This document shows, one piece after another, positions 1-64,000 of a stretch of 64,000 nt of DNA. This DNA is from an uncultured delta proteobacterium (GTDB taxonomy: Bacteria; Desulfobacterota; Syntrophorhabdia; Syntrophorhabdales; WCHB1-27). The notes under the pieces are model-generated. The model made no database searches, had not been told where the DNA came from, and worked only from the letters and a program-made list of their open reading frames with translations. The stretch spans positions 73,106-137,105 of the forward strand of contig CAVQYC010000005.1 of NCBI GenBank assembly GCA_963717985.1, read 5' to 3'. Each line of letters begins with the position of its first letter. Position 1 is the stretch's first letter. A program made the position numbers and the translations under genes.

Positions 1-2
1 GA

Positions 3-1226
3 AACGCAAATGAGAATATCATGCTGTCCTTGCAAACGCAGCGCGCCATTTACATACTGGAAGGTCTCTGCGGCAATGCAGGCGCGCCGGGCGGGAAAGT
101 CCAGTGGACGAATCCTCCGCTCGTGGCCAGGGCCGCCCCGGAATTTACCTTGCAGGATCATGTTTCCAAGGAGGCACGTCAAAGGCGACTGGGGGCAGAG
201 CACGTGGCGCCCTTCATCTACTACGCCCTGCCGCAGAGCATAATAAAGGCGCTCATGACCGGCAAACCCTACATGCCTCATGTGGCTTACATTCAGGGAG
301 GAAACCTGCTCTGTACATGGAGCAATTCCAGGGAAACGATGGAGGCCTTCAAGAAGCTCGATTTCATTGCCACGGCTGACTTTTTTCTGACCCCCACGGT
401 CGAGATGTGTGATGTCGTTTTACCTGTGGCCCATTATCTTGAACATGATGCCGTCCGTCAATCGACAGACCTGCCATTCCTGGCCCAGGTGCAGCAGAAA
501 GTGGCTGATCCAGAGGACTGCAAGTCGGACACCCAGATCTATATCGAGCTGTCCCATAGGCTAGGATTGGGTGAGCTGTTCTGGAAAGATGAATACGATT
601 TCATGGAGGAGATGCTCAAACCCGCGGGGATTACCTTCGATGAGTTCCGAACCGTCCAGTTCCTGGGGTGCGTCAGACAGTACAGGCATTACGAGAGGGA
701 TGGTTTCAACACCCCTTCCGGCAAACTCGAATTCTACTCAAACGCACTGAAAGAGGCCGGCTCCGATCCTCTGCCTGTGTATCGCGAACCCGCAGAAACC
801 ATGTACAGTGAGCCAGGACTGGCAGACGAGTATCCCCTCATTCTCACTACCAGAAAGCCGGCGGTTTTCCGGCATGCCAATTTCAGACAGATAAAGAGCT
901 TGCGGTCCAGGCGTCCGGACCCGATCCTCAACATCAACCCCGAGACGGCGAAGAACCTGGGAATTGACGATGGAGACTGGGTCTATATCGAGAATAAACG
1001 CGGCAGGATAACCCATAGGGCGGAATATGCGGAAAGCCTGCACCCACGGGTTGTGGTGGGCGACCATGGCTGGTGGTACCCCGAGAAGGGAGTCGATGAA
1101 GATCTGCATGGATTTACGGAATCGTGCATCAATGCCATTACCAGCAACAGCCCGCCTTACAGCCCCGAGATGGGAAGCGTTACTTTAAGGGGCACGTTTT
1201 GCAAGGTCTACAAAGCCGAGAAGTGA
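3..1226 (+). CDS. molybdopterin (DMSO-reductase superfamily) oxidoreductase, C-terminal ~408 aa; 5' end outside window
   Basis: Frame is open from base 3 with no upstream stop. The tail YPLILTTRKPAVFRHANFRQ...NINPETAKNLGIDDGDWVYIENKRGRITHRAEY looks like the molybdopterin-dinucleotide-binding barrel that ends catalytic subunits of this family. Confidence 0.8.
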   Translation, partial: NANENIMLSLQTQRAIYILEGLCGNAGAPGGKVQWTNPPLVARAAPEFTLQDHVSKEARQRRLGAEHVAPFIYYALPQSIIKALMTGKPYMPHVAYIQGGNLLCTWSNSRETMEAFKKLDFIATADFFLTPTVEMCDVVLPVAHYLEHDAVRQSTDLPFLAQVQQKVADPEDCKSDTQIYIELSHRLGLGELFWKDEYDFMEEMLKPAGITFDEFRTVQFLGCVRQYRHYERDGFNTPSGKLEFYSNALKEAGSDPLPVYREPAETMYSEPGLADEYPLILTTRKPAVFRHANFRQIKSLRSRRPDPILNINPETAKNLGIDDGDWVYIENKRGRITHRAEYAESLHPRVVVGDHGWWYPEKGVDEDLHGFTESCINAITSNSPPYSPEMGSVTLRGTFCKVYKAEK

Positions 1227-1347
1227 CGCCATCGGTGCCGGCTGGACTGTACAACCGCACGCCGGGCCGCGTATACTCATAGGAAGGAAATGTGGCGGTA
1301 ACAAAGAACAATGGACGTTCTCGCGACTTTCAGATTACGGAGGTAGC

Positions 1348-2013
1348 ATGGATTCAATCGAAACGATAAGCGAGATACTGAGGGGACTCGCCAATGCGGT
1401 AGTCGCCTACGACGAGGAGAAGACAGTCGAACTGGCCAAGGTGGCGCTCGAAAAGGATATCGATCCGAGCGACGCGATACTGAAGGGTCTTGCCGTCGGG
1501 ATGGAGGAGGTGGGAAGGCTTTACCAGACGCAGGAATATTTCGTGCCCGAGCTGCTCCTTTGCGCCGATTCCATGAATGCGGCCCTCGATGTGCTGAAGC
1601 CCCACATTAAGGTCGAAGGGCAGGTGAAACCGCACAGCGTCGTCATTGGCACGGTCGAAGGTGATATCCACGAGATCGGCAAGAACCTCGTGAGAATTAT
1701 GTATGAGGCCGCGGGGTGGACGGTTTATGACCTTGGGGCGGATGTAAAGATCCCCCGGTTCTTGGAAGAGCAGAAGAGAACAGGGGCCGAGGTCGTGGCT
1801 ATCTCCTCTTTGATGACGACGAGCATGCTCGCTATACCCGAGATCATAAGACCTATTAAGGCCCACGATCCGGGGATAACCGTGATGGTCGGCGGAGCAC
1901 CGCTCAGCCGCGAGCTGGCGATGTCCTACGGAGCCGACGGGTTTGCCCTGAACTGCGGGACGGCGGTGAAGGAGACGCTTGAGGCCCTCAATGCGTTGAA
2001 GGGTAGGACATAA
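1348..2013 (+). CDS. corrinoid (B12-binding) protein of a methyltransferase system
   Basis: SD GGAGG lies upstream of the ATG. DxHxxG signature (GDIHEIGKN) is followed by VVAISSLMTTSM...MVGGAP. Size (221 aa) fits MtaC/MtbC-type corrinoid proteins. Confidence 0.85.
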   Translation: MDSIETISEILRGLANAVVAYDEEKTVELAKVALEKDIDPSDAILKGLAVGMEEVGRLYQTQEYFVPELLLCADSMNAALDVLKPHIKVEGQVKPHSVVIGTVEGDIHEIGKNLVRIMYEAAGWTVYDLGADVKIPRFLEEQKRTGAEVVAISSLMTTSMLAIPEIIRPIKAHDPGITVMVGGAPLSRELAMSYGADGFALNCGTAVKETLEALNALKGRT

Positions 2014-2049
2014 GAAAAGTCGAAACGGGGAGCCAAGGGAGGCGATGCC

Positions 2050-3129
2050 ATGGACGGGGATTGGAGTCTGAGAACGGACAGCATGACGCCACCGGAGAGG
2101 ATGAAGGCGCTCCTTTCGGGAAAACCGGTCGATCGAGTAGGCCTTTATCCTTTTGTCCGGGGTTTTTGCGCAATAAATGCAGGGATGCCGATGGACATCT
2201 TTTATTCGGACCCCGCAAGCAGCCTCGAGGCACAGTTGTGGACCCTCAAGATGTATAATCACGACGAGGTACTCAAGTTTGGTGGCGCCTGCTATGGCGC
2301 CTGGGAATTTGGCGGTGACATAACGATACCCACATCCGAGTGGCAGCAGGCCATCTCGGTTGCGCGCCATCCCGTCCAATCAGAGGAAGACGTGGAGCGC
2401 CTGGAGTTGCCTGACGTAACCACGGCAGGCACAATTCCGCGGACCATGGAGTTCAGCAGGCTGCAGCGCGCAGCGGGCCTTGTCTGCTCAGCCGCGGTGG
2501 GCAGCCCCTTCATGATCGCCGGGAACATCTGCGGGGTTGACAAGTTGTCGAGGTGGATGCTCAAGAAGCCCGCCCTGGCGCACAGATTGCTCCGGCTTGC
2601 GACCGACTTCGGGATGGCGGTCGCAAAGTACTGGTTGGATACGTTTGGCGCCGACAATGTGGATATCCGCGAGTCGGCGCCGACAGATTCGAACCAGGTA
2701 ATTTCGCCCAAACATTTCAAGGACTTCTCGTTTCCGTACCTCCTTGAGCTTCACGAGAAGGTGCTCGCCTTGGGTGCAAGATACATCTACAGCCATATAT
2801 GCGGCGAGCAGAACCTGAACCTCCCTATGTGGCGCGATTTGCCCTTCGGAGAGCTGGGAATCGCCAGTTTCGGCCATGAAGTGGATGTGACGAAGGCTGT
2901 AGAGATGCTGGGCGACAAGTGCATCATCGTCGGCAACGTGGAGCCTCGGATCCTCCAGACGGGAAGCCCGCGAGACGTTTACCAGCGGGCGCGGGAGTGT
3001 ATCGAGAAGGGTAAAGACGCACCCAGGGGCTTTATTCTGGGCACGGGATGCGAACTGCCGCCCAGAACCCCCACGGCAAACCTCTTTGCCATGAAAAAGG
3101 CCATCAATGACTTCGGCTGGTATGATTAG
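2050..3129 (+). CDS. MtaA/CmuA-type methyltransferase (uroporphyrinogen-decarboxylase fold)
   Basis: SD AAGGGAGG upstream. N-terminus MTPPERMKALLSGKPVDRVGLYPF and the overall 359-aa pattern are typical of URO-D family corrinoid methyltransferases. Paralog of the next gene. Confidence 0.8.
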   Translation: MDGDWSLRTDSMTPPERMKALLSGKPVDRVGLYPFVRGFCAINAGMPMDIFYSDPASSLEAQLWTLKMYNHDEVLKFGGACYGAWEFGGDITIPTSEWQQAISVARHPVQSEEDVERLELPDVTTAGTIPRTMEFSRLQRAAGLVCSAAVGSPFMIAGNICGVDKLSRWMLKKPALAHRLLRLATDFGMAVAKYWLDTFGADNVDIRESAPTDSNQVISPKHFKDFSFPYLLELHEKVLALGARYIYSHICGEQNLNLPMWRDLPFGELGIASFGHEVDVTKAVEMLGDKCIIVGNVEPRILQTGSPRDVYQRARECIEKGKDAPRGFILGTGCELPPRTPTANLFAMKKAINDFGWYD

Positions 3130-3196
3130 CAAGGAGCCCATGCGGAACGCCATGTCCGGCAGTAAGGACCAGACGACTCGACGAGAGGTGACTCGA

Positions 3197-4237
3197 ATGA
3201 CAGATCGAGCTATGAGATTACTCAGGGGTGAGCCTGTTGACCGAACCCCGCTTTTCCCCTTCATCCTTGGATTCTGCGCGAAGAATGCGGGGTATCCTGT
3301 TTCCACTATCTACAGCGACCCGCAAAAAAGCTTTAAACTCCAGTCGTGGACCCATGAGCAGTATGGTTTCGACTGGGGTCCCATCTACGGCTATGCCTCA
3401 TACGGTACCTGGGAATTTGGGGGCGAGATCAGGATGCCTGCCACCACCTATGAACAGGCCCCGTTCCACACGAGATTTCCGGTCGAGACAGAACAAGATG
3501 TGGCTCGAATGGGCTTGCCCGATCCAAGGTCCGCGGGATGCCTTCCCCTTTCAATGGAATTTTCCCGGCTCCAGGAAAGACATGGGAAGCCGATTTCCAT
3601 TGTGTGTGGCGGCAACTTTACCATTGCGGGAAACCTCTGCCCCGTTGAAAAGCTCTGCCGGTGGATGCTGAAGAAACCGGGGCTCGTACACAGTGTTATG
3701 CGCCTTACCACGGACCATATTCTCGATATCGTCCGTTACTGGGCCGATGTTTTCGGTGCAGAACGGGTGATCCCGCAGATGTGGGAACCCCTGGCAGCCA
3801 ACAGCATCATCTCGCCACGACAATTCGAGGCGTTCGTTTTCCCCTACATCAAGGAGTCGAGCGAGAAGATTTTATCCTTGGGGGTCAAGCACATTCTCTA
3901 CCACATCTGCGGCGATCAGAACAAGAATCTGCCTTTCTGGAGCCAGATTCCCATGGGCGAACCCGGCCTTTGCAGCTTCGGACTCGAGGTCGACCTTCTT
4001 ACGGCAATCGAGCACCTTGGTTCCAGGAATGTTATCATCGGCAATATAGACCCAAAATTGTACCTCAGCGAAACGCCGGAACAGATCTATAGCCTTTGCC
4101 GGGAGGCCCTGGAGAAGGGGAGGTCGGCACCCAGAGGTTTCATGCTGTCATCGGGCTGCGAGATCCCACCGGAGGCGCCGCCCTGTCACGTTTATCAGAT
4201 GCACAAGGCGATCAAGGATTCGGCGGCTGGCGGGTGA
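3197..4237 (+). CDS. second MtaA/CmuA-type methyltransferase (URO-D fold)
   Basis: Start chosen at ATG 3197 (SD GAGAGGTG); the longest ORF from 3107 would overlap the upstream gene. MTDRAMRLLRGEPVDRTPLFPF parallels the N-terminus of the upstream paralog. Confidence 0.8.
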   Translation: MTDRAMRLLRGEPVDRTPLFPFILGFCAKNAGYPVSTIYSDPQKSFKLQSWTHEQYGFDWGPIYGYASYGTWEFGGEIRMPATTYEQAPFHTRFPVETEQDVARMGLPDPRSAGCLPLSMEFSRLQERHGKPISIVCGGNFTIAGNLCPVEKLCRWMLKKPGLVHSVMRLTTDHILDIVRYWADVFGAERVIPQMWEPLAANSIISPRQFEAFVFPYIKESSEKILSLGVKHILYHICGDQNKNLPFWSQIPMGEPGLCSFGLEVDLLTAIEHLGSRNVIIGNIDPKLYLSETPEQIYSLCREALEKGRSAPRGFMLSSGCEIPPEAPPCHVYQMHKAIKDSAAGG

Positions 4238-4758
4238 TGCCGTAAGAGGCTGTGCCGAACAAACCGAACGGCTAGACGCTCAGCTCACGGAACACGTCCA
4301 ACGCCAACCGGCCGTGAAGAAGGTGCAGTAATTTGGGAATATACGGGGGTGGCGAACAGGGCAAACTGTGGGGGGGGGGTGTTTCCCAATGTTCATTAGT
4401 TATTCTCGCCCTGTCGGGGAACCTCGGGGGCATCTTCATTCCGTACATTCTCAATCACCGGATCAGCGTGTTCAGCCTTTTCACATGCCACTTCTTATCC
4501 TCCATTATCAGAAACATGCCGCAAAATTACAACAACTATATTCACGCTTTCCTATACGAAATGCAGTATTCATGGGCATGAGCTGATAAACTGTTTTCCA
4601 GGAAGGCAGCCTCAGGCGCGTAATGTTGATAGTGGGTGAAGATTTCATTCTCGGGAGCTCCACCTACTACTCATCGTTCTTAATGGCTCGTTGTTTCTGA
4701 GGATAACCACTCGTAACGATAGAAAGCACACGTCCATGAGGCTCCGAGATGATTTTGG

Positions 4759-5085
4759 CTACTTCCCGTGGAGAACATCCATCCAGCGAAGAGCCTCTGC
4801 CTCGCTTATCTTGCCCAAGTACATTTATGTCGTCTTGAGGTCCTAGTGCCGGGGTATCACCTTTGAGACAACTTCGAGGGGAATCCCGTTCCGGCTTGCA
4901 TACGTGGCTGAATGGCGCCTTAGATCGTGCGGTCGCATCTTCACGTTCAACTTGTCCCCCAGCCTTTTCACAAGGGACCGGGCGGTCGAATAGCAAATAG
5001 GAAACAGCTTCTCATCAGGGCGGATATTCTGGGCCTCGCGGTATGCGTTCAGCCTGCCGGCCAGAGTCTCAGGCATAAATGCGCT
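4759..5085 (-). pseudogene. tyrosine recombinase scar (C-terminal ~105 codons, two in-frame stops)
   Basis: Aligns with the C-terminus of the intact recombinase at 23114-23953 (AFMPETLAGRL...HDLRRHSATYASRNGIPLEV..RH*DLKTT*MYLGKISEAEALRWMDVLHGK). Stops at 4843-4845 (TAG) and 4825-4827 (TAA). No similarity upstream of about 5085. Confidence 0.85.
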
Positions 5086-5195
5086 CGTGGCGACAGCTTA
5101 GATTCCCTTACTCGAAGCTGACGTCTACTCAGTATCATCTACATCGATCTCGGTTGGATTATATCTCTACTTGACGTACTGCGCTAAGCGTTTCA

Positions 5196-6503
5196 TCACG
5201 GTTTTCCCATAAAGAAGTTAGGCAGAAAGGTCGCAATGTCAGGGAACAGGAAGAGGAGCGCGGCACAACCGATGAGACCGAGCAGGAAGGGCAATACCCC
5301 CCGGTAGATGACGCCGAAAGGTACTCCGGTAATGTTCTTCACGACGAAGACGCAGATGGCGACGGGCGGTATGATGACGCCGATCATGATCGTGATGCCT
5401 ATCTGGATCCCGAACCAGATGGGATCGTAGCCGAGCTTGACGACTGCGGGGTAAAAGATCGGGGTTGCAAGGATCATGAACGCGAGGTCGTCGATAAAGG
5501 ACCCGCCAAGCAGATAGATGAGGATGATAAGTATCATGACGAGCCATCGGGCAAAAGGAAGGCCCACGACCCAGTCTGCAGCGATGAAGGGTATCTGCGT
5601 AACGGCAAGGAAATGCCCGAGCACCGCAGAGCCCCAAATGAGAAAGAGCACCATACAGGCCGTCCTGAGTGATTCATCGAAGGATTTGACGAGCCTCTTC
5701 CAGCCAAGCTCCCGTCTCGCCGCGGCGAGGACCAGTACGCCGAGCGTTCCTATCGTGCCGGCTTCCGTCGGGCTGAATATCCCTGTCATGAGGCCGCCTA
5801 TGACGGCAATAAAAATAACGGCCACCCAGATGAATTCCGGGAGGGCATGCATCCTCTCGTGAAGCGAAGCCTTTTTGCTGGCCGGTGCGATGGAAGGATT
5901 TATCTTCACCCACCCGTAGATGATGAAAATGAAAAAGAGAGAGATCAGCAAGCCGGGCACGATGCCGGCGAGAAAGAGCCTGCCGATGGATTGCTCCACC
6001 ACGATGCCGTAGATAATGAGAACGATGCTCGGAGGGATGAGCATGCCGAGGGTGCCGACCGATGCGACGATGCCCGTGGAGAGCTTCTTGTCGTAGCCGT
6101 AGCGGTCCATCTCGGGAATGGCGATGCCCGCGAAGGTCGCGGTCGTCGCGAGGGTCGATCCGCACATGGCCTTGAAGAGGGTGGCCCCCACGACCGTCGT
6201 CATGGCGAGACCGCCGGGGATATGACCTACCCACTTATGAGCGCTCTGGTACAGCCTTTTCGCGATGTCCGCATTCGACGCGATCTGCCCCATGAGGACA
6301 AAAAGCGGTATGACCGTGAAGCCGTAGGAGGTGAAGGTGTCGAAAAAATCTTTGACCAGCAGGTTGCATGCCGGGGCGAAGCCGACCAGGTAGGCAAAAC
6401 CGATGAAACCTATCACCGCCATGCCGAAGGCAAGTTCTATGCCGGTGAGGAAGACGAGCATCAGTATGATGAGGGCGGTGATTCCCGTTATCACTTCACT
6501 CAT
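5196..6503 (-). CDS. dctM: TRAP transporter large permease
   Basis: 435-aa polytopic membrane protein. It overlaps the small-permease gene by 8 nt. Gene order is the typical DctP-Q-M order. Confidence 0.85.
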   Translation of the reverse strand: MSEVITGITALIILMLVFLTGIELAFGMAVIGFIGFAYLVGFAPACNLLVKDFFDTFTSYGFTVIPLFVLMGQIASNADIAKRLYQSAHKWVGHIPGGLAMTTVVGATLFKAMCGSTLATTATFAGIAIPEMDRYGYDKKLSTGIVASVGTLGMLIPPSIVLIIYGIVVEQSIGRLFLAGIVPGLLISLFFIFIIYGWVKINPSIAPASKKASLHERMHALPEFIWVAVIFIAVIGGLMTGIFSPTEAGTIGTLGVLVLAAARRELGWKRLVKSFDESLRTACMVLFLIWGSAVLGHFLAVTQIPFIAADWVVGLPFARWLVMILIILIYLLGGSFIDDLAFMILATPIFYPAVVKLGYDPIWFGIQIGITIMIGVIIPPVAICVFVVKNITGVPFGVIYRGVLPFLLGLIGCAALLFLFPDIATFLPNFFMGKP

Positions 6504-6981
6504 GTGCCGTCCCCCCTGCCGACCTCAACATGCCGGCGAACAACGTGAGGGACTCGAGGAAGCAACTGAGCGCGAGACCGAAGGTAATTGGGTAGTAGGG
6601 GATTTTCAGGCCGGCGCTCACCTCTCCTGTTGTGAGTAAGGTAAGCCCGTAGAGAATGAAGTTGACTCCGACGAAGAGGAAGAGGACAAGACCCACGAGT
6701 TGCGTTATAAATTCCATGATTCTTCTTCCCCTCGACGACAGCCTCTGGGTGAGGAAATCCACGATCACGTGCGCCCGCATCCAGGAGCTGTAAGGTACGG
6801 CGAAACCGATAATGACGGCGCCGGAAAACGAAATCAGCTCGATGGCTCCCACGATGGGCCTCCCGAGCGTCCTCATCGTAATGTCCGCGACCGTCACTGC
6901 CATCATGAACGCGAGGCCCACGCCCGCAACCACCTGGAAGGTGACATCCAGCTTATACACGATCGTCAGAAATTGTTTCAT
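6496..6981 (-). CDS. dctQ: TRAP transporter small permease
   Basis: 161 aa with about 4 hydrophobic segments, sitting between the DctP-like and DctM-like genes. Confidence 0.8.
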   Translation of the reverse strand: MKQFLTIVYKLDVTFQVVAGVGLAFMMAVTVADITMRTLGRPIVGAIELISFSGAVIIGFAVPYSSWMRAHVIVDFLTQRLSSRGRRIMEFITQLVGLVLFLFVGVNFILYGLTLLTTGEVSAGLKIPYYPITFGLALSCFLESLTLFAGMLRSAGGTAHE

Positions 6982-7066
6982 CTGGTCCTCTCCTCATACC
7001 CGTATCTGAAAGCAGCTTAAAGCCGCACGGCCCGGCGTCGACAGCCGGGCCGTGCGGCACATGGCT

Positions 7067-8086
7067 TTACGGATGGGTCTTTATATACTCCTGGCAGAAC
7101 TTCAATGCCTCTTCGCCGGGCAAATTCTTTGCCTTCATTTTCTCGACATAGCCATCGCGCACGGGTTTCATCTTAGCGGCCGTCTTCGCTTCTTCCTGTT
7201 GCGGCACCTTCACCCATTTTACCCCTTTGGTGATGGAGTATGCCTTCGATTCATCGTCCAGCCTGATCCACAGCTTGCCCTGTTTCTCGATCCACTCCTC
7301 GTTGATCTTCTCTATGATGTCCTGATCGGCCTTTGGAATGGAATTCCACTTTGCTTTGTTCATCACGACAAACATGGACGTCATGTAGGAGATCGCATAG
7401 TCTTCGAGAGCTCCTTTAACGACCTCTGCGAACCGCCAGCCCTTCAGGGTCTCTATGGGGCCGACGACGCCGTCCACGAGGCCCTTCTGGAGAGAATCGT
7501 ACGTCTCCGTGATAGGCTGGGTGACGGGGGCTCCGCCCACCGCCGAGACGATCGAGGCGCTTTCCGCGCTTGCTTTGATCCTCATGCCCTTCAGCTCCTC
7601 CAAAGAGGAGATCACCTTTTTCGTATAGAACAAAGCCGGGGCGGCGCCGTGGAGGTACATCACCTTGACGTCGTCGAATTCCTTCGGATGGAACTTCCTG
7701 TAGTATGCATTTGCCAGCTTTGTCGCCTGGTAGCCGTTCTTGTAGCCAAGCGGGAGCGCCAGTACCTCGCTCAGGGGCAGCCTGCCGGGCGCGTACGCCA
7801 GCAGCGCCTGCCCGATGTCGCTTATTCCTTTCACCGTGCTGTCATAGGTCTGCATGGGCGGGGTCAGCGTCCCTCCCGGGAAGTAGAGGACTTTCACGCG
7901 CCCGTTCGTCCTCTTGTCGACCTCCTTGCACCATTCCTCGGCGAGCTTGCTGATCTCGTGAACGGGCGGAAAGAAATTGGAATACCTTAGCTTTATGACC
8001 TTATCCTGTGCATGGAGAGACGCGGAGCCGACAAAGAACGCAAGAGTCATGCAGATGACAACCCATGTTGCCAGACTTCTTTTCAT
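7067..8086 (-). CDS. dctP: TRAP transporter substrate-binding protein
   Basis: Signal peptide MKRSLATWVVICMTLAFFVGSASLHA. 339 aa, first gene of the P-Q-M triplet. Confidence 0.85.
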   Translation of the reverse strand: MKRSLATWVVICMTLAFFVGSASLHAQDKVIKLRYSNFFPPVHEISKLAEEWCKEVDKRTNGRVKVLYFPGGTLTPPMQTYDSTVKGISDIGQALLAYAPGRLPLSEVLALPLGYKNGYQATKLANAYYRKFHPKEFDDVKVMYLHGAAPALFYTKKVISSLEELKGMRIKASAESASIVSAVGGAPVTQPITETYDSLQKGLVDGVVGPIETLKGWRFAEVVKGALEDYAISYMTSMFVVMNKAKWNSIPKADQDIIEKINEEWIEKQGKLWIRLDDESKAYSITKGVKWVKVPQQEEAKTAAKMKPVRDGYVEKMKAKNLPGEEALKFCQEYIKTHP

Positions 8087-8183
8087 AAATACCTCCTCCG
8101 TAAGACTTCGATTATCTTTCCCGGCACGAACCGCCGCCGGCTGCCTTTGCCGTGGGGGTCTTCCGGCCTTTGAGCCTGGCCGA

Positions 8184-8396
8184 TCACCCTCCGGGCGACG
8201 CCTCCTCTTCGATTGCCGATTGAGGACATGCCTTCCTGCACGTGCCGCATCCTTTGCACCGCGCCCGGTTTATCACGGCCCGTCCCCAGAGGAACCAGAT
8301 TGCGTGGTGCGCACACGCCTGGGCGCACGCTCCGCAGCCCAGGCACAGCTCGGTCTTCACCTTCAGGGCCTTCCTATCATTTTCCGGCGCCTGCAT
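8184..8396 (-). CDS. small 2x[4Fe-4S] ferredoxin-like protein
   Basis: Contains CLGCGACAQAC and CKGCGTCRKACP motifs. Overlaps the end of the upstream FAD oxidoreductase gene by 20 nt. Confidence 0.75.
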   Translation of the reverse strand: MQAPENDRKALKVKTELCLGCGACAQACAHHAIWFLWGRAVINRARCKGCGTCRKACPQSAIEEEASPGG

Positions 8397-9882
8397 TGTT
8401 CCTGATAGCCGCGGGGAGCACGACGTTCTGATCGATCAGCCTTCGCTGCAAGGTTTTCACGTCTATTTCCCCTGGGGTTACGTTCGCCTTTGCCGCCATC
8501 GCCGCCGCCGCGCCTGCGGCCTCGCCCATTTGCAGGCAGAATGGGATAATGTTAAGCACGTCATTGGCAACCAGGTCCGAGGAGAAGCAGCGCCCCGCCA
8601 CAAGCAGGTTCTCGATCTCCCGCGGCAGCATGGAACGGTAAGGGATGCACATGTGCGGATGGTCGGGTGAGACATTCGCATCGATGGGAGGGCACACCGC
8701 TATGGTGTCGTCGAAGACGGTGCCCGCGCGGATGTCCCTTTCGGTCACGAAATACTCTCCGAGCAGCCTTCTGCTCCCCCGCGTCCCTATCTGCGGCGCC
8801 ACGTTCATGATGAAGCTTTTCTCGAAGCCCGGCACCTTCTTCTTGAGAAAATCATGCGTTATCAACATGCCTTTTCGGCCGTTGACCTCCACCCAGGTAA
8901 GGTCTTCGAAGCTGAGAGCGCTCAGAAAACGTCTTTCAGCGACTTCATCGGAGGTCTCCGTGACAAAGCTGTCCATATAGTTGGGCACCCACTTCGGGAA
9001 ATAGTTGTTGACCCAGACGACGTCGTCGCGGAAGCCCCTCAATACCATGGAAAAGCCGCCGAGACTTTCCAGCTTGTACATCAACTCCGCGTACGTCTGC
9101 TGCTCCTCCGACATGAACCTGCTGAACCTCCCGGTGTCGACGTTGGCCATCTGAAAGATCAAAGCCAGCCTGGAAATTCTGGCCTTCGGGTCCATCTGGC
9201 CGTCATAGGGCGCTCCGGCCGTCGCAAATATGTCGCCGTCGCCTGTCGCGTCGATGACGACCTTCGACAGTATCGCCCGCCTGCCGGACTTGCTCTCGAA
9301 GAAGACGCCGCGAACCTGTCTCCCTTCGACCAGGGCCTGCGTGCCCCAGCAATGCAGAAAGAGCTTGACCCCGGCCTCTTCCATCATGTCGTTGAGGACG
9401 CATTTCAGGATCTCCGGGTCCACCATCACGCTCAGCCTTACCGTCCCTTCGATCACGAAGAAGAGGTACTCCTTCCATTTGTTGACCAGCTTTGGATCGG
9501 TTGAACCCAGGTCCTCGTAGCGGGGATGGACAACTCCTCCCACAACATCAAGCCTCCCGATCATTTCCCGGCAAATGCCTGCTACCTGCTGCTCCCTGGT
9601 GCCGTCGCTCAAGTGCGGAATAAGTATGACCAACCCCCCGGTGGCCATGCCTCCCAGGTGCCCGTATCTCTCGACGAGGACTGTTTTTACCCCGCTTCTG
9701 GCCGCCGCGAGGGCCGCTGCCGCTCCTGCCGGGCCGCCGCCTACCACCACCACATCGGCCTCGTCGACCACGTTAGTCTGCCTGGCCGGTTCCCTCACCG
9801 TCTTCTCTGCCGAAGTCTCCCCTGTGCTTGCCATTCGTATCGCCTCCTTTGGAATCATTCCCGCCGAGATATCCTCTCTCAT
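8377..9882 (-). CDS. FAD-dependent oxidoreductase
   Basis: Dinucleotide fold VVVVGGGPAGAAAALAAARSG near the N-terminus. 501 aa. SD GGATGGAG precedes ATG 9882. Confidence 0.75.
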   Translation of the reverse strand: MREDISAGMIPKEAIRMASTGETSAEKTVREPARQTNVVDEADVVVVGGGPAGAAAALAAARSGVKTVLVERYGHLGGMATGGLVILIPHLSDGTREQQVAGICREMIGRLDVVGGVVHPRYEDLGSTDPKLVNKWKEYLFFVIEGTVRLSVMVDPEILKCVLNDMMEEAGVKLFLHCWGTQALVEGRQVRGVFFESKSGRRAILSKVVIDATGDGDIFATAGAPYDGQMDPKARISRLALIFQMANVDTGRFSRFMSEEQQTYAELMYKLESLGGFSMVLRGFRDDVVWVNNYFPKWVPNYMDSFVTETSDEVAERRFLSALSFEDLTWVEVNGRKGMLITHDFLKKKVPGFEKSFIMNVAPQIGTRGSRRLLGEYFVTERDIRAGTVFDDTIAVCPPIDANVSPDHPHMCIPYRSMLPREIENLLVAGRCFSSDLVANDVLNIIPFCLQMGEAAGAAAAMAAKANVTPGEIDVKTLQRRLIDQNVVLPAAIRNNAGAGK

Positions 9883-9949
9883 TTGAAAGTCTCCATCCTA
9901 CAGGGCTTCTCGCCTGGAGACCTTCACGGAAAGAACATACAGGAGTCGA

Positions 9950-9966
9950 TGCAAGGCGTATGCCTG
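9950..9966 (-). promoter_or_regulatory. sigma-54 (-24/-12) promoter for the FAD oxidoreductase-ferredoxin-TRAP operon
   Basis: Minus strand reads caGGCATacgccTTGCA. GG and GC are separated by exactly 10 nt, as in TGGCAC-N5-TTGCW. It lies about 70 nt upstream of ATG 9882 and just downstream of a bEBP gene. Confidence 0.65.
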
Positions 9967-10035
9967 AGAATGCCGGGCCCAAATCAGCCTCAGAAACGAT
10001 GGAGTTCCGAGCAGAACGGGCCTTTGTTGTCGCTC

Positions 10036-10066
10036 TATATTTCGTGGAATCTGTTATATTTCGTGG
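10036..10066. promoter_or_regulatory. direct repeat TATATTTCGTGG x2 (19-bp period), candidate enhancer (UAS)
   Basis: Exact 12-mers at 10036-10047 and 10055-10066, 70-115 nt upstream of the -24 element and immediately after the regulator stop codon (10073-10075). Confidence 0.45.
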
Positions 10067-10072
10067 CTGCGT

Positions 10073-12208
10073 TCAACGTATGCCGAGCTTGCGCATACGA
10101 GACCGCAGCGTGCTCGGGTGAAGCCCGAGTATGGCCGCGGCGCCTTCTGCCCCTTCCACGCGCCATCGGGACTCGGACAAGACTGCCAGAATATGCTCCC
10201 GCTCCACATCCTCCAGTGTCGCCTTGCTGCCTGCCTCTTTGGATGGCGGGACGGTCAGCTTGTCGGCGAGCCGAAGCGCCGTGCCGGGGCATAAAATGAC
10301 GCTCCGCTCGATAACGCTCTCCAATTCCCTGATGTTCCCCGGCCACGGGTACTCCAGCAGCGCTTTCATGGTGTCCCTCGTCACGGAGGTGATCTTTTTC
10401 CCCAATTTTCTGCTGTACTTCATAATGAAAGCCTCAACCAGGAGCGGAATGTCTTCCCTGCGTTCCCTGAGAGGGGGAATCACGATCGGAAAAACGTTGA
10501 GACGATAAAAGAGGTCCTCCCGGAATCGTCCTTTGCGGACTTCCTCCTCGAGGTTTCTGTTCGTTGTCGCAACAATCCTCACATCGGCCCTGTGGGTGTG
10601 GGAAGAGCCCAGTCGCTGGAACTCGCCATCCTGTATCACCCGGAGCAGCTTGGCCTGAAGGTTCAAGGGAAGCTCCCCGATCTCGTCGAGGCAAAGGGTA
10701 GAGTTATGGGCGATCTCGAAGCGGCCCAACTGCCGGGCGTGCGCCCCCGTAAATGCGCCTTTTTCGTGGCCGAAAAGCTCGCTTTCCATAAGGTCGGCGG
10801 GAAGCGCGGCGCAGTTGACCGTAATGAGCGGCCTGGATTTCCGGGGGCTCATGTTGTGAATGGCAATGGCCAGGAGTTCCTTGCCGGTCCCCGTCTCTCC
10901 GAGCACAAGAACGGTCGCATCCGTCTGGGCAGCCTGGCTCGCCCTGAAAAAGGCCTGTTTGAGCCCCGTGTCGTGCCCGACGATCCTCTCCGCGTAGTGT
11001 TCCACCTTGGTCTCTTTGCGGAGATAGATGTTCTCTGCCTCGAGTTGCTCTTTCAGGCCCGTCAGCTCATCGAGGGCCTCCTGCAGCAGCCCCTCCGCCC
11101 GTTTTCTCGCCAATGCGCTGGCAAAGATATCACCTATCACCTTCATTCGATCCGCCAATTGACGGGGCAAGACTATCTCCCTTCTCATGGTGCTCACCGC
11201 AACGGAGCCGACGATTGCGCCCCCTGCTATCATCGGGACCATCACGGACGATTTAATGCCAAAATTCTGGAGCACCGCCCTGTCGATACCGGCTTCCGGG
11301 GGCAGATCTTCGACTTTTTCAAAGACCACCGATCCTCTTTCCTGGAGTCTTTTGGCTGTCCATGGCAGCGTCTCGGTCTCGAAGTTGTCAGGGGCAGAGA
11401 GTATGCCTTCCTCCGTCCAGGAATGGGTACGGTTCATTCGGGACATATCGGCTGAAAATTGAAAGACCGTGCCTCTGTCGACACCCAGAAATGTAACGAC
11501 ATCCTGGAGTCCTCTCGTTATTTCGGCGTCGACCTCCGAAAGGGGCGGATTGATAAGTTTTGTCGATATGGTGGAGAGGAGCTTCTCGAAGCCGAGGAGT
11601 CTTATATTCTGCTCCTCTGCTCTCATGCGTCCAAACACATTGGCAAGCATCTCGCCCAGCAGCGTTAATTTTGTGACCGTATGGTCGGGCCACGGATGGA
11701 TCTCGTGCTTTGAGAGGAAAATACCGGACCCGAGGACGGCGCCGTGCAGCTTTATGGGTATGATCACGCCAATCCTTATGCCGGCAACCAGGTAATATTC
11801 CCGCTCCCCGGCCGCCTCCTCCGGCAGATCATCGGGTATCCGCTGCACAATAACGGGCGTCCCCCCGCCTGTCGCCTTCGCATACTGCCTGAAACAACCG
11901 CTCAAATCCGTGTCAGGAAATTCAACGCCGGGAACCGTATAGATCGACGTTCTCATCTCCGAACCCGATCCGTCGTCGAAAAAAGCAAGAATACCCGCGT
12001 CCATATTGAGAAACTCAACAATAAGGCGGAGGGCATTTTTCGTCTGGCTCTCACCGGCTGTTGATGGAAAATCGACAAACAGGGACGACAGATGGGTAAG
12101 AAGCGTCTCGAACCGAAGCGGCTCGTTTATTATCTGGCGCGGGCGGGTACGTTCCATGTCATTTGCATCTGAGGTAGAGATGCCCCCTCCGCTTCTGTCC
12201 TTGTCCAT
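10073..12208 (-). CDS. sigma-54-dependent transcriptional activator (GAF-type sensory N-terminus, AAA+, Fis-type HTH)
   Basis: Walker [15 protein letters not shown] loop (EKGAFTGA), and C-terminal [21 protein letters not shown]. Start set at ATG 12208 (SD GAGG); the longest ORF begins with TTG at 12316. Confidence 0.85.
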
Positions 12209-12564
12209 TCTTGCGCCTCGTGTTCCGGTGATGCGAAAAGGTTCTCTGTATTGTAGTATGTTTGCCTCATACTGTAAAGGAGGTGAGCTCGAGACCTCGG
12301 GTATTAAGACATGCAAAGGGAAGCGGTTTCTTAGAATTATTCATTTGCCGAAATGTCATCGTAGTATCTCCTCTAAGAAGCAAGAACCGGGGCCGGCGAG
12401 AAGAGGCGACCTCTCGGAGGGTCCTTTTCGGCTGGAGGCGGTTTACCGCCCACCGACTTTGTGCATCCTCCGGATTTGATTAATGCCGAACGTAATCTTG
12501 AAGATTTATATGACGCTGTCGAGCAACGAGTAAGGAAGAAAGGATCAAATAATCATGGCGTGAT

Positions 12565-13044
12565 CTATCGAACATTCCGGCATTGAAGCATGTTCATCCC
12601 TTTCCAGCTCATAACTACCTCGTGATCCTGGTTTATCGCTTCCACAAGGGACCTGACGATGCCACGGTCCGGTCTTGTACGCGATCGGCGAGTCTCCACG
12701 ATGCTTACTCGTAAAGATAGCCTGTCTCCAGGACGCACTGGCCTGAGCCAGCGCAGCTCGTCCACGCCCGGCGAGCCGAGACTTGCCACGTGGGAGAGAT
12801 AGTAGTCCACAATCAGGCGCATGGCGAGGGCCGCCGTGTGCCAGCCGCTGGCGACAAGACCGCCGAACGCGGTCTTCGTCGCCTCCACGGGGTCCGTGTG
12901 GAATACCTGGGGGTCATATCGCCTGGCAAAGCTTATAATCTCCTCCTCCTCGACGACGATGGCGCCGAATTCGTGCACAGAGCCCTCCTCATAGTCCTCG
13001 AAATACCGGTTATCCACGGGCGTCTTGAATTGGGAACGAATCAT
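12565..13044 (-). CDS. MaoC-like (hotdog fold) dehydratase
   Basis: Start at ATG 13044 has a strong SD (AGGAGG). At 159 aa it is the same length as, and clearly paralogous to, 25831-26310 (DNRYFEDY..FARRYDPQ.FH.DP...GGL.ASGWHTAAL.MRL). Confidence 0.8.
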   Translation of the reverse strand: MIRSQFKTPVDNRYFEDYEEGSVHEFGAIVVEEEEIISFARRYDPQVFHTDPVEATKTAFGGLVASGWHTAALAMRLIVDYYLSHVASLGSPGVDELRWLRPVRPGDRLSLRVSIVETRRSRTRPDRGIVRSLVEAINQDHEVVMSWKGMNMLQCRNVR

Positions 13045-13118
13045 GACCCTCCTCTTTTGATCTATATCATCAGCCTTTGCATTCACGTGGCATCAAGGCT
13101 CCGCGCCGGCCGGCGTTC

Positions 13119-13135
13119 AGCGATAATCGTGCCTG
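13119..13135 (-). promoter_or_regulatory. second sigma-54-type promoter, upstream of the MaoC gene
   Basis: Minus strand reads caGGCACGattaTCGCT, with correct GG-N10-GC spacing and one mismatch in the -12 box. It lies about 75 nt upstream of ATG 13044. Confidence 0.5.
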
Positions 13136-13623
13136 AACCACGCGACCGATATCGCTCAGGAACGCGAAGAGTTGCTTAATCATCTCCGTTCCCACCACAT
13201 GCGTCAATCATAGCCACCAGTAATGGTGTATTGCAAGAAAAACATTTCGCCACTCGCTTTCAGGAAGAAAGCCCGCAGGCATGAAATGTTGATAGCCGAT
13301 GAAGATTTCGCTCTCCGCGAGTCCCCCTACGAGGCAAGTGTCCAGCCCGCGCCACAAAAAGTGAAAATTACCGTTTCAAAGGGTATACATGTCCGATGTA
13401 AGCAGACTGGTGGACAACGCCCACCGGATCAGCCTCAAGGGGGAATCGATGAGGGTAAGAAAGGCATCGTTGATACAACAGGAGGAAACGACGTAACGTA
13501 GGAAGAGGCGGCGCGAGAGGTGTGCGCTGAAATAGCGCGGCATTGCTGTCCCCCACGGAACAGTAATCAGCCTCGTCTGCGGAGGTCACGGAGAATATGG
13601 AGAACATTGCATCAGTGAGGCGT

Positions 13624-14743
13624 TAGACTCTTCTCCAGAATTAAGTAACGATTGGAGTCGCCGCAGACGCAACTTTTATGGGATTATCCATGAGATCGCA
13701 GAGGGCATGATCGGCCCTCTCGATCAGGGCAGCTTTGCTCTTGCAGTGGATGTTCGCGAAGTGCTCGGCCTTCATGATGAGCCAAACCCTTTCTATAGGA
13801 TTGAAGTCTGGCGAATAGGGAGGAAGATAAACCGGTTCAAAGAAGTGCCAGTTAAGACTCTTCCGTTTATGCCAGGAAGCATTATCGAGAATGAGAATAT
13901 TCCGTTTCCGGGAAGGGGTGATTGATTGAGCGGCTTCATCGAGGAATGCCTGGAAAACATCCGTATCGCAATGACTTGCCTCAATGGCGAAGAACTCCCC
14001 GGTGCGGGGGCAGACGGTTCCAACGATGTTCAGCCGGATATGATCGCCATTATGGACTACTCGGGGCTTAGATCCTTTCATGGCCCAACCCCGACGCGGT
14101 CTCGGTTCACCGTCAATTCCGGTTTCATCCCCGTACCACAGATCAACGTCGGGATGCTCCGCAAGGCTCCGTAGTTGATCCTTGAACTCCTCTCTCAGCT
14201 TCTCATCCTGTCTGTCCGGCCAGGGCCTCGGCACTTTCAGTACATAGCCCTTCTCGTGGAGAAGACGAAGAACCGTGTTGTAGGAACACTCAACGGAGTA
14301 CTTGGCCGTGATGTGACCATGGAAGGCAGAGGCTGTCCAGAACGTCCTCTGGGCGCGTCCCGGTTCTTCGAACTCTTCGATAATCTCTTCTTTCTTTTCG
14401 CCTGTAATAAGAGGTTTGCGTCCTGTCCGTCTCTTCGCAACAAGACCGTCGACGCCATAGGCATTGAAGGCCCTGATGATCTTCTTTATTGCGCTCTCCG
14501 ACAGAACGAGCACCTTCATCGCCTGTTCCCTGGGAGAGCCGGTGAGAAGCATGATAATAACAAGGCATCGCCGATCGGTTTCCTTGTTGCCGGCCTTCCG
14601 AACTGCCTGAAGATCGGCGAGCGATGCGTTCTCCCCATTGGGAGTGAGATACCGTTGGGCCATGATTCATATGTAACCACATGTCTCTAGGAATGTCTAG
14701 AATTATCAACATCAAACGGTAATTATTTCTGAGAAACGCTCTA
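13624..14743 (-). mobile_element. IS630-family insertion sequence, copy A (1116-bp body flanked by TA/TA)
   Basis: Block is shared with 40530-41649. Imperfect ~25-bp terminal inverted repeats (GACTCTTCTCCAGAATTAAGTAACG vs GAGCGTTTCTCAGAAATAATTACCG). A TA dinucleotide sits on both sides. Confidence 0.9.
13641..14663 (-). CDS. IS630-family DDE transposase
   Basis: 340 aa with an N-terminal HTH region. Acidic triad context WYGDETG ... ILDNASWH ... FNPIERVW. Confidence 0.9.
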   Translation of the reverse strand: MAQRYLTPNGENASLADLQAVRKAGNKETDRRCLVIIMLLTGSPREQAMKVLVLSESAIKKIIRAFNAYGVDGLVAKRRTGRKPLITGEKKEEIIEEFEEPGRAQRTFWTASAFHGHITAKYSVECSYNTVLRLLHEKGYVLKVPRPWPDRQDEKLREEFKDQLRSLAEHPDVDLWYGDETGIDGEPRPRRGWAMKGSKPRVVHNGDHIRLNIVGTVCPRTGEFFAIEASHCDTDVFQAFLDEAAQSITPSRKRNILILDNASWHKRKSLNWHFFEPVYLPPYSPDFNPIERVWLIMKAEHFANIHCKSKAALIERADHALCDLMDNPIKVASAATPIVT

Positions 14744-14748
14744 GCATC

Positions 14749-14783
14749 AAGCCTGCCGGTCTTTGCAGCCGGCAGGCTTTTCT
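14749..14783 (+). terminator. 11-bp perfect stem-loop followed by TTTTCT (orphan intrinsic-terminator-like hairpin)
   Basis: AAGCCTGCCGG-tctttgcag-CCGGCAGGCTT then TTCT. It lies 5 nt to the right of IS copy A. No intact plus-strand gene precedes it. Confidence 0.45.
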
Positions 14784-14833
14784 GCATTCACCATGGCGAC
14801 CTATTTCTTAAAAATCAAATGAGGAGGTAAAAG

Positions 14834-15193
14834 ATGAGAAGAGGATTGTGGGCGGTTGCCCTGTTCTGTTTCGCGTTGATGCTCGCGAGTCAGGCCATGG
14901 CTGCTTCCGGAGGAGGGGCTGAGTGGAGCAAGACGGCATTCGACAATCAACTGGCCATGGCGAAAGAGGTGAACTTCGCCGGTACGGTAGTAAGTCATGA
15001 TCCCATATGTCACTGTGTTGTCGTGAAAACCGCAAGGGGAGAGCTTACTCTTCAGGATGACTATGCGAGGTTTATGCAGGAGTATAATGAGGCAAAGGGC
15101 CTCAAGATCGGCTCGGAAGTGACCGGGGTCTTTAAGACGGTGAACCATATCCATTATCTTATGTCCATTACCTACAAAGGGATGGAACCTTGA
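14834..15193 (+). CDS. small secreted hypothetical protein
   Basis: SD GAGGAGG upstream. Signal peptide MRRGLWAVALFCFALMLASQAMA. 119 aa, followed by a terminator. Confidence 0.65.
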   Translation: MRRGLWAVALFCFALMLASQAMAASGGGAEWSKTAFDNQLAMAKEVNFAGTVVSHDPICHCVVVKTARGELTLQDDYARFMQEYNEAKGLKIGSEVTGVFKTVNHIHYLMSITYKGMEP

Positions 15194-15216
15194 TGGCCTG
15201 GTGAGGCAAATTGATC

Positions 15217-15248
15217 AAAAAAGGGGAGGCGGATGTCTCCCCTTTTTT
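15217..15248 (+). terminator. rho-independent terminator (A-tract, GGGGAG stem, T6)
   Basis: AAAAAAGGGGAG-gcggatgt-CTCCCCTTTTTT, 24 nt after the stop of 14834-15193. Confidence 0.75.
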
Positions 15249-15514
15249 GCGCTCCCTGGCAACTTTGCCATCATACGACCCCTTGCTGATATGCCATAAG
15301 AGTCCGAGCATTGCCACTTATAATGCGCAACTCTGTGAGGAAGTGTGATTTTCACGATTTCAGGAAGGCGTACTGCCGTCGGTGTGACATGGCCAACATG
15401 CGGATTACGGCGCCGCCCGTGGTCTGATTCGGAGATGGGTCCATGGCTGGATGAGAGGGCAAATCCGGTGGCTCCCTGCATGACATTATTCAAGGCCTCT
15501 CGTTGGCTATTCCG

Positions 15515-16198
15515 TCATCCGGACGCGGGGTGCTGCCGCCACTCTTCCAAAACCTCGTCGATCCTGTCCTTGACGATCCCCCTGGCATCCGTACGGTCGA
15601 AGCCGCGCATGAGGAGTTCGTCGTAATCCGTTTTGGCGTGGCGGATATGGGCTATGACGGAGAGTGTGATGGCTTCGGGATCGAACCTCTTCGCCCTGTC
15701 CGACCGGCCCACCCTCCCGCTGTACTTCAGGCACGCGTGCTCCGCGATCCTTGCTTCGAGGGCGGAAGGCATGTGAGGGTAGAGGAGGCGGACCATAGTG
15801 GCATACTCTTTGACATATGCCTTGTCCATCGCTTCCCGCTTTTCGGCTTCGCGGGCCTTTCGGGCCTGTCTGAGATCGGCATCCGCGAGACACTCCGCCT
15901 CCGCCTGCTCGAGGGCCTTCTCCTCCACGAGCAGACCCTGTCTCTCGTATCTCTTGCGTGACCGGGACCACTTGAGAACGGCGGCGGAGAGTCGCGACTT
16001 GCTCTTCGCCCTCCGGGTCAGCGCCGCATCTCCCGAGGGAAGATAGGAAAGGTGGTCGAGGTCGGCGCAGGTGAGGCACAGGGCTCCCTTATCCCGGGAG
16101 AGCGTAATCCAGGCGTGAGATCCGAGGGCATCTCCGCATTCGTCGCACGTGGATTCGCGGCTGGTGATGAACACCTTGATCTCGGTGTCGTCCTTCAT
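15515..16198 (-). CDS. DUF2293-like protein with N-terminal CxxC...CxxC
   Basis: 227 aa. N-terminus has CDECGD...CLTCAD. The C-terminal VIAHIRHAKTDYDELL pattern is what I recall for DUF2293. Confidence 0.55.
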   Translation of the reverse strand: MKDDTEIKVFITSRESTCDECGDALGSHAWITLSRDKGALCLTCADLDHLSYLPSGDAALTRRAKSKSRLSAAVLKWSRSRKRYERQGLLVEEKALEQAEAECLADADLRQARKAREAEKREAMDKAYVKEYATMVRLLYPHMPSALEARIAEHACLKYSGRVGRSDRAKRFDPEAITLSVIAHIRHAKTDYDELLMRGFDRTDARGIVKDRIDEVLEEWRQHPASG

Positions 16199-16317
16199 CG
16201 TGACATTTTCTCATGCTTCGTCCATCGTCCGCAACGGAAGAAAGAGGTTGACTCGGCGTTTTCGGAAAGCGTAGAATCTCACCATACAAAGACAACCGAA
16301 AAGAGGAGACCGAAAAG

Positions 16318-16488
16318 ATGCGAGCCGCGCACGTGACGGTCAAAACCTGGGAGAAACCGTGTTCCCGCTGCGGGAAACCGACGTTCGAGGACCTTCTCGA
16401 CGAGGATGGCCTTTGCGGTTACTGCAGGGAGATAGCCTCCATGAAAAAGACGGGAAGGCGGAAAGGAAAGGTGCCTCGTGAAGGATAG
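16318..16488 (+). CDS. 56-aa zinc-ribbon protein (below the ORF-track length cutoff)
   Basis: SD AAGAGGAG is 8 nt upstream of ATG 16318. Translation MRAAHVTVKTWEKPCSRCGKPTFEDLLDEDGLCGYCREIASMKKTGRRKGKVPREG. Overlaps the next ORF by 11 nt. Confidence 0.45.
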   Translation: MRAAHVTVKTWEKPCSRCGKPTFEDLLDEDGLCGYCREIASMKKTGRRKGKVPREG

Positions 16489-16690
16489 GGATCAAACACG
16501 GCTGGAGATACTGGCTCAGGACATGGGAGTCGCCGGGGTCCTCGAAGCTCTCGCGGAGTACTGCGACCGGTCCGCCGACATGGTCGCCGAGGCGAACGAG
16601 GGAAAAGCCCCTGCCCCCTTAGAAATAGAGCTGCGCGCCTGGTCGAAAAGGATATGGAGTGTCCTGAAAGAGGCGGCGAGGAAGCCCTGA
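16478..16690 (+). CDS. 70-aa hypothetical protein (GTG start), coupled to the zinc-ribbon ORF
   Basis: ORF in the track. Its start overlaps the stop region of 16318-16488. Confidence 0.4.
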   Translation: MKDRDQTRLEILAQDMGVAGVLEALAEYCDRSADMVAEANEGKAPAPLEIELRAWSKRIWSVLKEAARKP

Positions 16691-17126
16691 CGCGAGGGTG
16701 TCGCCCGACATGGCATTCGTAGTGGGGATTTCGGTCCCGTGCGGGAAGTCATGAGCTCCACAAATGGTTGAGCTGAATCGATAGCCTGAAGCGCGGATTA
16801 TCGCAAGAAAGAGCCATATTGTCGACAGCAACGCAATACGGACAGTGATGTCCCTGCCTCCCCTGGAAGGCTGACATCACACAACGGAACCAACGGAACG
16901 TCCCCTCGTCCATCCCGAATTTTATCAATAGAACGATGGTTTTCGTCAGAGGACATTTATGCTTGACCTGAGATCGTGTGCACGATGACGGGGAGCGGGG
17001 TTTGAAACTATAAAAAATATTTATACGCCCATAAGATATTTTGAATTGCCATACTCCCAAAAGTGACGGAGAATGTGGTTGATGCCTTTCATACAACGTG
17101 ATGGGCGCTGGGACCGAGGTGTGGAT

Positions 17127-17273
17127 TCTGAAGTTCAGGATGCAGTACGAGCAGGCCATGGCAAGGACTTCTGCGCCCAGCTCGACGACCTGTTCCACCA
17201 GGATGTCGGAAAATCGCTGTCCCTTCTTGGTCTCCATCCATATCCTTGCACCCCCTCCGCCGCGGCAGAGGCT
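17127..17273 (-). pseudogene. remnant of a CCG-domain Fe-S oxidoreductase (GlcF/HdrB-like C-terminus)
   Basis: SLCRGGGGARIW...GAEVLAMACSYCILNF resembles CCGxGG...GA.vvvtaCp.C..nl, with the second Cys of CCG mutated. No intact flanking coding sequence. Confidence 0.4.
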
Positions 17274-17600
17274 ATTCTCTCCTCCTTCGAGGTGGAGCGG
17301 GCGATCAACAGCCACCCTTCCGTGCTTGAGTCGGCGGCCGTCGCGGTCGGTTCGGAGCTCGCCGAGGATGAGGTGAAGATATGTGTCGTCCTGAAACCAG
17401 GCGCGACAGTTACCCCTGAGGACCTGACCAGGTACGCCGCGGAGCGTATGCCCTACTTCGCGGTGCCGAGGTACATAGAGTTCCTGGACGTCCTGCCGAA
17501 GACGCCCACCGAGCGGGTGCAGAAATACCAGCTCAGACAGGCAGGTATTACCCCGAACACATGGGACAGGGAAAAAGCGGGCATTGAAATCAACAGGTGA
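17255..17600 (+). pseudogene. C-terminal fragment (~110 aa) of an AMP-forming acyl-CoA ligase
   Basis: SSFEVERAINSHPSVLESAAVAVGSELAEDEVKICVVLKPG...YFAVPRYIEFLDVLPKTPTERVQK is an AMP-binding C-terminal domain. The ~400-aa N-terminal domain is absent. Confidence 0.75.
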
Positions 17601-17678
17601 GGGGGTCTCCCTGTTACAGAATGGCGGTTTGGCATTTTGGCAAAGTCACGTATTACCGATCAAAAGGAGGGGGGAAGT

Positions 17679-18770
17679 ATGGAAAGGAGAAGGTTTGTCT
17701 GCTGGTATCATGAGTTAGGCGCGGATGATGCCCCGGCCGTGGGCAAGAAATGCGCGAACCTTGGCGAGATGACAAAGCTGGGATTAGCTGTGCCGCCGGG
17801 ATTTGCCCTTACCCTTGCCCTGTACGAGAAGTTTCTGCAGGACAGCGGCCTTGGGGAAAGACTCGCCCTCTACATCGGGAGCCTTGAGAATATGAAGGGG
17901 GCGGGCATTGACCGTATTCGGCAAGTAAGCGCCGAACTCCGTACCATGATCGAAAATGAAGCGATGCCGGGGTCGGTTGCGGACCTGATATGCAATCACT
18001 ACGATGAATTGTGCGAAAAGGTAGGCATCAGCGATCTTCCCGTCGCGGTGAGATCGGCCGGGGTTGAGAGTCGGCCCGGGATGTTCGAGACCTATCTGAA
18101 TATAGCGGGGAAGAAAGAGGTGACAGCACACGTGCAAAAGGTGTGGGCCAGCTCCTTTACTCCCAGGGCGATTGCCTTCCGCATCGCCAAAGGATTCCCC
18201 ATTGACTGCGACATGCTCGGCGTGGCGGTGATAAAGATGGTAAATGCCACGGCTGCCGGCATCGGCTTTACCATTGACCCCGTACTCGGCGATGACACCA
18301 AAGTCATCATCGAGGCAAATTGGGGATTAGGCGAAGGCGTGGTAAGCGGCGTCGAGAACGTAGATAAGTGGATCGTCGAGAAGGAGACTTTGAACGTCGT
18401 GGAGCGTTCCGTAGGTACGAAGCTTAAGTGTGTCCTCTATCTGGAAAAAGGCGCTGATTGGGCAGAGGTGCCGCCGGCTAAGCAGTGCGAACCTTGCCTC
18501 ACCGATGAGGACATAAAGGCTGTGGCTAAAGTAGCGATGCACCTGGAGCAAAGGTTAGGGAAGCCACAGGATATGGAGTGGGCATTGGATCCTGACTTCC
18601 CTACAGGCAAAAACATATTCTTGCTCCAAACGCGTCCTGCTAAGACCGTGGCAAAGAAGGCGGCTCACGAGCAGAAGAACCTTGCCGATAGGCTGGCCAG
18701 TGACATAAGGTCGACCGTAGATGTATCCAAAACAGCAGAGAAAATAAAGAATATAGCGTTTAAGTTTTAG
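17679..18770 (+). CDS. PEP/pyruvate-binding (ATP-grasp) subunit of a split PEP-utilising dikinase; phenylphosphate synthase beta-like
   Basis: SD AAGGAGG precedes ATG 17679. WYHELGADDAPAVGKKCANLGEMTKLGLAVPPGFALT is the PPDK_N signature. About 363 aa with no phosphohistidine domain. Confidence 0.8.
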   Translation: MERRRFVCWYHELGADDAPAVGKKCANLGEMTKLGLAVPPGFALTLALYEKFLQDSGLGERLALYIGSLENMKGAGIDRIRQVSAELRTMIENEAMPGSVADLICNHYDELCEKVGISDLPVAVRSAGVESRPGMFETYLNIAGKKEVTAHVQKVWASSFTPRAIAFRIAKGFPIDCDMLGVAVIKMVNATAAGIGFTIDPVLGDDTKVIIEANWGLGEGVVSGVENVDKWIVEKETLNVVERSVGTKLKCVLYLEKGADWAEVPPAKQCEPCLTDEDIKAVAKVAMHLEQRLGKPQDMEWALDPDFPTGKNIFLLQTRPAKTVAKKAAHEQKNLADRLASDIRSTVDVSKTAEKIKNIAFKF

Positions 18771-18829
18771 TTTTGAGATGTAACAAGAAGTAAGCCGAGG
18801 TTGCAGTGCAGTGATCCTTATTGCCCCAC

Positions 18830-18856
18830 CCTGAGGCCACATTGCGTGGCCTCAGG
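18830..18856 (+). other. 11-bp perfect intercistronic stem-loop
   Basis: CCTGAGGCCAC-attgc-GTGGCCTCAGG, between the two dikinase subunit genes. Confidence 0.5.
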
Positions 18857-18933
18857 TAAACATGGAGAGGGGAGCAGGGTTGGTTTTTGTTGAGATTCAA
18901 AAAAACTCAGACCTAAAAAAAAAGGGGGGTAAA

Positions 18934-20730
18934 ATGGGAACAGACGAATTAAGTGGAGCGATCTGGAAGAAATGGGAACAGGATCAGAAGGATGGCAAGC
19001 TGAAGGCTGGGGTTGCTGTTTGGGACGTAAGTCCGGGTTATGATCTGATACCGGAGATCGACTTACCGTTGAACCATTCATACTTTCTTGACGGCACTCA
19101 TTCGTGTCCGCCCCTTTCTCCCTTGAGCCTGCAGCTCTTCTGGGCGAGAGGATGCACCCACGGATTGAAGTACGTCAATACATACTTCAGTTTGCCCACG
19201 TGCTATGGCTGGCAGGGAAGGGGGAAGGACGGCGGCATCTATTGGAGTTTTCTCATAGAGACGGACGAGCAAAAGATAAAGGGAAGGGAAGCCAAGTTTA
19301 AAAAGGCCATGCAACCCTATTTCGACGACTTTCAAGGAATCTGGGAGAAGCACAAGGAAGAGCTGTTGGAAATGTGTGCAAAGACGAGAAAGTTTAATCC
19401 CGCCACAGCAACGCCCATCGATTTCATCCATCTTCATTGGGACCTCGAGCGGGCGTGCCTGAGGCACTGGGAAATCCATTTCCTCGGCATGCAATCATCC
19501 TATTCAGCCTGGATCTTGTTGGAGAAAGAATGCAAGGAGCGTTTCGGCATAGACGACAAATCGGCGGAATTTCAAGACATGCTGCGCGGCTACGACTGTG
19601 AGATCTATAAAGTCGACAGGGAGTTGTGGGTACTGGCGAAAGAGGCGGCAGAGATTGGGCTTTCCGATATATTTAAGTCCAAGGCCCCGGAAGAGATCAT
19701 GCCGGCCCTGGGAGAATCGAGCATCGGCAGGCTATGGCTGAGGGAATTTAATCGGTTCTTAGAAGCGAGGGGATTCAGGGCAACCAATCCCTTCGATATG
19801 GTGGCGCCCACCTGGATAGAAGCCCCCGAGTTCCCGTTGAAGAAAGTAAAAGACCACATTGAAACAGGCGAATCGGCGGCTAAGGAATATGTCCTGGATA
19901 TAAAACGGAAAGAACTCTCCGCAAAAAGAGAGGAGGCCGTAAAGAACATGCTCGCCAAGGTACCCCCTTCGGAGCAGGAGTTGTTCAAATCGCTCATTAA
20001 TCTGGCCCAACAGGCTGCTCCCTACAGTGAAGAGCATGACCTCTTTTGTGAGATGACGACGATGGGATTATTGCGCTGGGGTTACCTTGAGATAGGGAAG
20101 TGGCTCGCCGACCAGGGGTGCATAGATCGTCCCGACGACGTCTTCATGATGAACACCAACGAAATCGAATCGAGTGTCATGGTCCCGGGCAAGGCCGATA
20201 TGCGATGGCTCACGAGAAGGCGCAGGGAAGAATGGGAGGCATTGACGGATCGACTCGCCAAAGAGGGTGAGTTCAGATCGCCGCTCTATACTGATCGCGC
20301 CGACCTGATGGAAGCAGTCGGCAAGGACATGTTACCCTCCTTTGACCCGATTGCCATCAAGATTGTGGTGGGGGATATGCCCACCGTGACCGCTGAGGAA
20401 ATAGGCGCTGATGTCGTGGGGATTTGCGGCTGCCCCGGTATTGCGGAAGGCATTGCGAGGGTCATTATGGACGCTAAGGATCTCGGCCAACTGAAGGCCG
20501 GCGAGATCCTGATATGCCCGGGCACAAACCCGGAGTGGACCATTGCATATGGTATTGCAGCCGCGGTTGTGGGCGATAGAGGCGGCACGCTGTCGCATAC
20601 GGCCATTATCGGCCGGGAATATGGAATTCCCACAATCGTCAATACCTTCGTTGCCTGTGAAAAGATCAGGTCAGGGCAGCGTATAAGAGTGGACGGAGGC
20701 AAGGGAGCAATCTACATACTCGACAAATAA
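18934..20730 (+). CDS. phosphohistidine (swivel-domain) subunit of the split dikinase; phenylphosphate synthase alpha-like
   Basis: SD GGGGGG precedes ATG 18934. C-terminal GIAEGIARVI...ILICPGTNPEWT...GGTLSHTAIIGREYGIPTIV is the PEP-utilizer mobile domain with the catalytic His. The long N-terminal part (YFLDGTHSCPPLSP) is as I recall for PpsA-type proteins. Confidence 0.75.
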   Translation: MGTDELSGAIWKKWEQDQKDGKLKAGVAVWDVSPGYDLIPEIDLPLNHSYFLDGTHSCPPLSPLSLQLFWARGCTHGLKYVNTYFSLPTCYGWQGRGKDGGIYWSFLIETDEQKIKGREAKFKKAMQPYFDDFQGIWEKHKEELLEMCAKTRKFNPATATPIDFIHLHWDLERACLRHWEIHFLGMQSSYSAWILLEKECKERFGIDDKSAEFQDMLRGYDCEIYKVDRELWVLAKEAAEIGLSDIFKSKAPEEIMPALGESSIGRLWLREFNRFLEARGFRATNPFDMVAPTWIEAPEFPLKKVKDHIETGESAAKEYVLDIKRKELSAKREEAVKNMLAKVPPSEQELFKSLINLAQQAAPYSEEHDLFCEMTTMGLLRWGYLEIGKWLADQGCIDRPDDVFMMNTNEIESSVMVPGKADMRWLTRRRREEWEALTDRLAKEGEFRSPLYTDRADLMEAVGKDMLPSFDPIAIKIVVGDMPTVTAEEIGADVVGICGCPGIAEGIARVIMDAKDLGQLKAGEILICPGTNPEWTIAYGIAAAVVGDRGGTLSHTAIIGREYGIPTIVNTFVACEKIRSGQRIRVDGGKGAIYILDK

Positions 20731-20790
20731 ATAGGCGCTTGCAAAAGCCCGAAGGACAACGTACCTCGGGCCTGACTGTGGATATATGAC

Positions 20791-20820
20791 GTCCAGGGCG
20801 GACGTAGGGCCGCCCTGGAC
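20791..20820 (+). terminator. GC-rich 11-bp perfect hairpin downstream of the dikinase genes (no U-tract)
   Basis: GTCCAGGGCGG-acgtaggg-CCGCCCTGGAC, 60 nt after stop 20730. Confidence 0.35.
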
Positions 20821-20895
20821 AGATATGAGGTGTGAAGAAGCTCAACACAGGCGACAGCGGCATAAATAGAACCAGATCTCTTCTTGAGGTGTTCC

Positions 20896-21180
20896 ATGTT
20901 AAAGGTCGTATTTATTTATGAAGTCCCCGGTAAGAAGCATGACGAATACCTGATGATTACAAAGAATGAGATCAAGCCGTTCTGGGAATCTCATGGATGC
21001 GAAGCCTATACAGTCTGGCTTTCCATGGAAGAATCGACAAAATTTATAAAAGAGATGGTCTTCAAGGACGAGAGCACGATGCAGAGCACTATGAAGTTGG
21101 CGGAAGCAGAACCCATCAAGAAACTCTTTTTTCAGTTTGCGAATAATATAACTCGTATAACGTACAAACAGGTGGTGTGA
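20896..21180 (+). CDS. 94-aa hypothetical protein, visibly AT-richer than its surroundings
   Basis: MLKVVFIYEVPGKKHDEYL... Small alpha+beta-looking protein. Start is uncertain (20884 or 20896). Confidence 0.5.
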   Translation: MLKVVFIYEVPGKKHDEYLMITKNEIKPFWESHGCEAYTVWLSMEESTKFIKEMVFKDESTMQSTMKLAEAEPIKKLFFQFANNITRITYKQVV

Positions 21181-21461
21181 ATTCCTGTGCATAACTGACC
21201 CACCACCGCCTAAAAGGTGGTGGGTTCAAAAAACCCAATGATTTGACAGCTTGAGTCGGCTAAAGTCGCCTCTCCTATGGAGCAATGTGGAAATGTCCAT
21301 CCTTTTCTTGGAGGTCCTGGGTTCCAATGTATAACCCCTTACTCCCCCTCTGGTCCGTCCAGAAGTTTTTGCTGTACAAAAAAGATTGATCGTGTAAGAC
21401 TGTGAACAATTTGGTGGTTAAGCCACCAAGGGATTTCAACATCAAAGACAGAGGTGCCTAT

Positions 21462-21926
21462 ATGCAATCGACTTCAGATGGCAAAAGGATTCTTGCGGTT
21501 GACGATGAACCGGACGTTCTTGCCCTTTTGGAGGAGGAGATCAAGCAGGAGTGGCCTAACTGGACGGTCGAGAAGGCGACGACCTATGAGAAAGCCAATG
21601 AGATGCTGAAAGCCAATGAGTATGATTTGGTGATTCTCGACATCATGGGGGTAAAAGGGTTCGATCTCCTCGATACTGCGGTGAGTCGTAAATTTCGCGT
21701 GGCCATCTTCACAGCGCGTGCCCTGAGTTCAGAGGATTTGAAACGGTCGTACGATGCAGGAGCCTATGCGTATATTCCCAAGGACAAGCTAGGCGAAATG
21801 GTAAGCTACCTGTGGATTGCCCTTACTTACGATCGCGAGCCTGGATGGAGAGAACTTCTTGGCAGGCTCGAGGGGTATTTCAACGACAAATTTGAGCTTG
21901 GCTGGAAGAGACCCTTCCAAGGCTAG
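21462..21926 (+). CDS. stand-alone response-regulator receiver (CheY-like) protein
   Basis: KRILAVDDEPD...DLVILDIMG...FTARA...IPKDKL carries the acidic pocket, phospho-Asp, Thr and Lys positions. No output domain. Confidence 0.75.
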   Translation: MQSTSDGKRILAVDDEPDVLALLEEEIKQEWPNWTVEKATTYEKANEMLKANEYDLVILDIMGVKGFDLLDTAVSRKFRVAIFTARALSSEDLKRSYDAGAYAYIPKDKLGEMVSYLWIALTYDREPGWRELLGRLEGYFNDKFELGWKRPFQG

Positions 21927-22309
21927 CGAACAGAATCGACTCTCGTTCCGGAATTGCAGAGCATCGTGAGGCAAAGGGTTTACAATTTGTGTCGTTAGCC
22001 ACTGCTTCACGTATTCGTTACACTTTGGTCTTCTCGATCGACGGTTCTGTTTTTTTGTTTGGCTCCGCCATTGCCACTTCAAGGCTGGTACTGATAGAAA
22101 GAGGTCAAGCACCTCCATTTCAGGAAGGACGCCTTTGTCACGCCTCCTCCGCAGATTAGACAGATTACATGCAAAGTGGCGGCATTCCAGCTTTCAATGT
22201 TTCTCGTGGTATTCCTTCGAAGACCGTTTTTTTTGGATATACGGGAAACTCAGGCAGCCACCTGCGTGAATTCAGATGTTTGACTACCGGAGTAACAGAT
22301 AACCACATG

Positions 22310-22949
22310 CTACGAACGAGTGGAGACATACGGGTTGGTGGTTTTTTCCATGCCTATGGTGCTTTTCGGCGTACTGCCGTAATTATGGCCCGGCAGTACC
22401 AAGGTAGCATCAGGTAGGGTATACAGCTTGTTGCGAATGGAGGAGGCAAGCATCTCCCAGGAGCCGCCTCCCCCGTCGGTTCTGCCGACGGCTCCGACGA
22501 ACAGCGTGTCGCCGGTGAAGACGACCCCCTTACTGTACAGGCAGATACCTCCGGGAGAATGACCCGGGGTGTGAATGACCGAAAGGCTCACCTCGCCCAC
22601 GGTAATGACGTCGCCGTCCCGTCACGGTCCTGCCCGCAGGAGGCGAAGGCTCTGCTCCAAACATGCTCAACATATCCGGAGATTGGTGGGTGAGCGCATA
22701 GGCCTCCAGCTCGTGGATGACGATGGTCGCCCCGGTCAACTCCTGCATGCGCTTGTTCCCCAGGATATGGTCCACATGGGAATGGGTATTAACAATGTAC
22801 TTTATCGTGAAACCCCTCTTGGCAGCTTCCTCGAGAATACGGTGCTCATCGCCCGCAGGGTCAATCACGAGCGCTGCTTTCATCTTCTCACAGCCGACGA
22901 GATAGGCAAAGACTGCCATCTGTCCCACCTGCATCTGTTTTACCTTCAC
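22310..22949 (-). pseudogene. MBL-fold metallo-hydrolase (glyoxalase II-like) with a 1-nt frameshift
   Basis: The N-terminal ORF (22530-22949) has THSHVDH. The C-terminal ORF (22310-22600) has VIHTPGHSPGG...PGHNYG. The two frames join if one G of GGG (plus strand CCC at 22618-22620) is removed. Confidence 0.8.
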
Positions 22950-23113
22950 GTGCGCTCCGGTCTCAATGAGTTCTGGAATACCACTTATAATGATTGCTTT
23001 CGTAATTGTATCAAAAAAACATCATTTCAGGAAGTTCACCTCTTCCACCTCTCCTCGGCACGCCACGCATATTACATCATGAGGCCCCGAACAACGATAC
23101 GAGGAGGATTTAT

Positions 23114-23953
23114 ATGACACTACACGAGGCAATAGAGCTATTCAAGGATCATCAAAAGAACAGTGCGAAGGAGAAGACCCGGGAAAGCTATGGTTATCTC
23201 TTCAGAAACCTGGAGACCCTTCTTGACAACGTTGCCCTTGAAGCTATATCCCCACAGGACCTCTATCAATTCTTGCTCATTTTGGGCGAAGGACGAGCCA
23301 GATCAACTGCCCGTCTCCGTTACGCTCAGCTCAAGTCCCTCTTCAACTTCATCATTGAGGGCACCCATGCGTCGATGACCAATCCCTGCAATGATCCCCT
23401 TCTCTCGAAGACGTTTCGAGCGCCCCGGGTGAAACAGCGGGAGATCATCGGCAAAGAGGTAGTCGATGAGATCATCTACCGATGCCGAAAGACGAGGGAC
23501 AGACTCATCTTGGAGCTTCAGGCGCGCTGCGGCTTGAGGATAGGGGAGGTGCTTGGCTTACGGGCGACGGACGTGAACGGAAGAAGACTCACCTTAAAAC
23601 GTCCCAAGTCGGGCAGGGATGAGGAAAACGCCTTCATGCCGGAGACGCTGGCCGGCAGGTTGAAGACATATCTCGATACCCAGAACCTCCTTCCCGACCA
23701 GAGGATCTTTCCCATCTGTTACTCAACTGCTCGATCTCTGGTGAAAGGGCTTGGGGACAAAACGGGCGTGAAGATCAGACCTCATGATCTGAGGCGCCAC
23801 TCAGCCACCTACGCGAGTCGGAACGGGATTCCTCTTGAAGTCATCTCCAAAATAATCCTCAGGCACCAGGACCTCAAGACCACGCAGATGTACCTGGGCA
23901 GGATCAGCGAGGCTGAGGCCCTGCGCTGGATGGATGTGCTCCACGGAAAGTAG
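23114..23953 (+). CDS. tyrosine-type site-specific recombinase/integrase (intact copy)
   Basis: SD GAGGAGGA precedes ATG 23114. Contains RIGEVLGLR, HDLRRHSATY and LKTTQMYLG (catalytic Tyr). Confidence 0.85.
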   Translation: MTLHEAIELFKDHQKNSAKEKTRESYGYLFRNLETLLDNVALEAISPQDLYQFLLILGEGRARSTARLRYAQLKSLFNFIIEGTHASMTNPCNDPLLSKTFRAPRVKQREIIGKEVVDEIIYRCRKTRDRLILELQARCGLRIGEVLGLRATDVNGRRLTLKRPKSGRDEENAFMPETLAGRLKTYLDTQNLLPDQRIFPICYSTARSLVKGLGDKTGVKIRPHDLRRHSATYASRNGIPLEVISKIILRHQDLKTTQMYLGRISEAEALRWMDVLHGK

Positions 23954-24018
23954 ACCAAAATCAGATCGGGGCCTCGTCGGGTTGGTGGCAAGGTTATTAG
24001 CGGCATTCCTCAAGAATT

Positions 24019-24219
24019 TTGGAAAATCGAAGCGCAACAGTAGCACGTGGAGGCGGTAACTTTGCCCACGCAGAAATGGGCGATAAGGTGGCAGGACACG
24101 ATTTCTGCGGGCTCCTTCCCCCTCAGTCCTCTCAAGGCAATAGTGTGGTGGCACCGTCGGCCAGGCACGGATCCGTTGCTCTCGACAAGATATTCTTGCC
24201 TTCGCACTTCGTTGATTGA
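24019..24219 (+). CDS. 66-codon ORF downstream of the recombinase (TTG start), with decayed relatives elsewhere in the window
   Basis: Stop-interrupted homologs sit behind both recombinase scars and at 13208-13375. Its coding status is not proven. Confidence 0.3.
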   Translation: MENRSATVARGGGNFAHAEMGDKVAGHDFCGLLPPQSSQGNSVVAPSARHGSVALDKIFLPSHFVD

Positions 24220-24394
24220 CAGCGAACACCATGTGGCGATATGATCACCAGGGGAGCACAAAACTTGGGAGGTTCGCGTTATCTCCGTTCCTTACGCGGA
24301 GGATTCCCTTTGACTTGGTTTATTATTTACGCTCATCCCGTCGCCGTCCCGGGCCGTGACCGGCGGAAAGGCAAAAATCAGGAAGGTGATATCC

Positions 24395-25591
24395 ATGAAA
24401 ACAATTCTTGTGATAGCGGCGCTGGACACGAAAGGGACGGAGGTCGCATTTTGCAGGGAGCAGATAGAAGCTTTGGGGGCAAAGACATTATTGATAGATG
24501 GTGGTGTATTGGGTGAGCCGACAGTAAAACCGGATATCACGCGTGAGGAGGTAGCTGCGGCAGCCGGCACGACGATTGAAGAGGTAAGAAAAAGTCCGTC
24601 TGAGGCCGACGCCATTGGCCTGCAAACCCAGGGCGCGGCTGCCATCGCACTGCGCCTGCATGAAGAGGGCAGGATCCACGGTGTGTTAGGGATCGGGGGA
24701 GGGATGGGCACGGCCCTAGGAACGGGCGTGATGCGGGCCCTCCCCATAGGCGTACCGAAGTTCATGGTATCCTCGCAAGCGGGGAATCCGGCTGTGAGTC
24801 GTTTGATAGGGACCAAGGATATCTGTATGCTTCACTCGGTCGCCGATGTGGTGGGGATAAACCACTTCACAAGGATGATCTTTACCCGGGCCTGCGGGGG
24901 CGTCGTGGGAATGGCAAACGTGGAAATAAAGGAGGAGATGGACAAGGAAAAGATAGTGGCCCTTTGCGCCAAGGGCTCTACTGAGGATACGAGCCGTATG
25001 ATAAGACAGAGACTTGTTGATGCGGGCTACCGCCCCATGACCTTTCATTGCTTCGGCTTTGGTCCTGCCAGCCTGGAGCAGGTAATTGCGGACGGGTACA
25101 TTGACGGTGGCGTTATCGAGCTTTCCAATGACTGGCTTGACCGCATTGCGGGAGGCTATTCCTTCCCCCCTGATGATCGTTATGAGAATGCCGGCAAGAT
25201 TGGACTGCCTCAGGTTTTTGTTCCCGGGAGCTGTGATCTGATTGCCGCCCCGCCGGGCACACATACGGGCCGGAAGAGTAATCCCCACAACCAGGCAGTA
25301 ACCGCCTACCGGTCAAGCTATTCGGAGCTCCATCAGGTAGGAAGTGAAATAGGTGAAAAACTGAGCAAGAGCAAGGGACCGGTTACCGTGGTAATACCCT
25401 TGCAGGGGTTCTCGGTGTTTGACCGGGTGGGTGGTCCTATGCATGATCCCGATGCAAATGCGGGCTTCATAGATGCTATTTCGGCTTTTGCCGACAGAAT
25501 AAAGATTGTAAAAGTAGATGCCCATATACTGGATAAAAAATTCGCCGATGCAGTGATGGATGCTTTCCTGGAAAACGCCGCCAAGGTCTGA
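24395..25591 (+). CDS. UPF0261 / Tm-1-like ATP-binding protein
   Basis: MKTILVIAALDTKGTEVAFCREQIEALGAKTLLIDGGVLGEP is the characteristic N-terminus. About 398 aa. Confidence 0.75.
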   Translation: MKTILVIAALDTKGTEVAFCREQIEALGAKTLLIDGGVLGEPTVKPDITREEVAAAAGTTIEEVRKSPSEADAIGLQTQGAAAIALRLHEEGRIHGVLGIGGGMGTALGTGVMRALPIGVPKFMVSSQAGNPAVSRLIGTKDICMLHSVADVVGINHFTRMIFTRACGGVVGMANVEIKEEMDKEKIVALCAKGSTEDTSRMIRQRLVDAGYRPMTFHCFGFGPASLEQVIADGYIDGGVIELSNDWLDRIAGGYSFPPDDRYENAGKIGLPQVFVPGSCDLIAAPPGTHTGRKSNPHNQAVTAYRSSYSELHQVGSEIGEKLSKSKGPVTVVIPLQGFSVFDRVGGPMHDPDANAGFIDAISAFADRIKIVKVDAHILDKKFADAVMDAFLENAAKV

Positions 25592-25830
25592 AGTTGCCCC
25601 TTGGCTATCAAAAAAACGGTAGACCCTACACCTGTGAGATAGTTTCATAGCGTGTATCAGAGACTAAACGCATTGTGGGCTGAACAGTATCGGGAGAGAG
25701 TAGCTATCCTGCCTTTGTTGATCGACTGAACCTTTTGGGTGCCGCCGTGATCCCCGCCTTCTTCCTCCTACGAAATCTTCTTGCCATTCTCGCCGGATAA
25801 TTGCAGACTTTCACACAAGGCAGGAGTGTT

Positions 25831-26310
25831 ATGACGGAATCCGTGTTCAATCCACCAACTGATGATCGCTACTTCGAGGATTACATAGTCGGATCTGTCT
25901 ATGAGTTCGGATCAATCGTAGTTCGGGAAGAGGACATGCTCGATTTTGCCAGACGATATGACCCTCAAGCCTTCCATATGGATCCCGAAAAGGCCAAGGG
26001 GAGCCCCTTCGGCGGTCTTATCGCCAGCGGCTGGCACACGGCTGCCCTCACCATGCGACTTCTCGTGGATCACTACGTCTCCAAAGTCGCCGGCATAGGC
26101 TCTCCCGGCTCCGGCCCTATCCGATGGCTTAAGCCCGCCCGCCCCGGTGATGAACTCTCGATCAGGGTAACCATACTGAAAGCCAGCAAACACCGTAAAA
26201 AACCTGATCGGGGAATTGCCGAGGCGTTGGTGGAAACAATGAATCAGCATCGGGAGGTCGTGATGACCAGAACGGCTATAGGCATAACGCGTTGTCGCAA
26301 CAAGACATAG
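25831..26310 (+). CDS. MaoC-like (hotdog fold) dehydratase, paralog of 12565-13044
   Basis: SD AGGAG precedes ATG 25831. 159 aa, alignable along its whole length with the other copy. Confidence 0.8.
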   Translation: MTESVFNPPTDDRYFEDYIVGSVYEFGSIVVREEDMLDFARRYDPQAFHMDPEKAKGSPFGGLIASGWHTAALTMRLLVDHYVSKVAGIGSPGSGPIRWLKPARPGDELSIRVTILKASKHRKKPDRGIAEALVETMNQHREVVMTRTAIGITRCRNKT

Positions 26311-26678
26311 GGTGGTTGTTATGACATCCCATACCTCGACAATAATGATGGTCTTCATTTTTCCCCTTACTCCTTGTTCAATGTAAGCAGACGAAGGCTT
26401 TAAAGCGAGAAACAGAAGGATCGAATTTATTACCGTCCCGCTTTTGTGTTGCCCCTCGTAGTGAGGTTTGTGGTCCCTATCGACCTGGCGCTTCCCCGAC
26501 GACAATGTGCAGTTTCGTGTTCATTGCCTCCTCCGCAACTTTGGGACGTAATCTTGGATGCCTGGCCGCGAGGGGTCCCGGAGGGTGCCTTCCTGAAAGG
26601 ATAGAACCAGCGGCTATTCCGGACCCTCCAACCTTTCAAAGGGCATTTCTGCACCTGGTCCTACTACATTTGTTATTG

Positions 26679-27413
26679 TCATCGGCGCGAGATCTTGTCC
26701 GTGAGGATCATGTCCTTGAGTTCGATTTGCAGGGCTTGCTCCATGTCAAGATCGAGGGCCCTGTTCATTGCCAGTTTTGCGAGCCTGTTAGCCAATTCAG
26801 GGTTCTCCGCCATCTTCTCCGCCATCGCGATGGCTTCGTCGAGGAGGCGGTCAAGAGGTACGACTCTATTAACCAGTCCCCACTTTTCCGCTTGGTCGGC
26901 ATCGATGATCGTGCCCAGCAGGATCATCTCCTTCGCCCTCGCCATGCCGATTATAAGGGGAAGCAGCTTTGTCCCTGCGTTCCCTACTGCCGATCCTATG
27001 CGGGTCTCGGGAAAACCGAATTTTGCCCCCTCTGCCGCTATGATGAGGTCGCAGTTCATAACCCACTCGCATCCCGCCCCCAAAGCATACCCCTGGACAG
27101 CCACAACCACGGGTTTCCCCATGCCCATGATTGCACCGGTGACTTTCTGGAGGAATTCGACGGCTGCAAGTTCCCTCTCCAGGGAATCTTTGCCCGTCTC
27201 TTCCGTGAGGTCATGACCTGAGCAGAATGCCCGGCCCTCACCTCGAAAGACGACAGCCCTCACTTCTGTGTCGGCGGCGGCCTTCTTGAAGGCTTCCAGT
27301 AGCTCCTGCGCCATAAGGGCATTCTGCGCGTTAAGCTTCTCGGGTCTATTGAGAGTAATAACGCCAATTGCGCCTTTTGTTTCATACTTCACAGTCTTTT
27401 GCTCCATGCTCAT
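26679..27413 (-). CDS. enoyl-CoA hydratase/isomerase (crotonase) family protein
   Basis: VITLNRPEKLNA...VVFRGEGRAFCSGHDL...AVQGYALGAGCE. Confidence 0.85.
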   Translation of the reverse strand: MSMEQKTVKYETKGAIGVITLNRPEKLNAQNALMAQELLEAFKKAAADTEVRAVVFRGEGRAFCSGHDLTEETGKDSLERELAAVEFLQKVTGAIMGMGKPVVVAVQGYALGAGCEWVMNCDLIIAAEGAKFGFPETRIGSAVGNAGTKLLPLIIGMARAKEMILLGTIIDADQAEKWGLVNRVVPLDRLLDEAIAMAEKMAENPELANRLAKLAMNRALDLDMEQALQIELKDMILTDKISRR

Positions 27414-27668
27414 ATTCCACCCTCCCGATTTTATCTATGTTGACCATCCTAAGCTATTTTACCATCGTCCCAGTGTACCCGCACTATGCGGCAGCGTCTC
27501 GTAAGGAGCGGCCGTCCGGCGAATATTACGAAAGATAGTGAAAAAGGCACAAACGCGGCCCTTGGGTGTAATCTGCGGTTCTATTCAGGCGAAAGTGGGG
27601 GGAGTGTGCTTTCTGTGCTCCTAGATTTCCCGCACATAAGGAGGCCATTCCATAGTCGAAAGACCAGC

Positions 27669-28769
27669 CTAGTGTACTGTCTCAGTAACGGCTTTACAAC
27701 GGGCCACCTTCTTGACGATATCTTCCGCTTTCTTCGTCCAAACAAAAGGCTTGGGGTTCTCGTTGTAGAGCCGGATGTACTCTTCGATGGCGGCTACCAG
27801 TTCCGGCACGCTTTTGAATACTCCCCGACGGATTCTTTTCCGTGTGATTTCTCCAAACCAACGTTCTACCAGATTCAACCAGGATGAGCTTGTGGGTGTG
27901 AAGTGAAGGGCAAAGCGAGGATGCTTTTCAAGCCACATTTTCACATTTGGGTGGCCGTGCGTTCCATAATTATCCAGGATCAAGTGAATTGCCAATTTCT
28001 GGGGCACTTCCCGGTTGATCTTGCGGAGAAACTTTAGGAATTCCGTGTTCCTGTGCCGGGGATAACAGGAGCCGATAACTTTTCCTTCCAACAGGTTCAT
28101 CGCAGCAAAAAGACAGGTAGTACCGTTGCGTCGGTAATCGTGCGTCATTGTTCCGCAGCGCCCTTTCTTCATAGGCAGACCCGGTTGCGTCCTATCGAGC
28201 GCCTGCACCTGGGTCTTTTCATCGACGCATAGCACCACCGCCTTGTCGGGCGGATTCAGATAGACGCCTACAACATCCGTCAGTTTTTCCACGAATCGCT
28301 TGTCTTTGGATAACTTGAAGGTCTCCACGCGGTGCGGCTGCAAGCCATGGGCGTCCCAGATGCGTTGCACGGTCGCATGGCTGACGCCATGAGCCTTTGC
28401 CATAGTTCTCGTCGACCAGTGGGTTGAATCGGCAGGCGTTGTATGGAGGGTAGCTTCCACGATGGCATCAACCTTTTTCGGATCGAGTTGCCTTGAACTG
28501 GGACCATGAGGAGCATCTTCAGCCAATCCTGAAATGCCTTTCGCTCTAAATCGGTTTGTCCACAACAGAACCGTGGGGCGAGAGGCGTCCAATTCCTTAG
28601 CGATGGCGTTATGCGAGAGACCCCTTGCGGCAAGCAGGCAAATACGGGAACGGAGGACTACTCTTTGAGGCGTCTTTTTCGCACGAATCCAAGCTTCCAA
28701 TGTTCTTTGCTGTTCTTCCGTCATCATGAGCTTATTGGCTGGTTTCCACATGCACCAAGTATAGCACAA
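27669..28769 (-). CDS. IS630-family transposase
   Basis: HTH-rich N-terminus (GLSHNAIAKELDASRPTV) and a DDE_3-type C-terminus (LILDNYGTHGH...SWLNLVERWF). The ORF reads through the terminal repeat and stops on the TA target plus a flanking G. Confidence 0.9.
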   Translation of the reverse strand: MCYTWCMWKPANKLMMTEEQQRTLEAWIRAKKTPQRVVLRSRICLLAARGLSHNAIAKELDASRPTVLLWTNRFRAKGISGLAEDAPHGPSSRQLDPKKVDAIVEATLHTTPADSTHWSTRTMAKAHGVSHATVQRIWDAHGLQPHRVETFKLSKDKRFVEKLTDVVGVYLNPPDKAVVLCVDEKTQVQALDRTQPGLPMKKGRCGTMTHDYRRNGTTCLFAAMNLLEGKVIGSCYPRHRNTEFLKFLRKINREVPQKLAIHLILDNYGTHGHPNVKMWLEKHPRFALHFTPTSSSWLNLVERWFGEITRKRIRRGVFKSVPELVAAIEEYIRLYNENPKPFVWTKKAEDIVKKVARCKAVTETVH

Positions 28770-28809
28770 GCAAAGGCTATTGTAAATATATTACTGAGAC
28801 AGTACACTA
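27670..28809 (-). mobile_element. second IS630-family element (1136-bp body, perfect 17-bp TIR, TA/TA)
   Basis: GTGTACTGTCTCAGTAA at 27672-27688 and its exact reverse complement at 28791-28807. TA at 27670-27671 and 28808-28809. Confidence 0.9.
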
Positions 28810-28994
28810 GGATAGTGCCCTGGATGATGATGCGGTCATAGCACGAGAGGACGCCTGCGATCTTTTCCTGATACCGTTCAGTGAGAAGCATGGGGGGGCT
28901 CCGGCAGCAACAGTATTTTCCCCCACTCTATCATGTTGACCCATCGGAACAAAACCTTTTTGGTTCCGGCTCGTCCGGGTTAGGATTACAGACC

Positions 28995-29128
28995 ATCGTT
29001 TGTTTTGCACAAAGGCGTCTCAGGACACCTGTCGTCCCTAAGTACTTCTTCAGCACTCCGTACAGTTCGATAACGATGGAACTAAGCCCTTTGCGTTATT
29101 GCTGTTCCACCGGCCGACGTGAGAACAT
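28995..29128 (+). repeat. intergenic repeat X (paralog of 41651-41784)
   Basis: Shares ATCGTTTGTTT, then after an equal 30-nt spacer a ~90-nt stretch about three-quarters identical by eye. Core is GAACTAAGCCCTTTGC.TTATTGC. Confidence 0.7.
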
Positions 29129-29317
29129 TACTCACGACCCAAAGCGTGGAAGGATGTATGACAGTAGAGACTCGGTTGAAGTTGCAACTATGGCCGAGAA
29201 CGAAGTCGGACAACTGAAGAGGCCCCAGGAATTGAGCAACCGATGCGGCGGCCGATTCAACTGAAGGCAGACGAGACTGTAGCATCAGAATCTATCTAAA
29301 AGAGGGAGGAACAGGAA

Positions 29318-30505
29318 ATGAGAAGGACAGCACCATTCTTTGTTCTGGCAGCCATTTGTGTGGCGATTTGCCTCGTAGCGCAGCAATCTGTTGCCGCGGA
29401 AACTCGGGTCCTGAAGGTAGGATGTATAGACTCGCTGACCGGTGTGATGTCTGCGGGCGAACAACCTACGTATGCCGGCGTGAAGTTGGCTGCGGCGTGG
29501 ATCAACGACAAAGGCGGGATCACGGTCAAGGGGGTCAAGTACAAGATCGAGCTTGTCAGTGAAGACGCCAAAAGTTCGCCTGAAGGCGCGATCGCGGCAT
29601 GTACAAAGCTCGTCGAAAAGGACAAGGTGAAGTTCATCCTCGGCGGGGTTATCACTCCAATTAACGTCGCGGCAAACTCCGTTACGGGGCCGGCAGGGGT
29701 GTTGCGCATCGGTGAATACACAATTATGGATCCGGAAGAAGCCGACCAGCTGACGTTCTATACCAATACCACGGCTCAAGGGATGAGGCCCATGTTGGCG
29801 TACCTGAAGGAGGCCTACCCTAAAGTGAAGACATTGGCCGCTTCGCAACCGGGCGACGGAGGGGATAAATTCAGGGGAAAAATTTTCGCGCAGATAGCTA
29901 ACGACCTTGGCTTTACGGTCTTAATAAACGTAGGCTGGCCATTAGATACGGTAGATTTTACCCCGTTTATTCAGAAGCTTATAGCCGTAAAGCCGGACGC
30001 CTTCCTCTTCACGGACGGATGGGTGGTGCATGCGGCAGCTCAAGTAAAGGTCCTGCGCGGTCTCGGTTACAAAGGCCCCATCATGTCCACCGATTCAGAG
30101 ATAGTCAGCGAGCTCCTGGCGATAACCGGTCCTCAACTGGGAGATGGTTATGCGTCCGCCGCATGGGACATGACGGACCCCCACATGAAGCCGGTTTTTA
30201 AGAAGGAATTCCTGCCCAGGGCGGTAAAGAGCGGTGACACGAACCCATGGCAGGCATGGGGGTGGAATACCCTCTGGATCCTCGCGCAGGGGATCGAGTC
30301 GGCCAATAGCCTGGATCCTGCGGTGGTGGCAAAACACCTGCGGACGATGAAACTCGTCGAAACCGTTTTTGGGCCCGCGCAAATCGGCGGCGGGAAAACG
30401 TTCGGGAATGGGGTCAACAGTATATTCTGCTCGCCTCAGGCAATATTCAGGGTAAAGAACGGCAAACCAGTGTTCGTAAAGTGGGTCTCGACCTGGGTGC
30501 CTTAA
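29318..30505 (+). CDS. ABC transporter substrate-binding protein (LivJ/branched-chain amino acid type fold)
   Basis: SD GAGGGAGG upstream. Signal peptide MRRTAPFFVLAAICVAICLVAQQSVAA. 395 aa, followed by LivHMGF-like genes. Confidence 0.8.
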   Translation: MRRTAPFFVLAAICVAICLVAQQSVAAETRVLKVGCIDSLTGVMSAGEQPTYAGVKLAAAWINDKGGITVKGVKYKIELVSEDAKSSPEGAIAACTKLVEKDKVKFILGGVITPINVAANSVTGPAGVLRIGEYTIMDPEEADQLTFYTNTTAQGMRPMLAYLKEAYPKVKTLAASQPGDGGDKFRGKIFAQIANDLGFTVLINVGWPLDTVDFTPFIQKLIAVKPDAFLFTDGWVVHAAAQVKVLRGLGYKGPIMSTDSEIVSELLAITGPQLGDGYASAAWDMTDPHMKPVFKKEFLPRAVKSGDTNPWQAWGWNTLWILAQGIESANSLDPAVVAKHLRTMKLVETVFGPAQIGGGKTFGNGVNSIFCSPQAIFRVKNGKPVFVKWVSTWVP

Positions 30506-30601
30506 GATAACGCGATAAAATTACGGGCCGGCAGGTGGAAGCTAAATCCTTTCGCCGGCCGGCCGGGCAACAGCCGCGAATGAACCCCGGAGGAGAGAAG
30601 C

Positions 30602-31462
30602 GTGGTGTCACAGGCGGCAGGGCACGCAATAAACGTGCTGATGATCTCGTCAATATATGTGTTGGTGGCGCTGGGGTTCGCCCTTGTTTTCAGTGTCATG
30701 CGGATAATGAATTTTGCTCACGGTGCCATCTATATGATCGGGGGCTTCATCTGCTACACTTTTTGGGTAACTCTGGGTCTCGGCCCATGGGCCGCCCTGC
30801 CGCTGACCATGCTCGTGACGGGCCTGTTCGGGCTTTTTGTAGAGAAATTCTGCTTCAGGCCCTTTCAGCGTGACTTCGAGAAAGCGACCCTCATGGCTAT
30901 CGCGCTAGTTATCGTCCTAAAGACCACCGCCGATCTTACCATCGGCCCTATCAGCAGAAGCATGCCGCCGTTGTTGTCCGGCAGCGTGAATATAGGTGGG
31001 GCCGTCCTTGGGGCCGACAGGCTGATGGTGCTCATTATCGCCGCCGCCCTGCTCACGGCACTTATGCTGCTCGTGCAAAAAACCATGATGGGCCGGGCCA
31101 TGCTCGCCATAGCCCACGATCCTGAAGCCGCTTCTTTGATGGGAATAAATACCCATCGTATTTCCGCTCTTGTCTGCGCGACGGGGTGCGGGTTGGCCGG
31201 TCTCGCCGGGGGACTTATCGGATCGGTGCTGGTCCTCCATGTGATAATAGCAGACACGATGCTGGTAAAGATCATCGAAGTCGTTATTTTAGCTGGAATA
31301 GGCAGCATTGGCGGAATTTGGGCAGGGGGGCTTGCCATGGGCGTGATCGACGGTCTCGGTCCGTATTTTCTGTCCAACGTGTTCTCTGATCCCCTCGGGC
31401 TTGCCCTCGTGATCGTCATCCTCGTGGTAAGGCCGCAGGGCTTTTACGGGCATGAAATGTAA
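30602..31462 (+). CDS. livH: branched-chain amino acid-type ABC permease
   Basis: GTG start with SD GGAGGAG. 286-aa polytopic protein with a LivH-like N-terminus (SSIYVLVALGFALVF). Confidence 0.8.
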   Translation: MVSQAAGHAINVLMISSIYVLVALGFALVFSVMRIMNFAHGAIYMIGGFICYTFWVTLGLGPWAALPLTMLVTGLFGLFVEKFCFRPFQRDFEKATLMAIALVIVLKTTADLTIGPISRSMPPLLSGSVNIGGAVLGADRLMVLIIAAALLTALMLLVQKTMMGRAMLAIAHDPEAASLMGINTHRISALVCATGCGLAGLAGGLIGSVLVLHVIIADTMLVKIIEVVILAGIGSIGGIWAGGLAMGVIDGLGPYFLSNVFSDPLGLALVIVILVVRPQGFYGHEM

Positions 31463-31479
31463 GTGAAAGTTGATCCGAC

Positions 31480-32448
31480 ATGAATCAGGAACGACAAGAA
31501 TATGGAAGGATTTTCGGCATCATCGCGATCGTCGTCTTGGTGTTCCTAGGTCCCCTTATCGTTTCAACTTACTATATCCATCTTGCCGTTCTGGTCTTTA
31601 TCTATATCATGGCTACCAGCAGCCTTCGGATCCTCTATATCTCCGGTCAGATCTCCCTGGGCCACGCCGGTTTCATGGCTATCGGCGCATATACGTCGGC
31701 CATGCTGGCAAAGCACCTCGGCTGGAGCCCCTGGTGTGCGATGCCTGCTGGTGCGATAGTGGCCATGGTGTGCGGCATTCTCATTGGTTTCCCATTTTCC
31801 CGCCTGAGAGTGATCTATTTTTCCATGGCCAGCCTGTTCTTCGGGATCATGATTATGAACATGGTGGGATTGGCGCCCGACGTCACCGGATCTTGGTCCG
31901 GTCTCGCCCGCATACCGCGCCTCTTCGGTCCCTCAAGAGTCCCCTATTATTACACTTTCCTTGTCTTGACCCTGATTACCCTTCTCGTGCTTTACCGCAT
32001 AGAACATTCCCGGCTCGGAATGACTTTGAAAAGTGTTGCCCAATCTCATCTTGCCGCTTCCAGCAGGGGTATTAATGAAGCGGGGATCAGGATACTCGCC
32101 TTAAGCATAGGAGCTTTCTTTGCCGGCCTGGCCGGAGGCGCCTACGCGCATTACGAGACCCTCATATCACCCGCCACATTCGGCGTCATGCCCAGCATAC
32201 TCCTCCTCGTCTATTTACTCGCCGGTGGAAAGGGGAGTTTTGCCGGGCCTATCCTGGGCACGGCCATACTATACCTCGTTCCCTACATTATGGGCGAGTT
32301 CAAAGGATACGCACCTTACTTTCAAGCGGGCGTCATAGTGGCGGTTATTTTCTTGGTACCGGAGGGCATGACCAGTCTCTTCAAGCAAATTGCGTCATGG
32401 GCAAGAGAACGTCAGAAACAACGCGGGACATCCAAATATGCTTCTTAA
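31480..32448 (+). CDS. livM: branched-chain amino acid-type ABC permease
   Basis: 322-aa polytopic protein, second permease of the set. Confidence 0.8.
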   Translation: MNQERQEYGRIFGIIAIVVLVFLGPLIVSTYYIHLAVLVFIYIMATSSLRILYISGQISLGHAGFMAIGAYTSAMLAKHLGWSPWCAMPAGAIVAMVCGILIGFPFSRLRVIYFSMASLFFGIMIMNMVGLAPDVTGSWSGLARIPRLFGPSRVPYYYTFLVLTLITLLVLYRIEHSRLGMTLKSVAQSHLAASSRGINEAGIRILALSIGAFFAGLAGGAYAHYETLISPATFGVMPSILLLVYLLAGGKGSFAGPILGTAILYLVPYIMGEFKGYAPYFQAGVIVAVIFLVPEGMTSLFKQIASWARERQKQRGTSKYAS

Positions 32449-33208
32449 GACAAGTAACCTCACCAAATATTTTGGAGGACTCGCGGCTGTTTCCGGTGTC
32501 GATATCTGTGTCGAGGAGGGTCAGATTGTCGGTCTGATCGGGCCGAACGGCGCCGGCAAGACGACGCTCATAAATCTGGTGAGCGGCTTCCTGCGGCCCA
32601 CGACTGGGAGCGTTTTTTTTGACGGAAGGGACGTTACCGGTAAAAAGCCGCACCTGCTCGCGCGGATGGGGATCGGACGCACCTTTCAAATTACCCCGAT
32701 TTTTGGGGAATTCACCACTTTCAAGAATATAGTTTCCTCCTTCTACCTTTCTGCAGACAGGAGTCTCGTGGGAAGCCTGTTCAACACACCCACATACCGG
32801 AAGAAGGAGGCATATATTGCCGATCTGGCCGAAGAGAGTTTGCGGCTTGTGGGACTGACGGGAGTGAAAGATGAGCTCGCCAGAAACCTGCCTCACGGCT
32901 ACCAAAAAGTGCTCGACCTTGCCATGGCTCTGGCCATCAAGCCGAAGCTCCTGTTACTCGACGAGCCCATGGGCGGTATGAGCCAGGACGAGATAGAGTT
33001 GGCCCTGAATGCAATCAGAAAAGTGCATTCTCAGGGGACCACCATCCTCCTTGTGGAACATAATGTATCGATAGTAATGGACCTTTGCGAGCATATCGTG
33101 GTTGTCGACTATGGGTGCAAGATTGCGGAAGGCTCTCCGGAGGAAGTGAAAAAGGACGAACAAGTGATCCGGGCCTACTTTGGTGGTGGTTATGCTGCTC
33201 AGGGTTGA
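32438..33208 (+). CDS. livG: ABC transporter ATP-binding protein
   Basis: Walker A GPNGAGKTT, signature LPHGYQK, Walker B LLLLDEP. ATG 32438 overlaps the livM end. Confidence 0.85.
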   Translation: MLLKTSNLTKYFGGLAAVSGVDICVEEGQIVGLIGPNGAGKTTLINLVSGFLRPTTGSVFFDGRDVTGKKPHLLARMGIGRTFQITPIFGEFTTFKNIVSSFYLSADRSLVGSLFNTPTYRKKEAYIADLAEESLRLVGLTGVKDELARNLPHGYQKVLDLAMALAIKPKLLLLDEPMGGMSQDEIELALNAIRKVHSQGTTILLVEHNVSIVMDLCEHIVVVDYGCKIAEGSPEEVKKDEQVIRAYFGGGYAAQG

Positions 33209-33899
33209 AGCGATTACCGTGCATTACGAAAAGGCGAAAGCGTTGGACGGCGTTTCTTTCCGCGTGGACGAAGGAAGCGTTGTCTCCGTCATAGGAAGCA
33301 ACGGAGCGGGGAAGAGCACGATTTTCAAGGCCCTTTCAGGGCTGAAGTCGCTCACCTCGGGGGAAATCTGGTTTCTGGACAAGAGGATAGACGGCATGGC
33401 TATCCATGATATCGTGAGGCTCGGCCTTATCCACCTTCCTGAGGGCCGAAGGCTGTTTTCAAATCTCACCGTCCTTTCAAATCTCAAGCTTGGCGCCTAC
33501 TTCCGGAACGACACAACCGGCGTCAGGAAAGACCTGGAAGAGGTTTTCACGCTATTCCCCAAGCTGAAGGGGAGACTCGGTCAAAAGGCCGGGACCATGA
33601 GCGGCGGTGAGCAGCAAATGCTCGCGATCGGCAGGGCGTTAATGGGTAGGCCAAAACTGCTGTTGATGGACGAACCGTCCTTGGGGCTCGCCCCTATACT
33701 CGTAGACGAATTGGCCCCCGTGATCAGGAAGATAAATAAGCTTGGTGTCGGCGTTATTCTGGTAGAGCAGAATGTTCCTCTCGCGTTCAAGGTGGCGGAT
33801 AGAGGGTACGTATTACAGGTCGGTAGAATTGTACAGGAAGGCACGTGCGATGAACTTAAGGGTAGCGAAACCGTGAGGAGAGCATACATGGGGGGGTAA
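33192..33899 (+). CDS. livF: ABC transporter ATP-binding protein
   Basis: Walker A GSNGAGKST, signature MSGGEQQML, Walker B LLLMDEPS. Confidence 0.85.
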   Translation: MLLRVEAITVHYEKAKALDGVSFRVDEGSVVSVIGSNGAGKSTIFKALSGLKSLTSGEIWFLDKRIDGMAIHDIVRLGLIHLPEGRRLFSNLTVLSNLKLGAYFRNDTTGVRKDLEEVFTLFPKLKGRLGQKAGTMSGGEQQMLAIGRALMGRPKLLLMDEPSLGLAPILVDELAPVIRKINKLGVGVILVEQNVPLAFKVADRGYVLQVGRIVQEGTCDELKGSETVRRAYMGG

Positions 33900-33991
33900 G
33901 GAACGTACAGGCCTTTGGCGCGAGGCGGGCCGGAGTGCGGAAATGGTGCACAAGAGGGCAAAGACGGAATCAACTAAATTGTGAGGTGGTC

Positions 33992-35098
33992 ATGAAGGCG
34001 TTGAACATTACCATTGACGGCGTTAAGGTGGGATCCCCTTCGGGTGCCACCATCCTAGAGGCAGCGGAAAAAGCAGGCATCGAGATTCCACGGCTCTGCC
34101 ACCAGGAAGGGATCAAGCCGTCGGGTAACTGTCGCGTCTGCGTTGTTGAGGTGGAGGGCTCACGTACGCTTGTCGGTTCGTGTCATACGCCCATAGTCGA
34201 GGGCATGGTCGTCCGCAGCCGCTCCCCTAGGGTTCTTGAAGCCAGGAAGACAACGATAGAGCTTCTCCTCACCGGTCACACGGGGACGTGCGTCACGGAT
34301 ACGGAGGCCCGGGAGTGCGCCCTGCACAAGCTCGCTTCCGATCTCGAGGTGGGTCCTCCCCGCCTCCACGTGAAGCGCCCCCGTCTCTATGCCGTAGAAG
34401 AGGGTCCTTACGTGCGGAGGGACATGTCGCGGTGCATCCTCTGCAGGAAGTGCATCCGCGCCTGTAAGGAGGTTGCCGGACAGAACATTTACAGCATGGC
34501 CTATAGAGGTTTCGACTCGAAAGTGGTGGTCGACTGCGACATCCCCCTCAATAAGGAGGTTTGTAAGGACTGCGGCGTCTGTATCAAGTACTGTCCCACG
34601 TCTGCTCTCATGTGGCCCGAAGGGGTGAAGAAGAGAGACGGCGCGACAAGGAAAAAGGCCACCGCGGCCATACCCGGCAACGGTCATTCCACGAGGCTCC
34701 TCGATCTGCTGAAAAACCGTCTTCGCACGGAAGGCTCTCTCTCTCGGGAGTCCTTCTCCGAGATCGCCCGTGATCTCGATCTCCCTTTGAGCGACGTCTA
34801 CGGTGTGGCGACCTTCTACTCCTTTCTTTCGACTAAGCCCCGGGGCAGACACGTGATCAGGGTCTGCAAAAGCCTTCCCTGTTATCTCAAGAATGGTCTG
34901 ATGATCATTGACGCAGTATCCAGGACGATAGGCATCGGGGTCGGTGGGACCACCGCGGACGGCAGGTTCTCCTTTGAGCTGACGAATTGCGTCGGGGCAT
35001 GCGACAAAGCCCCGGCCATGCTCGTCGACGATACAGTCTACGGGGACCTCACGCCGGATACAATCGTAGATGTTCTGAAGTCGTACGGAGGGAAGTAG
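33992..35098 (+). CDS. fusion protein: NuoG/HydA-type N-terminal [2Fe-2S] + 2x[4Fe-4S] module fused to a NuoE-type thioredoxin-like [2Fe-2S] domain
   Basis: SD GAGGTGG upstream. Motifs LCHQEGIKPSGNCRVCVVEV, CILCRKCIRAC, CKDCGVCIKYCP, then VCKSLPCYLKNG...NCVGACDKAP. Confidence 0.8.
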   Translation: MKALNITIDGVKVGSPSGATILEAAEKAGIEIPRLCHQEGIKPSGNCRVCVVEVEGSRTLVGSCHTPIVEGMVVRSRSPRVLEARKTTIELLLTGHTGTCVTDTEARECALHKLASDLEVGPPRLHVKRPRLYAVEEGPYVRRDMSRCILCRKCIRACKEVAGQNIYSMAYRGFDSKVVVDCDIPLNKEVCKDCGVCIKYCPTSALMWPEGVKKRDGATRKKATAAIPGNGHSTRLLDLLKNRLRTEGSLSRESFSEIARDLDLPLSDVYGVATFYSFLSTKPRGRHVIRVCKSLPCYLKNGLMIIDAVSRTIGIGVGGTTADGRFSFELTNCVGACDKAPAMLVDDTVYGDLTPDTIVDVLKSYGGK

Positions 35099-35100
35099 CC

Positions 35101-36309
35101 ATGACAGAGAGAATCGTCCTGCGATACAGCCACGCAATTGACCCGGACGATATTGCCGCATATGTCCGACGGGGTGGTTTCCATGCCTTCTCCAAAGCCC
35201 GGAAGATGGGCCGCGAGAAGGTCATCGCCGAGATTAAGGCATCAAATCTTAAAGGACGGGGAGGAGCGGGTTTCCGCTGCGGGATAAAATGGGAACTCGC
35301 GGGAAAACAGGCGAGCCATGAGAAATACCTCATCTGCAACGCCGATGAGGGCGAGGTGGGGACCTTTAAAGACCGATATATCATCGAGCACGACCCCTTT
35401 GCCTTGCTCGAAGGTATCGCCATCGCCGCGTACGCCGTAGGAGCGCATCACGCCTACCTATATCTCCGGGCAGAGTACCACTATCTTCTTGATAGACTCA
35501 AACGTGCAGTCGACCTGGCTGCTTCCAAAGGTCTTATCGACCTGTCCATTGAAATACGAGAAGGTGCGGGCGCCTATGTCTGCGGCGAGGAATCGGCGCT
35601 TATGAACTCTATCGAGGGCAAACGCGGAGAGGCCCGATTCCGTCCCCCGTTTCCCCCCACCAGCGGTCTCTTCGGCAAGCCCACCGTTATCAACAATGTA
35701 GAGACCCTGATGAATGTGGCGCCCATCATCGACAAAGGGGCCGCCTGGTTCTCTTCCATCGGCACCTCCTTCAGTACGGGCACGAAGGTCTTCTCCGTGA
35801 GCGGTGATGTGGCAAAACCCGGGGTTTATGAGTTCCCCATGGGTGTCCGCCTCTCCGAGCTCTTGACCCTCGCGGGTGCCTCCGATATTAAGATAGTCCA
35901 CATCGGCGGTGCCGGCGGCGGGGTTGTTCCCGTCTCCATGATAGAGACTCCCCTTTCTTACGAGACGGTCCTCGGGTCGGGTGCCATCACAGTGCTCGAT
36001 GCCACGAGAGACGTCATCGATTTCGTCTCGCGCACCCTCGATTTCTTGAACGGGGAGTCCTGCGGAGAGTGCACCCCGTGCAGGGAGGGTACGGAGGTGA
36101 TGGTGGAGATCCTAGGCAGGCTCGCTGAAGGCGATGGCGTCCCGGAAGACATTGAGCAACTGGAGCGGCTTTCCAGGGTCATGGTGGGCTCCTCCCTCTG
36201 TGGCCTCGGTCAGGCAGCCCCGGTCCCAGTCCTCGACACCCTCAAGTACTTCAGGAACGACTACGAGAACAGGATCAAACAGTCGGTGTTTTTGAGGACT
36301 TTGAGATGA
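35101..36309 (+). CDS. NuoF-like NADH-binding FMN/[4Fe-4S] flavoprotein
   Basis: ATG lies 3 nt after the upstream stop. Motifs GRGGAGF, NADEGEVGTFKDR, ESCGECTPCREG, SLCGLGQAAP. Confidence 0.85.
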   Translation: MTERIVLRYSHAIDPDDIAAYVRRGGFHAFSKARKMGREKVIAEIKASNLKGRGGAGFRCGIKWELAGKQASHEKYLICNADEGEVGTFKDRYIIEHDPFALLEGIAIAAYAVGAHHAYLYLRAEYHYLLDRLKRAVDLAASKGLIDLSIEIREGAGAYVCGEESALMNSIEGKRGEARFRPPFPPTSGLFGKPTVINNVETLMNVAPIIDKGAAWFSSIGTSFSTGTKVFSVSGDVAKPGVYEFPMGVRLSELLTLAGASDIKIVHIGGAGGGVVPVSMIETPLSYETVLGSGAITVLDATRDVIDFVSRTLDFLNGESCGECTPCREGTEVMVEILGRLAEGDGVPEDIEQLERLSRVMVGSSLCGLGQAAPVPVLDTLKYFRNDYENRIKQSVFLRTLR

Positions 36310-36399
36310 GAGGAAAGCGTTGTGTGCGCAAGGCTTCGCCCGTTTGCGCAGGCGGTAGGGGAGACGGGAGCCGAGAGCACGTGATCAAGGAGGAGCGAT

Positions 36400-36969
36400 A
36401 TGGAACCTGTTTGCCTTTGTCCTTACTGTAGAAAGCGCTTTGCCGACCATGAGTTACTCAAGGCCCACGTGGTTGAGGAGCACGGGTCCGCTCCTTTGCC
36501 CAAGCCCGACGGACACATTACGCTTACCGTCAATGGCCAGCGCTACGAGCAGAAGGTAGAGCCGGAATGGACGCTGCACTACCTGCTTCACGATAAGCTC
36601 GGTTTTACCGGCGCGAAACAGATGTGCGACCGCGGGGTCTGCGGCTCGTGTACGGTGATCATGGACTGTAAGGCGATACTTTCGTGTATGACCCTCGCCA
36701 TAGAATGCGACGGAAAACGAGTGGAAACGGTGGAGGGCATTGCCGCAGCCGATCACCCGCTCATCGAGGAATACGTAAAACACCATTGCATGCAGTGCGG
36801 TTATTGCACGCCGGGTTTTGTAGTGACGGCAAAGGCCTTGCTCGACAAAGACCCCGATCCTACGGAGGAAGAGATCAGAGAGGCCCTGGGAGGCAATCTT
36901 TGCCGGTGCGGAACGTATCCTCAGCATCCCAAGGCGGTGCTGGCGGCAGCCCGAAAGCTGGTCAAATAG
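36400..36969 (+). CDS. [2Fe-2S] small subunit of a xanthine-dehydrogenase/CO-dehydrogenase-family enzyme with a 37-aa N-terminal C2H2 zinc-finger extension
   Basis: SD AAGGAGG is 6 nt before ATG 36400. Motifs CDRGVCGSCTV, QCGYCTPG, CRCGTY. N-terminus reads CPYCRKRFADHELLKAHVVEEH. Confidence 0.85.
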   Translation: MEPVCLCPYCRKRFADHELLKAHVVEEHGSAPLPKPDGHITLTVNGQRYEQKVEPEWTLHYLLHDKLGFTGAKQMCDRGVCGSCTVIMDCKAILSCMTLAIECDGKRVETVEGIAAADHPLIEEYVKHHCMQCGYCTPGFVVTAKALLDKDPDPTEEEIREALGGNLCRCGTYPQHPKAVLAAARKLVK

Positions 36970-37062
36970 AAGGAGGATGACCGATAAACCGGAACCGGGG
37001 GCAACGCCTCATCGTGTCCAATAAAGCGGCCGTTGTCTCGGAAAAACCGGAGGAGGAAGGAA

Positions 37063-38037
37063 ATGGAATCCTTTTCACACTTCAACGCGCAAACAATTGA
37101 CGACGCTGTTTTGATACTGAGGAGGTATGGCGACAGGGCCCATGTGATCGCGGGCGGCACCGATCTCATCGGCAAGATGAAGGATAGAATACTGCCGGGA
37201 TACCCAGAAGCCCTGGTAAACATTAAGACTATCCCGAACCTAGGTTTTATAGAAACAAGAAACGGCATGGCGAGGATCGGCCCACTCTGCACGCTTGAGG
37301 AAATTGCGAAGAGCGAAATGGTAACCCACCATTGGCCGGCATTGACACAAGCAGCGGCCAGAGCTGCATCCCCTCATCTCAGGGAAATGGGGACCATCGG
37401 CGGCAATATCTGTCAGGATATCCGGTGCTGGTACTATAGAAGCCCCGACAACCGGTTTCCATGTCTCAGAAAAGGTGGAGGGAGGTGTTATGCCATCGAG
37501 GGAGACAACCGCTTTCATTCCATATTCGGCGGAAGTGTACAGGAAGGGTGCTGTGCCGTTCATCCTAGCGATGTCGCACCGGCCCTGGTTGCGCTCGGTG
37601 GCAGCGTGAAGACCACACAAAGGACGGTACCGATAGAGAGCTTCTTTAGGGTTTCGGTACAGCAGACGACCATCCTGGATGCGGATGAGATCGTGACGGA
37701 GATCCGGCTTCCATTACCGGCGGAAGGCACCAAGAGCGCTTTTGGGAAGTTTGCCCTGAGGGCATCGATCGACTTCCCCATAGTGAATTGCGCCGCGGCC
37801 GTCACCGTTTCGCAGGGAAGGGCTATCGCCGCAAGGATCTGTCTCAACGCCGTATACGTCACGCCATACAGGCCCGCCGCGTCAGAAGAGGCGATCCTTG
37901 GAAAGCCGCTCACCGATATGAATATAGAACGCGCCGCGGATGCGGCCGTATCCGGCGCCAAGCCGCTGAGCCGTAACCGATATATGGTCCAGATTGCCCG
38001 GACCATGGTCAAGAGGGCATTACTCGCCTGCAGGTAG
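37063..38037 (+). CDS. FAD-binding medium subunit of the XDH family with a Cys-rich insertion
   Basis: SD GGAGGAGG upstream. VIAGGTDLIGKMK and TIGGNIC are FAD_binding_5 hallmarks. Insertion reads CQDIRCWYYRSPDNRFPCLRKGGGRC. Confidence 0.8.
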   Translation: MESFSHFNAQTIDDAVLILRRYGDRAHVIAGGTDLIGKMKDRILPGYPEALVNIKTIPNLGFIETRNGMARIGPLCTLEEIAKSEMVTHHWPALTQAAARAASPHLREMGTIGGNICQDIRCWYYRSPDNRFPCLRKGGGRCYAIEGDNRFHSIFGGSVQEGCCAVHPSDVAPALVALGGSVKTTQRTVPIESFFRVSVQQTTILDADEIVTEIRLPLPAEGTKSAFGKFALRASIDFPIVNCAAAVTVSQGRAIAARICLNAVYVTPYRPAASEEAILGKPLTDMNIERAADAAVSGAKPLSRNRYMVQIARTMVKRALLACR

Positions 38038-38244
38038 TGCGATGACCGTGAGCGTGAGGGTCTTTTAGCCACCGACAGAACCGGGGTGCTCACGAAGAAC
38101 GGTTCCCTCTTCCTCCGTACCGGGGGATGAACATTACGCGGTGGCTTCCAGAGGGCGGGATCTCGCTCTATACCTCGAGTTTAGGCCGAAGTCCACACAA
38201 ATAGGTTGACATTCATTCTGGCTGTGTTGTATGAAGTGGAAGGA

Positions 38245-38757
38245 ATGAAGCTCGGCAGCGCGCAAGATTACAAGTTCACCGACCTTGTTACGATCAAGAC
38301 CATTCAAGACCTTGTAAACCGCTTTCATGCATTGACAAGAAGGGGCATAGCGGTTTTCGGCGTGGACGGGAGCATATTGGTAAGCTCGCCCGGGCAGCGT
38401 CTATGCCTCGGTTTCCACCGCAAGAATCCGCATTCCGCAAAACTGTGCAGGGAAAGCGACCTCGCGATAACCAGGTTAATAGATCAAGAGAAAGGTTGCG
38501 TTATCCATAGATGCAAGCACGGCTTGATAGATTTTGCGGCTCCCGTGGTGGTTGAAGGCAAGCACATCGCCAACGTTTTCGGCGGGCAGTTTTTCACAGA
38601 AAGGCCGGATATGAAATTCTTCGAGGAGCGGGCCGGGACATTCGGATTCGATGTGGCTGAATACCTGGAGGCATTACGTGAGGTGCCGGTCCACAGAAAA
38701 AGCAGCATCAAGGTGATTCTCGAGGTATCTCGAGGGGTTCGCTCAACTCCTGGCTGA
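38245..38757 (+). CDS. PocR ligand-sensing domain ORF (5' part of a frameshifted sensor kinase)
   Basis: ...CLGFHRKNPHSAKLCRESD...HRCKHGLIDFAAPVVVEGKHIANVFGGQF. Start is uncertain (TTG 38206 or ATG 38245). Confidence 0.65.
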   Translation: MKLGSAQDYKFTDLVTIKTIQDLVNRFHALTRRGIAVFGVDGSILVSSPGQRLCLGFHRKNPHSAKLCRESDLAITRLIDQEKGCVIHRCKHGLIDFAAPVVVEGKHIANVFGGQFFTERPDMKFFEERAGTFGFDVAEYLEALREVPVHRKSSIKVILEVSRGVRSTPG

Positions 38758-38758
38758 C

Positions 38759-39859
38759 ATGGCTCAAGGGCGAATGCGGGAGTTGGGGGGTGAAGTCGCA
38801 TTGCGTGAGAGTGAAAAGAAATACCGCAGTATCTTCGAGAACGCTGCCGAAGGAATATTCCAGGCGACTGTGGAGGGTCGTTATTTGGACGTGAATCCCG
38901 CCTTTACTTCCATGCTCGGTTATGCAGACTCGAAGGAGTTGATTACAAGAGTTACCAACATCCGAGGGCAACAGTTCGTGAAGCGTGAGGATGCCGTGCG
39001 ATTTGAGAAGCTCCTTCGGGAGAACGGTACGGTGCAGGAATTCGAGACGCAGTTCTATAAAAAAAATGGACGAAAGACCTGGCTATCAGTAAACGCGCGG
39101 GTCGCTCACGGCAGGTGTGGGGGGCTGTTTTACGAAGGGACTGCAAAGAATATTACGAAACAGAAAGAGGCGGAACAAGCAACGCTGGCCGCACGAGAGA
39201 GGCTGCAAAGCCTGTCTCGAAGCCTGCTGCAAAGAATGGAAGCAGAACGGCACCTCTTGGCTTATGAGCTCCATGATGAAATAGGTCAGGTATTGACGGC
39301 CGTGAGAATCAACGTAGACTCGGTGCGACGTCTGGCTGACGAGTCAGAACGCGCCTCTCGAATAGACGAAAGCATTGAGATAATCGATAAGGCACTTGCT
39401 CAGGTTCGCGCTTTGTCGCTGAACCTGCGGCCGTCGATGCTGGACGATTTGGGCCTCGTGGTCGCGCTTAGATGGCTTGCGGACAGTGTGTCCAGAACTT
39501 ATCCCGTGAACATAAAGGTAGATGCCGGACCGATCCGCACACGGTTGGATGCGGAGGTTGAAACCACCTGTTTTCGGGTAGCCCAGGAGGCTGTGACAAA
39601 CGCCTTACGACACGCAAAACCGGACGAGATTCGTATTTCTGTCAAGGAACAACGTAACAGGCTCCACCTGCGTGTCTGTAACGACGGGACAGGTTTTAAC
39701 GTTAAGTTGGCTCGCGCGCTTGCCGTTCGGGGGGAGAGCTTTGGTTTGCTTGGAATGGAAGAACGCGTCTTGCTATGCGGCGGTGTTTTTCGTATTGTCT
39801 CTCAAACAGAAAGCGGCACACAATTGGTGGCAATACTTCCGCTTAAAGGGGGCATCTGA
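38759..39859 (+). CDS. PAS + HisKA_3 + HATPase_c histidine kinase part (NarX/DegS-type)
   Basis: PAS region (SEKKYRSIFENAAEGIFQ), H-box LAYELHDEIGQVL, and an ATPase C-terminal part. The frame continues upstream into the PocR ORF if 10 nt are removed. Confidence 0.75.
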   Translation: MAQGRMRELGGEVALRESEKKYRSIFENAAEGIFQATVEGRYLDVNPAFTSMLGYADSKELITRVTNIRGQQFVKREDAVRFEKLLRENGTVQEFETQFYKKNGRKTWLSVNARVAHGRCGGLFYEGTAKNITKQKEAEQATLAARERLQSLSRSLLQRMEAERHLLAYELHDEIGQVLTAVRINVDSVRRLADESERASRIDESIEIIDKALAQVRALSLNLRPSMLDDLGLVVALRWLADSVSRTYPVNIKVDAGPIRTRLDAEVETTCFRVAQEAVTNALRHAKPDEIRISVKEQRNRLHLRVCNDGTGFNVKLARALAVRGESFGLLGMEERVLLCGGVFRIVSQTESGTQLVAILPLKGGI

Positions 39860-39860
39860 A

Positions 39861-40532
39861 ATGAAGAAGATTAGGATCATGCTCGCCGACGATCATGCCC
39901 TGGTCAGAGCCGGATTTCGGCTGCTTCTCCATGAAATCCCCGACATTGAAGTAGTTGCGGAGGCGGGTGAAGGCTACGAAGTATTGAGGCAGATCAGAGA
40001 GAAACTTCCCGATATAGTGCTCATGGACATAGCGATGCCGGGATTGAATGGCCTTGAGGTATCTGCAAGAATAAGTAAGGAGGTCAAGGACGTCCACATT
40101 ATTTTCGTGTCGATGCATGATGACAGGCAATATGTGATGCAGGCCCTCAATGTTGGAGCTGCCGGATACGTGCTCAAGAACGCGGACCGCAGCGAGCTGG
40201 AGCTTGCTATCAGATCGGCCATGAAAGGAGAACCTTACCTGAGCCCTGCGGTCTCCAAGCAACTTATCGAGGGCTACACAGCTCGCAAGCGAGGGCTGGA
40301 AACCGAAACGCCAGCAGACCTGGAGGGGAGCCCGTACGAGAGACTTACCCCTCGCCAGCGACAGATCCTGCAACTGATCGCCGAGGGCAATACGTGCAAA
40401 GAGATTGCACAAAGGCTCAACCTGAGCTTCAGGACAGTGCAGGTACATCGCACACAGCTCATGAACCGCCTCAACATCCATGACACCGCCAACCTTGTGC
40501 GCTACGCTGTGAAGGCTAAGATAATCGTATAG
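39861..40532 (+). CDS. NarL/LuxR-family response regulator
   Basis: ATG lies 2 nt after the kinase stop. MKKIRIMLADDHALVRAG...VLMDIAMPGLNG... and a C-terminal LuxR HTH (LTPRQRQILQLIAEGNTCKEIAQRLNLSFRTVQVHR). Confidence 0.9.
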   Translation: MKKIRIMLADDHALVRAGFRLLLHEIPDIEVVAEAGEGYEVLRQIREKLPDIVLMDIAMPGLNGLEVSARISKEVKDVHIIFVSMHDDRQYVMQALNVGAAGYVLKNADRSELELAIRSAMKGEPYLSPAVSKQLIEGYTARKRGLETETPADLEGSPYERLTPRQRQILQLIAEGNTCKEIAQRLNLSFRTVQVHRTQLMNRLNIHDTANLVRYAVKAKIIV

Positions 40533-41649
40533 ACTCTTCTCCAGAATTAAGTAACGATTGGAGTCGCCGCAGACGCAACTTTTATGGGATTATCCATGAG
40601 ATCGCAGAGGGCATGATCGGCCCTCTCGATCAGGGCAGCTTTGCTCTTGCAGTGGATGTTCGCGAAGTGCTCGGCCTTCATGATGAGCCAAACCCTTTCT
40701 ATAGGATTGAAGTCTGGCGAATAGGGAGGAAGATAAACCGGTTCAAAGAAGTGCCAGTTAAGACTCTTCCGTTTATGCCAGGAAGCATTATCGAGAATGA
40801 GAATATTCCGTTTCCGGGAAGGGGTGATTGATTGAGCGGCTTCATCGAGGAATGCCTGGAAAACATCCGTATCGCAATGACTTGCCTCAATGGCGAAGAA
40901 CTCCCCGGTGCGGGGGCAGACGGTTCCAACGATGTTCAGCCGGATATGATCGCCATTATGGACTACTCGGGGCTTAGATCCTTTCATGGCCCAACCCCGA
41001 CGCGGTCTCGGTTCACCGTCAATTCCGGTTTCATCCCCGTACCACAGATCAACGTCGGGATGCTCCGCAAGGCTCCGTAGTTGATCCTTGAACTCCTCTC
41101 TCAGCTTCTCATCCTGTCTGTCCGGCCAGGGCCTCGGCACTTTCAGTACATAGCCCTTCTCGTGGAGAAGACGAAGAACCGTGTTGTAGGAACACTCAAC
41201 GGAGTACTTGGCCGTGATGTGACCATGGAAGGCAGAGGCTGTCCAGAACGTCCTCTGGGCGCGTCCCGGTTCTTCGAACTCTTCGATAATCTCTTCTTTC
41301 TTTTCGCCTGTAATAAGAGGTTTGCGTCCTGTCCGTCTCTTCGCAACAAGACCGTCGACGCCATAGGCATTGAAGGCCCTGATGATCTTCTTTATTGCGC
41401 TCTCCGACAGAACGAGCACCTTCATCGCCTGTTCCCTGGGAGAGCCGGTGAGAAGCATGATAATAACAAGGCATCGCCGATCGGTTTCCTTGTTGCCGGC
41501 CTTCCGAACTGCCTGAAGATCGGCGAGCGATGCGTTCTCCCCATTGGGAGTGAGATACCGTTGGGCCATGATTCATATGTAACCACATGTCTCTAGGAAT
41601 GTCTAGAATTATCAACATCAAACGGTAATTATTTCTGAGAAACGCTCTA
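40530..41649 (-). mobile_element. IS630-family insertion sequence, copy B (same orientation as copy A)
   Basis: Offset is +26,906 nt from copy A. All six-frame ORFs have identical translations, and the ends read identically. Confidence 0.9.
40547..41569 (-). CDS. IS630-family DDE transposase (identical to 13641-14663)
   Basis: Identical 340-aa translation. Confidence 0.9.
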   Translation of the reverse strand: MAQRYLTPNGENASLADLQAVRKAGNKETDRRCLVIIMLLTGSPREQAMKVLVLSESAIKKIIRAFNAYGVDGLVAKRRTGRKPLITGEKKEEIIEEFEEPGRAQRTFWTASAFHGHITAKYSVECSYNTVLRLLHEKGYVLKVPRPWPDRQDEKLREEFKDQLRSLAEHPDVDLWYGDETGIDGEPRPRRGWAMKGSKPRVVHNGDHIRLNIVGTVCPRTGEFFAIEASHCDTDVFQAFLDEAAQSITPSRKRNILILDNASWHKRKSLNWHFFEPVYLPPYSPDFNPIERVWLIMKAEHFANIHCKSKAALIERADHALCDLMDNPIKVASAATPIVT

Positions 41650-41650
41650 G

Positions 41651-41784
41651 ATCGTTTGTTTCAGGTCCTGCCTTATAAGAACTGCCGATGCCCCTAAGCA
41701 CTTCTTCGGTGCGCCATACGATTCTATAATCGTCGAACTAAGCCCTTTGCCTTATTGCCGGTCCATCGCCTGACGTGCGACAAT
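41651..41784 (+). repeat. intergenic repeat Y (paralog of 28995-29128)
   Basis: Starts at the first base after IS copy B. See repeat X. Confidence 0.7.
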
Positions 41785-41904
41785 CTCCTATCTTAATGAC
41801 GAGGGAAAAGCGAGTTCGAAAACCGCCTGAAGCTCCGGCGAAAGATCAGCTCAAGGGGTGGCGAACCTGGAGAGGAAATGACTGAGAACTCAAAGGAGGT
41901 AGGT

Positions 41905-42936
41905 ATGAAGGCGTTAAGATGGCACGGAAACAGAGACATTCGCTATGAAGACGCTCCCGAGCCGGAAGCAGGGCCAGGGCAAGTGAAGATCAAAATCAAT
42001 CTGGCCGGCGTCTGCGGCACCGATTTGAAGGAATATGTCGATGGTCCGATAATGATAGCCGTCGACAAAGCCCCGATAACATTAGGGCATGAATTCGCCG
42101 GAGAAGTCGTCGCATTAGGGAAGGATGTAACTGCCTTTAGAATAGGGGACAGGGTAACCGGATTGGGCGAATGGTATTGTGGCTATTGCCACTACTGCAA
42201 GAAAGGAATGTACAATCTCTGCCTGAACGGACCGTTCACGGGTTTGATGGAATCGGGATGCATGGCCGAATACATGGTTGCCCCCGCAAACACTTTATAT
42301 AAGCTGCCTGATGCCGTCACCGATGAAGAAGGCGCGTTGGTGGAGCCATTGTCAGTCGCCGTGCACGCGGTGCGGCTGGGCAAGATACAAATAGGGGACA
42401 GAGTGGCCGTCGTCGGAGACGGCACTATCGGGATCTCCACGGTAATGGCTGCACGAGCGGCCGGAGCGAGCGAGGTCTACCTCATCGCAAAATACAGGAA
42501 GAGGGGCACTAAGGCCCTGTCCATGGGGGCTACAAAAGTTATTTACTCCACGGAAGGTGATCCGGCGACCGAGATTAGCGCGTTGACGGAAGGCCTAGGC
42601 GTTGATGCTGCGATTGAATGCGTGGGCAGGCCTGAGACCCCCCAACTCACTGTAAGCCTGGTGCGCAAGGGTGGGGTAGCCGTAATGGTTGGGGTTTTCG
42701 GACAGGCGAGCACATTCAATTTCGGAAGCATAGTCTTCAATCAGATAACGGTTGTTGGAAGCCCGATCTATGTCGATGAAGCCAGGGCTGTCCTCGCATT
42801 GATGGCCGACAAGCGACTCGATGCGCGCGGTCTCATCACCGCGACAGTTCCATTAAGGGATGCTGTGGCGGCGGGATTTGACAGGCTGACAAGCAGCAAG
42901 GAAGGCAATATGAAAATACTGCTTCAAGTTCATTGA
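41905..42936 (+). CDS. Zn-dependent medium-chain alcohol/polyol dehydrogenase
   Basis: SD AAGGAGG upstream. Motifs GVCGTDLKEY, GHEFAGEV, structural-Zn CGYCHYCKKGMYNLC, and Rossmann VVGDGTIG. Confidence 0.85.
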   Translation: MKALRWHGNRDIRYEDAPEPEAGPGQVKIKINLAGVCGTDLKEYVDGPIMIAVDKAPITLGHEFAGEVVALGKDVTAFRIGDRVTGLGEWYCGYCHYCKKGMYNLCLNGPFTGLMESGCMAEYMVAPANTLYKLPDAVTDEEGALVEPLSVAVHAVRLGKIQIGDRVAVVGDGTIGISTVMAARAAGASEVYLIAKYRKRGTKALSMGATKVIYSTEGDPATEISALTEGLGVDAAIECVGRPETPQLTVSLVRKGGVAVMVGVFGQASTFNFGSIVFNQITVVGSPIYVDEARAVLALMADKRLDARGLITATVPLRDAVAAGFDRLTSSKEGNMKILLQVH

Positions 42937-43048
42937 TGAGTCATCGTTGACGGAATCGAGCAGTCTTAAAAGCGGCATTCTGATTTGCCTTCTTGACCGC
43001 CATTCTTGAATGAAGGGCAGAAGACCACAGGAAAAAGGTGGGGCGGCA

Positions 43049-43291
43049 GTGACGATACAGGTGAAAATTTACGGCACCCTCCGCTATTACAAAGAGATCG
43101 TAGAAAAGTACATTTCAGGAGAGAAGGTCGAGGTTCCGGAAGGTACGTCCGCCGGCGCAATTCTCGAGATGCTCCATCTACCGGAAAGGGTCGCGACAAT
43201 TCTTATCGTGAACGGGGCGTACACGGACAAGAAGAAGATACTGAAGGACGGGGACGCCGTTTACATCATCTCGCCCGCGAGCGGGGGATAG
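43049..43291 (+). CDS. ThiS/MoaD-family ubiquitin-fold protein ending in Gly-Gly
   Basis: VTIQVKIYGTLR...DGDAVYIISPASGG-stop. GTG 43049 has SD AAGGTGGGG; ATG 43010 is an alternative start. Confidence 0.7.
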   Translation: MTIQVKIYGTLRYYKEIVEKYISGEKVEVPEGTSAGAILEMLHLPERVATILIVNGAYTDKKKILKDGDAVYIISPASGG

Positions 43292-43302
43292 GGGAGGTAG
43301 CC

Positions 43303-45762
43303 TTGAGGAAGACGAAAAACGGCATTATCGAGGAAGAGTCAAAGATCCTGGAGCTGATGGACAATCTGAGGGCAGACAAATATCCCCGCCGGACGTATGA
43401 CTGTATAGGGAGACGCGGTGTAAGGCGCGTCGACGGATTCGAGAAGGCGAGCGGGGAAGCCCTTTACACATTTGACGTGGCGCTGCCGGGGATGCTCTAT
43501 ATGCGGTTTCTTACCTCGCCCTATCCACACGCGAAAATCGTTCGAATGGACACGAGCAAAGCTGAGGCCCTGCCAGGGGTAAGGGCAGTACTGAGGTATG
43601 ACGACCCAGACCTGCCGGTGTCAGCCGACCTGGGGGGTCACGTGGTTTCATCGGAACGCGTTATCCCCGACACGGCCTACTTTCAGGGAGAGGAAGTAGG
43701 AGCGGCGGTGGCGGCGGACACCGAGCAGATAGCCGAGCAGGCACTGCGTCTGATACAGGTGGAATGGGAGCAGCGTCCTTTTCTGCTTGATGGAGAGGAA
43801 GCGGTGAAACCTGGCGCCATTCTCGCCAACCCTGAATTGCTCCCTGCCGGTAACGTCTTCAACCGGGGCATCGATATCGAGGAGACGGGCGATGTCGATA
43901 AGGGTCTGGCGGAAGCAGACAGAATCATCGAGTTCGAAATCCGCCGCACGGCAAACACCTGGATCGGGCCGGAACGTCCTTGCGGTGTCTTCAAGTGGAA
44001 TGGAGAGTATCCCGAAGTGTGGGTCAAACAACAACGGCCCCACGTATGCAAGCGCGTCGTTGCGTCATGGTTCGGCGGGATGCCGGTGAACAAGGTCCAG
44101 ATGCACTGCCTGTACCAGGGGGCGAGCTTCGGGGGGTGGAGCCAGATGCCGTGGAACATGGGCGGACATTACTGCGCCGCGGTTGTGGCAGCAAGGACTC
44201 GGAGACCGGTGAAATGGGTGTTCACCAGAAGGGAAGATTTCTACGGCGGGCAGATGGATGAAGGGACTTACTTTTTCAAGGTCGGCGTGGACAACGATGG
44301 GACGATCAAAGCCGTCAAGGTGCACGCCATACTGGTCAACCTGATGATACCTATCTTCGGCATTATCAAGCACCTCATCGAGAACACGAAAATTCCGAAT
44401 ATCTATGGAAAGTTAGAGGCGGTGAAAGTCAATAAGGGTACCAATGTTCCGGTACGCTGCGAACAGGCGCCCAACGTAATTGCCCTTTCCATGGTCTTTG
44501 ATCGCGTAGCGAGCGTCCTGGAGCTTGATCCTATAAACGTTGCCTTGAAGAACGATGGGGCGAACGGCCACGACATGAAATGGCTCAACGAGAAAAAGAA
44601 GGAGTTAGGATTCCCTATACGAGATAGCTTGGCCGAATGCATAGAAAAGGGTCGGGCAGCCATTGGCTGGGATGAAAAATGGCACCTTCCGGGCATGAAG
44701 AGGCTTCCAAACGGCAGGATGCATGGGATTGCCTTTACTTGGGCGCACGAATGGGAGGATTCTGCGGGATCGAGCGAAATAGCACTACGTATTGAGCGAA
44801 CTGACGGAAGCGCAACCATTCTTGGAATGCGGGCCGATAACGGGGTAAACGCCGAAACGGCCTACTGCCAGATCGCAGCGGATGAGCTTGGGATGCGCAT
44901 CGAGGACGTTTATTACAGACCTCATCACGATACCGGTTTTTTTCCGATGACTCCCGATTCCTCCACCAACATGTCTGTAAATGGGTTTGCGATCCGAAAT
45001 GCCGCGAGAATCCTGAAAAAGAAGATACTTAAGGCGGCGACGAGTCCGATGGGGGAGACGCAGAGGGGCGCTTTTCCAGTTCCTTTTCCTGAGATGGAAC
45101 CGGAGGATCTCGATATCAAGGACAGCGTCATCTACGTCAAATCCGATCCGTCAAAAAGGATGTCGATAGCAGAATTGGTCGGTCCTTCAGGGGCAGGCGG
45201 ACCAATTATTCAGGGCGATCTGGGGATGGAGGGGGCTACGAGGGCGCCCTTTAGCGCGCCCCTCTTTGCCCATAGCTGGCAGGTGCAGGACGGAGCCTAC
45301 GCCCATGCCAGGCTTCGGATGTGCCGTCAGGCACATTTTATGGAGGTTGAGGTCGACACGGAGACCGGGGAGGTCGAAGTAACGAAGGTAGTGATCGTTA
45401 ACGACGTCGGCAAGGTGATATCTCCCGAAGGAGCGGAAGGGCAGCAGTACGGCGGCGCATATATGGGTGTCGGAAGGGCGAGGAGTGAAGAGGTGATACA
45501 TGATCCGGTGACAGGCGTGATGCTTAATGGCAACCTCCTTGACTATAAGATAGCAACTATGAATGATGTCGGCTCTGTCGATACTATTCTCGTGGAGACC
45601 GGTATGGGCTATGGCCCCTACGGTACTGTCGGCATCGGTGAGGACGTCGCAACGGTTGTCCCCCCCCTCCTCGGCCCGGCAGTTCATAACGCCATTGGCG
45701 TCTGGGTTGACGAGTTTCCTCTCACGCCCGATAGGGTGTTGAAGGCCCTTGGGAAGGCGTAG
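43303..45762 (+). CDS. molybdopterin-binding large subunit of the xanthine-dehydrogenase/aldehyde-oxidase family
   Basis: RRVDGFEKASGEALYTFDVALPGMLYMRFLTSPYPHAKIVRMDTSKAEALPGVRAV is the family N-terminus. Start is TTG 43303 (SD GGGGAGG) or ATG 43357. The first 99 codons of the track ORF overlap the MoaD-like gene and are rejected. Confidence 0.85.
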   Translation: MRKTKNGIIEEESKILELMDNLRADKYPRRTYDCIGRRGVRRVDGFEKASGEALYTFDVALPGMLYMRFLTSPYPHAKIVRMDTSKAEALPGVRAVLRYDDPDLPVSADLGGHVVSSERVIPDTAYFQGEEVGAAVAADTEQIAEQALRLIQVEWEQRPFLLDGEEAVKPGAILANPELLPAGNVFNRGIDIEETGDVDKGLAEADRIIEFEIRRTANTWIGPERPCGVFKWNGEYPEVWVKQQRPHVCKRVVASWFGGMPVNKVQMHCLYQGASFGGWSQMPWNMGGHYCAAVVAARTRRPVKWVFTRREDFYGGQMDEGTYFFKVGVDNDGTIKAVKVHAILVNLMIPIFGIIKHLIENTKIPNIYGKLEAVKVNKGTNVPVRCEQAPNVIALSMVFDRVASVLELDPINVALKNDGANGHDMKWLNEKKKELGFPIRDSLAECIEKGRAAIGWDEKWHLPGMKRLPNGRMHGIAFTWAHEWEDSAGSSEIALRIERTDGSATILGMRADNGVNAETAYCQIAADELGMRIEDVYYRPHHDTGFFPMTPDSSTNMSVNGFAIRNAARILKKKILKAATSPMGETQRGAFPVPFPEMEPEDLDIKDSVIYVKSDPSKRMSIAELVGPSGAGGPIIQGDLGMEGATRAPFSAPLFAHSWQVQDGAYAHARLRMCRQAHFMEVEVDTETGEVEVTKVVIVNDVGKVISPEGAEGQQYGGAYMGVGRARSEEVIHDPVTGVMLNGNLLDYKIATMNDVGSVDTILVETGMGYGPYGTVGIGEDVATVVPPLLGPAVHNAIGVWVDEFPLTPDRVLKALGKA

Positions 45763-45899
45763 AAGCGAGGTCTTGGAATCGTGCCTGTCAATCGCTGATT
45801 CGTGGTCGATTTGGGCGACAGGTGTCACTGCCTGAATCTTAGGGACGGGTGAAATATGCTCACATTTGTGAGTGCGAGAGCAAAGGGGTGGGGATTTGC

Positions 45900-46717
45900 A
45901 ATTCTTCAACGATTCGCGTTCGAGAGAGCTTGTTACAATATGGTATACTCTCCTGCCGGGCGAGATTTATCTATACGGCGGGCAAACCAAGACTTGAAGT
46001 GAATTCGGCCAAGGGGTCAGATGTCCATTCTGGAGCATGCATAAATGAAAAGGCGGCCTTCGAAATGGCGCTCTCAGGCGTCTGGACCGCGAAACGGACA
46101 GCCTGCATCTTCTCGACGGCGGGCCTCTATGAAGCCCTCGACCCGTTGATGAGCTCGGCTTACATGGGAGTAAAGGGAGGTCTTGTCATCGCGTGCGTGA
46201 AGGAAGGCACCCTCGACGTCAACCCCTCTCGGTCTCTTTTCGAAACTGCCCGTCCTCGTCTCTGACGGCAGTCCGGACCGGCTCTCTTCCGCTTTGTCTT
46301 TCGCCTTAGACCTCTCCGAGCGCTACGAGATCCCGTGTCTAGTGGAGACACTGCCCCCCCCGTGGACCCCTCAAAAGGTCGAATGGGCTCAAAGACCCGG
46401 CGGGTAGGGCCACCTTCGTGAAGGACCCGACGAGATGGGTCGCAATCCCGCGGTTCAGGTACGAGTTGCATAAACGCCTAAACGAGAAGATAGACAAGAT
46501 GCGCGATGAGTTCGAGACTTACCCAGGCAATGCGCAGCTCCTGCAGGGGAAAAAGGGCCTCATCACCCACTACGCCCGTGGGGAAGAGGCGCCGGGGAAC
46601 AACGTGAGTGTACTGGCCCTCAGCTCGGTCTTTCCGCTCCACCGGCACGCTGCCGAACCGCGTTTGCGGTCGCCAGACCTTCTCCTGCTCGCATGCCATG
46701 GCCAGAAAGAGCCATAA
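45900..46717 (+). pseudogene. indolepyruvate/2-oxoacid:ferredoxin oxidoreductase alpha subunit (IorA-like), N-terminal third only, multiple frameshifts
   Basis: Three frames carry consecutive IorA-like pieces: INEKAAFEMALSG...GLYEALDPLMSSAYMGVKGGLVI; then ALSFALDLSERYEIPCLVET; then KDPTRWVAIPRFRYELHKRLNEKIDKM...VSVLALSSVFPL. Confidence 0.7.
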
Positions 46718-46762
46718 GACTTATATCAACGCCATAATAAAATTGTTAAGGAGGCAACAGTC

Positions 46763-48142
46763 ATGGCAAATCAAGCAGATGGCAATCCTACGGCGGACAG
46801 AGGATTCGAGAAGGTTATTCCACATTCTCCTTATGTTCCCTATGATCCCGACGTCAGATTATATGTGGGTACTATGAGAAAGTTCCTGGTTCCTTACGAA
46901 TACACCGGCTGGCGGGACGAGACAATGGCCTGGAAAGAGTCGTGCTATCTGCACGGCAATCTGAATCCAACCCCCACCTTTCGCATCAAGGGGCCGGACG
47001 CTCTGAAATTTCTGTCCGACACCTGCGTCAACGGCTTCTCGAAATTCCCGGCGGGTACCGGCAAGCACGCCATCATGTGTAGAGAAGATGGTATCATCAT
47101 GCAGGACGGCGTACTGCTGCGACTGGCTGAGGACGATTTCATCACCTACTGGATGGCACCGTACATTGTCTACGCGTTGGAAAAGGGCAAATATAATGCC
47201 GTAGGTGAAAACCTTACCGGTAAAGTTTTCCTGTTCCAGGTGGCCGGTCCTCGCTCGCTGGAAATACTGGAAGCAGCCACAGGTGACAACCTCCACGATA
47301 TTCGCTTCATCAATCACCGGGAAAGTGCCATTGCCGGCAAAAAGGTTCGTATCCTGCGGCTGGGCATGGCAGGCAGTCTGGCGTACGAAGTCCATGGTCA
47401 GTTTGAGGACGCCCGCACCGTGTACGGCGCCATCTTCGAGGCCGGTCAGCCCTACGGCACCCGCAGGCTGGGCTTTCACGCTTATATGATGAACCACACG
47501 GAGGACGGTTTCCCCCAAGCCTATTATCACTTCATCTACCCCTGGAAAGAGGACAAAGGCTTTGAGGACTATCTGCAAAATGCCGTGATTAGTCCGACTA
47601 TCACCTGCCTGGGCAGCATGGGTACGGACGTCAAACTGCGCTACCGGAACCCTGTAGAGTTGGGCTGGGGCGGCATGATCAAATTCGACCACGACTTCGT
47701 CGGCCGCAAAGCTCTCGAGAAGGAAGTGGCGAATCCACGCCGGAAGATGGTCACTCTGGAATGGAACACCGAGGATATCATCGATGTGTACGCCTCGCAG
47801 TTCCGACCCGGTGAGCCCTATACCAACATGGACGAACCATACCACTTTAATCATGAGGATGCAACCAACACGCTGTACGCGGACCAGGTGCTGAAGGACG
47901 GCAAGCTGATCGGCGTCAGCTCCGGTCGCGCTTATAGCCACAATTACCGCAAGATGATCTCCCTCTGCTCCCTGGACGTGAAATATGGCGACCTGGGCAC
48001 GGAAGTTACAGTGCTGTGGGGCAACCCCGGCACGCGTCAGAAAGAGATCCATGCGACGGTTTCCCGGTTCCCGTACTTTGACAAAAACCGCAACCAGACC
48101 GTCGATGTGAGCAAGACCCCGTACATTGCCGCAAAAAAGTAA
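46763..48142 (+). CDS. GcvT-fold aminomethyltransferase family protein, LigM/DesA-like tetrahydrofolate-dependent aryl O-demethylase
   Basis: 459 aa. WRDETMAWKESCYL...IKGPDALKFLSDTCVN and KFDHDFVGRKALEKEVANPRRKMVTLEWNTEDIIDVYASQF closely parallel the LigM sequence as I remember it. Confidence 0.7.
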   Translation: MANQADGNPTADRGFEKVIPHSPYVPYDPDVRLYVGTMRKFLVPYEYTGWRDETMAWKESCYLHGNLNPTPTFRIKGPDALKFLSDTCVNGFSKFPAGTGKHAIMCREDGIIMQDGVLLRLAEDDFITYWMAPYIVYALEKGKYNAVGENLTGKVFLFQVAGPRSLEILEAATGDNLHDIRFINHRESAIAGKKVRILRLGMAGSLAYEVHGQFEDARTVYGAIFEAGQPYGTRRLGFHAYMMNHTEDGFPQAYYHFIYPWKEDKGFEDYLQNAVISPTITCLGSMGTDVKLRYRNPVELGWGGMIKFDHDFVGRKALEKEVANPRRKMVTLEWNTEDIIDVYASQFRPGEPYTNMDEPYHFNHEDATNTLYADQVLKDGKLIGVSSGRAYSHNYRKMISLCSLDVKYGDLGTEVTVLWGNPGTRQKEIHATVSRFPYFDKNRNQTVDVSKTPYIAAKK

Positions 48143-48342
48143 TCCTTTGCAATTGGCGATTAAACAGGCCTAGGCAGGGTCGGATTTGCGCTTGAGGAGG
48201 TGTTGTATAGTACGGAAACCGTTTACCAGAGGTGACAGCATAATCGTAACTGTTTTCTTGACCGCCAGCATTATGAAATGTCTAGTTATCAGAAAGGGGG
48301 TTAATTAAGAAACTTTAGGAGAAAACGAACGCCAAGATAATA

Positions 48343-48511
48343 CCCCGTGACTTGAGACGCCATTGAGGCTCCCCATGCGAGCCGCAATGGAATCCCTCTG
48401 GAGGTCATCTCTGTGAGGATTCTGCGGCACTGGGACCTCAGGATCACGCAGATGTACCTCGTTAGGATAAGCGAGGTTGATGCCGTGCGCTTGATGGATC
48501 TGCTTCACGAG
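48343..48511 (+). pseudogene. second tyrosine recombinase scar (last ~55 codons, frameshifted)
   Basis: PRDLRRH, then a frame change, then HASRNGIPLEVISVRILRHWDLRITQMYLVRISEVDAVRLMDLLHE. Same lineage as 23114-23953. Confidence 0.75.
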
Positions 48512-48825
48512 GTAACGGAAATCACGCCGGTGCCTCATCGACTCGCGTTTTCAACATTATGAATGGTTATCGTCAGAAATTGTGAAGCATGAAAAATCAC
48601 GTTGGTGAAGGCCACAACTGGATAGACCATTTTCTCAGGCACGGATCGTCTCTATTCGGGTGCACCGGGTGGCGATTGGGGCTTGAATCTCGCTGCTGCG
48701 GGGGTACGTCTATCTACGAGGATATTGCGACGGCTGCCAAAACCCCCAATCCTTAACACCTCGCTTCGTTATGAGAAGTAATATCTAAGGTACGGGCACC
48801 ACAATGACCGCCCTGGAGGGATCAG

Positions 48826-49251
48826 ATGCCTTACCTTTTGCATGTGGTGAAGGGCAAAGAAAAGCGAGTAGTCGAGGTTTTCGGCCTCCATGGGGTGGCG
48901 GCGAAGAAAGCCCTCATCAGCGAGTACGTAGTTACCTACGACCCGAAATCGGAAGAACTACGCTATCTCGATTCCGTCTCCGGCTACATTCTGAACGTCT
49001 CCCCTATAGAAGACGAGGAAGTGGGGAGATTCCTGGGGCTGAGCGAAACCGTCTTTCCGAAGTCCGGCATGAAGGCGGGGTGCATAGTCCGTATTCTCTC
49101 CGGAGAGTATCAGGATTTTCATGGAGTGGTCCGGCGCCTCTCGGACGGCAAGGTAGAAATAGACGTGATTATGTTCGGAAGGCTGCGGCCTGTCGTACTG
49201 GACAGAGACGACGTGGCGCCGGAGGCGCTTCCTGAGGGGTTCACCCCGTGA
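48826..49251 (+). CDS. NusG-family paralog (NGN + KOW) specialised antiterminator candidate
   Basis: SD GGAGGG upstream. NGN-like YLLHVVKGKEKRVVEVF...VSGYILNV. KOW reads GCIVRILSGEYQDFHGVVRRLSDGKVEIDVIMFGR. Confidence 0.7.
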   Translation: MPYLLHVVKGKEKRVVEVFGLHGVAAKKALISEYVVTYDPKSEELRYLDSVSGYILNVSPIEDEEVGRFLGLSETVFPKSGMKAGCIVRILSGEYQDFHGVVRRLSDGKVEIDVIMFGRLRPVVLDRDDVAPEALPEGFTP

Positions 49252-49745
49252 AAGGGAGCGGAAGGATAGCCGGCTACGCGGTGAACCGAAAAACTATTTC
49301 CGTGAGGATCGAAATGTCGGGGGCTATGGCTCATCTCGATGAATTGGAACAATACAAGGGCAAGACGAAAACCATCAGGCTCGATGCGTTTCATCTTGTA
49401 GGGAAGATCGAATCCATCACCATAAGCAGAAACGTGGGATTCCTCATGCATGCGGCAAGGCTCGATTTCATCAACCGTAGGCTATTCCGCCTCATGGAGA
49501 AAGAACCTCTCACAATAGAGGTGAGCACGCCACAGCAGGACAAGCTGCTCTATTTCCTGGAAACAGCGGCAAAGAAGCGCAACAGAAAGGCAGGGGACTT
49601 GCTGTTCGAGTTGTCCTCCTTCAAGAAAAAAGACGGAGACGGACCGGAAAAGACAATCCCGGGCAAAAGATCGGTCTTCGACCTCTCGGAGGCCCAGTCG
49701 AATGTCGTCTTCGATAAGATCAGGAGGCTATCGGCCACTTCATAA
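49248..49745 (+). CDS. hypothetical protein (165 aa)
   Basis: ORF overlaps the NusG-like stop (GTGA). No recognisable motif. Start is uncertain. Confidence 0.5.
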   Translation: MKGSGRIAGYAVNRKTISVRIEMSGAMAHLDELEQYKGKTKTIRLDAFHLVGKIESITISRNVGFLMHAARLDFINRRLFRLMEKEPLTIEVSTPQQDKLLYFLETAAKKRNRKAGDLLFELSSFKKKDGDGPEKTIPGKRSVFDLSEAQSNVVFDKIRRLSATS

Positions 49746-49753
49746 GGCGGACC

Positions 49754-50974
49754 ATGTTCGAGACGGTAAGAACGATAATCGCAATTCTCCGGGAAAAGGA
49801 CCGTCAGGGTGAGAAAATCGTCCTGTCTCTCGACGACCTCTGTCCGATTTGGATCAAATACAACACCTCATTCAAACCGGCCGCCGTTGTCAAAGAAACT
49901 GCGAAAGCAGTATCGGGACCGGAAGAGACGGTTGTTCCCACCCCATCCAGCGAAGACGCCGAAGACCGGCCTGCAAGCGGAAAGGCCATTGTGACGGTCC
50001 AGGCGTTCTACAGCGAGGTGATCGAACCCCATAAGGAAAGCCTCTCGGGCATGCTGGAGGGGATCAACAGGATCATGGAACTCCTCGAGCGATATGGGGA
50101 TTGCCCCTCGGTCGTCGATACGATCGCCGATTCGGAGAAAAAAGTGGCAACCCGCGTAGGCGACATCCTCTCAAAGGTCACGCTCCGGGACCACACCTTC
50201 AACGTGACCCGTATCGCCCTCCGGCTTCTCAAGGACACCTACCACGATCCGGTAGGATACGTCCCTGCCGTGATCATAGCTGCCCTCGGCCACGACCTGG
50301 GGAAGATACCTGAACTGAGAAACCGGGACAAGTACGTGAAGGCGGACCACCCCCCAGCAAGCGTTTGCATCATAGAGGAGATATTCGAGAAAGACAAAGA
50401 AGCTCACTGGCTCAAGATGGTCGCCAAAGCTATAGGAGAGCACCATCAATCGGCGACCGACCCGTTGTCTGAGCTGCTTAAGGAGGCGGACGGGAAGGCG
50501 CGACAGATGGAGATCGAGCAGGGCGAGAAACGGGCCTCCATCCAGTGGGAAGAATGGTTCGACTGCAAAGAGCTCCTCCGGAGGGTAGGCGCGACCGTCA
50601 ACGTGACGCAAACCGGAAGCGCCTTCCGGGCCTTCTCCGTCGATGACACGGTCTACTGCGATCCGACGTTCCTTTACGAGACAGCGGGCGCCATGGCGGC
50701 CGAGAGAAGCATCATCGACATCACGCTGCTGCGGGATACCGACAAGGAGAGGGCGGTAAGAAGGATCGTCGAGAGCTTGAGGAAATCGGATCTGCTTACC
50801 TCCGAGCTCGGAAAAGCCTATACGACTCGCCGATACGAGATCCAGGTCGAACAGGGAAAGCCCAAGAGGCCGCTCCTCGTGCCGGTAAAAGCAGACGCCT
50901 TCGAGAACCGGGCGGACTTCGAAGAGATCAAGAAAAGCTACCCACCTATCATAAGGGGGATCACCCCGTTATGA
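49754..50974 (+). CDS. HD-domain (metal-dependent phosphohydrolase) protein with an unknown N-terminal region
   Basis: RDHTFNVTRIAL...AALGHDLGKIPE...ADHPP...GEHH...EADGKA gives the H..HD..H..D pattern. Confidence 0.7.
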   Translation: MFETVRTIIAILREKDRQGEKIVLSLDDLCPIWIKYNTSFKPAAVVKETAKAVSGPEETVVPTPSSEDAEDRPASGKAIVTVQAFYSEVIEPHKESLSGMLEGINRIMELLERYGDCPSVVDTIADSEKKVATRVGDILSKVTLRDHTFNVTRIALRLLKDTYHDPVGYVPAVIIAALGHDLGKIPELRNRDKYVKADHPPASVCIIEEIFEKDKEAHWLKMVAKAIGEHHQSATDPLSELLKEADGKARQMEIEQGEKRASIQWEEWFDCKELLRRVGATVNVTQTGSAFRAFSVDDTVYCDPTFLYETAGAMAAERSIIDITLLRDTDKERAVRRIVESLRKSDLLTSELGKAYTTRRYEIQVEQGKPKRPLLVPVKADAFENRADFEEIKKSYPPIIRGITPL

Positions 50975-51228
50975 TAGGTGCCCACTTCATTGACTACCTC
51001 AATCCCCTCGCCTACATGTCCCACACCCAGTACATGTCTCTCTGGCGCGTGCTATTCCAGGCGGTGCTCCAGGGTTTCTGGGCGAAGCTCTTTGCCTCAT
51101 CCGCTCTTTTCCTCGCCTTCTTCATCGGCGTCTATAGACAGCGCATAGTGGTGGGTGTTCTCCTTTTCTTCCTCTCCGTTGCGATAGCGTACGGCGGATG
51201 CATGTTGAAGTTTGTGCTGGGGCTATGA
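50971..51228 (+). CDS. small membrane protein (2 predicted TM helices)
   Basis: ATGA overlap with the HD gene. Hydrophobic segments LFASSALFLAFFIGVY and IVVGVLLFFLSVAIAYGG. Confidence 0.55.
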   Translation: MIGAHFIDYLNPLAYMSHTQYMSLWRVLFQAVLQGFWAKLFASSALFLAFFIGVYRQRIVVGVLLFFLSVAIAYGGCMLKFVLGL

Positions 51229-51950
51229 GCCACAAGGACGGCGACAAAACGAACGACATCACGCCGATAGGGGTTGGCGGCTCCATTCGGCCGAAGAGCT
51301 TCATCGACGTGGTCTCCATCGTGCAGAACTACTTCCTCGCGGAAAAGCATGGGAACGACCTCCCGGAGAACCTGCTGACCCTTAAAGGCAAGATCGTGAT
51401 CTCTGAGGTGGGATTCAAAGGAGCCTTTATCTCCGGCCTGATAAGCATCCTTCTGACACCCTTTTTTGTCGGTGTCATCGAGAGGTGCGTCCCCATCTTC
51501 GGCTCCTACGAATTCACCCTGTTCGATCAGGCTTTCGCCGTGGCCCTGGCGCTGAGCTTCGCCATGGGCTACAGCCTCATCCTTGCCTCCATCGGCAGGT
51601 ACTACATAGGGAAGCTTTCGAAACGGGCCATCAACTGGCTCATGGCCGGACTGACCGTCGCCGGGGCGCTCAAGATCATCATCGCCTTTGTCTTCTACAA
51701 CACCCTCTACGCCTCGGTGCTCGATGAGGGGCGCGTCGCCCGGTTTCTCCTGTGGTTCTATCCCCAGGTAAGCTATCAGACCCTCAACAGGATCTACCGG
51801 CTTCTCATGGGCGTGAAGCCGGTGCTTCTCACCTCGGCGAGCTTCGTGGTCCTCACCACGTTCCTCATGATCACGATCCCCTGGCTGTTCATCTTCACTG
51901 CTTGCAGGAAGACGAGAAGGATGATCGAGCGGGAGAGGATCTGGAGATAA
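51225..51950 (+). CDS. integral membrane protein (about 5 TM), unknown function
   Basis: ATGA overlap with the upstream ORF. Contains several long hydrophobic stretches. Confidence 0.6.
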   Translation: MSHKDGDKTNDITPIGVGGSIRPKSFIDVVSIVQNYFLAEKHGNDLPENLLTLKGKIVISEVGFKGAFISGLISILLTPFFVGVIERCVPIFGSYEFTLFDQAFAVALALSFAMGYSLILASIGRYYIGKLSKRAINWLMAGLTVAGALKIIIAFVFYNTLYASVLDEGRVARFLLWFYPQVSYQTLNRIYRLLMGVKPVLLTSASFVVLTTFLMITIPWLFIFTACRKTRRMIERERIWR

Positions 51951-52044
51951 AGGTAATATGTGGATAGGTGTCCGTATCTTCTCCGGGATGCTTCTTTTGG
52001 AGACCAGGGGGAACGGCCTATATGACGAACAAGGAGGAAGGTCC

Positions 52045-52965
52045 ATGGCGATTGATTGCATAGGGATAGACATTGGGTACGGATTCACCAAGACGTGCCG
52101 GTCGGAAAAGGATAGGCAGATATTCCCCACCGCCGTCGCCATGATGACCAAAGAGGGCGCGTTTGAAGACATGATCCCCGTCGTGGTCAACGGCCGCAGG
52201 TACCTGGTCGGAAAAGACGCGGAGAGAGAAGGCGGCGGCTATGACACCCGTCGATCCAGCTTTGTGGCGTCGGATGCTTGGCTTGCGGTCCTGGGCCATT
52301 GCCTCCGGCTCAACGACTTCTCAAACGGCGACGTCGTGCTGGGCATTCCTCCAGGAATGTACGCGAAGGACTATAACCGGAAGATCGTCAACGCCATAAG
52401 GACGTCAGACATAAGGGTAAAGGGAGAGCCCTGCCGGATCGGCGGAAACATCAGGATCATCCCTCAGGGCGCGGGCATATTCTTTTGCCACATCCAGAAC
52501 TACCCTGACGACTTCCGGAAAAACGTCGCTGTTATCGACGTCGGCCACCACACCTTGGATATGGTCTTCTTCGCCGAAGGGAAATACGTGGAGAGCGCCA
52601 CGGAGACCCACAAGATCGGCGTATCGGTCGTGCTCGACGACATCGCTAATGCATTCTTGCGCGAGCACAGGCGGTCCATCGGCTTCAGAGGCGCCCTCGA
52701 CATCCTCCGGGGCAAGCAGATCGCGTACATGGGCACCCCTTGCCCCGTCGATGTTCGGGAAGAGGTTAATGGCTACGTGCATCAAATTGACTCGTTCGTG
52801 GACCACTATCTGGAGAAGCTTCCCGCTCATCCCGACCTGGGCGTTATCGGAGGGGGCGGCGCCATGATAAAGGACTTCGCGGGCAGGCACGGCCTGCTCA
52901 TCGTGGGCGAGCCGGCGATGGCGAACGCAATAGGGTACTGGCACTACGGCAGGAATGCAAAATAG
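52045..52965 (+). CDS. ParM/StbA-like actin-fold ATPase
   Basis: SD AAGGAGGA upstream. Motifs GIDIGYGFTK, IIPQGAG, VIDVGHHTLD, VIGGGGA. Confidence 0.7.
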   Translation: MAIDCIGIDIGYGFTKTCRSEKDRQIFPTAVAMMTKEGAFEDMIPVVVNGRRYLVGKDAEREGGGYDTRRSSFVASDAWLAVLGHCLRLNDFSNGDVVLGIPPGMYAKDYNRKIVNAIRTSDIRVKGEPCRIGGNIRIIPQGAGIFFCHIQNYPDDFRKNVAVIDVGHHTLDMVFFAEGKYVESATETHKIGVSVVLDDIANAFLREHRRSIGFRGALDILRGKQIAYMGTPCPVDVREEVNGYVHQIDSFVDHYLEKLPAHPDLGVIGGGGAMIKDFAGRHGLLIVGEPAMANAIGYWHYGRNAK

Positions 52966-52975
52966 GGAGGCGGCG

Positions 52976-53197
52976 ATGGCGGAAGATTTCGTCGTCTACA
53001 GGGTGCACATCCACAAGGCGAAGCAGAAGGAGCTCTACGAGCTGCTCGAAGGCATGCCGAAATCCATCCGGGGGCTCTACATCAGGGAAGCCCTGGAGCA
53101 CTATCGTCTCGCCAAAGGGCTTTCGACTGAAAAACCGCAAGGCCGGGACCTCTCCGTTCAAGGGGTTTATGAGCAGGACTTCGGAGGGAGAGGGTGA
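52976..53197 (+). CDS. small putative ribbon-helix-helix adaptor (ParR-like position)
   Basis: SD AGGGAGG upstream. MAEDFVVYRVHIHKAKQKELYELLEGMPKSIRGLYIREALEHY looks like strand-helix-helix. Lies directly after the ParM-like gene. Confidence 0.45.
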   Translation: MAEDFVVYRVHIHKAKQKELYELLEGMPKSIRGLYIREALEHYRLAKGLSTEKPQGRDLSVQGVYEQDFGGRG

Positions 53198-53342
53198 GCA
53201 TAGCGTGAGCGGGCAAGGCGGACAGCAGGACTACCGCCGTCTCGACGGTCCTGAAGCGGAAATCCACGTCCGGAAGATCGGGTTCAAGGAAAATAGGCGC
53301 TGTTTCCCTGGCCCATGACGTCGTGCCGGCAGGGGTTCTCGC

Positions 53343-53684
53343 TTGATGGTCCTGCCTGAGGGAGGAATGATGGCAACCACAAGCATCCAGTGGATCAAGA
53401 AGCACGGGAGCACGGCGCGGGGAAAGCGCGAATTGATAGCTTTCCTCAAGGGCAAGGCCCTCACCATGAAGGAGAGCATCCTTGCCAATTGCTACGAGTG
53501 TACGGGCTTTTACATGGATGGTCGAAAGGACTGCGAGGTTGAAGGGTGCCCGCTTCATGGTTTCATGCCCTATCGGAAGGGCGGCGCCGTAAAGGTGAGG
53601 AAGGTGTCCGAAGAGACAAAGGCGAAAATGCGGAAGGCGCGGGAGCGGAAGGCACAGAAAATCGATTCTGTTGCCATAGGGTGA
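53343..53684 (+). CDS. small Cys-rich (CxxC-x10-C-x4-C) basic protein
   Basis: ANCYECTGFYMDGRKDCEVEGCPLHG, then a Lys/Arg-rich tail. Start is uncertain (53346-53370). Confidence 0.5.
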   Translation: MMVLPEGGMMATTSIQWIKKHGSTARGKRELIAFLKGKALTMKESILANCYECTGFYMDGRKDCEVEGCPLHGFMPYRKGGAVKVRKVSEETKAKMRKARERKAQKIDSVAIG

Positions 53685-53940
53685 TGTCGGGAATTGGTTT
53701 TGGACCATCGACAGCGGTCGAGTGGACTCAGGGTAGGGGGCAGGGAATGAAGTTTTTGGCGCGAGGCAGGACTGCCTGCCCACGGGGGTTCCGAAGCATG
53801 ACCAAGGTGGACACAACAACAGGAAGCTTGCTGGGAGCATGTCCTTCATGGAAAAGCAGGGGCTGGCAATAAGCAAGGAGCGGGAATGCCTTCAAGCCCG
53901 CATTTGATCGAATGCTATGGGCACAGCATAGGCACAACGA

Positions 53941-54180
53941 ATGAATAGGGTCGAACGCCTCAACAAGTATAAGGCAGGCCGGAAGAACCCAAAAGGGCCG
54001 GCGAAGAGACTGTACAGCATACCGGAAGCTGCTTTCTACCTCGGGCGGACGGTGGACGCCTTGAGAGAAATGTTATGGGCCGGTAAAATCCCCTACGTGA
54101 AGGATGGCAGACGAGTGCTTCTCGACGTGAAGGACATGGACGAATACATCGAGAGAAATAAGAACCGATTCTCCTATTGA
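53941..54180 (+). CDS. excisionase-type helix-turn-helix protein
   Basis: LYSIPEAAFYLGRTVDALREMLWAGKIPYVKDGRRVLLDVKDMDEYI is the typical Xis/AlpA-like HTH. Confidence 0.7.
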   Translation: MNRVERLNKYKAGRKNPKGPAKRLYSIPEAAFYLGRTVDALREMLWAGKIPYVKDGRRVLLDVKDMDEYIERNKNRFSY

Positions 54181-54223
54181 GGTTCCCTTGACATATCCGG
54201 TCGATAGTTTTACCCTCCTGTTA

Positions 54224-54446
54224 ATGACGCCCGAAGACCTCAAGGCCAGGCGCAAAAGCCGCTAATACACGCCGCAAGCGGCTCTTGCCCGCGCCCTGGA
54301 AGTGATCCCATTGACCGCGTTACTCGATGGGAGACGGGTGTCAGGCGATTCCGCCGTTCCTGCATCTTGCCCTTAGATGCCTGGAATTAGAAGGGGGTGA
54401 GGGAAAAGCCAAGGGAAAAGGAAAAGACAAAGGAGGCAAAAGATAA
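54224..54446 (+). pseudogene. decayed XRE-type HTH gene (one nonsense codon, two frameshifts)
   Basis: MTPEDLKARRKSR*YTPQAALARALEV / VTRWETGVRR / IPPFLHLALRCLELE... is spread over three frames. The last frame ends in a TAA that overlaps the integrase ATG. Confidence 0.65.
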
Positions 54447-55714
54447 TGGGCATGATCTACCAGAGGGGTAAGACGTTTTGGGTGAAGTATTACCGCAACG
54501 GCAAGTCGTACTATGAGAGCAGCCATTCAGAAAAAGAAAGCGTAGCGAAGAGACTCTTAAAACAGCGTGAGGGTGAGATTGTAGACGGCCGTTTCCATGG
54601 TCTACAAGCGGAGAAGGTGAAGTTTGAGGAGATCACGCGGGACCTGCTTACCGATTATCAGTTCAACAACAGAAAATCCATAGTACACGTCCGGATCAAG
54701 GTAAAGCACCTTGATGCCTTCTTTTCCGGCATGAGGGTAAACGACATCGATACGCCGGCCGTGAGCCGCTACGTGGTAGCCAGGCGCGAGCAGGGCGCCG
54801 AGAATGCGACGATCAACAGAGAGCTTGCAGCGCTCAAGAGGGCTTTCTCTCTCGCCGTGAAGTGTACCCCGCCGAAGGCCCTGCATGCTCCGTATATCGG
54901 TATGCTGAAGGAGAACAACACGCGGTCACAGTTTTTTGAGCAAGAAGACTATTATAAGCTGATGGAAGCCCTGCCGGATCACCTGAAGCCGCTTTTCGCC
55001 ACGTCGTATTTCACGGGATGGCGGAAGGGCGAACTTTTGTCGTTGACCTGGGCGGGTGTGAACCTCTTTCAGAAGCAACTTACCCTTGCGCCGGGCACAA
55101 CAAAGAACGGGAAAGGCCGTACCGCGTTTATGCCGGGACCCCTCTATGAAATGATCCGGGCACAATATGGCGCCTCGACGCGCGACTATCCGAAGTGTCC
55201 CTATGTCTTCCATAAGAACGGCCAGAGGATAGGCGACTTCCGCAAGACCTGGGAGCGGGTGCTAACTGCCTGTGGCTACAAGGCTACGTTCAAGTGCCGG
55301 GATTGCGGGGCGATGGTCGAGATCGAGGCGACTGAGAGATGGAAGAAAGTTGGGCCGAGTCTTTACATGGCCGAGGGTGAGGTAAGGAAGGGCAAAAGGG
55401 CAGGTTGGCAGAAAGTAGCATGCTTGTCATGTGGCTCTGATCGCTTTCAGAAGTGGGGCCGCGTCTTCCACGACAACAGGCGCACAGCCGTAAGAAACCT
55501 CACGAGAACCGGCACGCCTGAAGGGGTAGCCATGGAGCAGACAGGGCACCTCACGCGGAGCGTCTTCGAGAGGTACAATATCGTTTCAGAAGGGGACCTT
55601 CGAGGGGCAGCGGAACGGCTTACCCGAGCATACGAGCGGAACGCAGAACAGTTACAACAGTTACAAAAAAACGGTGACGGTGACAAAAAGGTTACAATCG
55701 GACTGGTAAAGTGA
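54446..55714 (+). CDS. tyrosine-type integrase with a CxxC...CxxC insertion in the catalytic domain
   Basis: N-terminal MIYQRGKTFWVKYY... Catalytic motifs TGWRKGELLSL, FHDNRRTAV, GHLTRS, FERYN. Adjacent to the tRNA 3' end. Confidence 0.85.
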   Translation: MGMIYQRGKTFWVKYYRNGKSYYESSHSEKESVAKRLLKQREGEIVDGRFHGLQAEKVKFEEITRDLLTDYQFNNRKSIVHVRIKVKHLDAFFSGMRVNDIDTPAVSRYVVARREQGAENATINRELAALKRAFSLAVKCTPPKALHAPYIGMLKENNTRSQFFEQEDYYKLMEALPDHLKPLFATSYFTGWRKGELLSLTWAGVNLFQKQLTLAPGTTKNGKGRTAFMPGPLYEMIRAQYGASTRDYPKCPYVFHKNGQRIGDFRKTWERVLTACGYKATFKCRDCGAMVEIEATERWKKVGPSLYMAEGEVRKGKRAGWQKVACLSCGSDRFQKWGRVFHDNRRTAVRNLTRTGTPEGVAMEQTGHLTRSVFERYNIVSEGDLRGAAERLTRAYERNAEQLQQLQKNGDGDKKVTIGLVK

Positions 55715-55766
55715 CATGACCTGTCAAGGCTATTCAGCAAAACTCATGTGTTTTCAAGGGTTTCAA

Positions 55767-55843
55767 TGGTGCGCCCAGTAGGATTCGAACCTACAGCCTT
55801 TGGATTCGTAGTCCAACGCTCTATCCAGTTGGGCTATGGGCGC
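55767..55843 (-). tRNA. tRNA-Arg (anticodon ACG), CCA encoded
   Basis: The 77-nt cloverleaf folds by hand: GCGCCCA/TGGGCGC acceptor, TTGGA-CTACGAA-TCCAA anticodon arm, GTAGG-TTCGAAT-CCTAC T-arm. Very similar to E. coli tRNA-Arg(ACG). Confidence 0.9.
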
Positions 55844-56087
55844 CAACGGTTTTCAAGAGTATACACCAAAACTGTGATAAAAGTGTGACAAATTTATGCA
55901 TCGACCCCGGTAATCCTCTGCGGTCTTCCCGTGATCTTCCCGATGAGGCTATCCGGGAAGAACTTACGTTCGAGAAGACCGGCGGTCCTCATATCCGGGC
56001 CATGAGGGAGCGCCTGCGATACCCGCATTAATTAATTCTTATCGTATCTATGACCTGTTTGATAAAAAGGAAGAACCGGACACAGGC

Positions 56088-56921
56088 TTATATATCGAAA
56101 TCGAGCTCCTTGAGCCGGGCGAGAGAGAAGACCGGCCCGTCCTTGCAGATATAGTGCGATCCTATGTTGCACCGGCCGCAGATCCCGATCCCACACTTCA
56201 TGCGCGCCTCCAGGGTGGTGATGATCTCGCCGGCGCCGAAGCCTAAGGTGGCGAGGTTCTGGAGCACATATTTGATCATGATGGGAGGGCCGCACGTGAT
56301 GGCGACTGTGTCGGCGGGCTTCGGGGCGACATCGTTGAGGATGGTGGGCACGAAGCCCTGACGGATGGGGGGTCCCGGTGAGTTTGTGTCGACAGTGAGG
56401 ATGAGACTGATGTCATCGCGCCCCCCCCATGCCTTTAGGTCTTCCTTATAGCAGAGGTCGGCGTCGGTGCGTGCCCCGTAGATAATCGTGATGTCCTTAT
56501 AGTCCTGCCTGTTGTCGAGCATGAAGAGGATCAGGGTGCGTAAGGGCGCGAGGCCTATGCCCCCGCCGACGAAAAGCACATTCCTGCCTTTCATCTCATG
56601 GTAAGGGAACCAGTTGCCGAGCGGCGCTCGCAGGCCGATCTGGTCGCCCGGAGAGAGCTCGTGGATCGCCCGGGTGACCTCACCAGCCTTCATCACGCTG
56701 AACTGGAGATACTCCATGCGCGTGGGCGGAGAATTGATGACAAAGGTCGACTCACCCGCGCCAAAGACCGAAAGCTGGCCGACCTGACCGGGCTCGAAGG
56801 TGAAGCGGCTCATCTTTTCCGGGTCGTTGAAGACCACCTTGAAGGACTTGATGTTAGGTGTTTCGTCGATGATATCGATGATCGTCGCCAGGTCCGGCAG
56901 ATAAGGGTTAGGCTGCGTCAT
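56088..56921 (-). CDS. flxA: FAD/NAD(P)-binding ferredoxin-reductase-like protein with C-terminal [2Fe-2S] (FlxA/AsrB/HydG-like)
   Basis: Contains VGGGIGLAPL and C-terminal CGIGICGRC. Last gene of the hdr-flx string. Confidence 0.65.
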   Translation of the reverse strand: MTQPNPYLPDLATIIDIIDETPNIKSFKVVFNDPEKMSRFTFEPGQVGQLSVFGAGESTFVINSPPTRMEYLQFSVMKAGEVTRAIHELSPGDQIGLRAPLGNWFPYHEMKGRNVLFVGGGIGLAPLRTLILFMLDNRQDYKDITIIYGARTDADLCYKEDLKAWGGRDDISLILTVDTNSPGPPIRQGFVPTILNDVAPKPADTVAITCGPPIMIKYVLQNLATLGFGAGEIITTLEARMKCGIGICGRCNIGSHYICKDGPVFSLARLKELDFDI

Positions 56922-57936
56922 GTTTTTCCTCCCTGCCGGAAAGCGCTGTTACGATGCGGCCGATATCCACGGAGACGGGGCAATGGCGGATGCATCTGCC
57001 GCAGCCGGTGCAGGACTGCTCGCCGTGGACCTCCGGGTACCAGATAAACTTGTGTCCCACCCTGTTTTTGAGCCTCTGCGATTTCCGCGTCCTGGGGTTG
57101 TGGCCGCTCGCCTCCAACGTAAAATGGGAGAACATGCACGAATCCCAGCTTCTTATGCGCTCGCCTGTCATGGTCCCCTGTTCGTCGGTAATGTTGAAAC
57201 ATTGGCAGGTAGGGCAGAGGTAGGTACAGGCCCCGCAGGAGAGACATTTTTCCGAGGCTTCCTGCCAGAACTCGTCGGAAGCAAAAAGCTCGGGGCGCAC
57301 ATCCGTGGGGATGCTGCCGGTGCATGCCGCACCATCCTGCTTCTTCTTTGCCTCGTCCCTGTGGGACGCGCCGTCTTCCAGCCTCAAGTCCGCGAGCTTG
57401 TCCGCGCCTTTTTCCGTGAGGACCTCGATATAGTAGCCGTCTTCGAGCTGAGTCACGAGGACGTCGGAGCCCGTCTTATCCGCGGGACCGCCGCCAACGG
57501 AAGTGCAGAAGCATCCGGCGAAGCTCCGGCTGCAGGCCAGGGTGATGATGGTCGTCCGCTCCCGGCGCTCCCTGTAGTACGGGTCCGTCTCCAGGAAGAC
57601 GCGGTCGAGGATGGTGAAACCCCTTGCGTCGCATGGGCGGCCGGCGAGGATGACCGCATCGGACTGCGCGGGTTCTGCGTCGAGGGAGACGCGCGTCTTT
57701 TGGGGCTCATCGGGGTCTTTATCGAAGGTAAAGGTAAAGAGCGTCTCGCTTTGCGGGAAGATGACTCCTTTGGGGGCGCCCTGGGCAGGGCGGTCGAGAC
57801 AGACGGCGGTTCCTTCTCCCATCCGCCGGAAAATGACCGTCTCTCCCTCCTCGCAGGGCGCGTAGACCTGGCAGCGCTGCGTGAGGGCTTCGACAAAGGA
57901 CGGCCAGGCGGCTTTCGTGATGTAGCCCTCTTTCAT
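56908..57936 (-). CDS. flxB: Fe-S protein (AsrA/FlxB-like)
   Basis: Motifs CLSCGACTYLCPTCQC and CTGCGRCIRHCP. Overlaps both neighbours. Confidence 0.6.
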   Translation of the reverse strand: MKEGYITKAAWPSFVEALTQRCQVYAPCEEGETVIFRRMGEGTAVCLDRPAQGAPKGVIFPQSETLFTFTFDKDPDEPQKTRVSLDAEPAQSDAVILAGRPCDARGFTILDRVFLETDPYYRERRERTTIITLACSRSFAGCFCTSVGGGPADKTGSDVLVTQLEDGYYIEVLTEKGADKLADLRLEDGASHRDEAKKKQDGAACTGSIPTDVRPELFASDEFWQEASEKCLSCGACTYLCPTCQCFNITDEQGTMTGERIRSWDSCMFSHFTLEASGHNPRTRKSQRLKNRVGHKFIWYPEVHGEQSCTGCGRCIRHCPVSVDIGRIVTALSGREEKHDAA

Positions 57937-58886
57937 GACAGCTTATGCTCCTCTATCCGCTCCTCGTCCGGCCGGAAGGTGAACAGCGGTGGTTTGTCCG
58001 TGGGGTCCGTTCCGGCTGTGTAGCCGAAAAGCTCCAGCATCTCCTGGTTGATCTTCTTCTTGAGCATGCCCAGCGGGATATTCATGGGGCACACCCGCTC
58101 GCACTCACCGCACTCGGTGCACCGGCCGGCAAGGTGCAGGGCGTGGATGAGATGGAACATCATTTTTTCCGGCGTCGTCGCCTTCTGGCTCATCCAGTGG
58201 GGCTCGCGGGTCTCGGCGATGCATGAATCCTGGCAGACGCACAAAGGGCAGGCGTTGCGGCACGCGTAGCAGCGGACGCAGCGGCCCAGCTCTTTTTCCC
58301 AGTATGCCCATCGCTCTTCAAGTGACATAGCCTCGATTTTGCGGACATCGTCATAGACCGCATCAGCCTGCTTATCGGGCTCGATGGCATCGTCCGTGAG
58401 CACGTCGTATACAAGCGGCGTGGGGTATCGGCAGGTCGCGCACTTGGCGGGCGAGACATCGGAAAGGGCGAGTCGTTTCTCCCCTTTCGCGGTCTTTACG
58501 ATAATGGTATCGCCCTCGAAGGCGACGGAAAGCACCTTTTCATGGCCGACTGCGGCAGCCACCTTTTTCACGCTCACCACACCCCGGCAGGGGACGCCGA
58601 TGATGACGATGTTCTCTCTTTTGATGAGCCCCTCCTGAAGGAGCTGGATGACGCTCCTAGAGTCGCAGCCCTTCACGACCACCGCCACCCGCCTCTTTTC
58701 AGCGGGGAGGTAGGAGGCGAGGTTGTGCACGCACAGGGGGTTGAGGATCATCTCCTCGACCAGCTTTTCGTCCTTTATGAAGCACGGCTCCGCGTGCAGG
58801 GGGTCGCCGTGCGCGCGATAACCGATGACGGCGTCGACCGAGGGGAGCACTTCACGTACTGCTTTTTTCAGCTTTTCAACGTTCAA
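57933..58886 (-). CDS. flxC: Fe-S protein (FlxC-like)
   Basis: Motifs CVRCYACRNACPLCVC and CTECGECERVCP. Start is TTG 58886 with SD AAGAGGAG; ATG 58925 is an alternative. Confidence 0.6.
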   Translation of the reverse strand: MNVEKLKKAVREVLPSVDAVIGYRAHGDPLHAEPCFIKDEKLVEEMILNPLCVHNLASYLPAEKRRVAVVVKGCDSRSVIQLLQEGLIKRENIVIIGVPCRGVVSVKKVAAAVGHEKVLSVAFEGDTIIVKTAKGEKRLALSDVSPAKCATCRYPTPLVYDVLTDDAIEPDKQADAVYDDVRKIEAMSLEERWAYWEKELGRCVRCYACRNACPLCVCQDSCIAETREPHWMSQKATTPEKMMFHLIHALHLAGRCTECGECERVCPMNIPLGMLKKKINQEMLELFGYTAGTDPTDKPPLFTFRPDEERIEEHKLS

Positions 58887-59322
58887 CGACGATCTCCTCT
58901 TTACCTTGCCGCGGACCAAGCTCATGGATCTGACCAGTGAAAGCGGTGACGGTCTGTTGCCACTTCTGCCCTTCGGAGGCGGAGACCCAGGTGTAGTGGA
59001 ACCTCCTGTCATCGATGCCGATGAAGGGGAGGAAGCGCTTCAGCACTTCGAGCCTTCTCCGCGCATAAAAATTACCGTCCGAGTAGTGGCAGTCGCGGGG
59101 ATGGCAGCCTGAGACGAGGACGCCGTCGGCGCCCGAGAGAAGGGCCTTTACCACAAAGAGGGGATCGACCCTGCCCGAACAAGGCACCCTGACGATGCGC
59201 AGGTCGGTCGGCTGCTTGAAGCGGGAGACCCCGGCCGTGTCCGCGCCGCCGTAGGAGCACCAGTTGCACAAGAAGCCGACGATCCTCAGCTCTTTTCCGC
59301 CCTTCTTTTCTATATCCGGCAT
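58876..59322 (-). CDS. flxD: MvhD-like protein (methyl-viologen-reducing hydrogenase delta subunit family, FlxD)
   Basis: IVGFLCNWCSYGGADTAG...VPCSGRVDP...GADGVLVSGCHPRDCHY. Confidence 0.8.
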   Translation of the reverse strand: MPDIEKKGGKELRIVGFLCNWCSYGGADTAGVSRFKQPTDLRIVRVPCSGRVDPLFVVKALLSGADGVLVSGCHPRDCHYSDGNFYARRRLEVLKRFLPFIGIDDRRFHYTWVSASEGQKWQQTVTAFTGQIHELGPRQGKEEIVVER

Positions 59323-61271
59323 AAGGCATTAACCTCCGCGAGGACCTGGTTGTCGGTGAAGTGTTCGAGCTGTATAGCCCCGCACGGACATGTGGCGGTG
59401 CAGACGCCGCATCCCGCGCACACCGTCTCGATTACAGTGGCAACGAGCTTCCCGCCAGGCAGCGTCTCCTCCTTGATCGCCTGAAAGGGGCACGTGGAGA
59501 CGCATTTCAGGCACCCCACGCAGGCCCGGGTGTTGACCCTCGAAATGGCCGGGTCCGACTCGATCATGTCCTTCGAGAGCAAAGAGAGGGCCTTCGCCGC
59601 GGCCGCGCTTCCCTGGGCCACGGACGCGGGTATGTCCTTCGGTCCCTGGGCCGCGCCCGCGAGATAGACACCGGCCGTGTTCGTCTCCACCGGCCGGAGC
59701 TTCGGATGGCTCTCCACGTAGAAACCGTTCGTATCGTAGGAGATATGGAGCTTTTCGGCAAGTTCTCTGGCGCCGGGCGCAGCGACGGCCGCCGTGGCGA
59801 GCACGACCAGGTCGGCCTCGACCTCAACCTGGGTCCCGAGGAGCGTATCAGCGCCCTTGACGATTAGCTTTTTTCCCTTGGGATAGATGCGGGAAACGCG
59901 CCCACGGATGTAATGGACCCCATAGTCTTCCTGAGCCCGCCGCGTAAACTCGTCGTATCCCTTTCCCGCCGCGCGGATGTCTGTATAGAAGACGTAGGAC
60001 TGGGAACCGGGGATGTGGTCGGCCGTGAGGATCGCCTGCTTGGCTATATACATGCAGCAGAAGTTGGAGCAGTAAGGCACACCGATTGATTTGTCCCTGG
60101 ACCCCGCGCAGGAGACAAAGACGACAACCTTGGGCTCCGTCCCGTCGGACGGCCGCTGTATATAGCCCGCCGTGGGGCCGGAGGCATTGAGCAGTCTTTC
60201 ATACTGGATGCCGCTGATCACATCGGGAAATCGGCCTGCCCCGTACTCCGGCAGCTTCTCCTGATCCAAAAGCCCGTACCCGGTTGCGACGACGATGGCG
60301 CCCACTTCCTCGGTGACGAACTCATCGACCATCTCATAGTTGATCGCCCCTGTCGGGCAGATTTTGGCGCAGACACCGCACTTGCCTTTCGTAAACCGGC
60401 GGCAGAATTGTGGGTCGATTGTGGCTTTCTTGGGGATCGCCTGGGGAAAGGGGATGTTGATCGCCCTGGTCGGCGCTACCCCGTAATTGAAACGATCGTA
60501 GGCGTTCTTGCTGGGGCATTTCTCCATGCACGCGCCGCAGCCCGTGCATTTCGTCCAGTCGACATAGGTTGCTTTCTTCCGTATCTTGACCTGGTAGTTG
60601 CCCACATAGCCCTTCACATCCTCTATCTCGGAATAGGCGTGGAGCCTGATGTGCTCGTGCTGGGCGATATCGACCATCTTGGGTCCCAGGATGCAGATCG
60701 AGCAGTCTATGGTGGGGAAGGTCTTGTCGAGGCGTGCCATCATGCCGGCTATGCTCGGGCTTCGCTCGACCACTATTGTCTCAAGGCCGCCGTCAGCGCA
60801 GTCGAGGGCCGCCTGCATGCCCGCCACACCGGCGCCGATCACGAGGACCTTCTTATTGACCTTGAAGGATGCAGAGACGAGGGGCCTGTTCCTGACCGCC
60901 TTGGCGACCGCCATCCTGACCGCCTCTATCGCCTTTTGTGTGTTTGCCTCTTTATCTTCCCCGACCCAGGAGATATGCTCCCTGAGGTTCGCCATCTCGA
61001 AAAAATAGCGGTTGAGGCCCGCCTTCTCAACGGTCCGTCTGAAGGTGACCTCGTGCATGCGGGGGGAGCAGGCAGCGACCACGACGCGGTTGAGTCCCTC
61101 CCGCCTGATCGCCTGCTTGATCTCATCCTGTCCCGGCTCCGAGCAGGTGTACATATAATCGGTGGCATAGACCACGTCCGGCAGCTTGCGCGTCTCTTCC
61201 GCGACCCTTGCGACGTCGACCGTGCCTGCGATGTTGTTGCCGCAATGACAGATAAATACGCCGACTCTCAT
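59310..61271 (-). CDS. hdrA: heterodisulfide reductase subunit A-like flavoprotein
   Basis: MRVGVFICHCGNNIAG, VLVIGAGVAGMQAA, several 4Fe-4S motifs. 653 aa. Confidence 0.9.
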   Translation of the reverse strand: MRVGVFICHCGNNIAGTVDVARVAEETRKLPDVVYATDYMYTCSEPGQDEIKQAIRREGLNRVVVAACSPRMHEVTFRRTVEKAGLNRYFFEMANLREHISWVGEDKEANTQKAIEAVRMAVAKAVRNRPLVSASFKVNKKVLVIGAGVAGMQAALDCADGGLETIVVERSPSIAGMMARLDKTFPTIDCSICILGPKMVDIAQHEHIRLHAYSEIEDVKGYVGNYQVKIRKKATYVDWTKCTGCGACMEKCPSKNAYDRFNYGVAPTRAINIPFPQAIPKKATIDPQFCRRFTKGKCGVCAKICPTGAINYEMVDEFVTEEVGAIVVATGYGLLDQEKLPEYGAGRFPDVISGIQYERLLNASGPTAGYIQRPSDGTEPKVVVFVSCAGSRDKSIGVPYCSNFCCMYIAKQAILTADHIPGSQSYVFYTDIRAAGKGYDEFTRRAQEDYGVHYIRGRVSRIYPKGKKLIVKGADTLLGTQVEVEADLVVLATAAVAAPGARELAEKLHISYDTNGFYVESHPKLRPVETNTAGVYLAGAAQGPKDIPASVAQGSAAAAKALSLLSKDMIESDPAISRVNTRACVGCLKCVSTCPFQAIKEETLPGGKLVATVIETVCAGCGVCTATCPCGAIQLEHFTDNQVLAEVNALCRI

Positions 61272-61296
61272 TTAAGACGCACTCCTTATCATCATC

Positions 61297-62223
61297 TTAC
61301 GCGGTCTCCTTCACTTCCGTGCTTTCAAGCGTCCCGGCCTCACGTTGTGTGCGGGAGCGTATGAGGGCTTCCGGGCTGACGATATGCTTCGGTATGCCGA
61401 GCGCCGCAGGCTTATACCCGTAAGCGAGCCCGAGCACCTGTGAGAAGTAGAGGACGGGTAAATTGAACGACGTGCCAAGGGCCGCATTTACCTGTCCCTG
61501 GCGCAGATCGAGGTTCTGCTGGCAGAGTGGACAGGCAACGGCAATGCAGTTGGCCCCCGCGTCCACGGCCATGGAGAGGACTTTTGCGGCCAGGCGCAGG
61601 ACAATCTCTTTCTTCGGCACGCCGAAGGCAGCCCCGCAGCATTCCAGCTTGAATGCGAAATCGACGACTTCCACGCCGGCTGCCGCCAGTATCCGGTCCA
61701 TGGAGACGGGGTTCTCCGGGTCATCGAAGCAGGCGAGCTTCGGGGGCCTGTTAAGAATGCATCCGTAGTAAGGGGCGATCCGTAAGTCCGGCAGCGACGT
61801 GGTAACATGCCGCGCAACCTCTTCGAGCCCGATATCCTCATAGATGATCTGGAGCATGGATTTGGCTGTTACTGTGCAGTTGTAAGGGGCGTCAAGGAGG
61901 CTGTTGACCTCGTCCGCGAAGACGCGATTCTTTGCCATCCTGTCATGGGCCTTCTTCAATGCGGTAAGACAGGAGGGGCAGGGGGTTACGAGGGTGGCTG
62001 CGCCCGTCCGCTCCACGATGGCGAGGTTCCTCGCTGCGAGGGCCGCAGCAAGGAGGTGGTCGATTGCGTGGGCCGGGGTGGAGCCGCAGCAGCTCCAATC
62101 CTGGGGTTCGACGAGGGTTGCGCCGAGGCGCTCCATCACGAGCCTGATCGAGGCGTCGTATGCGCTTGCCGTGCCTTCGAGCGAGCATCCCTGATAATAG
62201 ACGTATTCCTTCTTCCCTGCCAT
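61297..62223 (-). CDS. hdrB: heterodisulfide reductase subunit B-like (two CCG domains)
   Basis: WSCCGSTP, CPSCLTALK, ECCGAAFG, ACPLCQQNL. Confidence 0.85.
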   Translation of the reverse strand: MAGKKEYVYYQGCSLEGTASAYDASIRLVMERLGATLVEPQDWSCCGSTPAHAIDHLLAAALAARNLAIVERTGAATLVTPCPSCLTALKKAHDRMAKNRVFADEVNSLLDAPYNCTVTAKSMLQIIYEDIGLEEVARHVTTSLPDLRIAPYYGCILNRPPKLACFDDPENPVSMDRILAAAGVEVVDFAFKLECCGAAFGVPKKEIVLRLAAKVLSMAVDAGANCIAVACPLCQQNLDLRQGQVNAALGTSFNLPVLYFSQVLGLAYGYKPAALGIPKHIVSPEALIRSRTQREAGTLESTEVKETA

Positions 62224-62224
62224 G

Positions 62225-62782
62225 TTATCTGCTCCGTTCCGCGAACTTCCTGAAGATCCTTGCCACCTCGTCTTTGCCCTTTATGTTCCTGGGCATAAAA
62301 TGGATCAGCCCCTTAGCGAAGACTTTCGGCCCCAGATCCGCATCGGCCAGGATATGTCCTGAAGCGAGGTTGTAGCGCATGAGTATCCCCAGCTCGAAGA
62401 CCCTTCCATGGTTCTTGAGAGACGTAAGAAAGGCCTCATAGAAAGTCTTTATGTCCTTTTCGGTATATCTCTTTTCCCTGTAAGCCATGGCGCGCAGTGT
62501 ATCCATGATGTGGGCCACGTCTATCTCACAGGGGCACCTGGTGGTGCATGTCTCGCAGGTGGCGCAGAGCCAGAGCGCCTTTGACGCCATCACCGTCTCC
62601 CTCATGCCCGCCTGAATGAGCCGCATGATCTGGTTGACGGGATAGTCGAAGAACTCCGTGTACGGGCATCCGGCCGTGCAGTTGCCGCACTGGTAGCAAA
62701 GAAGCGGGTTTTCCCCGCTCTCCCTCCTGACCTCCTGGGCGAAATCTCTCCCAGAGCCGGCCGCCAGCTTGATTACATCCAT
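62225..62782 (-). CDS. hdrC: heterodisulfide reductase subunit C-like (2x[4Fe-4S])
   Basis: Start at ATG 62782 (MDVIKLAAGS). Motifs CYQCGNCTAGCP and CATCETCTTRCP. The longer track ORF would run through the promoter. Confidence 0.85.
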   Translation of the reverse strand: MDVIKLAAGSGRDFAQEVRRESGENPLLCYQCGNCTAGCPYTEFFDYPVNQIMRLIQAGMRETVMASKALWLCATCETCTTRCPCEIDVAHIMDTLRAMAYREKRYTEKDIKTFYEAFLTSLKNHGRVFELGILMRYNLASGHILADADLGPKVFAKGLIHFMPRNIKGKDEVARIFRKFAERSR

Positions 62783-62867
62783 AAAAGGACCCCCCCGAGC
62801 GCCTCTATGCGAGTTGCACCTTGATTTACCACGATACACGTGAACTGTGGTACAAGCAAGCGTGGCA

Positions 62868-62896
62868 ATTTTAGCATAGGGACGAGGTGTCGTCAA
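62868..62896 (-). promoter_or_regulatory. sigma-70-type promoter of the hdr-flx operon
   Basis: Minus strand reads TTGACG-N17-TAAAAT, about 85 nt upstream of ATG 62782. Confidence 0.5.
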
Positions 62897-62921
62897 GAGT
62901 AGTATACATATTATCTTTTAT

Positions 62922-62937
62922 TGTGCATATTTTCACA
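62922..62937. promoter_or_regulatory. CRP/FNR-family-type palindrome
   Basis: TGTGCatatttTCACA has one mismatch to TGTGA-N6-TCACA. It is centred about 30-35 nt upstream of the -35 box. Confidence 0.4.
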
Positions 62938-63103
62938 AGTTAAGGCAAGCAGAGCGCCGGTGTTTCCACCAACCGTCGGAAGCAGCCCCTTAATGATTTC
63001 CAACTCTTGCAAGTCTTACAGAAGGGGGCTTAAGAGTTTGCATGGAAGTTGACGGTTTCAGGGGGCCGGGTGCTCCAGGATGTTATGCGGACCGAAAGGA
63101 TGC

Positions 63104-63694
63104 CTAGGTGAACTGATGCCTGAATACCTCTTTCACATGTTGCAGGCGTTTTTCCAGTCTCTCTACGTCTTTTTGGCGGCCCAATCGGGTGGCCAACGTA
63201 ATGACATCATAAAAGGCCTCCTTTGCCCGGGAATAGCATCCGGTGGGAGACCTTGAGTCGTACATTTCGTCATAGGCGGCTTCCGCGAGAGCTTCCAATT
63301 CTTTCAGCCGCTGGTCGTCCGGTTGATCGCTCTCCGGAGTTTCGGGCGCTCCGGCGGTTTCCGTATCCCTCGACCCCGGACCCTCATTTTGATATTCCCG
63401 GAGGGCAGGCGCCTCAGCTCCGGAATGTTCAGCGTACTTACACTCCGGCAGATAGAACGTGGGGCCGCCCTTGTCATCATCCCACTCCACCAGGAGACGG
63501 CCGCAAGAGCTGCAGCGATAGACGGTAACCCCTTTCTTGAAAAAAAGGTCCGACAATTTGTCCTGATCGACCGGGTCCTCGACGGCGTCATAATCCGCAT
63601 CTTCTATCAACTGGTATATATGTGTCCCGGTGAACATATTGGTATGAACGAGGCCCCCGCATACACATCCGATCCACGATCCCATGCTTTTCAC
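63104..63694 (-). CDS. hypothetical protein (CxC...CxxC N-terminal half, acidic linker, helical C-terminus)
   Basis: 196-aa ORF. No family recognised. Confidence 0.5.
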   Translation of the reverse strand: MKSMGSWIGCVCGGLVHTNMFTGTHIYQLIEDADYDAVEDPVDQDKLSDLFFKKGVTVYRCSSCGRLLVEWDDDKGGPTFYLPECKYAEHSGAEAPALREYQNEGPGSRDTETAGAPETPESDQPDDQRLKELEALAEAAYDEMYDSRSPTGCYSRAKEAFYDVITLATRLGRQKDVERLEKRLQHVKEVFRHQFT

Positions 63695-63916
63695 CCCGCC
63701 TGATAATGATCGGGTTATCTTTAGCCCGATCCTCTCTTCCCGCCACGTCTGTCAGCATCGATACCACCATTCCGGAAGGGATGTCAAATGATTTTGGATC
63801 GCTACGGAATAGTATTGTCAAAGCCTATCGGATCGACATATAATTGCCCCGGAAGGGGGGACGATCGATCGGGAGAAAGCTTATACTGAGGCGGCAGACA
63901 GGGAAGGGATATGGTC

Positions 63917-64000
63917 ATGAATGATCTGGAAAAATATTTCACAGAAAACACAGGGGCACTGATTCACAAGTGGAAGCACTATTTTGAAATCTATGATCGA
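63917..64000 (+). CDS. 5' end of a probable class I SAM-dependent methyltransferase (runs off the window)
   Basis: MNDLEKYFTENTGALIHKWKHYFEIYDR. The HKW.HYFEIYDR start is familiar from CmcI/TylF-like methyltransferases. Confidence 0.45.
   Translation, partial: MNDLEKYFTENTGALIHKWKHYFEIYDR

What the first reader, a model, noticed from the sequence alone, without database searches (positions are those of the whole stretch)
33992..38037. Candidate new redox module: NuoG-N::NuoE fusion and NuoF-like flavoprotein placed before the Fe-S and FAD subunits of an XDH-family molybdoenzyme
Four co-directional genes follow one another with gaps of 2, 90 and 93 nt.
1. One polypeptide joins a NuoG/HydA-type N-terminal [2Fe-2S] (CHQEGIKPSGNCRVCVVEV) and two ferredoxin-type [4Fe-4S] motifs to a NuoE-type thioredoxin-like [2Fe-2S] domain (CKSLPC...CVGAC). 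The His-ligated cluster motif between them looks degenerate (HTGTC...C).
2. A NuoF-like NADH/FMN/[4Fe-4S] protein.
3. A CoxS/HcrC-type double-[2Fe-2S] subunit.
4. A CoxM/HcrB-type FAD subunit with an extra Cys-rich loop.

NuoEF-like pairs are the NAD(H) entry modules of electron-bifurcating hydrogenases and formate dehydrogenases. XDH-family enzymes normally use their own FAD subunit for NAD+ or ferredoxin. A complex holding both FMN and FAD plus a long Fe-S wire could couple NADH to a low-potential reductive dehydroxylation of the 4-hydroxybenzoyl-CoA-reductase type, or run confurcation in the oxidative direction. I do not know of a characterised enzyme with this composition. The NuoG-N-before-NuoE domain order in one chain is also atypical.
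Basis: partly seen in the sequence, partly recalled or inferred. Interest (0 to 1): 0.75.

Follow-up and report, generated by a model that had tools for sequence, protein, structure and literature searches.

The report
NADH module wired to molybdenum enzyme
The window encodes a real, widely conserved but uncharacterised enzyme set in which a complex-I-type NADH-binding module sits next to the subunits of a xanthine-dehydrogenase-family molybdenum enzyme; it is probably a simple NAD(H)-linked enzyme for lignin-derived aromatics, not an electron-bifurcating one.

Summary
Genes at 33992-38037 encode four proteins:
- GE, a NuoG-N/HoxU::NuoE fusion
- F, a minimal NuoF
- S, a double-[2Fe-2S] subunit
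- M, a FAD subunit with an HcrB/PaoB-type Cys loop

The missing Mo subunit, L, lies at 43333-45762. A two-component system and a recent IS630-type insertion separate it from M.

The linkage is not accidental. Of 68 non-redundant related loci from many anaerobic phyla, 49 place GE-F beside S/L/M genes. Another 14 (13 Dehalococcoidia, 1 Calditrichales) pair an unfused version with MetV-MetF. Three features track the XDH linkage:
- a strict Cys-to-Asp change in the His-ligated cluster motif (49/49 against 0/14)
- a C2H2 zinc-finger extension on S
- the G::E fusion, in most loci

Bifurcation at FMN is not supported. F lacks the extra Fe-S domains of bifurcating HydB/BfuB and carries the complex-I motif GTFKDR. 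The Mo enzyme is not 4-hydroxybenzoyl-CoA reductase by NCBIfam cut-offs, although HcrA is its nearest solved relative. No conserved CoA ligase accompanies it.

Frequent neighbours are alcohol dehydrogenases, O-demethylase parts and aromatic-acid-type transporters. Substrate and direction remain open. I found no paper describing this architecture. I rate it a new variant of a known kind.

The parts
29318..33899 (+). liv-type ABC transporter: binding protein, two permeases, two ATPases. Context; possibly substrate uptake.
   Evidence: Pfam Peripla_BP_6, BPD_transp_2 x2, ABC_tran x2. The same genes precede GE in the closest relatives L009, L010 and L013.
33992..35098 (+). GE: fusion of a NuoG-N/HoxU-like domain with a NuoE/HoxE-like [2Fe-2S] domain. 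The N-terminal domain has a [2Fe-2S] motif, a His/Asp variant cluster motif and 2x[4Fe-4S] motifs.
   Evidence: Pfam and NCBIfam HoxU/NuoE/HoxE partial matches. Cluster motifs: C36/47/50/64; H96-C100-D103-C109; C148/151/154/158; C191/194/197/201; C292/297/333/337, invariant in A1. A GAGGTGG Shine-Dalgarno-like sequence lies just upstream of the ATG.
35101..36309 (+). F: minimal NuoF-type NADH/FMN/[4Fe-4S] subunit, 402 aa.
   Evidence: Pfam; nuoF_fam 431 bits. Only the four N3 Cys are present. It aligns to residues 116-530 of HydB 7q4v_B. The motif NADEGEVGTFKDR is shared by the family.
36400..36969 (+). S: CoxS/HcrC-type double-[2Fe-2S] subunit with a roughly 39-aa N-terminal C2H2 zinc-finger-like extension (CPYC-x12-H-x4-H).
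   Evidence: Pfam Fer2/Fer2_2 plus weak zf-C2H2_4. TIGR03193 covers only residues 40-184. The motif is present in every GE-F-linked S and absent from the Tat-type S paralogues.
37063..38037 (+). M: CoxM/HcrB-type FAD subunit with a [4Fe-4S]-type Cys loop (C117, C122, C134, C142, C163).
   Evidence: Pfam; alignments to 5y6q_B and 1rm6_B; Cys conservation in 44 homologues.
38206..39859 (+). PocR-PAS-HisKA_3 sensor kinase, split here by a 1-nt insertion near 38724.
   Evidence: Pfam. It is a single 550-aa gene in the 99.98%-identical contig L009.
39861..40532 (+). LuxR-type response regulator.
   Evidence: Pfam Response_reg + GerE. It follows the kinase in L009-L013 and L093.
40526..41653 (-). 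IS630-family insertion sequence (transposase 40547-41569) inserted between the regulator and the ADH gene.
   Evidence: Pfam DDE_3. It is 99.8% identical to a second copy at 13621-14748, and it is absent at this site in L093. In L013 the regulator is followed directly by the ADH.
41878..42936 (+). Zn-dependent alcohol dehydrogenase-family gene next to L.
   Evidence: Pfam ADH_N/ADH_zinc_N. No NCBIfam equivalog cut-off is reached. It holds the same position in L013 and L093.
43010..43291 (+). ThiS/MoaD-like small protein immediately upstream of L.
   Evidence: Pfam ThiS 8.7e-9. The same gene sits next to L or M in L094, L001 and L007 and in L017, L036, L038 and L061.
43333..45762 (+). L: molybdopterin-binding catalytic subunit of the XDH family. 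The start is approximate; the open frame begins at 43006.
   Evidence: Pfam Ald_Xan_dh_C, MoCoBD_1, MoCoBD_2. The closest solved structure is HcrA 1rm6_A at 4e-61. It is 66-74% identical to L subunits that lie inside GE-F-S-L-M clusters in L035, L036, L038 and L061.
46763..48142 (+). DesA/LigM-like tetrahydrofolate-dependent aryl O-demethylase homologue (context).
   Evidence: Pfam GCV_T. NCBIfam DesA 255 bits and LigM 251 bits, both below cut-off. A GCV_T gene also lies near L in L094.

Best explanation
GE, F, S, M and L form one soluble NAD(H)-linked molybdoenzyme of the xanthine-dehydrogenase family.

GE-F is a HoxEFU/NuoEFG-type diaphorase. NAD(H) exchanges a hydride with FMN in F. Single electrons then pass through the F [4Fe-4S] cluster and the GE clusters, leaving by the His/Asp-ligated cluster. 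From there they go to the surface [4Fe-4S] of M, then FAD, then the two [2Fe-2S] clusters of S, then the Mo-pterin in L. In effect the built-in GE wire replaces the free ferredoxin that serves 4-hydroxybenzoyl-CoA reductase.

The enzyme is not a HydABC/Bfu-type bifurcating enzyme.

I lean to the reductive direction, about 55:45. In this reading NADH drives an exergonic reduction, such as dehydroxylation, of a lignin-derived aromatic acid that is not a CoA ester.

Shown: the domain content, the cluster motifs, the conserved synteny and the lineage-specific co-variation. Inferred: the physical complex, the order of the electron path, the direction and the substrate.
For: - Domains and motifs.
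- Conserved GE-F-S/L/M linkage in 49 of 68 non-redundant loci from Syntrophorhabdales, Desulfatiglandales, Desulfobacterales, Acidobacteriota, Anaerolineales, Dehalococcoidia and others. Gene order shuffles, but the set stays together.
- The window L is 66-74% identical to L genes embedded in such clusters.
- Co-variation with the partner. The CxxD cluster variant is found in 49/49 XDH-linked loci, against CxxC in 14/14 MetFV-linked loci. The zinc-finger S is found only next to GE-F. GE is fused in 45 of the 49 XDH-linked loci; G-N and E are separate genes in 4 of them and in all 16 CxxC-type loci checked.
- F is of the non-bifurcating type. It has no extra cluster domains and carries GTFKDR (criteria from PMC9304861).
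- For the reductive lean: the sister clade pairs the same module with MetV-MetF, whose physiological NADH-driven reaction is an exergonic reduction (A. woodii-type NADH-dependent MTHFR as described in PMC5736913). HcrA is the closest solved relative of L, at 210 bits against 149 for the next. M carries the HcrB-type loop.
- Context: aryl O-demethylase parts and Pps-like genes lie nearby.
Against: - There is no biochemical, expression or structural evidence that the five proteins assemble.
- In this window L is 5.3 kb from M. In about a dozen acidobacterial loci no L was seen within the 6-7 kb of sequence held downstream. L093 has L with the same regulator and ADH but no GE-F-S-M beside it.
- The [4Fe-4S] loop of M also occurs in oxidative aldehyde oxidoreductases, and 5y6q_B is the top hit for M. 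ADH-family genes are the commonest neighbours, in 22 of 43 L-bearing loci. Both points suit an oxidative alcohol-aldehyde-acid route as well or better.
- F is more similar in sequence to bifurcating HydB cores (380 bits) than to Nqo1 (331 bits).
- NADH at -320 mV would not reach the low potentials reported for the 4-HBCR clusters (my recollection of the literature, not checked here).
Confidence: 0.55

Rival explanations
1. Same complex, opposite direction. It is an NAD+-reducing molybdenum hydroxylase or aldehyde oxidoreductase. A lignin-derived aldehyde (for example vanillin or syringaldehyde, made by the neighbouring alcohol dehydrogenase) or an aromatic or heterocyclic acid is hydroxylated at Mo. 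Electrons then run S -> FAD -> M [4Fe-4S] -> GE -> FMN -> NAD+.
For: - All characterised XDH-family enzymes except 4-HBCR are oxidative (established knowledge).
- The best solved match for M is the FAD subunit of an aldehyde oxidase, 5y6q_B at 5e-39; PaoB also matches.
- The best NCBIfam match for S is glyceraldehyde dehydrogenase gamma.
- Fe-ADH, SDR or Zn-ADH genes are the commonest neighbours, in 22 of 43 L-bearing loci.
- No conserved CoA ligase is present.
- O-demethylase genes nearby would act on the acid products.
- XdhC chaperones occur in some loci.
Against: - L is closer to HcrA than to any aldehyde oxidoreductase or XDH.
- An oxidative enzyme could reduce NAD+ at its own FAD, as true XDHs do, which makes a six-cluster detour hard to justify.
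- Passing aldehyde electrons (about -580 mV; value as tabulated in PMC9304861) to NAD+ alone wastes energy in energy-limited anaerobes.
- The sister-clade partner MetFV works reductively with NADH in the known NADH-dependent type.
Confidence: 0.3
2. Three-substrate flavin-based electron bifurcation or confurcation. NADH, ferredoxin and the Mo-site substrate are coupled, with the branch point at FMN, or at the FAD of M, whose [4Fe-4S] would be the ferredoxin site.
For: - The complex holds two flavins and three potential entry points.
- The core of F is most similar to bifurcating HydB/BfuB/NfnB, at 369-380 bits.
- Both candidate reactions (reduction of a high-potential acceptor by NADH, or aldehyde oxidation) are of types for which bifurcating enzymes exist, such as Wor-Bfu (PMC9304861).
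- The strictly conserved Asp ligand suggests a tuned cluster potential.
Against: - F lacks the N-terminal [2Fe-2S] and C-terminal 2x[4Fe-4S] domains that all Bfu enzymes share.
- F carries GTFKDR where Bfu enzymes have GAFMDR.
- No ferredoxin gene is a conserved neighbour.
- FAD-based bifurcation has never been shown in an XDH-family FAD subunit (my knowledge).
Confidence: 0.12
3. It is a genuine 4-hydroxybenzoyl-CoA reductase (HcrABC orthologue) of an obligate anaerobe that draws on NADH in place of ferredoxin, as part of a phenol/4-hydroxybenzoate pathway.
For: - HcrA, HcrB and HcrC are the best, or among the best, characterised matches.
- Phenylphosphate-synthase-like PPDK_N and PEP-utilizer genes lie at 17637-20730, and also beside the cluster in L001.
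- A CoA-ligase remnant, a MaoC gene and an enoyl-CoA hydratase gene are in the window.
Against: - All three subunits fall far below the NCBIfam equivalog cut-offs: 320/995, 154/405 and 146/258 bits.
- No intact CoA ligase is linked in any of the 68 loci. The window copy is only a 120-aa C-terminal remnant 16 kb away.
- The family has many paralogues per genome (at least 5 GE loci in one MAG) and two L classes, often in tandem. That implies several substrates.
- It is common in Acidobacteriota and Dehalococcoidia.
Confidence: 0.08
4. GE-F is not attached to the XDH subunits. It is a free-standing NADH:acceptor oxidoreductase that is merely co-regulated with different catabolic enzymes, for example to recycle NAD(H) or to reduce a diffusible carrier.
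For: - GE-F-type modules also occur next to MetV-MetF, and in one locus (L025) next to neither.
- L can be unlinked from GE-F-S-M.
Against: - GE has no recognisable substrate site other than clusters, so it needs a partner.
- The Cys-to-Asp switch and the zinc-finger S track the partner exactly.
- Synteny persists across phyla despite gene-order shuffling.
Confidence: 0.08

Closest known systems
4-hydroxybenzoyl-CoA reductase HcrABC of Thauera aromatica (PDB 1RM6/1SB3)
   Same: Three XDH-family subunits. The FAD subunit carries an inserted Cys loop that aligns with the [4Fe-4S] loop of HcrB. HcrA is the best solved match for L, full length at 4e-61.
   Different: There are two extra subunits (GE, F) carrying FMN and about six more Fe-S clusters. 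S has a zinc-finger extension. All three subunits fall far below the equivalog cut-offs. No CoA ligase is linked. The donor is presumably NADH, not free ferredoxin.
NuoEFG-type diaphorase modules of non-bifurcating enzymes: HoxEFU of bidirectional [NiFe] hydrogenase, FdsBG plus the FdsA N-terminus of NAD+-dependent formate dehydrogenase (6TG9), Nqo1-3
   Same: The same domain set: NuoF with FMN and one [4Fe-4S], NuoE [2Fe-2S], and a NuoG-N/HoxU cluster chain. Here too it wires NAD(H) to a metal active site. F has the complex-I type GTFKDR motif.
   Different: The catalytic partner is an XDH-family Mo-MCD-type enzyme with its own FAD. The G-N and E domains are fused in that order. The His cluster has Asp in place of its second Cys.
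NADH-dependent MetFV-type methylene-THF reductase (A. woodii RnfC2-MetVF), and the HoxU-like/NuoE/NuoF-MetV-MetF clusters found here (13 Dehalococcoidia, 1 Calditrichales)
   Same: This is the sister clade of the same G/E/F module, 50-53% identical, placed directly upstream of the catalytic genes. The logic is the same: an NADH-input module feeds a flavoenzyme.
   Different: G-N and E are separate genes, the His cluster keeps the canonical CxxC, and the partner is MetVF, not S/L/M.
Bfu-family bifurcating enzymes: HydABC, NiFe-Bfu, Nfn-Bfu, tungsten Wor-Bfu
   Same: The core of F and the N-terminal half of GE are most similar in sequence to HydB and HydA. Wor-Bfu shows that a pterin-dependent aldehyde oxidoreductase can be plugged into such a module (PMC9304861).
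   Different: F lacks the B2-B5 clusters and the GAFMDR signature that define the family. The partner is a Mo XDH-type enzyme, not a W-AOR-type one.
PaoABC (E. coli) and Methylobacillus aldehyde oxidase (5Y6Q)
   Same: The FAD subunit has a [4Fe-4S] loop. 5y6q_B is the best solved match for M.
   Different: PaoABC is periplasmic with a Tat signal on its S subunit (my knowledge). Tat-type S paralogues (RRDFLK motif) are encoded separately in some acidobacterial loci here, and they lack the zinc finger. Neither known enzyme has an NADH module.

Membership tests
Xanthine dehydrogenase / CO dehydrogenase family of molybdenum enzymes | Large subunit with Ald_Xan_dh_C plus the two MoCo-binding domains | tested here: met
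   Pfam 1.4e-23, 8.8e-31 and 8.4e-45, all above gathering scores.
Xanthine dehydrogenase / CO dehydrogenase family of molybdenum enzymes | Small subunit with two [2Fe-2S] domains, and a FAD_binding_5 / CO_deh_flav_C medium subunit | tested here: met
   Pfam Fer2 + Fer2_2 for S; FAD_binding_5 + CO_deh_flav_C for M.
Xanthine dehydrogenase / CO dehydrogenase family of molybdenum enzymes | Conserved active-site Glu near the C-terminus and Gln near the Mo | tested here: inconclusive
   In the phmmer alignment, the E of GIGED aligns with the E of HcrA ASEG, and the Q of QQRPH aligns with the Q of HcrA TQVPY. Equating these with bovine E1261 and Q767 rests on my recollection, not on a structure.
4-hydroxybenzoyl-CoA reductase (HcrABC/HbaBCD) | Alpha, beta and gamma subunits reach the NCBIfam equivalog cut-offs (TIGR03194, TIGR03195, TIGR03193) | tested here: not met
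   320 bits against 994.55; 154 against 404.55; 146 against 257.8.
4-hydroxybenzoyl-CoA reductase (HcrABC/HbaBCD) | Cys-rich insertion in the FAD subunit that binds a [4Fe-4S] cluster | tested here: met
   The loop aligns with 1rm6_B. Five Cys are conserved in 42-44 of 44 homologues, four of them in all 44. The feature is not unique to Hcr: PaoB and 5y6q_B have it too.
4-hydroxybenzoyl-CoA reductase (HcrABC/HbaBCD) | Acts on a CoA thioester, with a 4-hydroxybenzoate-CoA ligase in the pathway | tested here: inconclusive
   No AMP-binding ligase family appears among the conserved neighbours in 68 loci. The window has only a truncated remnant at 17073-17600. Ligases could be encoded elsewhere.
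4-hydroxybenzoyl-CoA reductase (HcrABC/HbaBCD) | Reduced ferredoxin as donor; irreversible reductive dehydroxylation | not testable with these tools
   This needs enzyme assays.
Bfu (HydABC-type) electron-bifurcating enzymes | BfuB with five Fe-S clusters: an N-terminal [2Fe-2S] domain and a C-terminal 2x[4Fe-4S] domain in addition to the N3-type cluster | tested here: not met
   F is 402 aa, and the family is about 397-417 aa. It has only four cluster Cys. It aligns to residues 116-530 of the 599-aa HydB.
Bfu (HydABC-type) electron-bifurcating enzymes | Conserved A202/M204 (GAFMDR) in the NAD/FMN pocket, per PMC9304861 | tested here: not met
   F has GTFKDR. The lysine is in 66 of 68 aligned family sequences, and none has methionine. 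The third residue named in the paper (F182) could not be mapped by my count.
Non-bifurcating NuoEFG/HoxEFU-type NAD(H) diaphorase modules | NuoF FMN/NADH domain with one [4Fe-4S]; NuoE-type [2Fe-2S] with four Cys; NuoG-N/HoxU chain | tested here: met
   Pfam and NCBIfam matches and invariant Cys sets. One deviation: the His cluster is H-C-D-C, not H-C-C-C. NCBIfam equivalog cut-offs for NuoE, NuoF, NuoG and HoxU are not reached, so it is not complex I or Hox itself.

The most novel reading that the evidence does not exclude
GE-F-S-M-L is a new class of flavin-based electron-bifurcating molybdoenzyme. It would couple NADH oxidation at FMN to two things at once: reduction of ferredoxin, at or near the FAD/[4Fe-4S] of M, and an exergonic reductive dehydroxylation of lignin-derived phenolic acids at Mo. 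The Asp-ligated cluster would act as the gate. This would give peat and sediment anaerobes an energy-conserving electron sink tied to O-demethylation.
Probability: 0.12. Interest if true: 0.9.

Novelty: new variant of a known kind. Interest (0 to 1): 0.62.

Why it matters
- It would add a five-subunit, NAD(H)-wired class to the xanthine-dehydrogenase family. As far as I know and could find, the family's known members use their own FAD, a quinone, cytochromes or free ferredoxin.
- The module is not rare. The best 80 came from Syntrophorhabdales, Desulfatiglandales, Desulfobacterales, Acidobacteriota, Dehalococcoidia and other MAGs, several labelled as peat-bog (SPRUCE, bog) isolates. One MAG carries at least five copies.
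- It is often encoded beside aryl O-demethylase components, alcohol dehydrogenases and organic-acid transporters. It may therefore be a recurrent but unassigned step in the anaerobic turnover of lignin-derived aromatics.
- It is a natural test case for what separates bifurcating from non-bifurcating NuoF modules, and for how one diaphorase module is re-plugged between partners (XDH against MetFV) with small adaptive changes: the Cys-to-Asp switch, the zinc finger and the gene fusion.

Tried and rejected
- **Promoter and terminator scan of 29000-46800.** Hits were at or below the shuffled expectation, so it says nothing about transcription units.
- **Literature.** No paper links NuoEF-like genes to Hcr or XDH subunits. 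PMC9973337 concerns an Nfn homologue. PMC5946492 only lists 4-HBCR. The Bfu survey never mentions xanthine or molybdenum. The 4-HBCR structure paper is not held, so active-site comparison with HcrA stayed at the level of a phmmer alignment.
The single-sequence model has mean pLDDT 43.6 and is not usable. Its beta-beta-alpha pattern at residues 5-28 is only a hint.
- **Search for a cultured host.** A third protein search seeded from a Firmicutes MAG returned only metagenomic proteins among the 120 best hits listed.
- **Programmed read-through or selenocysteine** at the in-frame stop between the G-N and E parts in MetFV-linked loci: rejected. All three stop codons occur, sometimes several in a row, followed by an ATG.
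- **L at 43333 as an unrelated paralogue:** rejected. It is 66-74% identical to L genes embedded in GE-F-S-L-M clusters, and its separation from M is explained by the two-component genes plus an IS insertion absent from relatives.

Full report
**1. What is in the window**

Pfam confirms every proposed domain at E-values far beyond chance:
- GE carries Fer2_4, a weak NADH-G_4Fe-4S_3 match, Fer4_Nqo3 and 2Fe-2S_thioredx.
- F carries Complex1_51K, SLBB and NADH_4Fe-4S.
- S carries Fer2 and Fer2_2.
- M carries FAD_binding_5 and CO_deh_flav_C.

In NCBIfam the N-terminal half of GE resembles HoxU and the N-terminus of NADH-dependent [FeFe] hydrogenases. Its C-terminal half resembles NuoE/HoxE, and F resembles NuoF. 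None reaches an equivalog cut-off. So GE-F is a HoxEFU/NuoEFG-like diaphorase, but it is not complex I or Hox itself.

The molybdenum subunit is also present. L lies at 43333-45762 and has Ald_Xan_dh_C, MoCoBD_1 and MoCoBD_2. A ThiS/MoaD-like gene (43010-43291) and a Zn-alcohol-dehydrogenase gene (41878-42936) precede it.

Between M and the ADH gene lie three elements:
- a PocR-PAS histidine kinase, split here by a 1-nt insertion relative to a 99.98%-identical metagenomic contig
- a LuxR-type response regulator
- an IS630-family element of 1128 bp with a 99.8%-identical twin at 13621-14748. It is absent from this site in relative L093, and in L013 the regulator is followed directly by the ADH.

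**2. The linkage is conserved**

The GE fusion has thousands of full-length homologues, all from metagenomes or MAGs. The best 80 came from Syntrophorhabdales, Desulfatiglandales, Desulfobacterales, Acidobacteriota, Anaerolineales, Dehalococcoidia and other MAGs.

I mapped the five window proteins onto 92 fetched loci and clustered all neighbouring ORFs. Of 68 non-redundant loci:
- 49 have XDH-family S, L or M genes next to GE-F
- 14 have MetV-MetF (13 by the automatic count, plus L064, which has the same gene pattern)
- 4 are too short to judge
- 1 (L025) has neither

Gene order varies: GE-F-S-L-M, GE-F-L-S-M, GE-F-S-M-L and M-GE-F-S-L all occur. The set stays together. The gene upstream of GE differs from locus to locus (liv, Fe-ADH, SDR, isochorismatase). 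The conserved partner is the XDH set, not the liv genes.

The closest relatives (100% and 89% identity) share the window's order: liv-GE-F-(SDR)-S-M-kinase-regulator-ADH. The window L is 66-74% identical to L genes that sit inside GE-F-S-L-M clusters elsewhere, for example L035, L036, L038 and L061. So it is the cognate catalytic subunit and not a stray paralogue.

**3. Features that co-vary with the partner**

Three lineage-specific features point to a physical and functional coupling.

(a) The 'degenerate' His-cluster motif is H-x3-C-x2-D-x5-C in all 49 XDH-linked loci. It is the canonical H-x3-C-x2-C-x5-C in all 14 MetFV-linked loci. In complex I and hydrogenases this cluster lies at the exit of the NuoG-N chain (established structures; my inference for this protein). 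An Asp ligand there suggests tuning at the interface with the partner.

(b) Every S subunit encoded next to GE-F has a roughly 39-aa N-terminal extension with a classical C2H2 zinc-finger spacing, CPYC-x12-H-x4-H. The Tat-signal S paralogues encoded elsewhere in the same acidobacterial loci lack it, and the HcrC model covers only residues 40-184.

(c) The G-N and E parts are fused in 45 of the 49 XDH-linked loci. They are separate genes, ending in ordinary stop codons, in all 16 CxxC-type loci checked (the 14 MetFV-linked ones plus two with too little downstream sequence) and in four XDH-linked loci.

**4. Bifurcation is unlikely at FMN**

The published survey of HydABC-type (Bfu) enzymes states that all bifurcating members share a BfuB with five clusters. 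Non-bifurcating homologues (Nqo1, HoxF, Syntrophomonas HydB) keep only one. The survey also names conserved residues, A202 and M204, in the NAD/FMN pocket (PMC9304861).

F is 402 aa, and its family is about 397-417 aa. It has only the four N3 Cys. It aligns to residues 116-530 of the 599-aa HydB, so both terminal Fe-S domains are missing. It reads GTFKDR where Bfu enzymes read GAFMDR; of the 68 aligned family sequences, 66 keep the lysine and none has methionine.

The core of F is nevertheless more similar to HydB (380 bits) than to Nqo1 (331 bits). So descent from a Bfu-like ancestor, or bifurcation elsewhere such as at FAD, cannot be excluded. I give that reading about 0.12.

**5. What the Mo enzyme is**

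HcrA is the best solved match for L: 4e-61 over the full length, with the next hit at 1.7e-42. M carries the Cys loop found in HcrB.

However, L, M and S score only 320, 154 and 146 bits against the 4-HBCR equivalog cut-offs of 995, 405 and 258. The top structural match for M is an aldehyde oxidase FAD subunit with the same loop. No CoA ligase is a conserved neighbour. The window holds only a 120-aa ligase remnant 16 kb upstream.

The family is also paralogue-rich. One MAG has at least five GE loci. There are two L classes, about 50% and about 70% identical to the window L, and they sit in tandem in five loci.

I therefore do not file it as 4-HBCR. It is a separate clade of the XDH family, probably with several substrates.

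**6. Context and likely role**

Recurrent neighbours:
- Fe-ADH, SDR or Zn-ADH genes, in 22 of 43 L-bearing loci
- corrinoid protein, URO-D-type and pterin-binding methyltransferases (O-demethylase parts), in 9 of 43
- liv-ABC, TRAP or MFS transporters
- ThiS-like, XdhC and LarA-like genes

The window itself adds several related genes:
- a DesA/LigM-like demethylase just downstream of L
- a corrinoid/methyltransferase set at 1348-4237
- a phenylphosphate-synthase-like pair at 17637-20730 and a UPF0261 gene. These also flank the cluster in L001.

This points to lignin-derived methoxylated or hydroxylated aromatics as the metabolic setting.

Two directions fit. In the first, NADH drives a reduction, such as dehydroxylation, of the demethylated phenolic acid. 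This is analogous to the NADH-dependent MetFV reaction of the sister clade. In the second, an aromatic aldehyde or acid is oxidised and NAD+ is reduced. I lean slightly to the reductive direction, because of the HcrA affinity, the parallel with MetFV, and the redundancy of a long wire for an oxidative enzyme that already has FAD. The frequent ADH neighbours argue the other way.

**7. Mechanism proposed**

Shown: the domain content, the motifs, the synteny and the co-variation. Inferred: all of the following.

NAD(H) binds F. FMN passes single electrons to the F [4Fe-4S], then along the [2Fe-2S] and [4Fe-4S] clusters of GE to the His/Asp cluster. From there they reach the surface [4Fe-4S] of M, which is the ferredoxin entry point in 4-HBCR. 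They continue to FAD, then the two [2Fe-2S] clusters of S, then the Mo-pterin of L. The zinc finger of S and the fusion linker of GE would hold the two modules together.

**8. Novelty and limits**

No paper in the searchable library describes this composition. All close homologues carry generic names and come from uncultured organisms.

Both building blocks are well known, and similar plug-in logic exists in FdsABG, HoxEFU, RnfC2-MetVF and Wor-Bfu. I therefore rate it a new variant of a known kind, with interest 0.62.

Nothing here demonstrates assembly, expression, substrate or direction. The promoter/terminator scan was uninformative, and the only structure model obtained is of low confidence.

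Noticed in passing
window 36400-36500 (N-terminus of S); same position in 30 related loci: There is a classical C2H2 zinc-finger spacing, CPYC-x12-H-x4-H, on a bacterial [2Fe-2S] subunit. It is present in every S encoded next to GE-F and absent from the Tat-type S paralogues. Bacterial C2H2 fingers are uncommon. I propose that it is a docking element.
   Followed up: partly
window 34277-34318 (GE residues 96-109): The His-ligated cluster motif has Asp in place of its second Cys. This holds in 49/49 XDH-linked loci, against Cys in 14/14 MetFV-linked loci.
   Followed up: yes
L046, L052, L054, L064, L069, L071, L075-L077, L080-L082, L091, L092: In thirteen Dehalococcoidia loci and one Calditrichales locus, an unfused HoxU-like/NuoE/NuoF trio sits directly upstream of MetV-MetF (methylene-THF reductase), often with a histidine kinase and response regulators interleaved. 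This looks like an undescribed NADH-linked MTHFR type.
   Followed up: partly
window 13621-14748 and 40526-41653: Two 99.8%-identical copies of a 1128-bp IS630-family element. The second copy is inserted between the response regulator and the ADH gene and may overlap the last few bases of the regulator gene (the blast boundaries are approximate). An almost identical metagenomic contig, L009, breaks exactly at this element.
   Followed up: yes
window ~38724: One extra G relative to the 99.98%-identical contig L009 splits the PocR-PAS-HisKA_3 kinase into ORFs 38206-38757 and 38759-39859. It is either a real pseudogene or an assembly error.
   Followed up: partly
window 17073-20730 and 24356-25591; L001 2391-6474: A phenylphosphate-synthase-like pair (PPDK_N, then PEP-utilizers) and a UPF0261 gene recur next to the GE-F-S-L-M cluster in L001. 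There they sit with biotin carboxylase, a carboxyltransferase and thiolase/DUF35 genes. In the window the pair is preceded by a truncated CoA-ligase remnant at 17073-17600.
   Followed up: partly
window 21-4237 and 46763-48142: Several O-demethylation-related genes are present: the C-terminal part of a bis-MGD molybdopterin oxidoreductase (cut by the window edge), a corrinoid protein, two URO-D-type methyltransferases, and, downstream of L, a DesA/LigM-like THF-dependent demethylase homologue.
   Followed up: partly
L023, L048, L050, L051, L068: Two full-length L genes of different classes (about 50% and about 70% identical to the window L) lie in tandem between one S and one M. One electron-transfer module may serve two catalytic subunits.
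   Followed up: no
L039, L053, L057, L062 (also L049, L060 by tblastn), minus strand: In acidobacterial loci, a second S (with a Tat signal in the three full-length copies), an M and a U32-family gene lie downstream of GE-F-S-M on the opposite strand, with no L in view.
   Followed up: no
L093 (L subunit 87% identical to the window's): This relative has liv-SDR-kinase-regulator-ADH-L but no GE-F-S-M between the liv genes and the kinase. L can therefore be linked to the regulator and ADH without the electron-transfer genes.
   Followed up: no
window 56088-59012, minus strand: Three genes with NAD_binding_1/DHODB_Fe-S, Fer4_22 and Fer4 dicluster domains. They form an Asr-like or hydrogenase-like electron-transfer set unrelated to the finding.
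   Followed up: no

What the first reader, a model, noticed from the sequence alone, without database searches (positions are those of the whole stretch)
36400..36510. Eukaryote-style C2H2 zinc-finger consensus fused to the N-terminus of the [2Fe-2S] small subunit
From the SD-supported ATG 36400 the protein starts MEPVCLCPYCRKRFADHELLKAHVVEEHGSAPLPKPDGH before the normal family start ITLTVNGQRYE. Residues 7-28 fit the classical pattern C-x2-C-x3-F-x5-L-x2-H-x4-H exactly, including the conserved Phe and Leu. No alternative start with a ribosome-binding site lies between this segment and the ferredoxin domain, so the finger should be translated. Classical C2H2 fingers are rare in bacteria, and Ros/MucR-type fingers differ from this pattern. 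I know of none attached to a molybdoenzyme Fe-S subunit. It could be a docking module for the Nuo-like partners, a structural Zn site, or a nucleic-acid-binding moonlighting domain.
Basis: partly seen in the sequence, partly recalled or inferred. Interest (0 to 1): 0.6.

Follow-up and report, generated by a model that had tools for sequence, protein, structure and literature searches.

The report
Zinc finger on molybdoenzyme iron-sulfur subunit
The iron-sulfur subunit of an uncharacterised bacterial molybdenum enzyme really does begin with a conserved, animal-style zinc finger, which most likely acts as a small zinc-stabilised docking piece inside a multi-subunit redox complex and not as a DNA binder.

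Summary
ORF 36400-36969 has a strong Shine-Dalgarno site and an in-frame stop 18 nt upstream. It starts with C7-x2-C10-x3-F14-x5-L20-x2-H23-x4-H28, followed by a normal XDH/CoxS-type double [2Fe-2S] domain.

- **Conservation:** 119 of the 120 closest database homologues keep the finger (107 distinct finger sequences). Cys, Cys, His and His are invariant and pN is well below pS.
- **Fold:** AlphaFold predicts a beta-beta-alpha fold. The family profile and Foldseek match only classical C2H2 fingers.
- **Precedent:** no solved XDH-family structure has this finger, and I found no paper describing it.
- **Own genome:** only 2 of 13 small-subunit paralogues carry the finger. These are exactly the two that lie behind NuoG/E-like and NuoF-like genes.
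- **Other genomes:** 18 intact cytoplasmic loci show the same linkage, two have NuoF remnants, and one has no NuoF nearby. A sister clade carries the finger behind a Tat export signal without NuoEF.
- **Against DNA binding:** the finger is acidic and lacks base-reading residues.

My best reading is an accessory protein-protein adaptor, probably for the NAD(P)H module in this locus. The partner is inferred, not shown. Earlier notes of this scan reported the same finger on other genomes.

The parts
36387..36395 (+). Shine-Dalgarno sequence AAGGAGGAG before the ATG at 36400
   Evidence: Read directly. Equivalent SD-plus-start arrangements lie upstream of the finger in L086, L004, L087, L088, L001 and L092.
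36400..36969 (+). Gene for the 189-aa [2Fe-2S] small subunit (P0001) with an N-terminal zinc finger
   Evidence: Pfam Fer2 and Fer2_2. NCBIfam hits to XDH-family gamma subunits, all below the equivalog cut-offs.
36409..36489 (+). Classical C2H2 beta-beta-alpha zinc finger, residues 4-30. Ligands C7, C10, H23, H28. Core residues F14 and L20.
   Evidence: Ligands invariant in alignment A1 and in 119 of 120 homologues. AF2 pLDDT about 91 with a bba fold. Profile A2 and Foldseek match only classical C2H2 fingers.
36490..36516 (+). Conserved Pro-rich linker (S-A-P-L-P-K-P-D-G, residues 31-39) joining the finger to strand 1 of the ferredoxin domain
   Evidence: P34 and P36 at least 90% conserved, G38 invariant. 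pLDDT about 80 in the full-length model against 58 in the finger-only model.
36517..36966 (+). Plant-type plus helical [2Fe-2S] domains (residues 40-189). All eight Cys ligands are invariant. Clade motif GNLCRCGTYPQH.
33992..35098 (+). NuoG-N-terminal-like (Fer2_4 + Fer4_Nqo3) fused to a NuoE-like thioredoxin-type [2Fe-2S] protein
   Evidence: Pfam. The same gene lies upstream of finger-bearing small subunits elsewhere.
35101..36309 (+). NuoF-like FMN/[4Fe-4S] NAD(P)H-binding subunit, ending 90 nt before the finger gene
   Evidence: Pfam Complex1_51K, SLBB, NADH_4Fe-4S. Linkage shown.
37063..38037 (+). FAD medium subunit with a Cys-rich HcrB-like loop
   Evidence: Pfam. Loop sequences compared across loci.
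43049..43291 (+). ThiS/MoaD-like beta-grasp protein ending in GG. A component of finger-type loci.
   Evidence: An HMM finds it only in cytoplasmic finger-type loci among the fetched loci.
43303..45762 (+). Molybdopterin large subunit (start codon uncertain). Separated from the other subunits by a split PocR kinase, a response regulator, an IS630 copy and a Zn-ADH.
   Evidence: Pfam. L004 shows the same order without the IS.

Best explanation
Residues 4-30 form a single classical Cys2His2 beta-beta-alpha zinc finger. It is translated as the N-terminus of the [2Fe-2S] small subunit and held by a conserved Pro-rich linker next to the plant-type ferredoxin domain. It is an accessory, zinc-stabilised protein-protein interaction module, not a nucleic-acid reader. 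In this locus its most likely job is to help attach or orient the separately encoded NuoG/E-like and NuoF-like NAD(P)H dehydrogenase module on the XDH-type core (small, FAD and Mo subunits). Electrons could then pass between NAD(P)H/FMN and the Fe-S/FAD/Moco chain. Shown here: the finger is real, conserved, under purifying selection and classical in sequence and predicted fold. It is also linked to NuoEF genes. Inferred: zinc binding, the partner surface, and the direction of electron flow. Sub-probabilities: real translated metal-binding finger 0.93; protein interaction or structural role rather than nucleic-acid binding 0.85; NuoG/E-NuoF module as the partner 0.4.
For: 1. Conservation. 119 of 120 best homologues (63-89% identical, 107 distinct finger sequences) keep C, P, C, H, H, with F/L/Y and L/I/V at the core positions. 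Over 33 codons, pN is 0.09-0.26 against pS 0.45-0.84 in five of six comparisons (0.46 against 0.89 in the most distant, L088). SD-plus-start arrangements are conserved upstream.
2. Fold. AF2 gives a bba fold with pLDDT about 91. All top-50 Foldseek PDB matches are classical C2H2 fingers, and the closest superpose at rmsd 0.3-1.4 A over 23-29 residues. Profile A2 hits PDB C2H2 fingers only, for example ZFAT 2elo at 1.7e-6.
3. Accessory nature. Sister lineages in the same 100/99-supported clade (L007, L009, L010, L013, L015-L017) have the same three-subunit core but no finger.
4. Link to NuoEF. In the window's genome only 2 of 13 small-subunit paralogues have the finger, and they are exactly the 2 with NuoG/E and NuoF genes directly upstream. 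The same arrangement occurs in L001, L003, L004, L005, L086, L088-L096, L099 and L101. NuoF remnants lie upstream in L097 and L098.
5. Alternative modules. Close finger-less relatives use other electron modules. L009 has a GltD-like insertion in the FAD subunit, and its large subunit is 63% identical to the window's. L010 has EtfBA downstream.
6. Not a DNA reader. Mean net charge of the finger is -1.4. Helix positions -1, 2, 3 and 6 are S/T/D, E/D (97%), A and A/S. Homologous fingers sit behind Tat signals in exported enzymes.
Against: The finger is kept in contexts without NuoEF. Five Tat-exported small subunits (L006, L008, L011, L012, L014) have no NuoF within 8 kb. One intact cytoplasmic operon (L102) has none within 10 kb. 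A NuoEF-specific role therefore cannot be the whole story. All NuoEF-linked fingers form one clade, so the co-occurrence may reflect a single evolutionary event. No complex model could be computed, because only single chains can be folded and no coordinates or PAE are returned. Metal content and contacts are untested. The Pfam single-finger scores are below the gathering thresholds.
Confidence: 0.6

Rival explanations
1. The finger is an intrinsic structural or assembly element of the molybdoenzyme core. It would clamp the small subunit to the FAD or Mo subunit, or to the second protomer, whatever the electron-transfer partner.
For: It is retained in three contexts: NuoEF-linked, Tat-exported without NuoEF, and a cytoplasmic operon without nearby NuoEF. 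The linker is conserved in all types (P31 invariant in A2; P34, P36 and G38 in A1). The linker pLDDT rises from 58 to about 80 in the full-length model, which hints at packing on the core.
Against: Sister lineages with the same core subunits and the same Cys-rich FAD-subunit loop lack the finger, so the core does not need it. No insertion or loop in the medium subunit tracks with the finger.
Confidence: 0.27
2. The finger is a receptor, analogous to ubiquitin-binding C2H2 fingers (UBZ), for the ThiS/MoaD-like beta-grasp protein encoded in the operon. It might act during cofactor maturation.
For: An HMM of the GG-ended ThiS-like protein finds it in 8 of 11 long cytoplasmic finger-type loci (window, C8 paralogue, L001, L004, L005, L097, L101, L102). 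This includes L102, which lacks NuoEF. It finds none in the 76 finger-less rows or in the 5 Tat-type loci. An acidic residue (E/D, 97%) is conserved at the start of the helix.
Against: The co-occurrence lies within a single clade. L003 and L099 lack the protein, and so do all Tat-type finger loci. The window's finger gave no UBZ-family Pfam hit. From my own knowledge, operon-encoded MoaD-like proteins are usually explained by cofactor synthesis alone.
Confidence: 0.06
3. The finger binds DNA or RNA, giving the enzyme subunit a moonlighting regulatory role.
For: Classical C2H2 fingers are best known as nucleic-acid binders. The closest PDB sequence and fold matches are DNA-binding fingers. The window's copy has R11, K12 and R13.
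Against: There is a single finger with no TGEKP-type linker. Mean net charge is -1.4, and the base-contact positions are S/T/D, E/D, A and A/S. Homologous fingers are exported by the Tat pathway. The R-K-R stretch is not conserved.
Confidence: 0.04
4. The finger is not part of the mature protein, either because translation starts downstream or because it is a decaying relic.
For: In-frame GTG (V24) and TTG (L33) exist, and a weak AAGG precedes the GTG.
Against: The ligands are invariant across 107 distinct finger sequences. pN is well below pS. The SD and start codon upstream of the finger are conserved in all relatives examined.
Confidence: 0.02

Closest known systems
Classical (TFIIIA/Krueppel-type) Cys2His2 zinc finger, Pfam PF00096 / PF13894
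   Same: Exact C-x2-C-x3-F-x5-L-x2-H-x4-H spacing, hydrophobic core and predicted beta-beta-alpha fold. The family profile retrieves only such fingers from the PDB.
   Different: It is a single finger in a bacterial enzyme subunit. It is acidic, has no base-reading residues and no TGEKP linker. It is fused to Fe-S domains, and some relatives are Tat-exported. Single-finger Pfam scores fall below the gathering cut-offs.
Protein-binding C2H2 fingers such as the pol eta-type UBZ, KCMF1 and ZFAT fingers
   Same: The proposed work-alike: a bba finger used for protein contacts. H-x4-H spacing followed by Pro/Gly resembles ZFAT and KCMF1, which are among the best sequence matches.
   Different: No specific family-level match. 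The partner here is unknown.
Ros/MucR prokaryotic zinc finger
   Same: A bacterial Cys2His2 zinc site.
   Different: From my own knowledge, Ros has C-x2-C-x9-H-x3-4-H spacing inside a larger domain of about 58 aa and binds DNA. Here the spacing is x12 and the module is about 27 aa.
XDH/CODH-family [2Fe-2S] small subunits: CoxS/CutS, HcrC, PaoA and glyceraldehyde oxidoreductase gamma (PDB 4zoh_C, 1ffu_A, 1rm6_C, 5g5g_A)
   Same: Residues 40-189 align end to end (E down to 3e-45), with all eight cluster cysteines present.
   Different: None of the 37 PDB sequence matches covers residues 1-32 of the query. This clade also has GNLCRCGTYPQH in place of the usual CRCTGY.
4-hydroxybenzoyl-CoA reductase HcrCAB of Thauera aromatica
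   Same: A three-subunit XDH-family enzyme whose FAD subunit carries an extra Cys-rich loop. The window's medium subunit has a similar loop.
   Different: HcrC has no finger. No NuoEF module is known for it. The substrate of the window's enzyme is unknown, and NCBIfam scores are far below the equivalog cut-offs.
C2H2 finger proteins of archaeal viruses (B-129, PDB 2wbt; AFV1p06, 2lvh)
   Same: Non-eukaryotic classical fingers. The model superposes on 2wbt at rmsd 0.6 A over 26 residues.
   Different: Those are free-standing viral proteins, not enzyme subunits.

Membership tests
Classical C2H2 zinc finger (PF00096/PF13894) | Ligand spacing C-x2-4-C-x12-H-x3-5-H | tested here: met
   C7, C10, H23, H28. 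Invariant in A1 and in 119 of 120 homologues.
Classical C2H2 zinc finger (PF00096/PF13894) | Conserved hydrophobic core (aromatic at C2+4, Leu at +10) | tested here: met
   F/L/Y in 117 of 119 and L/I/V in 118 of 119.
Classical C2H2 zinc finger (PF00096/PF13894) | Score above the Pfam gathering threshold | tested here: not met
   16-22 bits against cut-offs of 25.2 and 27. This is usual for a lone finger. Related multi-finger proteins pass, and the family profile hits PDB fingers at 1.7e-6.
Classical C2H2 zinc finger (PF00096/PF13894) | Beta-beta-alpha fold | tested here: met
   This rests on prediction only. AF2 pLDDT is 83-91. All top-50 Foldseek PDB matches are C2H2 fingers, the closest at rmsd 0.3-1.4 A. 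E-values are not significant for a 35-residue model.
Classical C2H2 zinc finger (PF00096/PF13894) | Binds one Zn(II) tetrahedrally | not testable with these tools
   Needs metal analysis of the purified protein.
DNA-binding polydactyl zinc-finger proteins | Tandem fingers with TGEKP-type linkers and basic or polar residues at helix positions -1, 2, 3 and 6 | tested here: not met
   A single finger. The positions are S/T/D, E/D, A and A/S. Mean net charge is -1.4.
Ros/MucR prokaryotic zinc finger | C-x2-C-x9-H-x3-4-H within a globular domain of about 58 aa | tested here: not met
   The spacing is x12 and the module is about 27 aa. The Ros definition is from my own knowledge.
XDH/CoxS-family [2Fe-2S] small subunit | Fer2 plus Fer2_2 domains with eight conserved Cys ligands | tested here: met
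   PF01799 at 2.4e-27 and PF00111 above its cut-off. C76, C81, C84, C96, C133, C136, C168 and C170 are invariant.
XDH/CoxS-family [2Fe-2S] small subunit | Encoded with an FAD medium subunit and a Moco large subunit | tested here: met
   Medium subunit at 37063-38037 and large subunit ending at 45762. The paralogue on C8 is a compact operon.
4-hydroxybenzoyl-CoA reductase gamma subunit (TIGR03193) | Equivalog-level score | tested here: not met
   146 bits against a cut-off of 257.8.

The most novel reading that the evidence does not exclude
Classical C2H2 fingers are an unrecognised class of bacterial protein-docking modules. In this reading the finger is the dedicated plug that couples a NuoEF-type NAD(P)H module, or the operon's ubiquitin-fold ThiS-like protein, to an XDH-family molybdoenzyme. 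Its exported cousins would do the same outside the cytoplasm. That would define a new modular way of wiring molybdenum hydroxylases or reductases, and would offer a prokaryotic, non-DNA-binding origin for the eukaryotic finger.
Probability: 0.2. Interest if true: 0.75.

Novelty: new variant of a known kind. Interest (0 to 1): 0.5.

Why it matters
Both parts are well known: the C2H2 finger and the CoxS-type Fe-S subunit. Their fusion is absent from all solved XDH-family structures and from the literature I could search. Yet it is conserved in many uncultured anaerobes and soil bacteria.

If the finger is the adaptor for a NuoEF-type module, it marks a family of NAD(P)H-linked molybdoenzymes with unknown substrates, present at up to five copies per genome. 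It would also give a simple handle (delete it or mutate the ligands) to test how such complexes assemble.

For zinc-finger biology, the finding adds abundant bacterial classical fingers that evidently do not read DNA, including exported ones.

Tried and rejected
- **Word search on residues 1-40** (search for homologous proteins) returned only the query itself. It gave no family count.
- **Foldseek with the full-length model** matched only the Fe-S part of XDH small subunits, so the finger had to be modelled alone.
- **Finger versus Cys-rich loop.** I tested whether the finger tracks with the HcrB-like loop of the FAD subunit. This was rejected, because the loop is common in finger-less loci too.
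- **A regulatory RNA in the 90-nt gap before the gene.** The fold z-score is -0.23 and there is no Rfam match.
- **The 157-aa ORF on the minus strand (36454-36927).** I treat it as a shadow of the coding frame.
- **Literature.** Seven literature searches found no description of a finger on a molybdoenzyme Fe-S subunit, nor of a NuoEF-linked XDH-family enzyme. The Bfu survey PMC9304861 does not mention xanthine or molybdenum partners.
- **Taxonomy of the window's genome.** It could not be obtained through locus handles.
- **Complex modelling.** No multimer prediction is offered, so the contact partner could not be modelled.

Full report
**The observation**

Window 36400-36969 (+) encodes a 189-aa protein, P0001. 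AAGGAGGAG lies at 36387-36395, and an in-frame TGA at 36382-36384 excludes an earlier start. Residues 7-28 (CPYCRKRFADHELLKAHVVEEH) fit C-x2-C-x3-F-x5-L-x2-H-x4-H exactly.

From residue 40 the protein is an ordinary XDH/CoxS-type small subunit. Pfam Fer2_2 scores 2.4e-27 and Fer2 passes its cut-off. NCBIfam hits to gamma subunits all fall below equivalog cut-offs. On the 39-residue segment alone, Pfam C2H2 models score 20-22 bits against cut-offs of 25-27. That is usual for a lone finger.

The strict pattern occurs only twice in 4.1 million six-frame ORF residues of the whole genome. Both hits are at the N-termini of small subunits, and shuffled ORFs gave 0-1 hits. A profile of the finger finds only these two sites.

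**Conservation**

Among the 120 best database relatives (63-89% identical, 174-225 aa), 119 carry C-x2-C-x12-H-x4-H ahead of the ferredoxin domain. The exception is a gene call truncated at its 5' end.

- In a 42-sequence alignment C7, P8, C10, H23, H28 and G38 are invariant. Y9, P34 and P36 are at least 90% conserved.
- The 119 fingers comprise 107 distinct sequences.
- Against six relatives, the 33 finger and linker codons show pN 0.09-0.46 against pS 0.45-0.89. Each relative has its own SD and start codon 5-13 codons before the first Cys.

The finger is therefore translated and under purifying selection. The extra Cys5 of the window's copy is not conserved.

**Kind of finger**

AlphaFold2 on the 42-sequence alignment predicts two short strands (residues 5-6 and 13-14) and a helix (17-28), with pLDDT about 91. 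A model of the finger alone gives the same fold.

All top-50 Foldseek PDB matches to that model are classical C2H2 fingers. Examples are CTCF at 0.3 A over 24 residues, Tramtrack at 0.5 A over 26, B-129 at 0.6 A over 26 and ZFY at 1.0 A over 27. Their E-values are not significant for so small a domain.

A profile of ten fingers (A2) matches only C2H2 fingers among PDB sequences. The best single-domain hit is ZFAT 2elo at 1.7e-6. Against 1.84 billion representative proteins it gives 1834 hits at E up to 1e-3, led by multi-finger proteins.

No PDB relative of the small subunit covers residues 1-32. The spacing differs from Ros/MucR (my own knowledge of that family).

**Context in the window and its genome**

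The gene is third in a co-directional set:

- a NuoG-N-terminal::NuoE-like fusion (33992-35098)
- a NuoF-like protein (35101-36309)
- the finger-bearing small subunit
- an FAD medium subunit with a Cys-rich loop (37063-38037)

A PocR sensor kinase (split in two), a response regulator, an IS630 copy, a Zn-ADH, a ThiS-like GG protein and the Mo large subunit follow.

The whole genome has 13 XDH-type small-subunit genes. Only two have the finger, and exactly those two lie directly behind NuoG/E and NuoF genes. The second is a compact operon on contig C8 with the order NuoGE-NuoF-small-large-medium.

**Other genomes**

- NuoG/E and NuoF lie directly upstream of finger-bearing small subunits in L001 (where they are fused into one 774-aa protein), L003, L004, L005, L099 and L101. 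The same holds in 10 of 11 loci from relatives.
- L097 keeps a 30-aa NuoF remnant, and L098 keeps a C-terminal half of NuoF.
- One intact cytoplasmic operon, L102, has no NuoEF within 10 kb.
- In the window's own family 14 of 22 genomes have the finger type, with up to five copies in one genome. None of 19 genomes in sister families do.
- In an even sample of 400 genomes of the phylum, eight more genomes in four families carry it.

**A second context**

Among GTDB loci sharing the clade motif NLCRCGTY, five small subunits have a twin-arginine signal, then a homologous finger (FRCPICAKDF...LKSHF..AHPG), then the Fe-S domains. Four are from Acidobacteriota and one is from Eggerthellales. None has NuoF within 8 kb.

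A maximum-likelihood tree puts all 11 finger-bearing sequences in one 100/99-supported clade of 19. They fall into two sub-clades, Tat-type (100/97) and NuoEF-linked (97/87). A single origin is not excluded.

The eight finger-less members of that clade have the same core subunits. The Cys-rich loop of the FAD subunit is widespread in finger-less loci, so it does not track with the finger.

Two close finger-less relatives use other electron modules. L009 has a GltD-like insertion of about 470 aa right after the Cys loop of its FAD subunit, and its large subunit is 63% identical to the window's. L010 has EtfB and EtfA genes downstream.

**Function**

Nucleic-acid binding is unlikely for four reasons:

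- there is only one finger
- its mean net charge is -1.4 (range -4 to +2)
- helix positions -1, 2, 3 and 6 are S/T/D, E/D (97%), A and A/S
- homologous fingers are exported

Sister enzymes work without the finger, so it is accessory, not essential to the core. Its tight genomic coupling to a separately encoded NuoG/E-NuoF module is suggestive. So is its absence where the NAD(P)H module is inserted covalently (L009) or replaced by ETF (L010). Both points favour an adaptor that helps dock the electron-transfer partner.

The Tat-type loci and L102 show that this cannot be the only role. The finger may use other partners there, or it may clamp the core itself. Acidic positions 9, 12 and 21 are conserved in the NuoEF type but not in the Tat type. 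That pattern fits one scaffold with different partners.

A ThiS/MoaD-like GG protein is a further clade-specific neighbour. It occurs in 8 of 11 long cytoplasmic loci, including L102, and in none of the 81 other rows. I keep it as a low-probability alternative partner. From my own knowledge, such genes are usually explained by cofactor maturation.

The NuoF-like protein has only the Complex1_51K, SLBB and NADH_4Fe-4S domains. From my own knowledge of the Bfu family, this looks like a plain NAD(P)H module, not a bifurcating core. I did not test this.

**Novelty**

No paper in the searchable library describes the fusion. The public precomputed Pfam annotation lists PF13894 for only 4 of the 120 relatives.

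Earlier notes of this scan (e1-4534444, e1-3011761) report the same finger on other genomes and reach similar conclusions. They are not independent evidence.

I class the finding as a new variant of known kinds. The mechanism remains open and is directly testable.

**Limits**

The co-occurrence counts are phylogenetically non-independent.

Noticed in passing
P0144, P0158, P0171, P0172, P0165, P0149, P0151, P0126, P0230, P0225: The finger profile retrieves small proteins with an N-terminal signal or membrane anchor followed by 2-5 tandem fingers (Y.CPYCGA.F.T.EEL.AHI...HP), often ending HPGERIPI[DE]IIW. It also retrieves a Sec-signal protein (P0230) with a single Acidobacteria-type finger fused to an unrelated domain. 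This suggests an unstudied class of exported prokaryotic C2H2 fingers.
   Followed up: partly
L009:10646-13320: In an Actinomycetota relative, the FAD medium subunit is interrupted right after its Cys-rich loop by a GltD-like domain of about 470 aa (Fe-S motifs plus an NAD(P)H/FAD-binding GxGxxG). This points to that loop as the entry point for NAD(P)H-derived electrons.
   Followed up: partly
L010:12057-15032: A Desulfobacterales relative without the finger has a 373-aa protein with no Pfam hit, plus EtfB and EtfA, directly after its small-large-medium genes. It has the same PocR kinase and regulator pair upstream as the window.
   Followed up: no
window 38206-39859: The PocR sensor and the PAS/HisKA_3/HATPase kinase are two adjacent ORFs here, but one 541-aa protein in the syntenic locus L004. 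The window's copy therefore appears split by a frameshift.
   Followed up: partly
window 40547-41569 (-): An IS630-type transposase gene sits between the response regulator and the Zn-ADH. The syntenic locus L004 has no such insertion, so the IS separates the Mo large subunit from the rest of the operon.
   Followed up: no
window 43049-43291 and G000:C5:595205-595423: The ThiS/MoaD-like GG protein upstream of the large subunit has a 100% identical partial copy (73 of 80 residues) about 479 kb away on the same contig.
   Followed up: no
L097 (G003:C30) 5321-5410 and L098 5350-5982: Two finger-type loci keep only remnants of NuoF (30 aa and 210 aa) upstream of an intact finger-bearing small subunit. 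In L098 the large subunit is also truncated. These are decaying or rearranged copies, or assembly errors.
   Followed up: partly
G001 (same genus), five places listed: One relative carries five separate finger-type small-subunit genes. This suggests a substrate-diversified family of these enzymes within a single organism.
   Followed up: no
L012:7754-8275: Downstream of the Tat-type finger enzyme in an Eggerthellales MAG lies a small lipoprotein-like ORF with two CxxCH haem-binding motifs. It is a candidate extracytoplasmic electron partner.
   Followed up: no

What the first reader, a model, noticed from the sequence alone, without database searches (positions are those of the whole stretch)
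48343..55843. Integrase/excisionase element at tRNA-Arg(ACG), led by a NusG paralog and carrying mostly unknown genes
From 48826 to 55714, all on the plus strand and tightly packed or overlapping, are:
- a NusG-family NGN+KOW protein;
- a 165-aa unknown;
- an HD-domain protein;
- two membrane proteins;
- a ParM-like actin-fold ATPase with a small RHH-like protein;
- a Cys-rich basic protein;
- an excisionase-type HTH;
- a decayed XRE gene;
- a tyrosine integrase whose 3' end faces the 3' end of tRNA-Arg, 52 nt away.

That is the classic layout of a tRNA-integrated island. A dedicated NusG paralog at the head of the gene string suggests operon-specific antitermination, as in RfaH/UpxY/LoaP-type systems. 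I see no replication, capsid, conjugation or known defence genes, so the element type is unclear. I could not find a direct repeat of the tRNA 3' end, so the left boundary is undefined. The left edge coincides with the older recombinase scar (48343-48790).
Basis: partly seen in the sequence, partly recalled or inferred. Interest (0 to 1): 0.65.

Follow-up and report, generated by a model that had tools for sequence, protein, structure and literature searches.

The report
Integrase end of a decayed conjugative island
The gene string is not a small stand-alone element but the conserved integrase-side end of a large (at least about 73 kb), partly broken conjugative island inserted into a tRNA-Arg gene; this is an ordinary kind of mobile DNA, though it carries a widespread, unnamed HD-domain protein family that always travels with DNA-transfer machinery.

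Summary
Contigs of the same species carry an empty site. Their match to the window stops at 55765, and ispG follows instead.

The left junction lies outside the window. A 49-nt copy of the tRNA 3' part (55765-55813) sits next to ispG in three other assemblies. The island therefore does not end at 48343. On the window's own contig, F-type transfer genes traN and traW lie 4.5-6.7 kb left of window position 1, and an IS cuts traW.

In relatives, p1-p8 directly follows traF-traH-traG, or traN and a lytic transglycosylase gene. The finding is thus the conserved integrase-side backbone of an F-type integrative conjugative element (ICE). This copy has lost traU-traG and gained at least 57 kb of cargo.

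- **p1** is a small NusG/Spt5-like protein. A conserved 10-mer (AAGTAATATC) sits 15-52 nt upstream of its start codon in 14 of the 15 related loci that carry it. Resident NusG paralogs in transfer operons are already known (ActX/PrfaH).
- **p3 and p5** are linked to the type IV coupling protein. p3's family (959 clusters) has no known function and may be an unrecognised relaxase.

Overall this is a new variant of a known kind, of moderate interest.

The parts
1..48600 (.). Cargo region of the same island. It holds catabolic and transport genes, IS elements and small-recombinase copies. The transfer-gene backbone (traN, truncated traW) lies 4.5-6.7 kb further left on the same contig.
   Evidence: L075 is the window's own contig; L075 8654-20666 equals window 1-12013. 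No Tra hits were found in the window. No second att core was found in the window.
27669..28810 (-). IS630-family (DDE_3) insertion sequence. It is 100% identical to, and in the same orientation as, the copy that truncates traW left of the window.
   Evidence: blastn L075 4087-5228 = window 27669-28810, 100% over 1142 nt. TraW matches model positions 2-166 of 202.
48316..48596 (+). Pseudogene fragment (C-terminal part) of a small XerA/integron-integrase-like tyrosine recombinase. It belongs to the cargo side, not to the conserved module.
   Evidence: 73% identical to 23755-23979 and 69% to 4694-4948. 71% identical to L018 8458-8723, where an intact copy sits just upstream of p1. NCBIfam XerA 1.9e-29 for the intact copy.
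48601..48775 (+). 'Type A' leader upstream of p1, one of three alternative leader cassettes. It may form a long-range stem (48619-48626 with about 48711-48718).
   Evidence: Homology with L014, L017 and L021 starts at 48601-48604. RNAalifold on 4 sequences gives weak support.
48776..48785 (+). Conserved 10-mer AAGTAATATC, 50 nt upstream of the p1 ATG. It is a candidate -10 element or ops-like loading site for p1.
   Evidence: Invariant in all 11 aligned leaders. Besides the window, there are 16 exact copies in 1.09 Mb of fetched loci. Three are re-samples of the window locus. Eleven lie 15-52 nt upstream of p1 in other loci, and one lies beside a truncated p1 match. Near-variants occur in L011, L020, L023 and L046. 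The motif is absent from Nitrospira-type loci.
48826..49251 (+). p1: compact (141 aa) NusG/Spt5-family protein (NGN + KOW).
   Evidence: The AF2 KOW domain is confident (residues 81-134) but the N-terminus has low confidence. dN/dS is 0.09-0.12.
49248..49745 (+). p2: 165-aa basic protein of unknown family, translationally coupled to p1. It is present only in Syntrophorhabdia-type relatives.
   Evidence: No Pfam, PHROG or NCBIfam hit. Synteny. dN/dS about 0.1.
49754..50974 (+). p3: 406-aa HD-domain protein with a conserved N-terminal 'GDCPSVV' motif and a C-terminal alpha/beta domain. It belongs to a family linked to T4SS genes and the type IV coupling protein (T4CP).
   Evidence: Pfam HD 1.3e-8. 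Invariant H147, H180, D181, K184, H199, H230, H231, D246. AF2 pLDDT 81.7. hhalign to plasmid homologs next to a T4CP, E about 1e-30. 959 clusters.
50971..51228 (+). p4: 85-aa protein with two hydrophobic segments.
   Evidence: Conserved after p3 in 32 loci. dN/dS 0.05-0.09.
51225..51950 (+). p5: polytopic membrane protein, 241 aa from the ATGA-overlap start (the ORF opens at 51198). Its gene is linked to the T4CP gene in other lineages.
52042..52965 (+). p6: ParM-like actin-fold ATPase (the ORF opens at 51958).
   Evidence: ALP_N 6.6e-17, PHROG_691 9e-28, PRTRC_D 1.3e-13.
52955..53197 (+). p7: small ParR-like adaptor. The assignment is weak.
   Evidence: NF010497 ParR E 3.7e-5, 23.7 bits against a cut-off of 140. 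No parC-like iterons were found nearby.
53343..53684 (+). p8: Cys-rich basic 113-aa protein of unknown function. It is the last gene of the conserved module.
   Evidence: DNA homology with L007 and L010 ends at 53751-53752.
53941..54180 (+). p9: excisionase-type HTH (part of the swappable integration module).
   Evidence: HTH_17 1.3e-10, TIGR01764 5.6e-10. 100% identical in L014. Not conserved in the other relatives.
54446..55714 (+). p10: tyrosine integrase with an inserted CxxC...CxxC segment. The catalytic R, K, HxxR, H and Y residues are present.
55765..55813 (.). 49-bp att core (the attR copy). It covers the 3' 47 nt of tRNA-Arg plus 2 nt.
   Evidence: An identical 49-mer occurs in attL contigs (L070/L082, L083, L084) and attB contigs (L062/L069, L066).
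55767..55843 (-). tRNA-Arg(ACG), the integration target.
   Evidence: ARAGORN and Rfam, 68.7 bits.

Best explanation
Window 48601-55764 is the conserved integrase-side backbone end of a large F-type integrative conjugative element (ICE). The ICE spans at least about 64 kb on this contig. It spans at least about 73 kb if the attL end seen in other assemblies is joined to it.

**Integration (shown).** The p10 integrase, together with the p9 excisionase, inserted the element into the 3' half of tRNA-Arg(ACG) through a 49-bp core. This separated the tRNA from its ancestral neighbour, ispG.

**Decay (shown).** This copy is broken. An IS630-family element cuts traW, and traU, trbC, traF, traH and traG are missing. 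At least 57 kb of cargo bordered by IS elements and recombinase copies now lies between the transfer genes and p1.

**Roles of the genes (inferred)**
- p1-p5 form one translationally coupled operon.
- p1 is a resident NusG/Spt5-like elongation factor. It probably loads on RNA polymerase at or near the conserved AAGTAATATC site and keeps transcription of the module processive. In intact relatives this may extend to adjoining transfer genes, as ActX/PrfaH and RfaH do for tra/virB operons.
- p3 (HD metal-dependent nuclease or phosphohydrolase) and p5 (polytopic membrane protein) work with the type IV coupling protein in DNA processing and transfer.
- p6 and p7 (ParM/ParR-like) partition the excised circle.
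- p9 and p10 excise and integrate the element.

Because the att sites, the integrase and the excisionase are intact, the island can probably still excise. It could move only with a helper ICE.
For: **Integration site**
- The match of same-species contigs (99-99.8% identical) to the window ends at 55765. It continues into ispG, a CDP-alcohol phosphatidyltransferase-family gene, an inositol-1-phosphate synthase gene, fumarase, malic enzyme and ligA.
- attL (ispG flank, 49-nt core, then new sequence with NERD and HD-567 genes) occurs in three assemblies. One of them also holds the attR and cargo contigs.

**Transfer genes**
- The window's own contig carries TraN (NCBIfam 2.4e-26) and a truncated TraW (6.5e-27, model positions 2-166 of 202), cut by an IS.
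- p1-p8 follows TraU, TrbC, an S26 peptidase, TraF, TraH and TraG in L008. It follows the same genes from TrbC on in L007, TraF-TraH-TraG in L025, and TraH-TraG in L011. The p1-like gene, p3, p4 and p5 follow TraN and SLT in about 20 Nitrospira loci, including the complete N. moscoviensis genome.

**Swappable integration module**
- The conserved module is followed by different integrases and by minus-strand tRNA or tmRNA genes: Arg, Lys, Ser, Cys, Met and tmRNA.

**Individual genes**
- p1 is NusG/Spt5-like.
- The 10-mer lies upstream of p1 in every related locus where p1 has its own leader.
- All eight genes are under purifying selection, dN/dS 0.05-0.3.
- p3-family genes sit directly after a bona fide T4CP on two MPF_F-type plasmids. 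The T4CP lies between p5 and p3 in four further loci.

**Literature**
- Resident NusG paralogs in tra/virB operons, with an ops-like site downstream of their own promoter, are described in PMC11880322, PMC7593976 and PMC7819879.
Against: - Continuity between the attL end (NERD / HD-567) and the traN region was not seen on one contig. The tools would not return that part of the 702-kb contig.
- A genome rearrangement or a composite of two elements cannot be excluded.
- L014, from another species, shares only 48601-55897, and L017 and L021 share the same left limit. A discrete small unit could produce that pattern.
- No T4CP or recognised relaxase was seen in the fetched parts of this ICE.
- The NGN half of p1 is supported only by profile matches. 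The AF2 model has low confidence for residues 1-80.
- No promoter or terminator signal rose above the shuffled background.
- Nothing shows that p1 acts on transcription here.
Confidence: 0.8

Rival explanations
1. It proposes a self-contained integrative (mobilizable) element of about 7.3 kb, spanning 48601-55766, that integrates on its own at tRNA genes. On this view it merely sits beside unrelated DNA or an older island.
For: - L014 shares exactly 48601-55897 with the window and nothing else.
- The L017 and L021 leaders begin their homology at the same position.
- Six close relatives show no Tra gene within 7-10 kb upstream of p1.
Against: - There is no second copy of the 49-nt core in the window, and no long direct repeat of the tRNA or tmRNA 3' region in any related locus. 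Only isolated 10-14-nt matches occur.
- attL lies next to ispG and has a different island end.
- The transfer genes lie on the same contig and strand.
- 48601 is the edge of one of three interchangeable leader cassettes.
- The same module is physically joined to the T4SS in L007, L008, L011 and L025.
Confidence: 0.1
2. This rival proposes a chromosomal rearrangement. A normal ICE or small element sat at tRNA-Arg, and recombination between repeated IS, recombinase or ICE copies then moved unrelated chromosome next to p1. On this view the 1-48600 region is not island cargo.
For: - Identical IS copies and three recombinase paralogs are present.
- The cargo looks metabolic and its G+C content is not distinct.
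- L064 shows another breakpoint to the right of the tRNA, at 57190.
Against: - TraN and TraW lie to the left of the cargo, on the same strand as p1-p10. That is the order expected for one element with an insertion into the traW-traG segment.
- The assembly GCA_052915985.1 holds attL, attR and cargo contigs, but no empty site was returned from it.
Confidence: 0.1
3. This rival proposes a prophage or phage-plasmid remnant, or a defence island. On this view ParM/ParR, the excisionase and the integrase come from a phage, and the HD protein is a Cas3-like defence nuclease.
For: - PHROG hits exist for p6, p9 and p10.
- PADLOC and NCBIfam give Cas3-HD matches to p3, E about 1e-9 to 1e-10.
Against: - There are no capsid, terminase or tail genes.
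- The IMG/VR viral contigs hold no p3 relatives.
- The Cas3'' score (36.5 bits) is below the cut-off (43.45 bits), and no cas genes are nearby.
- p3 is consistently embedded in T4SS or T4CP gene clusters.
Confidence: 0.03

Closest known systems
F-type (MPF_F) integrative conjugative elements inserted in tRNA genes, such as the SXT/R391 and ICEclc-like catabolic islands. The comparison with these named families rests on my own knowledge.
   Same: - A tyrosine integrase and excisionase sit at one end, next to the tRNA.
- The direct repeat is formed by the tRNA 3' part (49 bp).
- F-type genes are present: traN, traW, traU, trbC, an S26 peptidase gene, traF, traH and traG.
- An actin-like partition system is present; SXT has srpMRC.
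- Large catabolic cargo sits in hotspots, and strains with an empty site coexist.
   Different: - No MOBH, MOBF or other recognised relaxase was seen.
- No SetCD- or TraJ-type regulator was seen.
- A NusG/Spt5-like protein and an unnamed HD protein occupy the conserved region next to the integrase.
- This copy lacks traU-traG and is probably not self-transmissible.
- The hosts are Syntrophorhabdia and Nitrospirota.
Plasmid-resident NusG paralogs ActX/PrfaH (IncX, R6K), and chromosomal RfaH acting on the F tra operon
   Same: - It is a specialised NusG-family protein encoded inside or at the head of conjugation gene clusters.
- A short conserved sequence lies just upstream of, or in the leader of, its own gene.
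- The expected role is to keep long transfer operons transcribed (PMC11880322, PMC7593976).
   Different: - p1 is only 141 aa, the size of archaeal Spt5, and its NGN domain is very divergent.
- The candidate site (AAGTAATATC) is unlike ops (GGCGGTAGCGTG; from my own knowledge).
- AF2 shows the KOW domain as a beta-barrel, with no hint of an RfaH-like helical state.
- In ICEs of the Syntrophorhabdia type, p1 lies downstream of traG rather than upstream of the T4SS genes.
- Its activity is untested.
MOBH relaxases (TraI of the gonococcal genetic island, SXT, IncA/C), compared with p3
   Same: - Both are HD-type metal-binding proteins of 300-400 aa encoded in conjugative elements with F-type T4SS.
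- The HD...K motif is present (HDLGK).
- The gene is adjacent to the coupling-protein gene in several lineages.
- MOBH TraI cleaves oriT ssDNA with its HD and alternative 3H motifs (PMC6736028).
   Different: - There is no match to Pfam TraI_2 or to any NCBIfam relaxase model.
- There is no HHH 'alternative 3H' motif among the invariant residues.
- The spacing of the conserved His and Asp residues differs.
- The C-terminal domain differs.
- Foldseek against PDB gives only generic HD hits.
ParMRC type II plasmid partition (R1; srpMRC of SXT)
   Same: An actin-like ATPase gene is followed by a small overlapping gene with a weak ParR match.
   Different: No parC-like iterons were detected upstream or downstream. 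The ParR match is far below the model's cut-off.

Membership tests
tRNA-integrated tyrosine-integrase genomic island | The integrase gene lies next to a tRNA gene, with its 3' end facing the tRNA 3' end. | tested here: met
   The integrase stop codon is at 55714 and the tRNA 3' end at 55767.
tRNA-integrated tyrosine-integrase genomic island | A direct repeat of the tRNA 3' part lies at the far end (attL). | tested here: met
   An identical 49-nt core lies next to the ispG flank in L070/L082, L083 and L084. It is absent from the window itself.
tRNA-integrated tyrosine-integrase genomic island | An empty site exists in close relatives. | tested here: met
   L062/L069, L065 and L066 are 98.9-99.8% identical. 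In them the tRNA is followed directly by ispG.
Integrative conjugative element (MPF_F type) | Mating-pair-formation (T4SS) genes lie within the island. | tested here: inconclusive
   TraN and a truncated TraW lie on the window's contig. TraU, TrbC, TraF, TraH and TraG are absent from the 72.6 kb examined. Complete runs are present in relatives L007, L008 and L025. This copy is therefore a decayed member.
Integrative conjugative element (MPF_F type) | A relaxase and a type IV coupling protein are present. | tested here: inconclusive
   No recognised relaxase or T4CP lies in the window or the fetched flanks. A T4CP is adjacent to p3/p5 homologs in other lineages. The rest of this ICE could not be fetched.
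Specialised NusG paralogs (RfaH / ActX / UpxY / LoaP type) | NGN domain plus KOW domain. | tested here: met
   The KOW domain is strongly supported (NusG 7.6e-14 with the family profile; AF2 pLDDT 75-89). The NGN domain is moderately supported (Spt5 4zn1 aligned to residues 1-120, E 1e-8; N-terminal motif 'YxxxVxxGKExxV'). AF2 has low confidence for residues 1-80.
Specialised NusG paralogs (RfaH / ActX / UpxY / LoaP type) | The gene is encoded in or next to a long target operon. | tested here: met
   p1 heads the translationally coupled p1-p5 string and is embedded in T4SS clusters in relatives.
Specialised NusG paralogs (RfaH / ActX / UpxY / LoaP type) | A specific recruitment site (ops-like) lies in the transcribed leader. 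| tested here: inconclusive
   The conserved 10-mer lies 15-52 nt upstream of p1. Whether it is transcribed or is a -10 element is unknown.
Specialised NusG paralogs (RfaH / ActX / UpxY / LoaP type) | Antitermination or anti-pausing activity on RNA polymerase. | not testable with these tools
   This needs in vitro transcription or genetics.
MOBH relaxase (for p3) | A match to the TraI_2 relaxase domain, or to any relaxase model. | tested here: not met
   Pfam at E up to 10 and NCBIfam at E up to 0.05 give only HD, Cas3-HD, Cas10, HDIG and one unrelated weak hit.
MOBH relaxase (for p3) | An HD motif plus the alternative 3H (HHH) motif. | tested here: not met
   The HD motif is present (H180, D181, K184). 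The only adjacent invariant histidines are H230 and H231, and there is no HHH.
MOBH relaxase (for p3) | Site-specific nicking at oriT. | not testable with these tools
   This needs biochemistry.
Cas3'' HD nuclease (for p3) | A score above the family cut-off, and a CRISPR-Cas context. | tested here: not met
   TIGR01596 scores 36.5 bits against a cut-off of 43.45, and no cas genes are nearby.
ParMRC type II partition | An actin-like ATPase (ParM). | tested here: met
   ALP_N 62.5 bits against a cut-off of 26.3; PHROG_691 9e-28.
ParMRC type II partition | A ParR adaptor and parC iterons. | tested here: inconclusive
   The ParR match is 23.7 bits against a cut-off of 140. No iterons were found at 51900-52100 or 53150-53400.

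The most novel reading that the evidence does not exclude
The p3 family may be a previously unrecognised class of conjugative relaxase or DNA-processing nuclease. It would serve F-type T4SS in Thermodesulfobacteriota and Nitrospirota.

- The family is made of HD-domain proteins of about 400-570 aa.
- It comprises 959 clusters at 50% identity.
- Its only Pfam annotation is 'HD'.

On this reading p5 would be the membrane partner of an unusually short coupling protein. It would explain why plasmids such as Geobacter anodireducens pSD (MPF_F) and the Desulfosarcina BuS5 plasmid are typed 'non-mobilizable'. It would also explain why a decayed ICE keeps p1-p5 intact: the island would remain mobilizable in trans.
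Probability: 0.3. Interest if true: 0.75.

Novelty: new variant of a known kind. Interest (0 to 1): 0.45.

Why it matters
**For the scan.** The result corrects the unit. What looked like a compact mystery element is the end of a large island, at least about 73 kb. The island carries aromatic and one-carbon catabolic cargo in a syntrophic deltaproteobacterium-like genome of the Syntrophorhabdaceae group. Its attB, attL and attR sites are now defined, and it is polymorphic in natural populations.

**For mobile-element biology.** Two things stand out.
- The result defines an undescribed backbone module: a NusG/Spt5-like gene, an HD-protein gene and two membrane-protein genes. F-type conjugative systems of Nitrospira, Syntrophorhabdia, Geobacter and Desulfosarcina share all or part of it.
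- It points to a concrete candidate for the 'missing' relaxase of these systems.

**For transcription biology.** It adds a minimal, Spt5-sized bacterial NusG paralog with a sharply conserved candidate loading site.

Tried and rejected
- **Att repeat in the window and in relatives.** I searched the window and seven related loci for k-mers of 10 nt or more from the tRNA region. Only isolated matches of 10-14 nt turned up. Those inspected had no flanking similarity, including an inverted 12-mer at 48615.
- **TGGTG at 48603-48607 as a micro-core.** Rejected: L014 does not conserve it, and the true 49-nt core was found elsewhere.
- **Similarity between the window's left flank and the ispG flank.** None above shuffled controls.
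- **'Short forms' as independent mobilizable elements.** Rejected as the main reading once traN/traW and attL were found.
- **Promoter and terminator scan.** No signal above shuffles.
- **parC iterons.** None found.
- **Pfam on 44 family members of p2, p4, p5 and p8.** Nothing.
- **Foldseek of the p3 model against PDB.** Only generic HD folds; best hit YhaM at 5.7e-3.
- **AF2 of p1.** The N-terminal half was not resolved, probably because the alignment was shallow.
- **Pfam on the ten longest listed p3-family members.** No fused domains.
- **XRE remnant.** No Pfam hit.
- **Viral contig scan for p3.** Negative.
- **Fetching the island's attL end on the window's own contig.** Another returned only other assemblies. 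The truncated first ORF of the window was not on record.
- **Literature.** Searches found no description of this ICE family in Nitrospira or Syntrophorhabdus.

Full report
**1. The observation**

The table gives the family assignments.

| Gene | Coordinates | Size | Assignment |
|---|---|---|---|
| p1 | 48826-49251 | 141 aa | NusG KOW: TIGR00922 2e-6, PDB NusG 2.6e-6 |
| p2 | 49248-49745 | 165 aa | No hit in Pfam, PHROGs or NCBIfam; one weak PADLOC match (Cas6, E 0.009) |
| p3 | 49754-50974 | 406 aa | Pfam HD (1.3e-8); Cas3''-HD-like but below cut-off |
| p4 | 50971-51228 | 85 aa | About two hydrophobic segments |
| p5 | 51198/51225-51950 | 250 or 241 aa | About 4-5 hydrophobic segments |
| p6 | 51958/52042-52965 | 335 or 307 aa | ParM-like: ALP_N 6.6e-17, PHROG partition protein 9e-28 |
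| p7 | 52955-53197 | 80 aa | Weak ParR match |
| p8 | 53343-53684 | 113 aa | Basic, four Cys |
| p9 | 53941-54180 | 79 aa | Excisionase-type HTH |
| p10 | 54446-55714 | 422 aa | Tyrosine integrase |

- tRNA-Arg(ACG) lies at 55767-55843 on the minus strand, 52 nt beyond the integrase stop codon.
- G+C content is not distinctive.
- The window holds no direct repeat of 13 nt or more of the tRNA.
- The 'recombinase scar' is real. It lies at 48316-48596 on the + strand and is a fragment of a small tyrosine recombinase. An intact paralog sits at 23006-23953 and another fragment at 4694-5076.
- The 'decayed XRE' could not be confirmed.

**2. Integration at the tRNA, and where the island ends**

Contigs from the same species carry the right-flank gene at 98.9-99.8% identity. 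Their match to the window stops exactly at 55765, two bases past the tRNA 3' end. It then continues into ispG, a CDP-alcohol phosphatidyltransferase-family gene, an inositol-1-phosphate synthase gene, fumarase, malic enzyme and ligA (L062/L069, L065, L066). That is the empty site. None of that flank is in the 64-kb window.

I then looked up the identical IspG protein. This returned L070, a contig from assembly GCA_052915985.1, which also holds occupied-site contigs. In L070 the ispG flank is joined to a 49-nt stretch identical to window 55765-55813. This stretch is the 3' 47 nt of the tRNA plus 2 nt. New sequence follows it, encoding a NERD protein, a 567-aa HD protein and a sigma-70-like protein.

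A census of the 49-mer across all fetched loci gives three clean classes:

| Site | Arrangement | Loci |
|---|---|---|
| attB | ispG flank, core, tRNA 5' part | L062/L069, L066 |
| attR | integrase, core, tRNA 5' part | window, L014, L063, L064 |
| attL | ispG flank, core, island left end | L070/L082, L083, L084 |

The core runs from the 3' side of the anticodon stem to the tRNA end. The island's left end is therefore not at 48343, and it is not in the window at all.

**3. What the island is**

p1 has a narrow family: 68 proteins at 60-100% identity, one of them from a Syntrophorhabdaceae MAG. p3 has a broader family reaching Nitrospira and Thermodesulfovibrionales.

Genomic contexts show where the string sits in relatives:
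- In L008 the string p1-p2-p3-p4-p5-ParM-ParR directly follows TraU, TrbC, an S26 peptidase, TraF, TraH and TraG.
- In L007 it follows the same run from TrbC on.
- In L025 it follows TraF-TraH-TraG, and in L011 TraH-TraG.
- In about 20 Nitrospira loci the order is TraN, lytic transglycosylase, p1-like, p3, p4, p5. One of these loci is in the complete N. moscoviensis genome.

DNA homology between the window and close relatives runs from 48775 (or 48601) to about 53750. The excisionase and integrase are replaced in the other relatives. The module there is followed by other minus-strand tRNA or tmRNA genes: Lys, Ser, Cys, Met and tmRNA. So p1-p8 is a conserved backbone block, and the integration module is swappable.

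A look-up of a gene near the window's start returned the window's own 702-kb contig; L075 8654-20666 equals window 1-12013. Just left of the window, on the + strand, lie:
- a 562-aa ORF;
- TraN (NCBIfam 2.4e-26);
- TraW, truncated after model position 166 of 202 by an IS630-family element. An identical copy of that IS sits at window 27669-28810.

TraU, TrbC, TraF, TraH and TraG are absent from the 72.6 kb examined. The 1-48600 region encodes several groups of genes, plus IS elements and the recombinase copies:
- a molybdopterin oxidoreductase;
- corrinoid and URO-D-family methyltransferases;
- a TRAP transporter;
- xanthine-dehydrogenase-family subunits;
- a two-component system;
- a GcvT-like protein.

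The simplest reading is one F-type ICE whose traW-traG segment was replaced by at least 57 kb of cargo. It spans at least 64.5 kb on this contig. Adding at least 8.2 kb of non-overlapping attL-side sequence gives at least about 73 kb.

I could not see attL and traN on one contig. A rearrangement or a composite of two elements therefore remains possible.

**4. Why the 'small element' appearance arose**

L014, from another species, shares only 48601-55897. L017 and L021 start their homology at the same point. However, an alignment of eleven p1 upstream regions shows three alternative leader cassettes that converge on one invariant motif. 48601 is the edge of one cassette.

None of the related loci has a long direct repeat of its tRNA or tmRNA 3' region within 10 kb. 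Only isolated 10-14-nt matches occur. This is what one expects if the region upstream of p1 is a cargo hotspot inside larger ICEs.

An intact copy of the small recombinase sits immediately upstream of p1 in L018, and a frameshifted one lies upstream in L010. The 'scar' therefore belongs to recurrent cargo-side structures. It is not an older integrase of this site.

**5. The NusG paralog**

A profile of 24 p1-family members from both phyla matches bacterial NusG (7.6e-14). It also aligns over residues 1-120 with archaeal Spt5 (1e-8). The N-terminal motif matches the NGN start of NusG. AF2 gives a confident beta-barrel KOW domain but low confidence for residues 1-80.

The 10-mer AAGTAATATC has 16 exact copies in 1.09 Mb of fetched loci, plus the one at 48776 in the window:
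- three are re-samples of the window locus;
- eleven lie 15-52 nt upstream of p1 in other loci;
- one lies beside a truncated p1 match in L021;
- one lies elsewhere, in L046.

One-base variants occur in more distant loci. The motif is missing where the p1-like gene directly follows the transglycosylase gene. It is either a -10 element or an ops-like loading site.

Resident NusG paralogs in conjugation operons are established. ActX/PrfaH of IncX plasmids is required for transfer and acts through an ops-like site downstream of its own promoter (PMC11880322). RfaH activates the F tra operon, and plasmid NusG paralogs have been proposed to be tra antiterminators (PMC7593976, PMC7819879).

**6. The unknown genes**

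All eight module genes are under purifying selection, with dN/dS of 0.05-0.3.

*Family and structure of p3*
- It has invariant HD-superfamily residues, a conserved N-terminal motif and a C-terminal alpha/beta domain.
- Its family has 959 clusters at 50% identity, annotated only as 'HD'.
- hhalign shows full-length homologs on two plasmids: Geobacter anodireducens pSD (typed MPF_F) and a Desulfosarcina BuS5 plasmid.

*Link to the coupling protein*
- On both plasmids the homolog sits directly after a bona fide but short coupling protein.
- Both plasmids are typed non-mobilizable, meaning no known relaxase was detected.
- The same short coupling protein lies between p5-like and p3-like genes in four further loci and next to p5 in a fifth. 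The BuS5 plasmid also has a p5 homolog just upstream of its coupling protein.
- A second p3-family paralog (567 aa) sits at the island's attL end.

*What this does and does not show*
- These links make p3 and p5 DNA-transfer-associated proteins.
- The most interesting reading is that p3 is an unrecognised HD-type relaxase, by analogy with MOBH TraI (PMC6736028).
- p3 fails the MOBH membership tests that I could run: no TraI_2 or relaxase HMM match, and no HHH motif.
- Foldseek returns only generic HD folds.
- No relatives occur in viral contigs.

**7. Verdict**

It is wrong about unit, size and type.

The feature is the integrase-side backbone of a decayed F-type ICE. This is a new variant of a known kind, and it is moderately interesting. 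The main points of interest are the T4CP-linked HD family and the minimal NusG paralog with its conserved upstream motif.

Noticed in passing
window 23006-23953 (+), 4694-5076 (-), 48316-48596 (+); L018 7795-8637; L010 5652-6520: A family of small XerA/integron-integrase-like tyrosine recombinases has one intact copy and two fragments in the window. An intact copy lies right upstream of p1 in L018, a relative at a different tRNA, and a frameshifted copy lies upstream of p1 in L010. The copies may mark the ends of cargo modules inserted upstream of p1.
   Followed up: partly
window 27669-28810 (-), and 3.4-4.6 kb left of the window start (L075 4087-5228): Two 100% identical IS630-family copies lie in the same orientation and flank about 31 kb of cargo (Mo-oxidoreductase, corrinoid methyltransferase system, TRAP transporter and others). 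The left copy truncates traW. A different DDE_3 transposase lies at 40547-41569.
   Followed up: partly
window 54446-55714, integrase residues about 277-330: The integrase carries an inserted CxxC...CxxC (zinc-ribbon-like) segment of about 55 aa inside its catalytic domain. The segment lies between the conserved Lys region and the HxxR motif.
   Followed up: no
L070 1824-3527 / L083 1948-3651 (the island's attL end, outside the window): A second p3-family HD paralog (567 aa; hhalign probability 100%, E 1.8e-46) sits beside a NERD-domain gene at the opposite end of the island.
   Followed up: partly
L055, L058, L059, L060, L024; plasmids NZ_CP087953 (L086) and CP014964 (L087): Coupling proteins next to p3/p5 homologs are short: 439 and 455 aa on the two plasmids. 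Their Pfam matches begin near the N-terminus, which leaves no room for the usual membrane anchor. The adjacent p5-like polytopic protein may supply it.
   Followed up: partly
L012 5097-5738, and about 20 Nitrospira-type loci: The same T4SS clusters that encode the NusG-like protein also encode a 213-aa protein with a NusA-type KH domain (PF26594) a few genes upstream.
   Followed up: no
window 48601-48775: The type-A leader upstream of p1 may form a structure of about 100 nt, with a stem between CTGGATAGA and TCTATCTA. Only four sequences were available, so covariation support is weak. The leader's start also resembles the start of the type-B leaders (TGAAGG.CCA.AAC).
   Followed up: partly
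L064 1-897, compared with window 57190 onwards: One contig of the same species diverges from the window to the right of the tRNA, inside the Fe-S protein gene at about 57190. This is either a second structural variant or an assembly chimera.
   Followed up: no
window 1-48142: The cargo looks like an anaerobic aromatic or methoxy-compound catabolic set. It includes a B12-binding protein with two URO-D-family methyltransferases, a GcvT-like protein, xanthine-dehydrogenase / 4-hydroxybenzoyl-CoA-reductase-type subunits, a PocR-domain protein, a PAS-domain sensor kinase with a LuxR-type response regulator, and a TRAP transporter.
   Followed up: no
L008 14773-16161: In the Syntrophorhabdaceae PtaU1.Bin034 relative, the module is followed by tRNA-Met with no integrase gene called in the 1.3-kb gap. 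The integration module may have been lost there.
   Followed up: no
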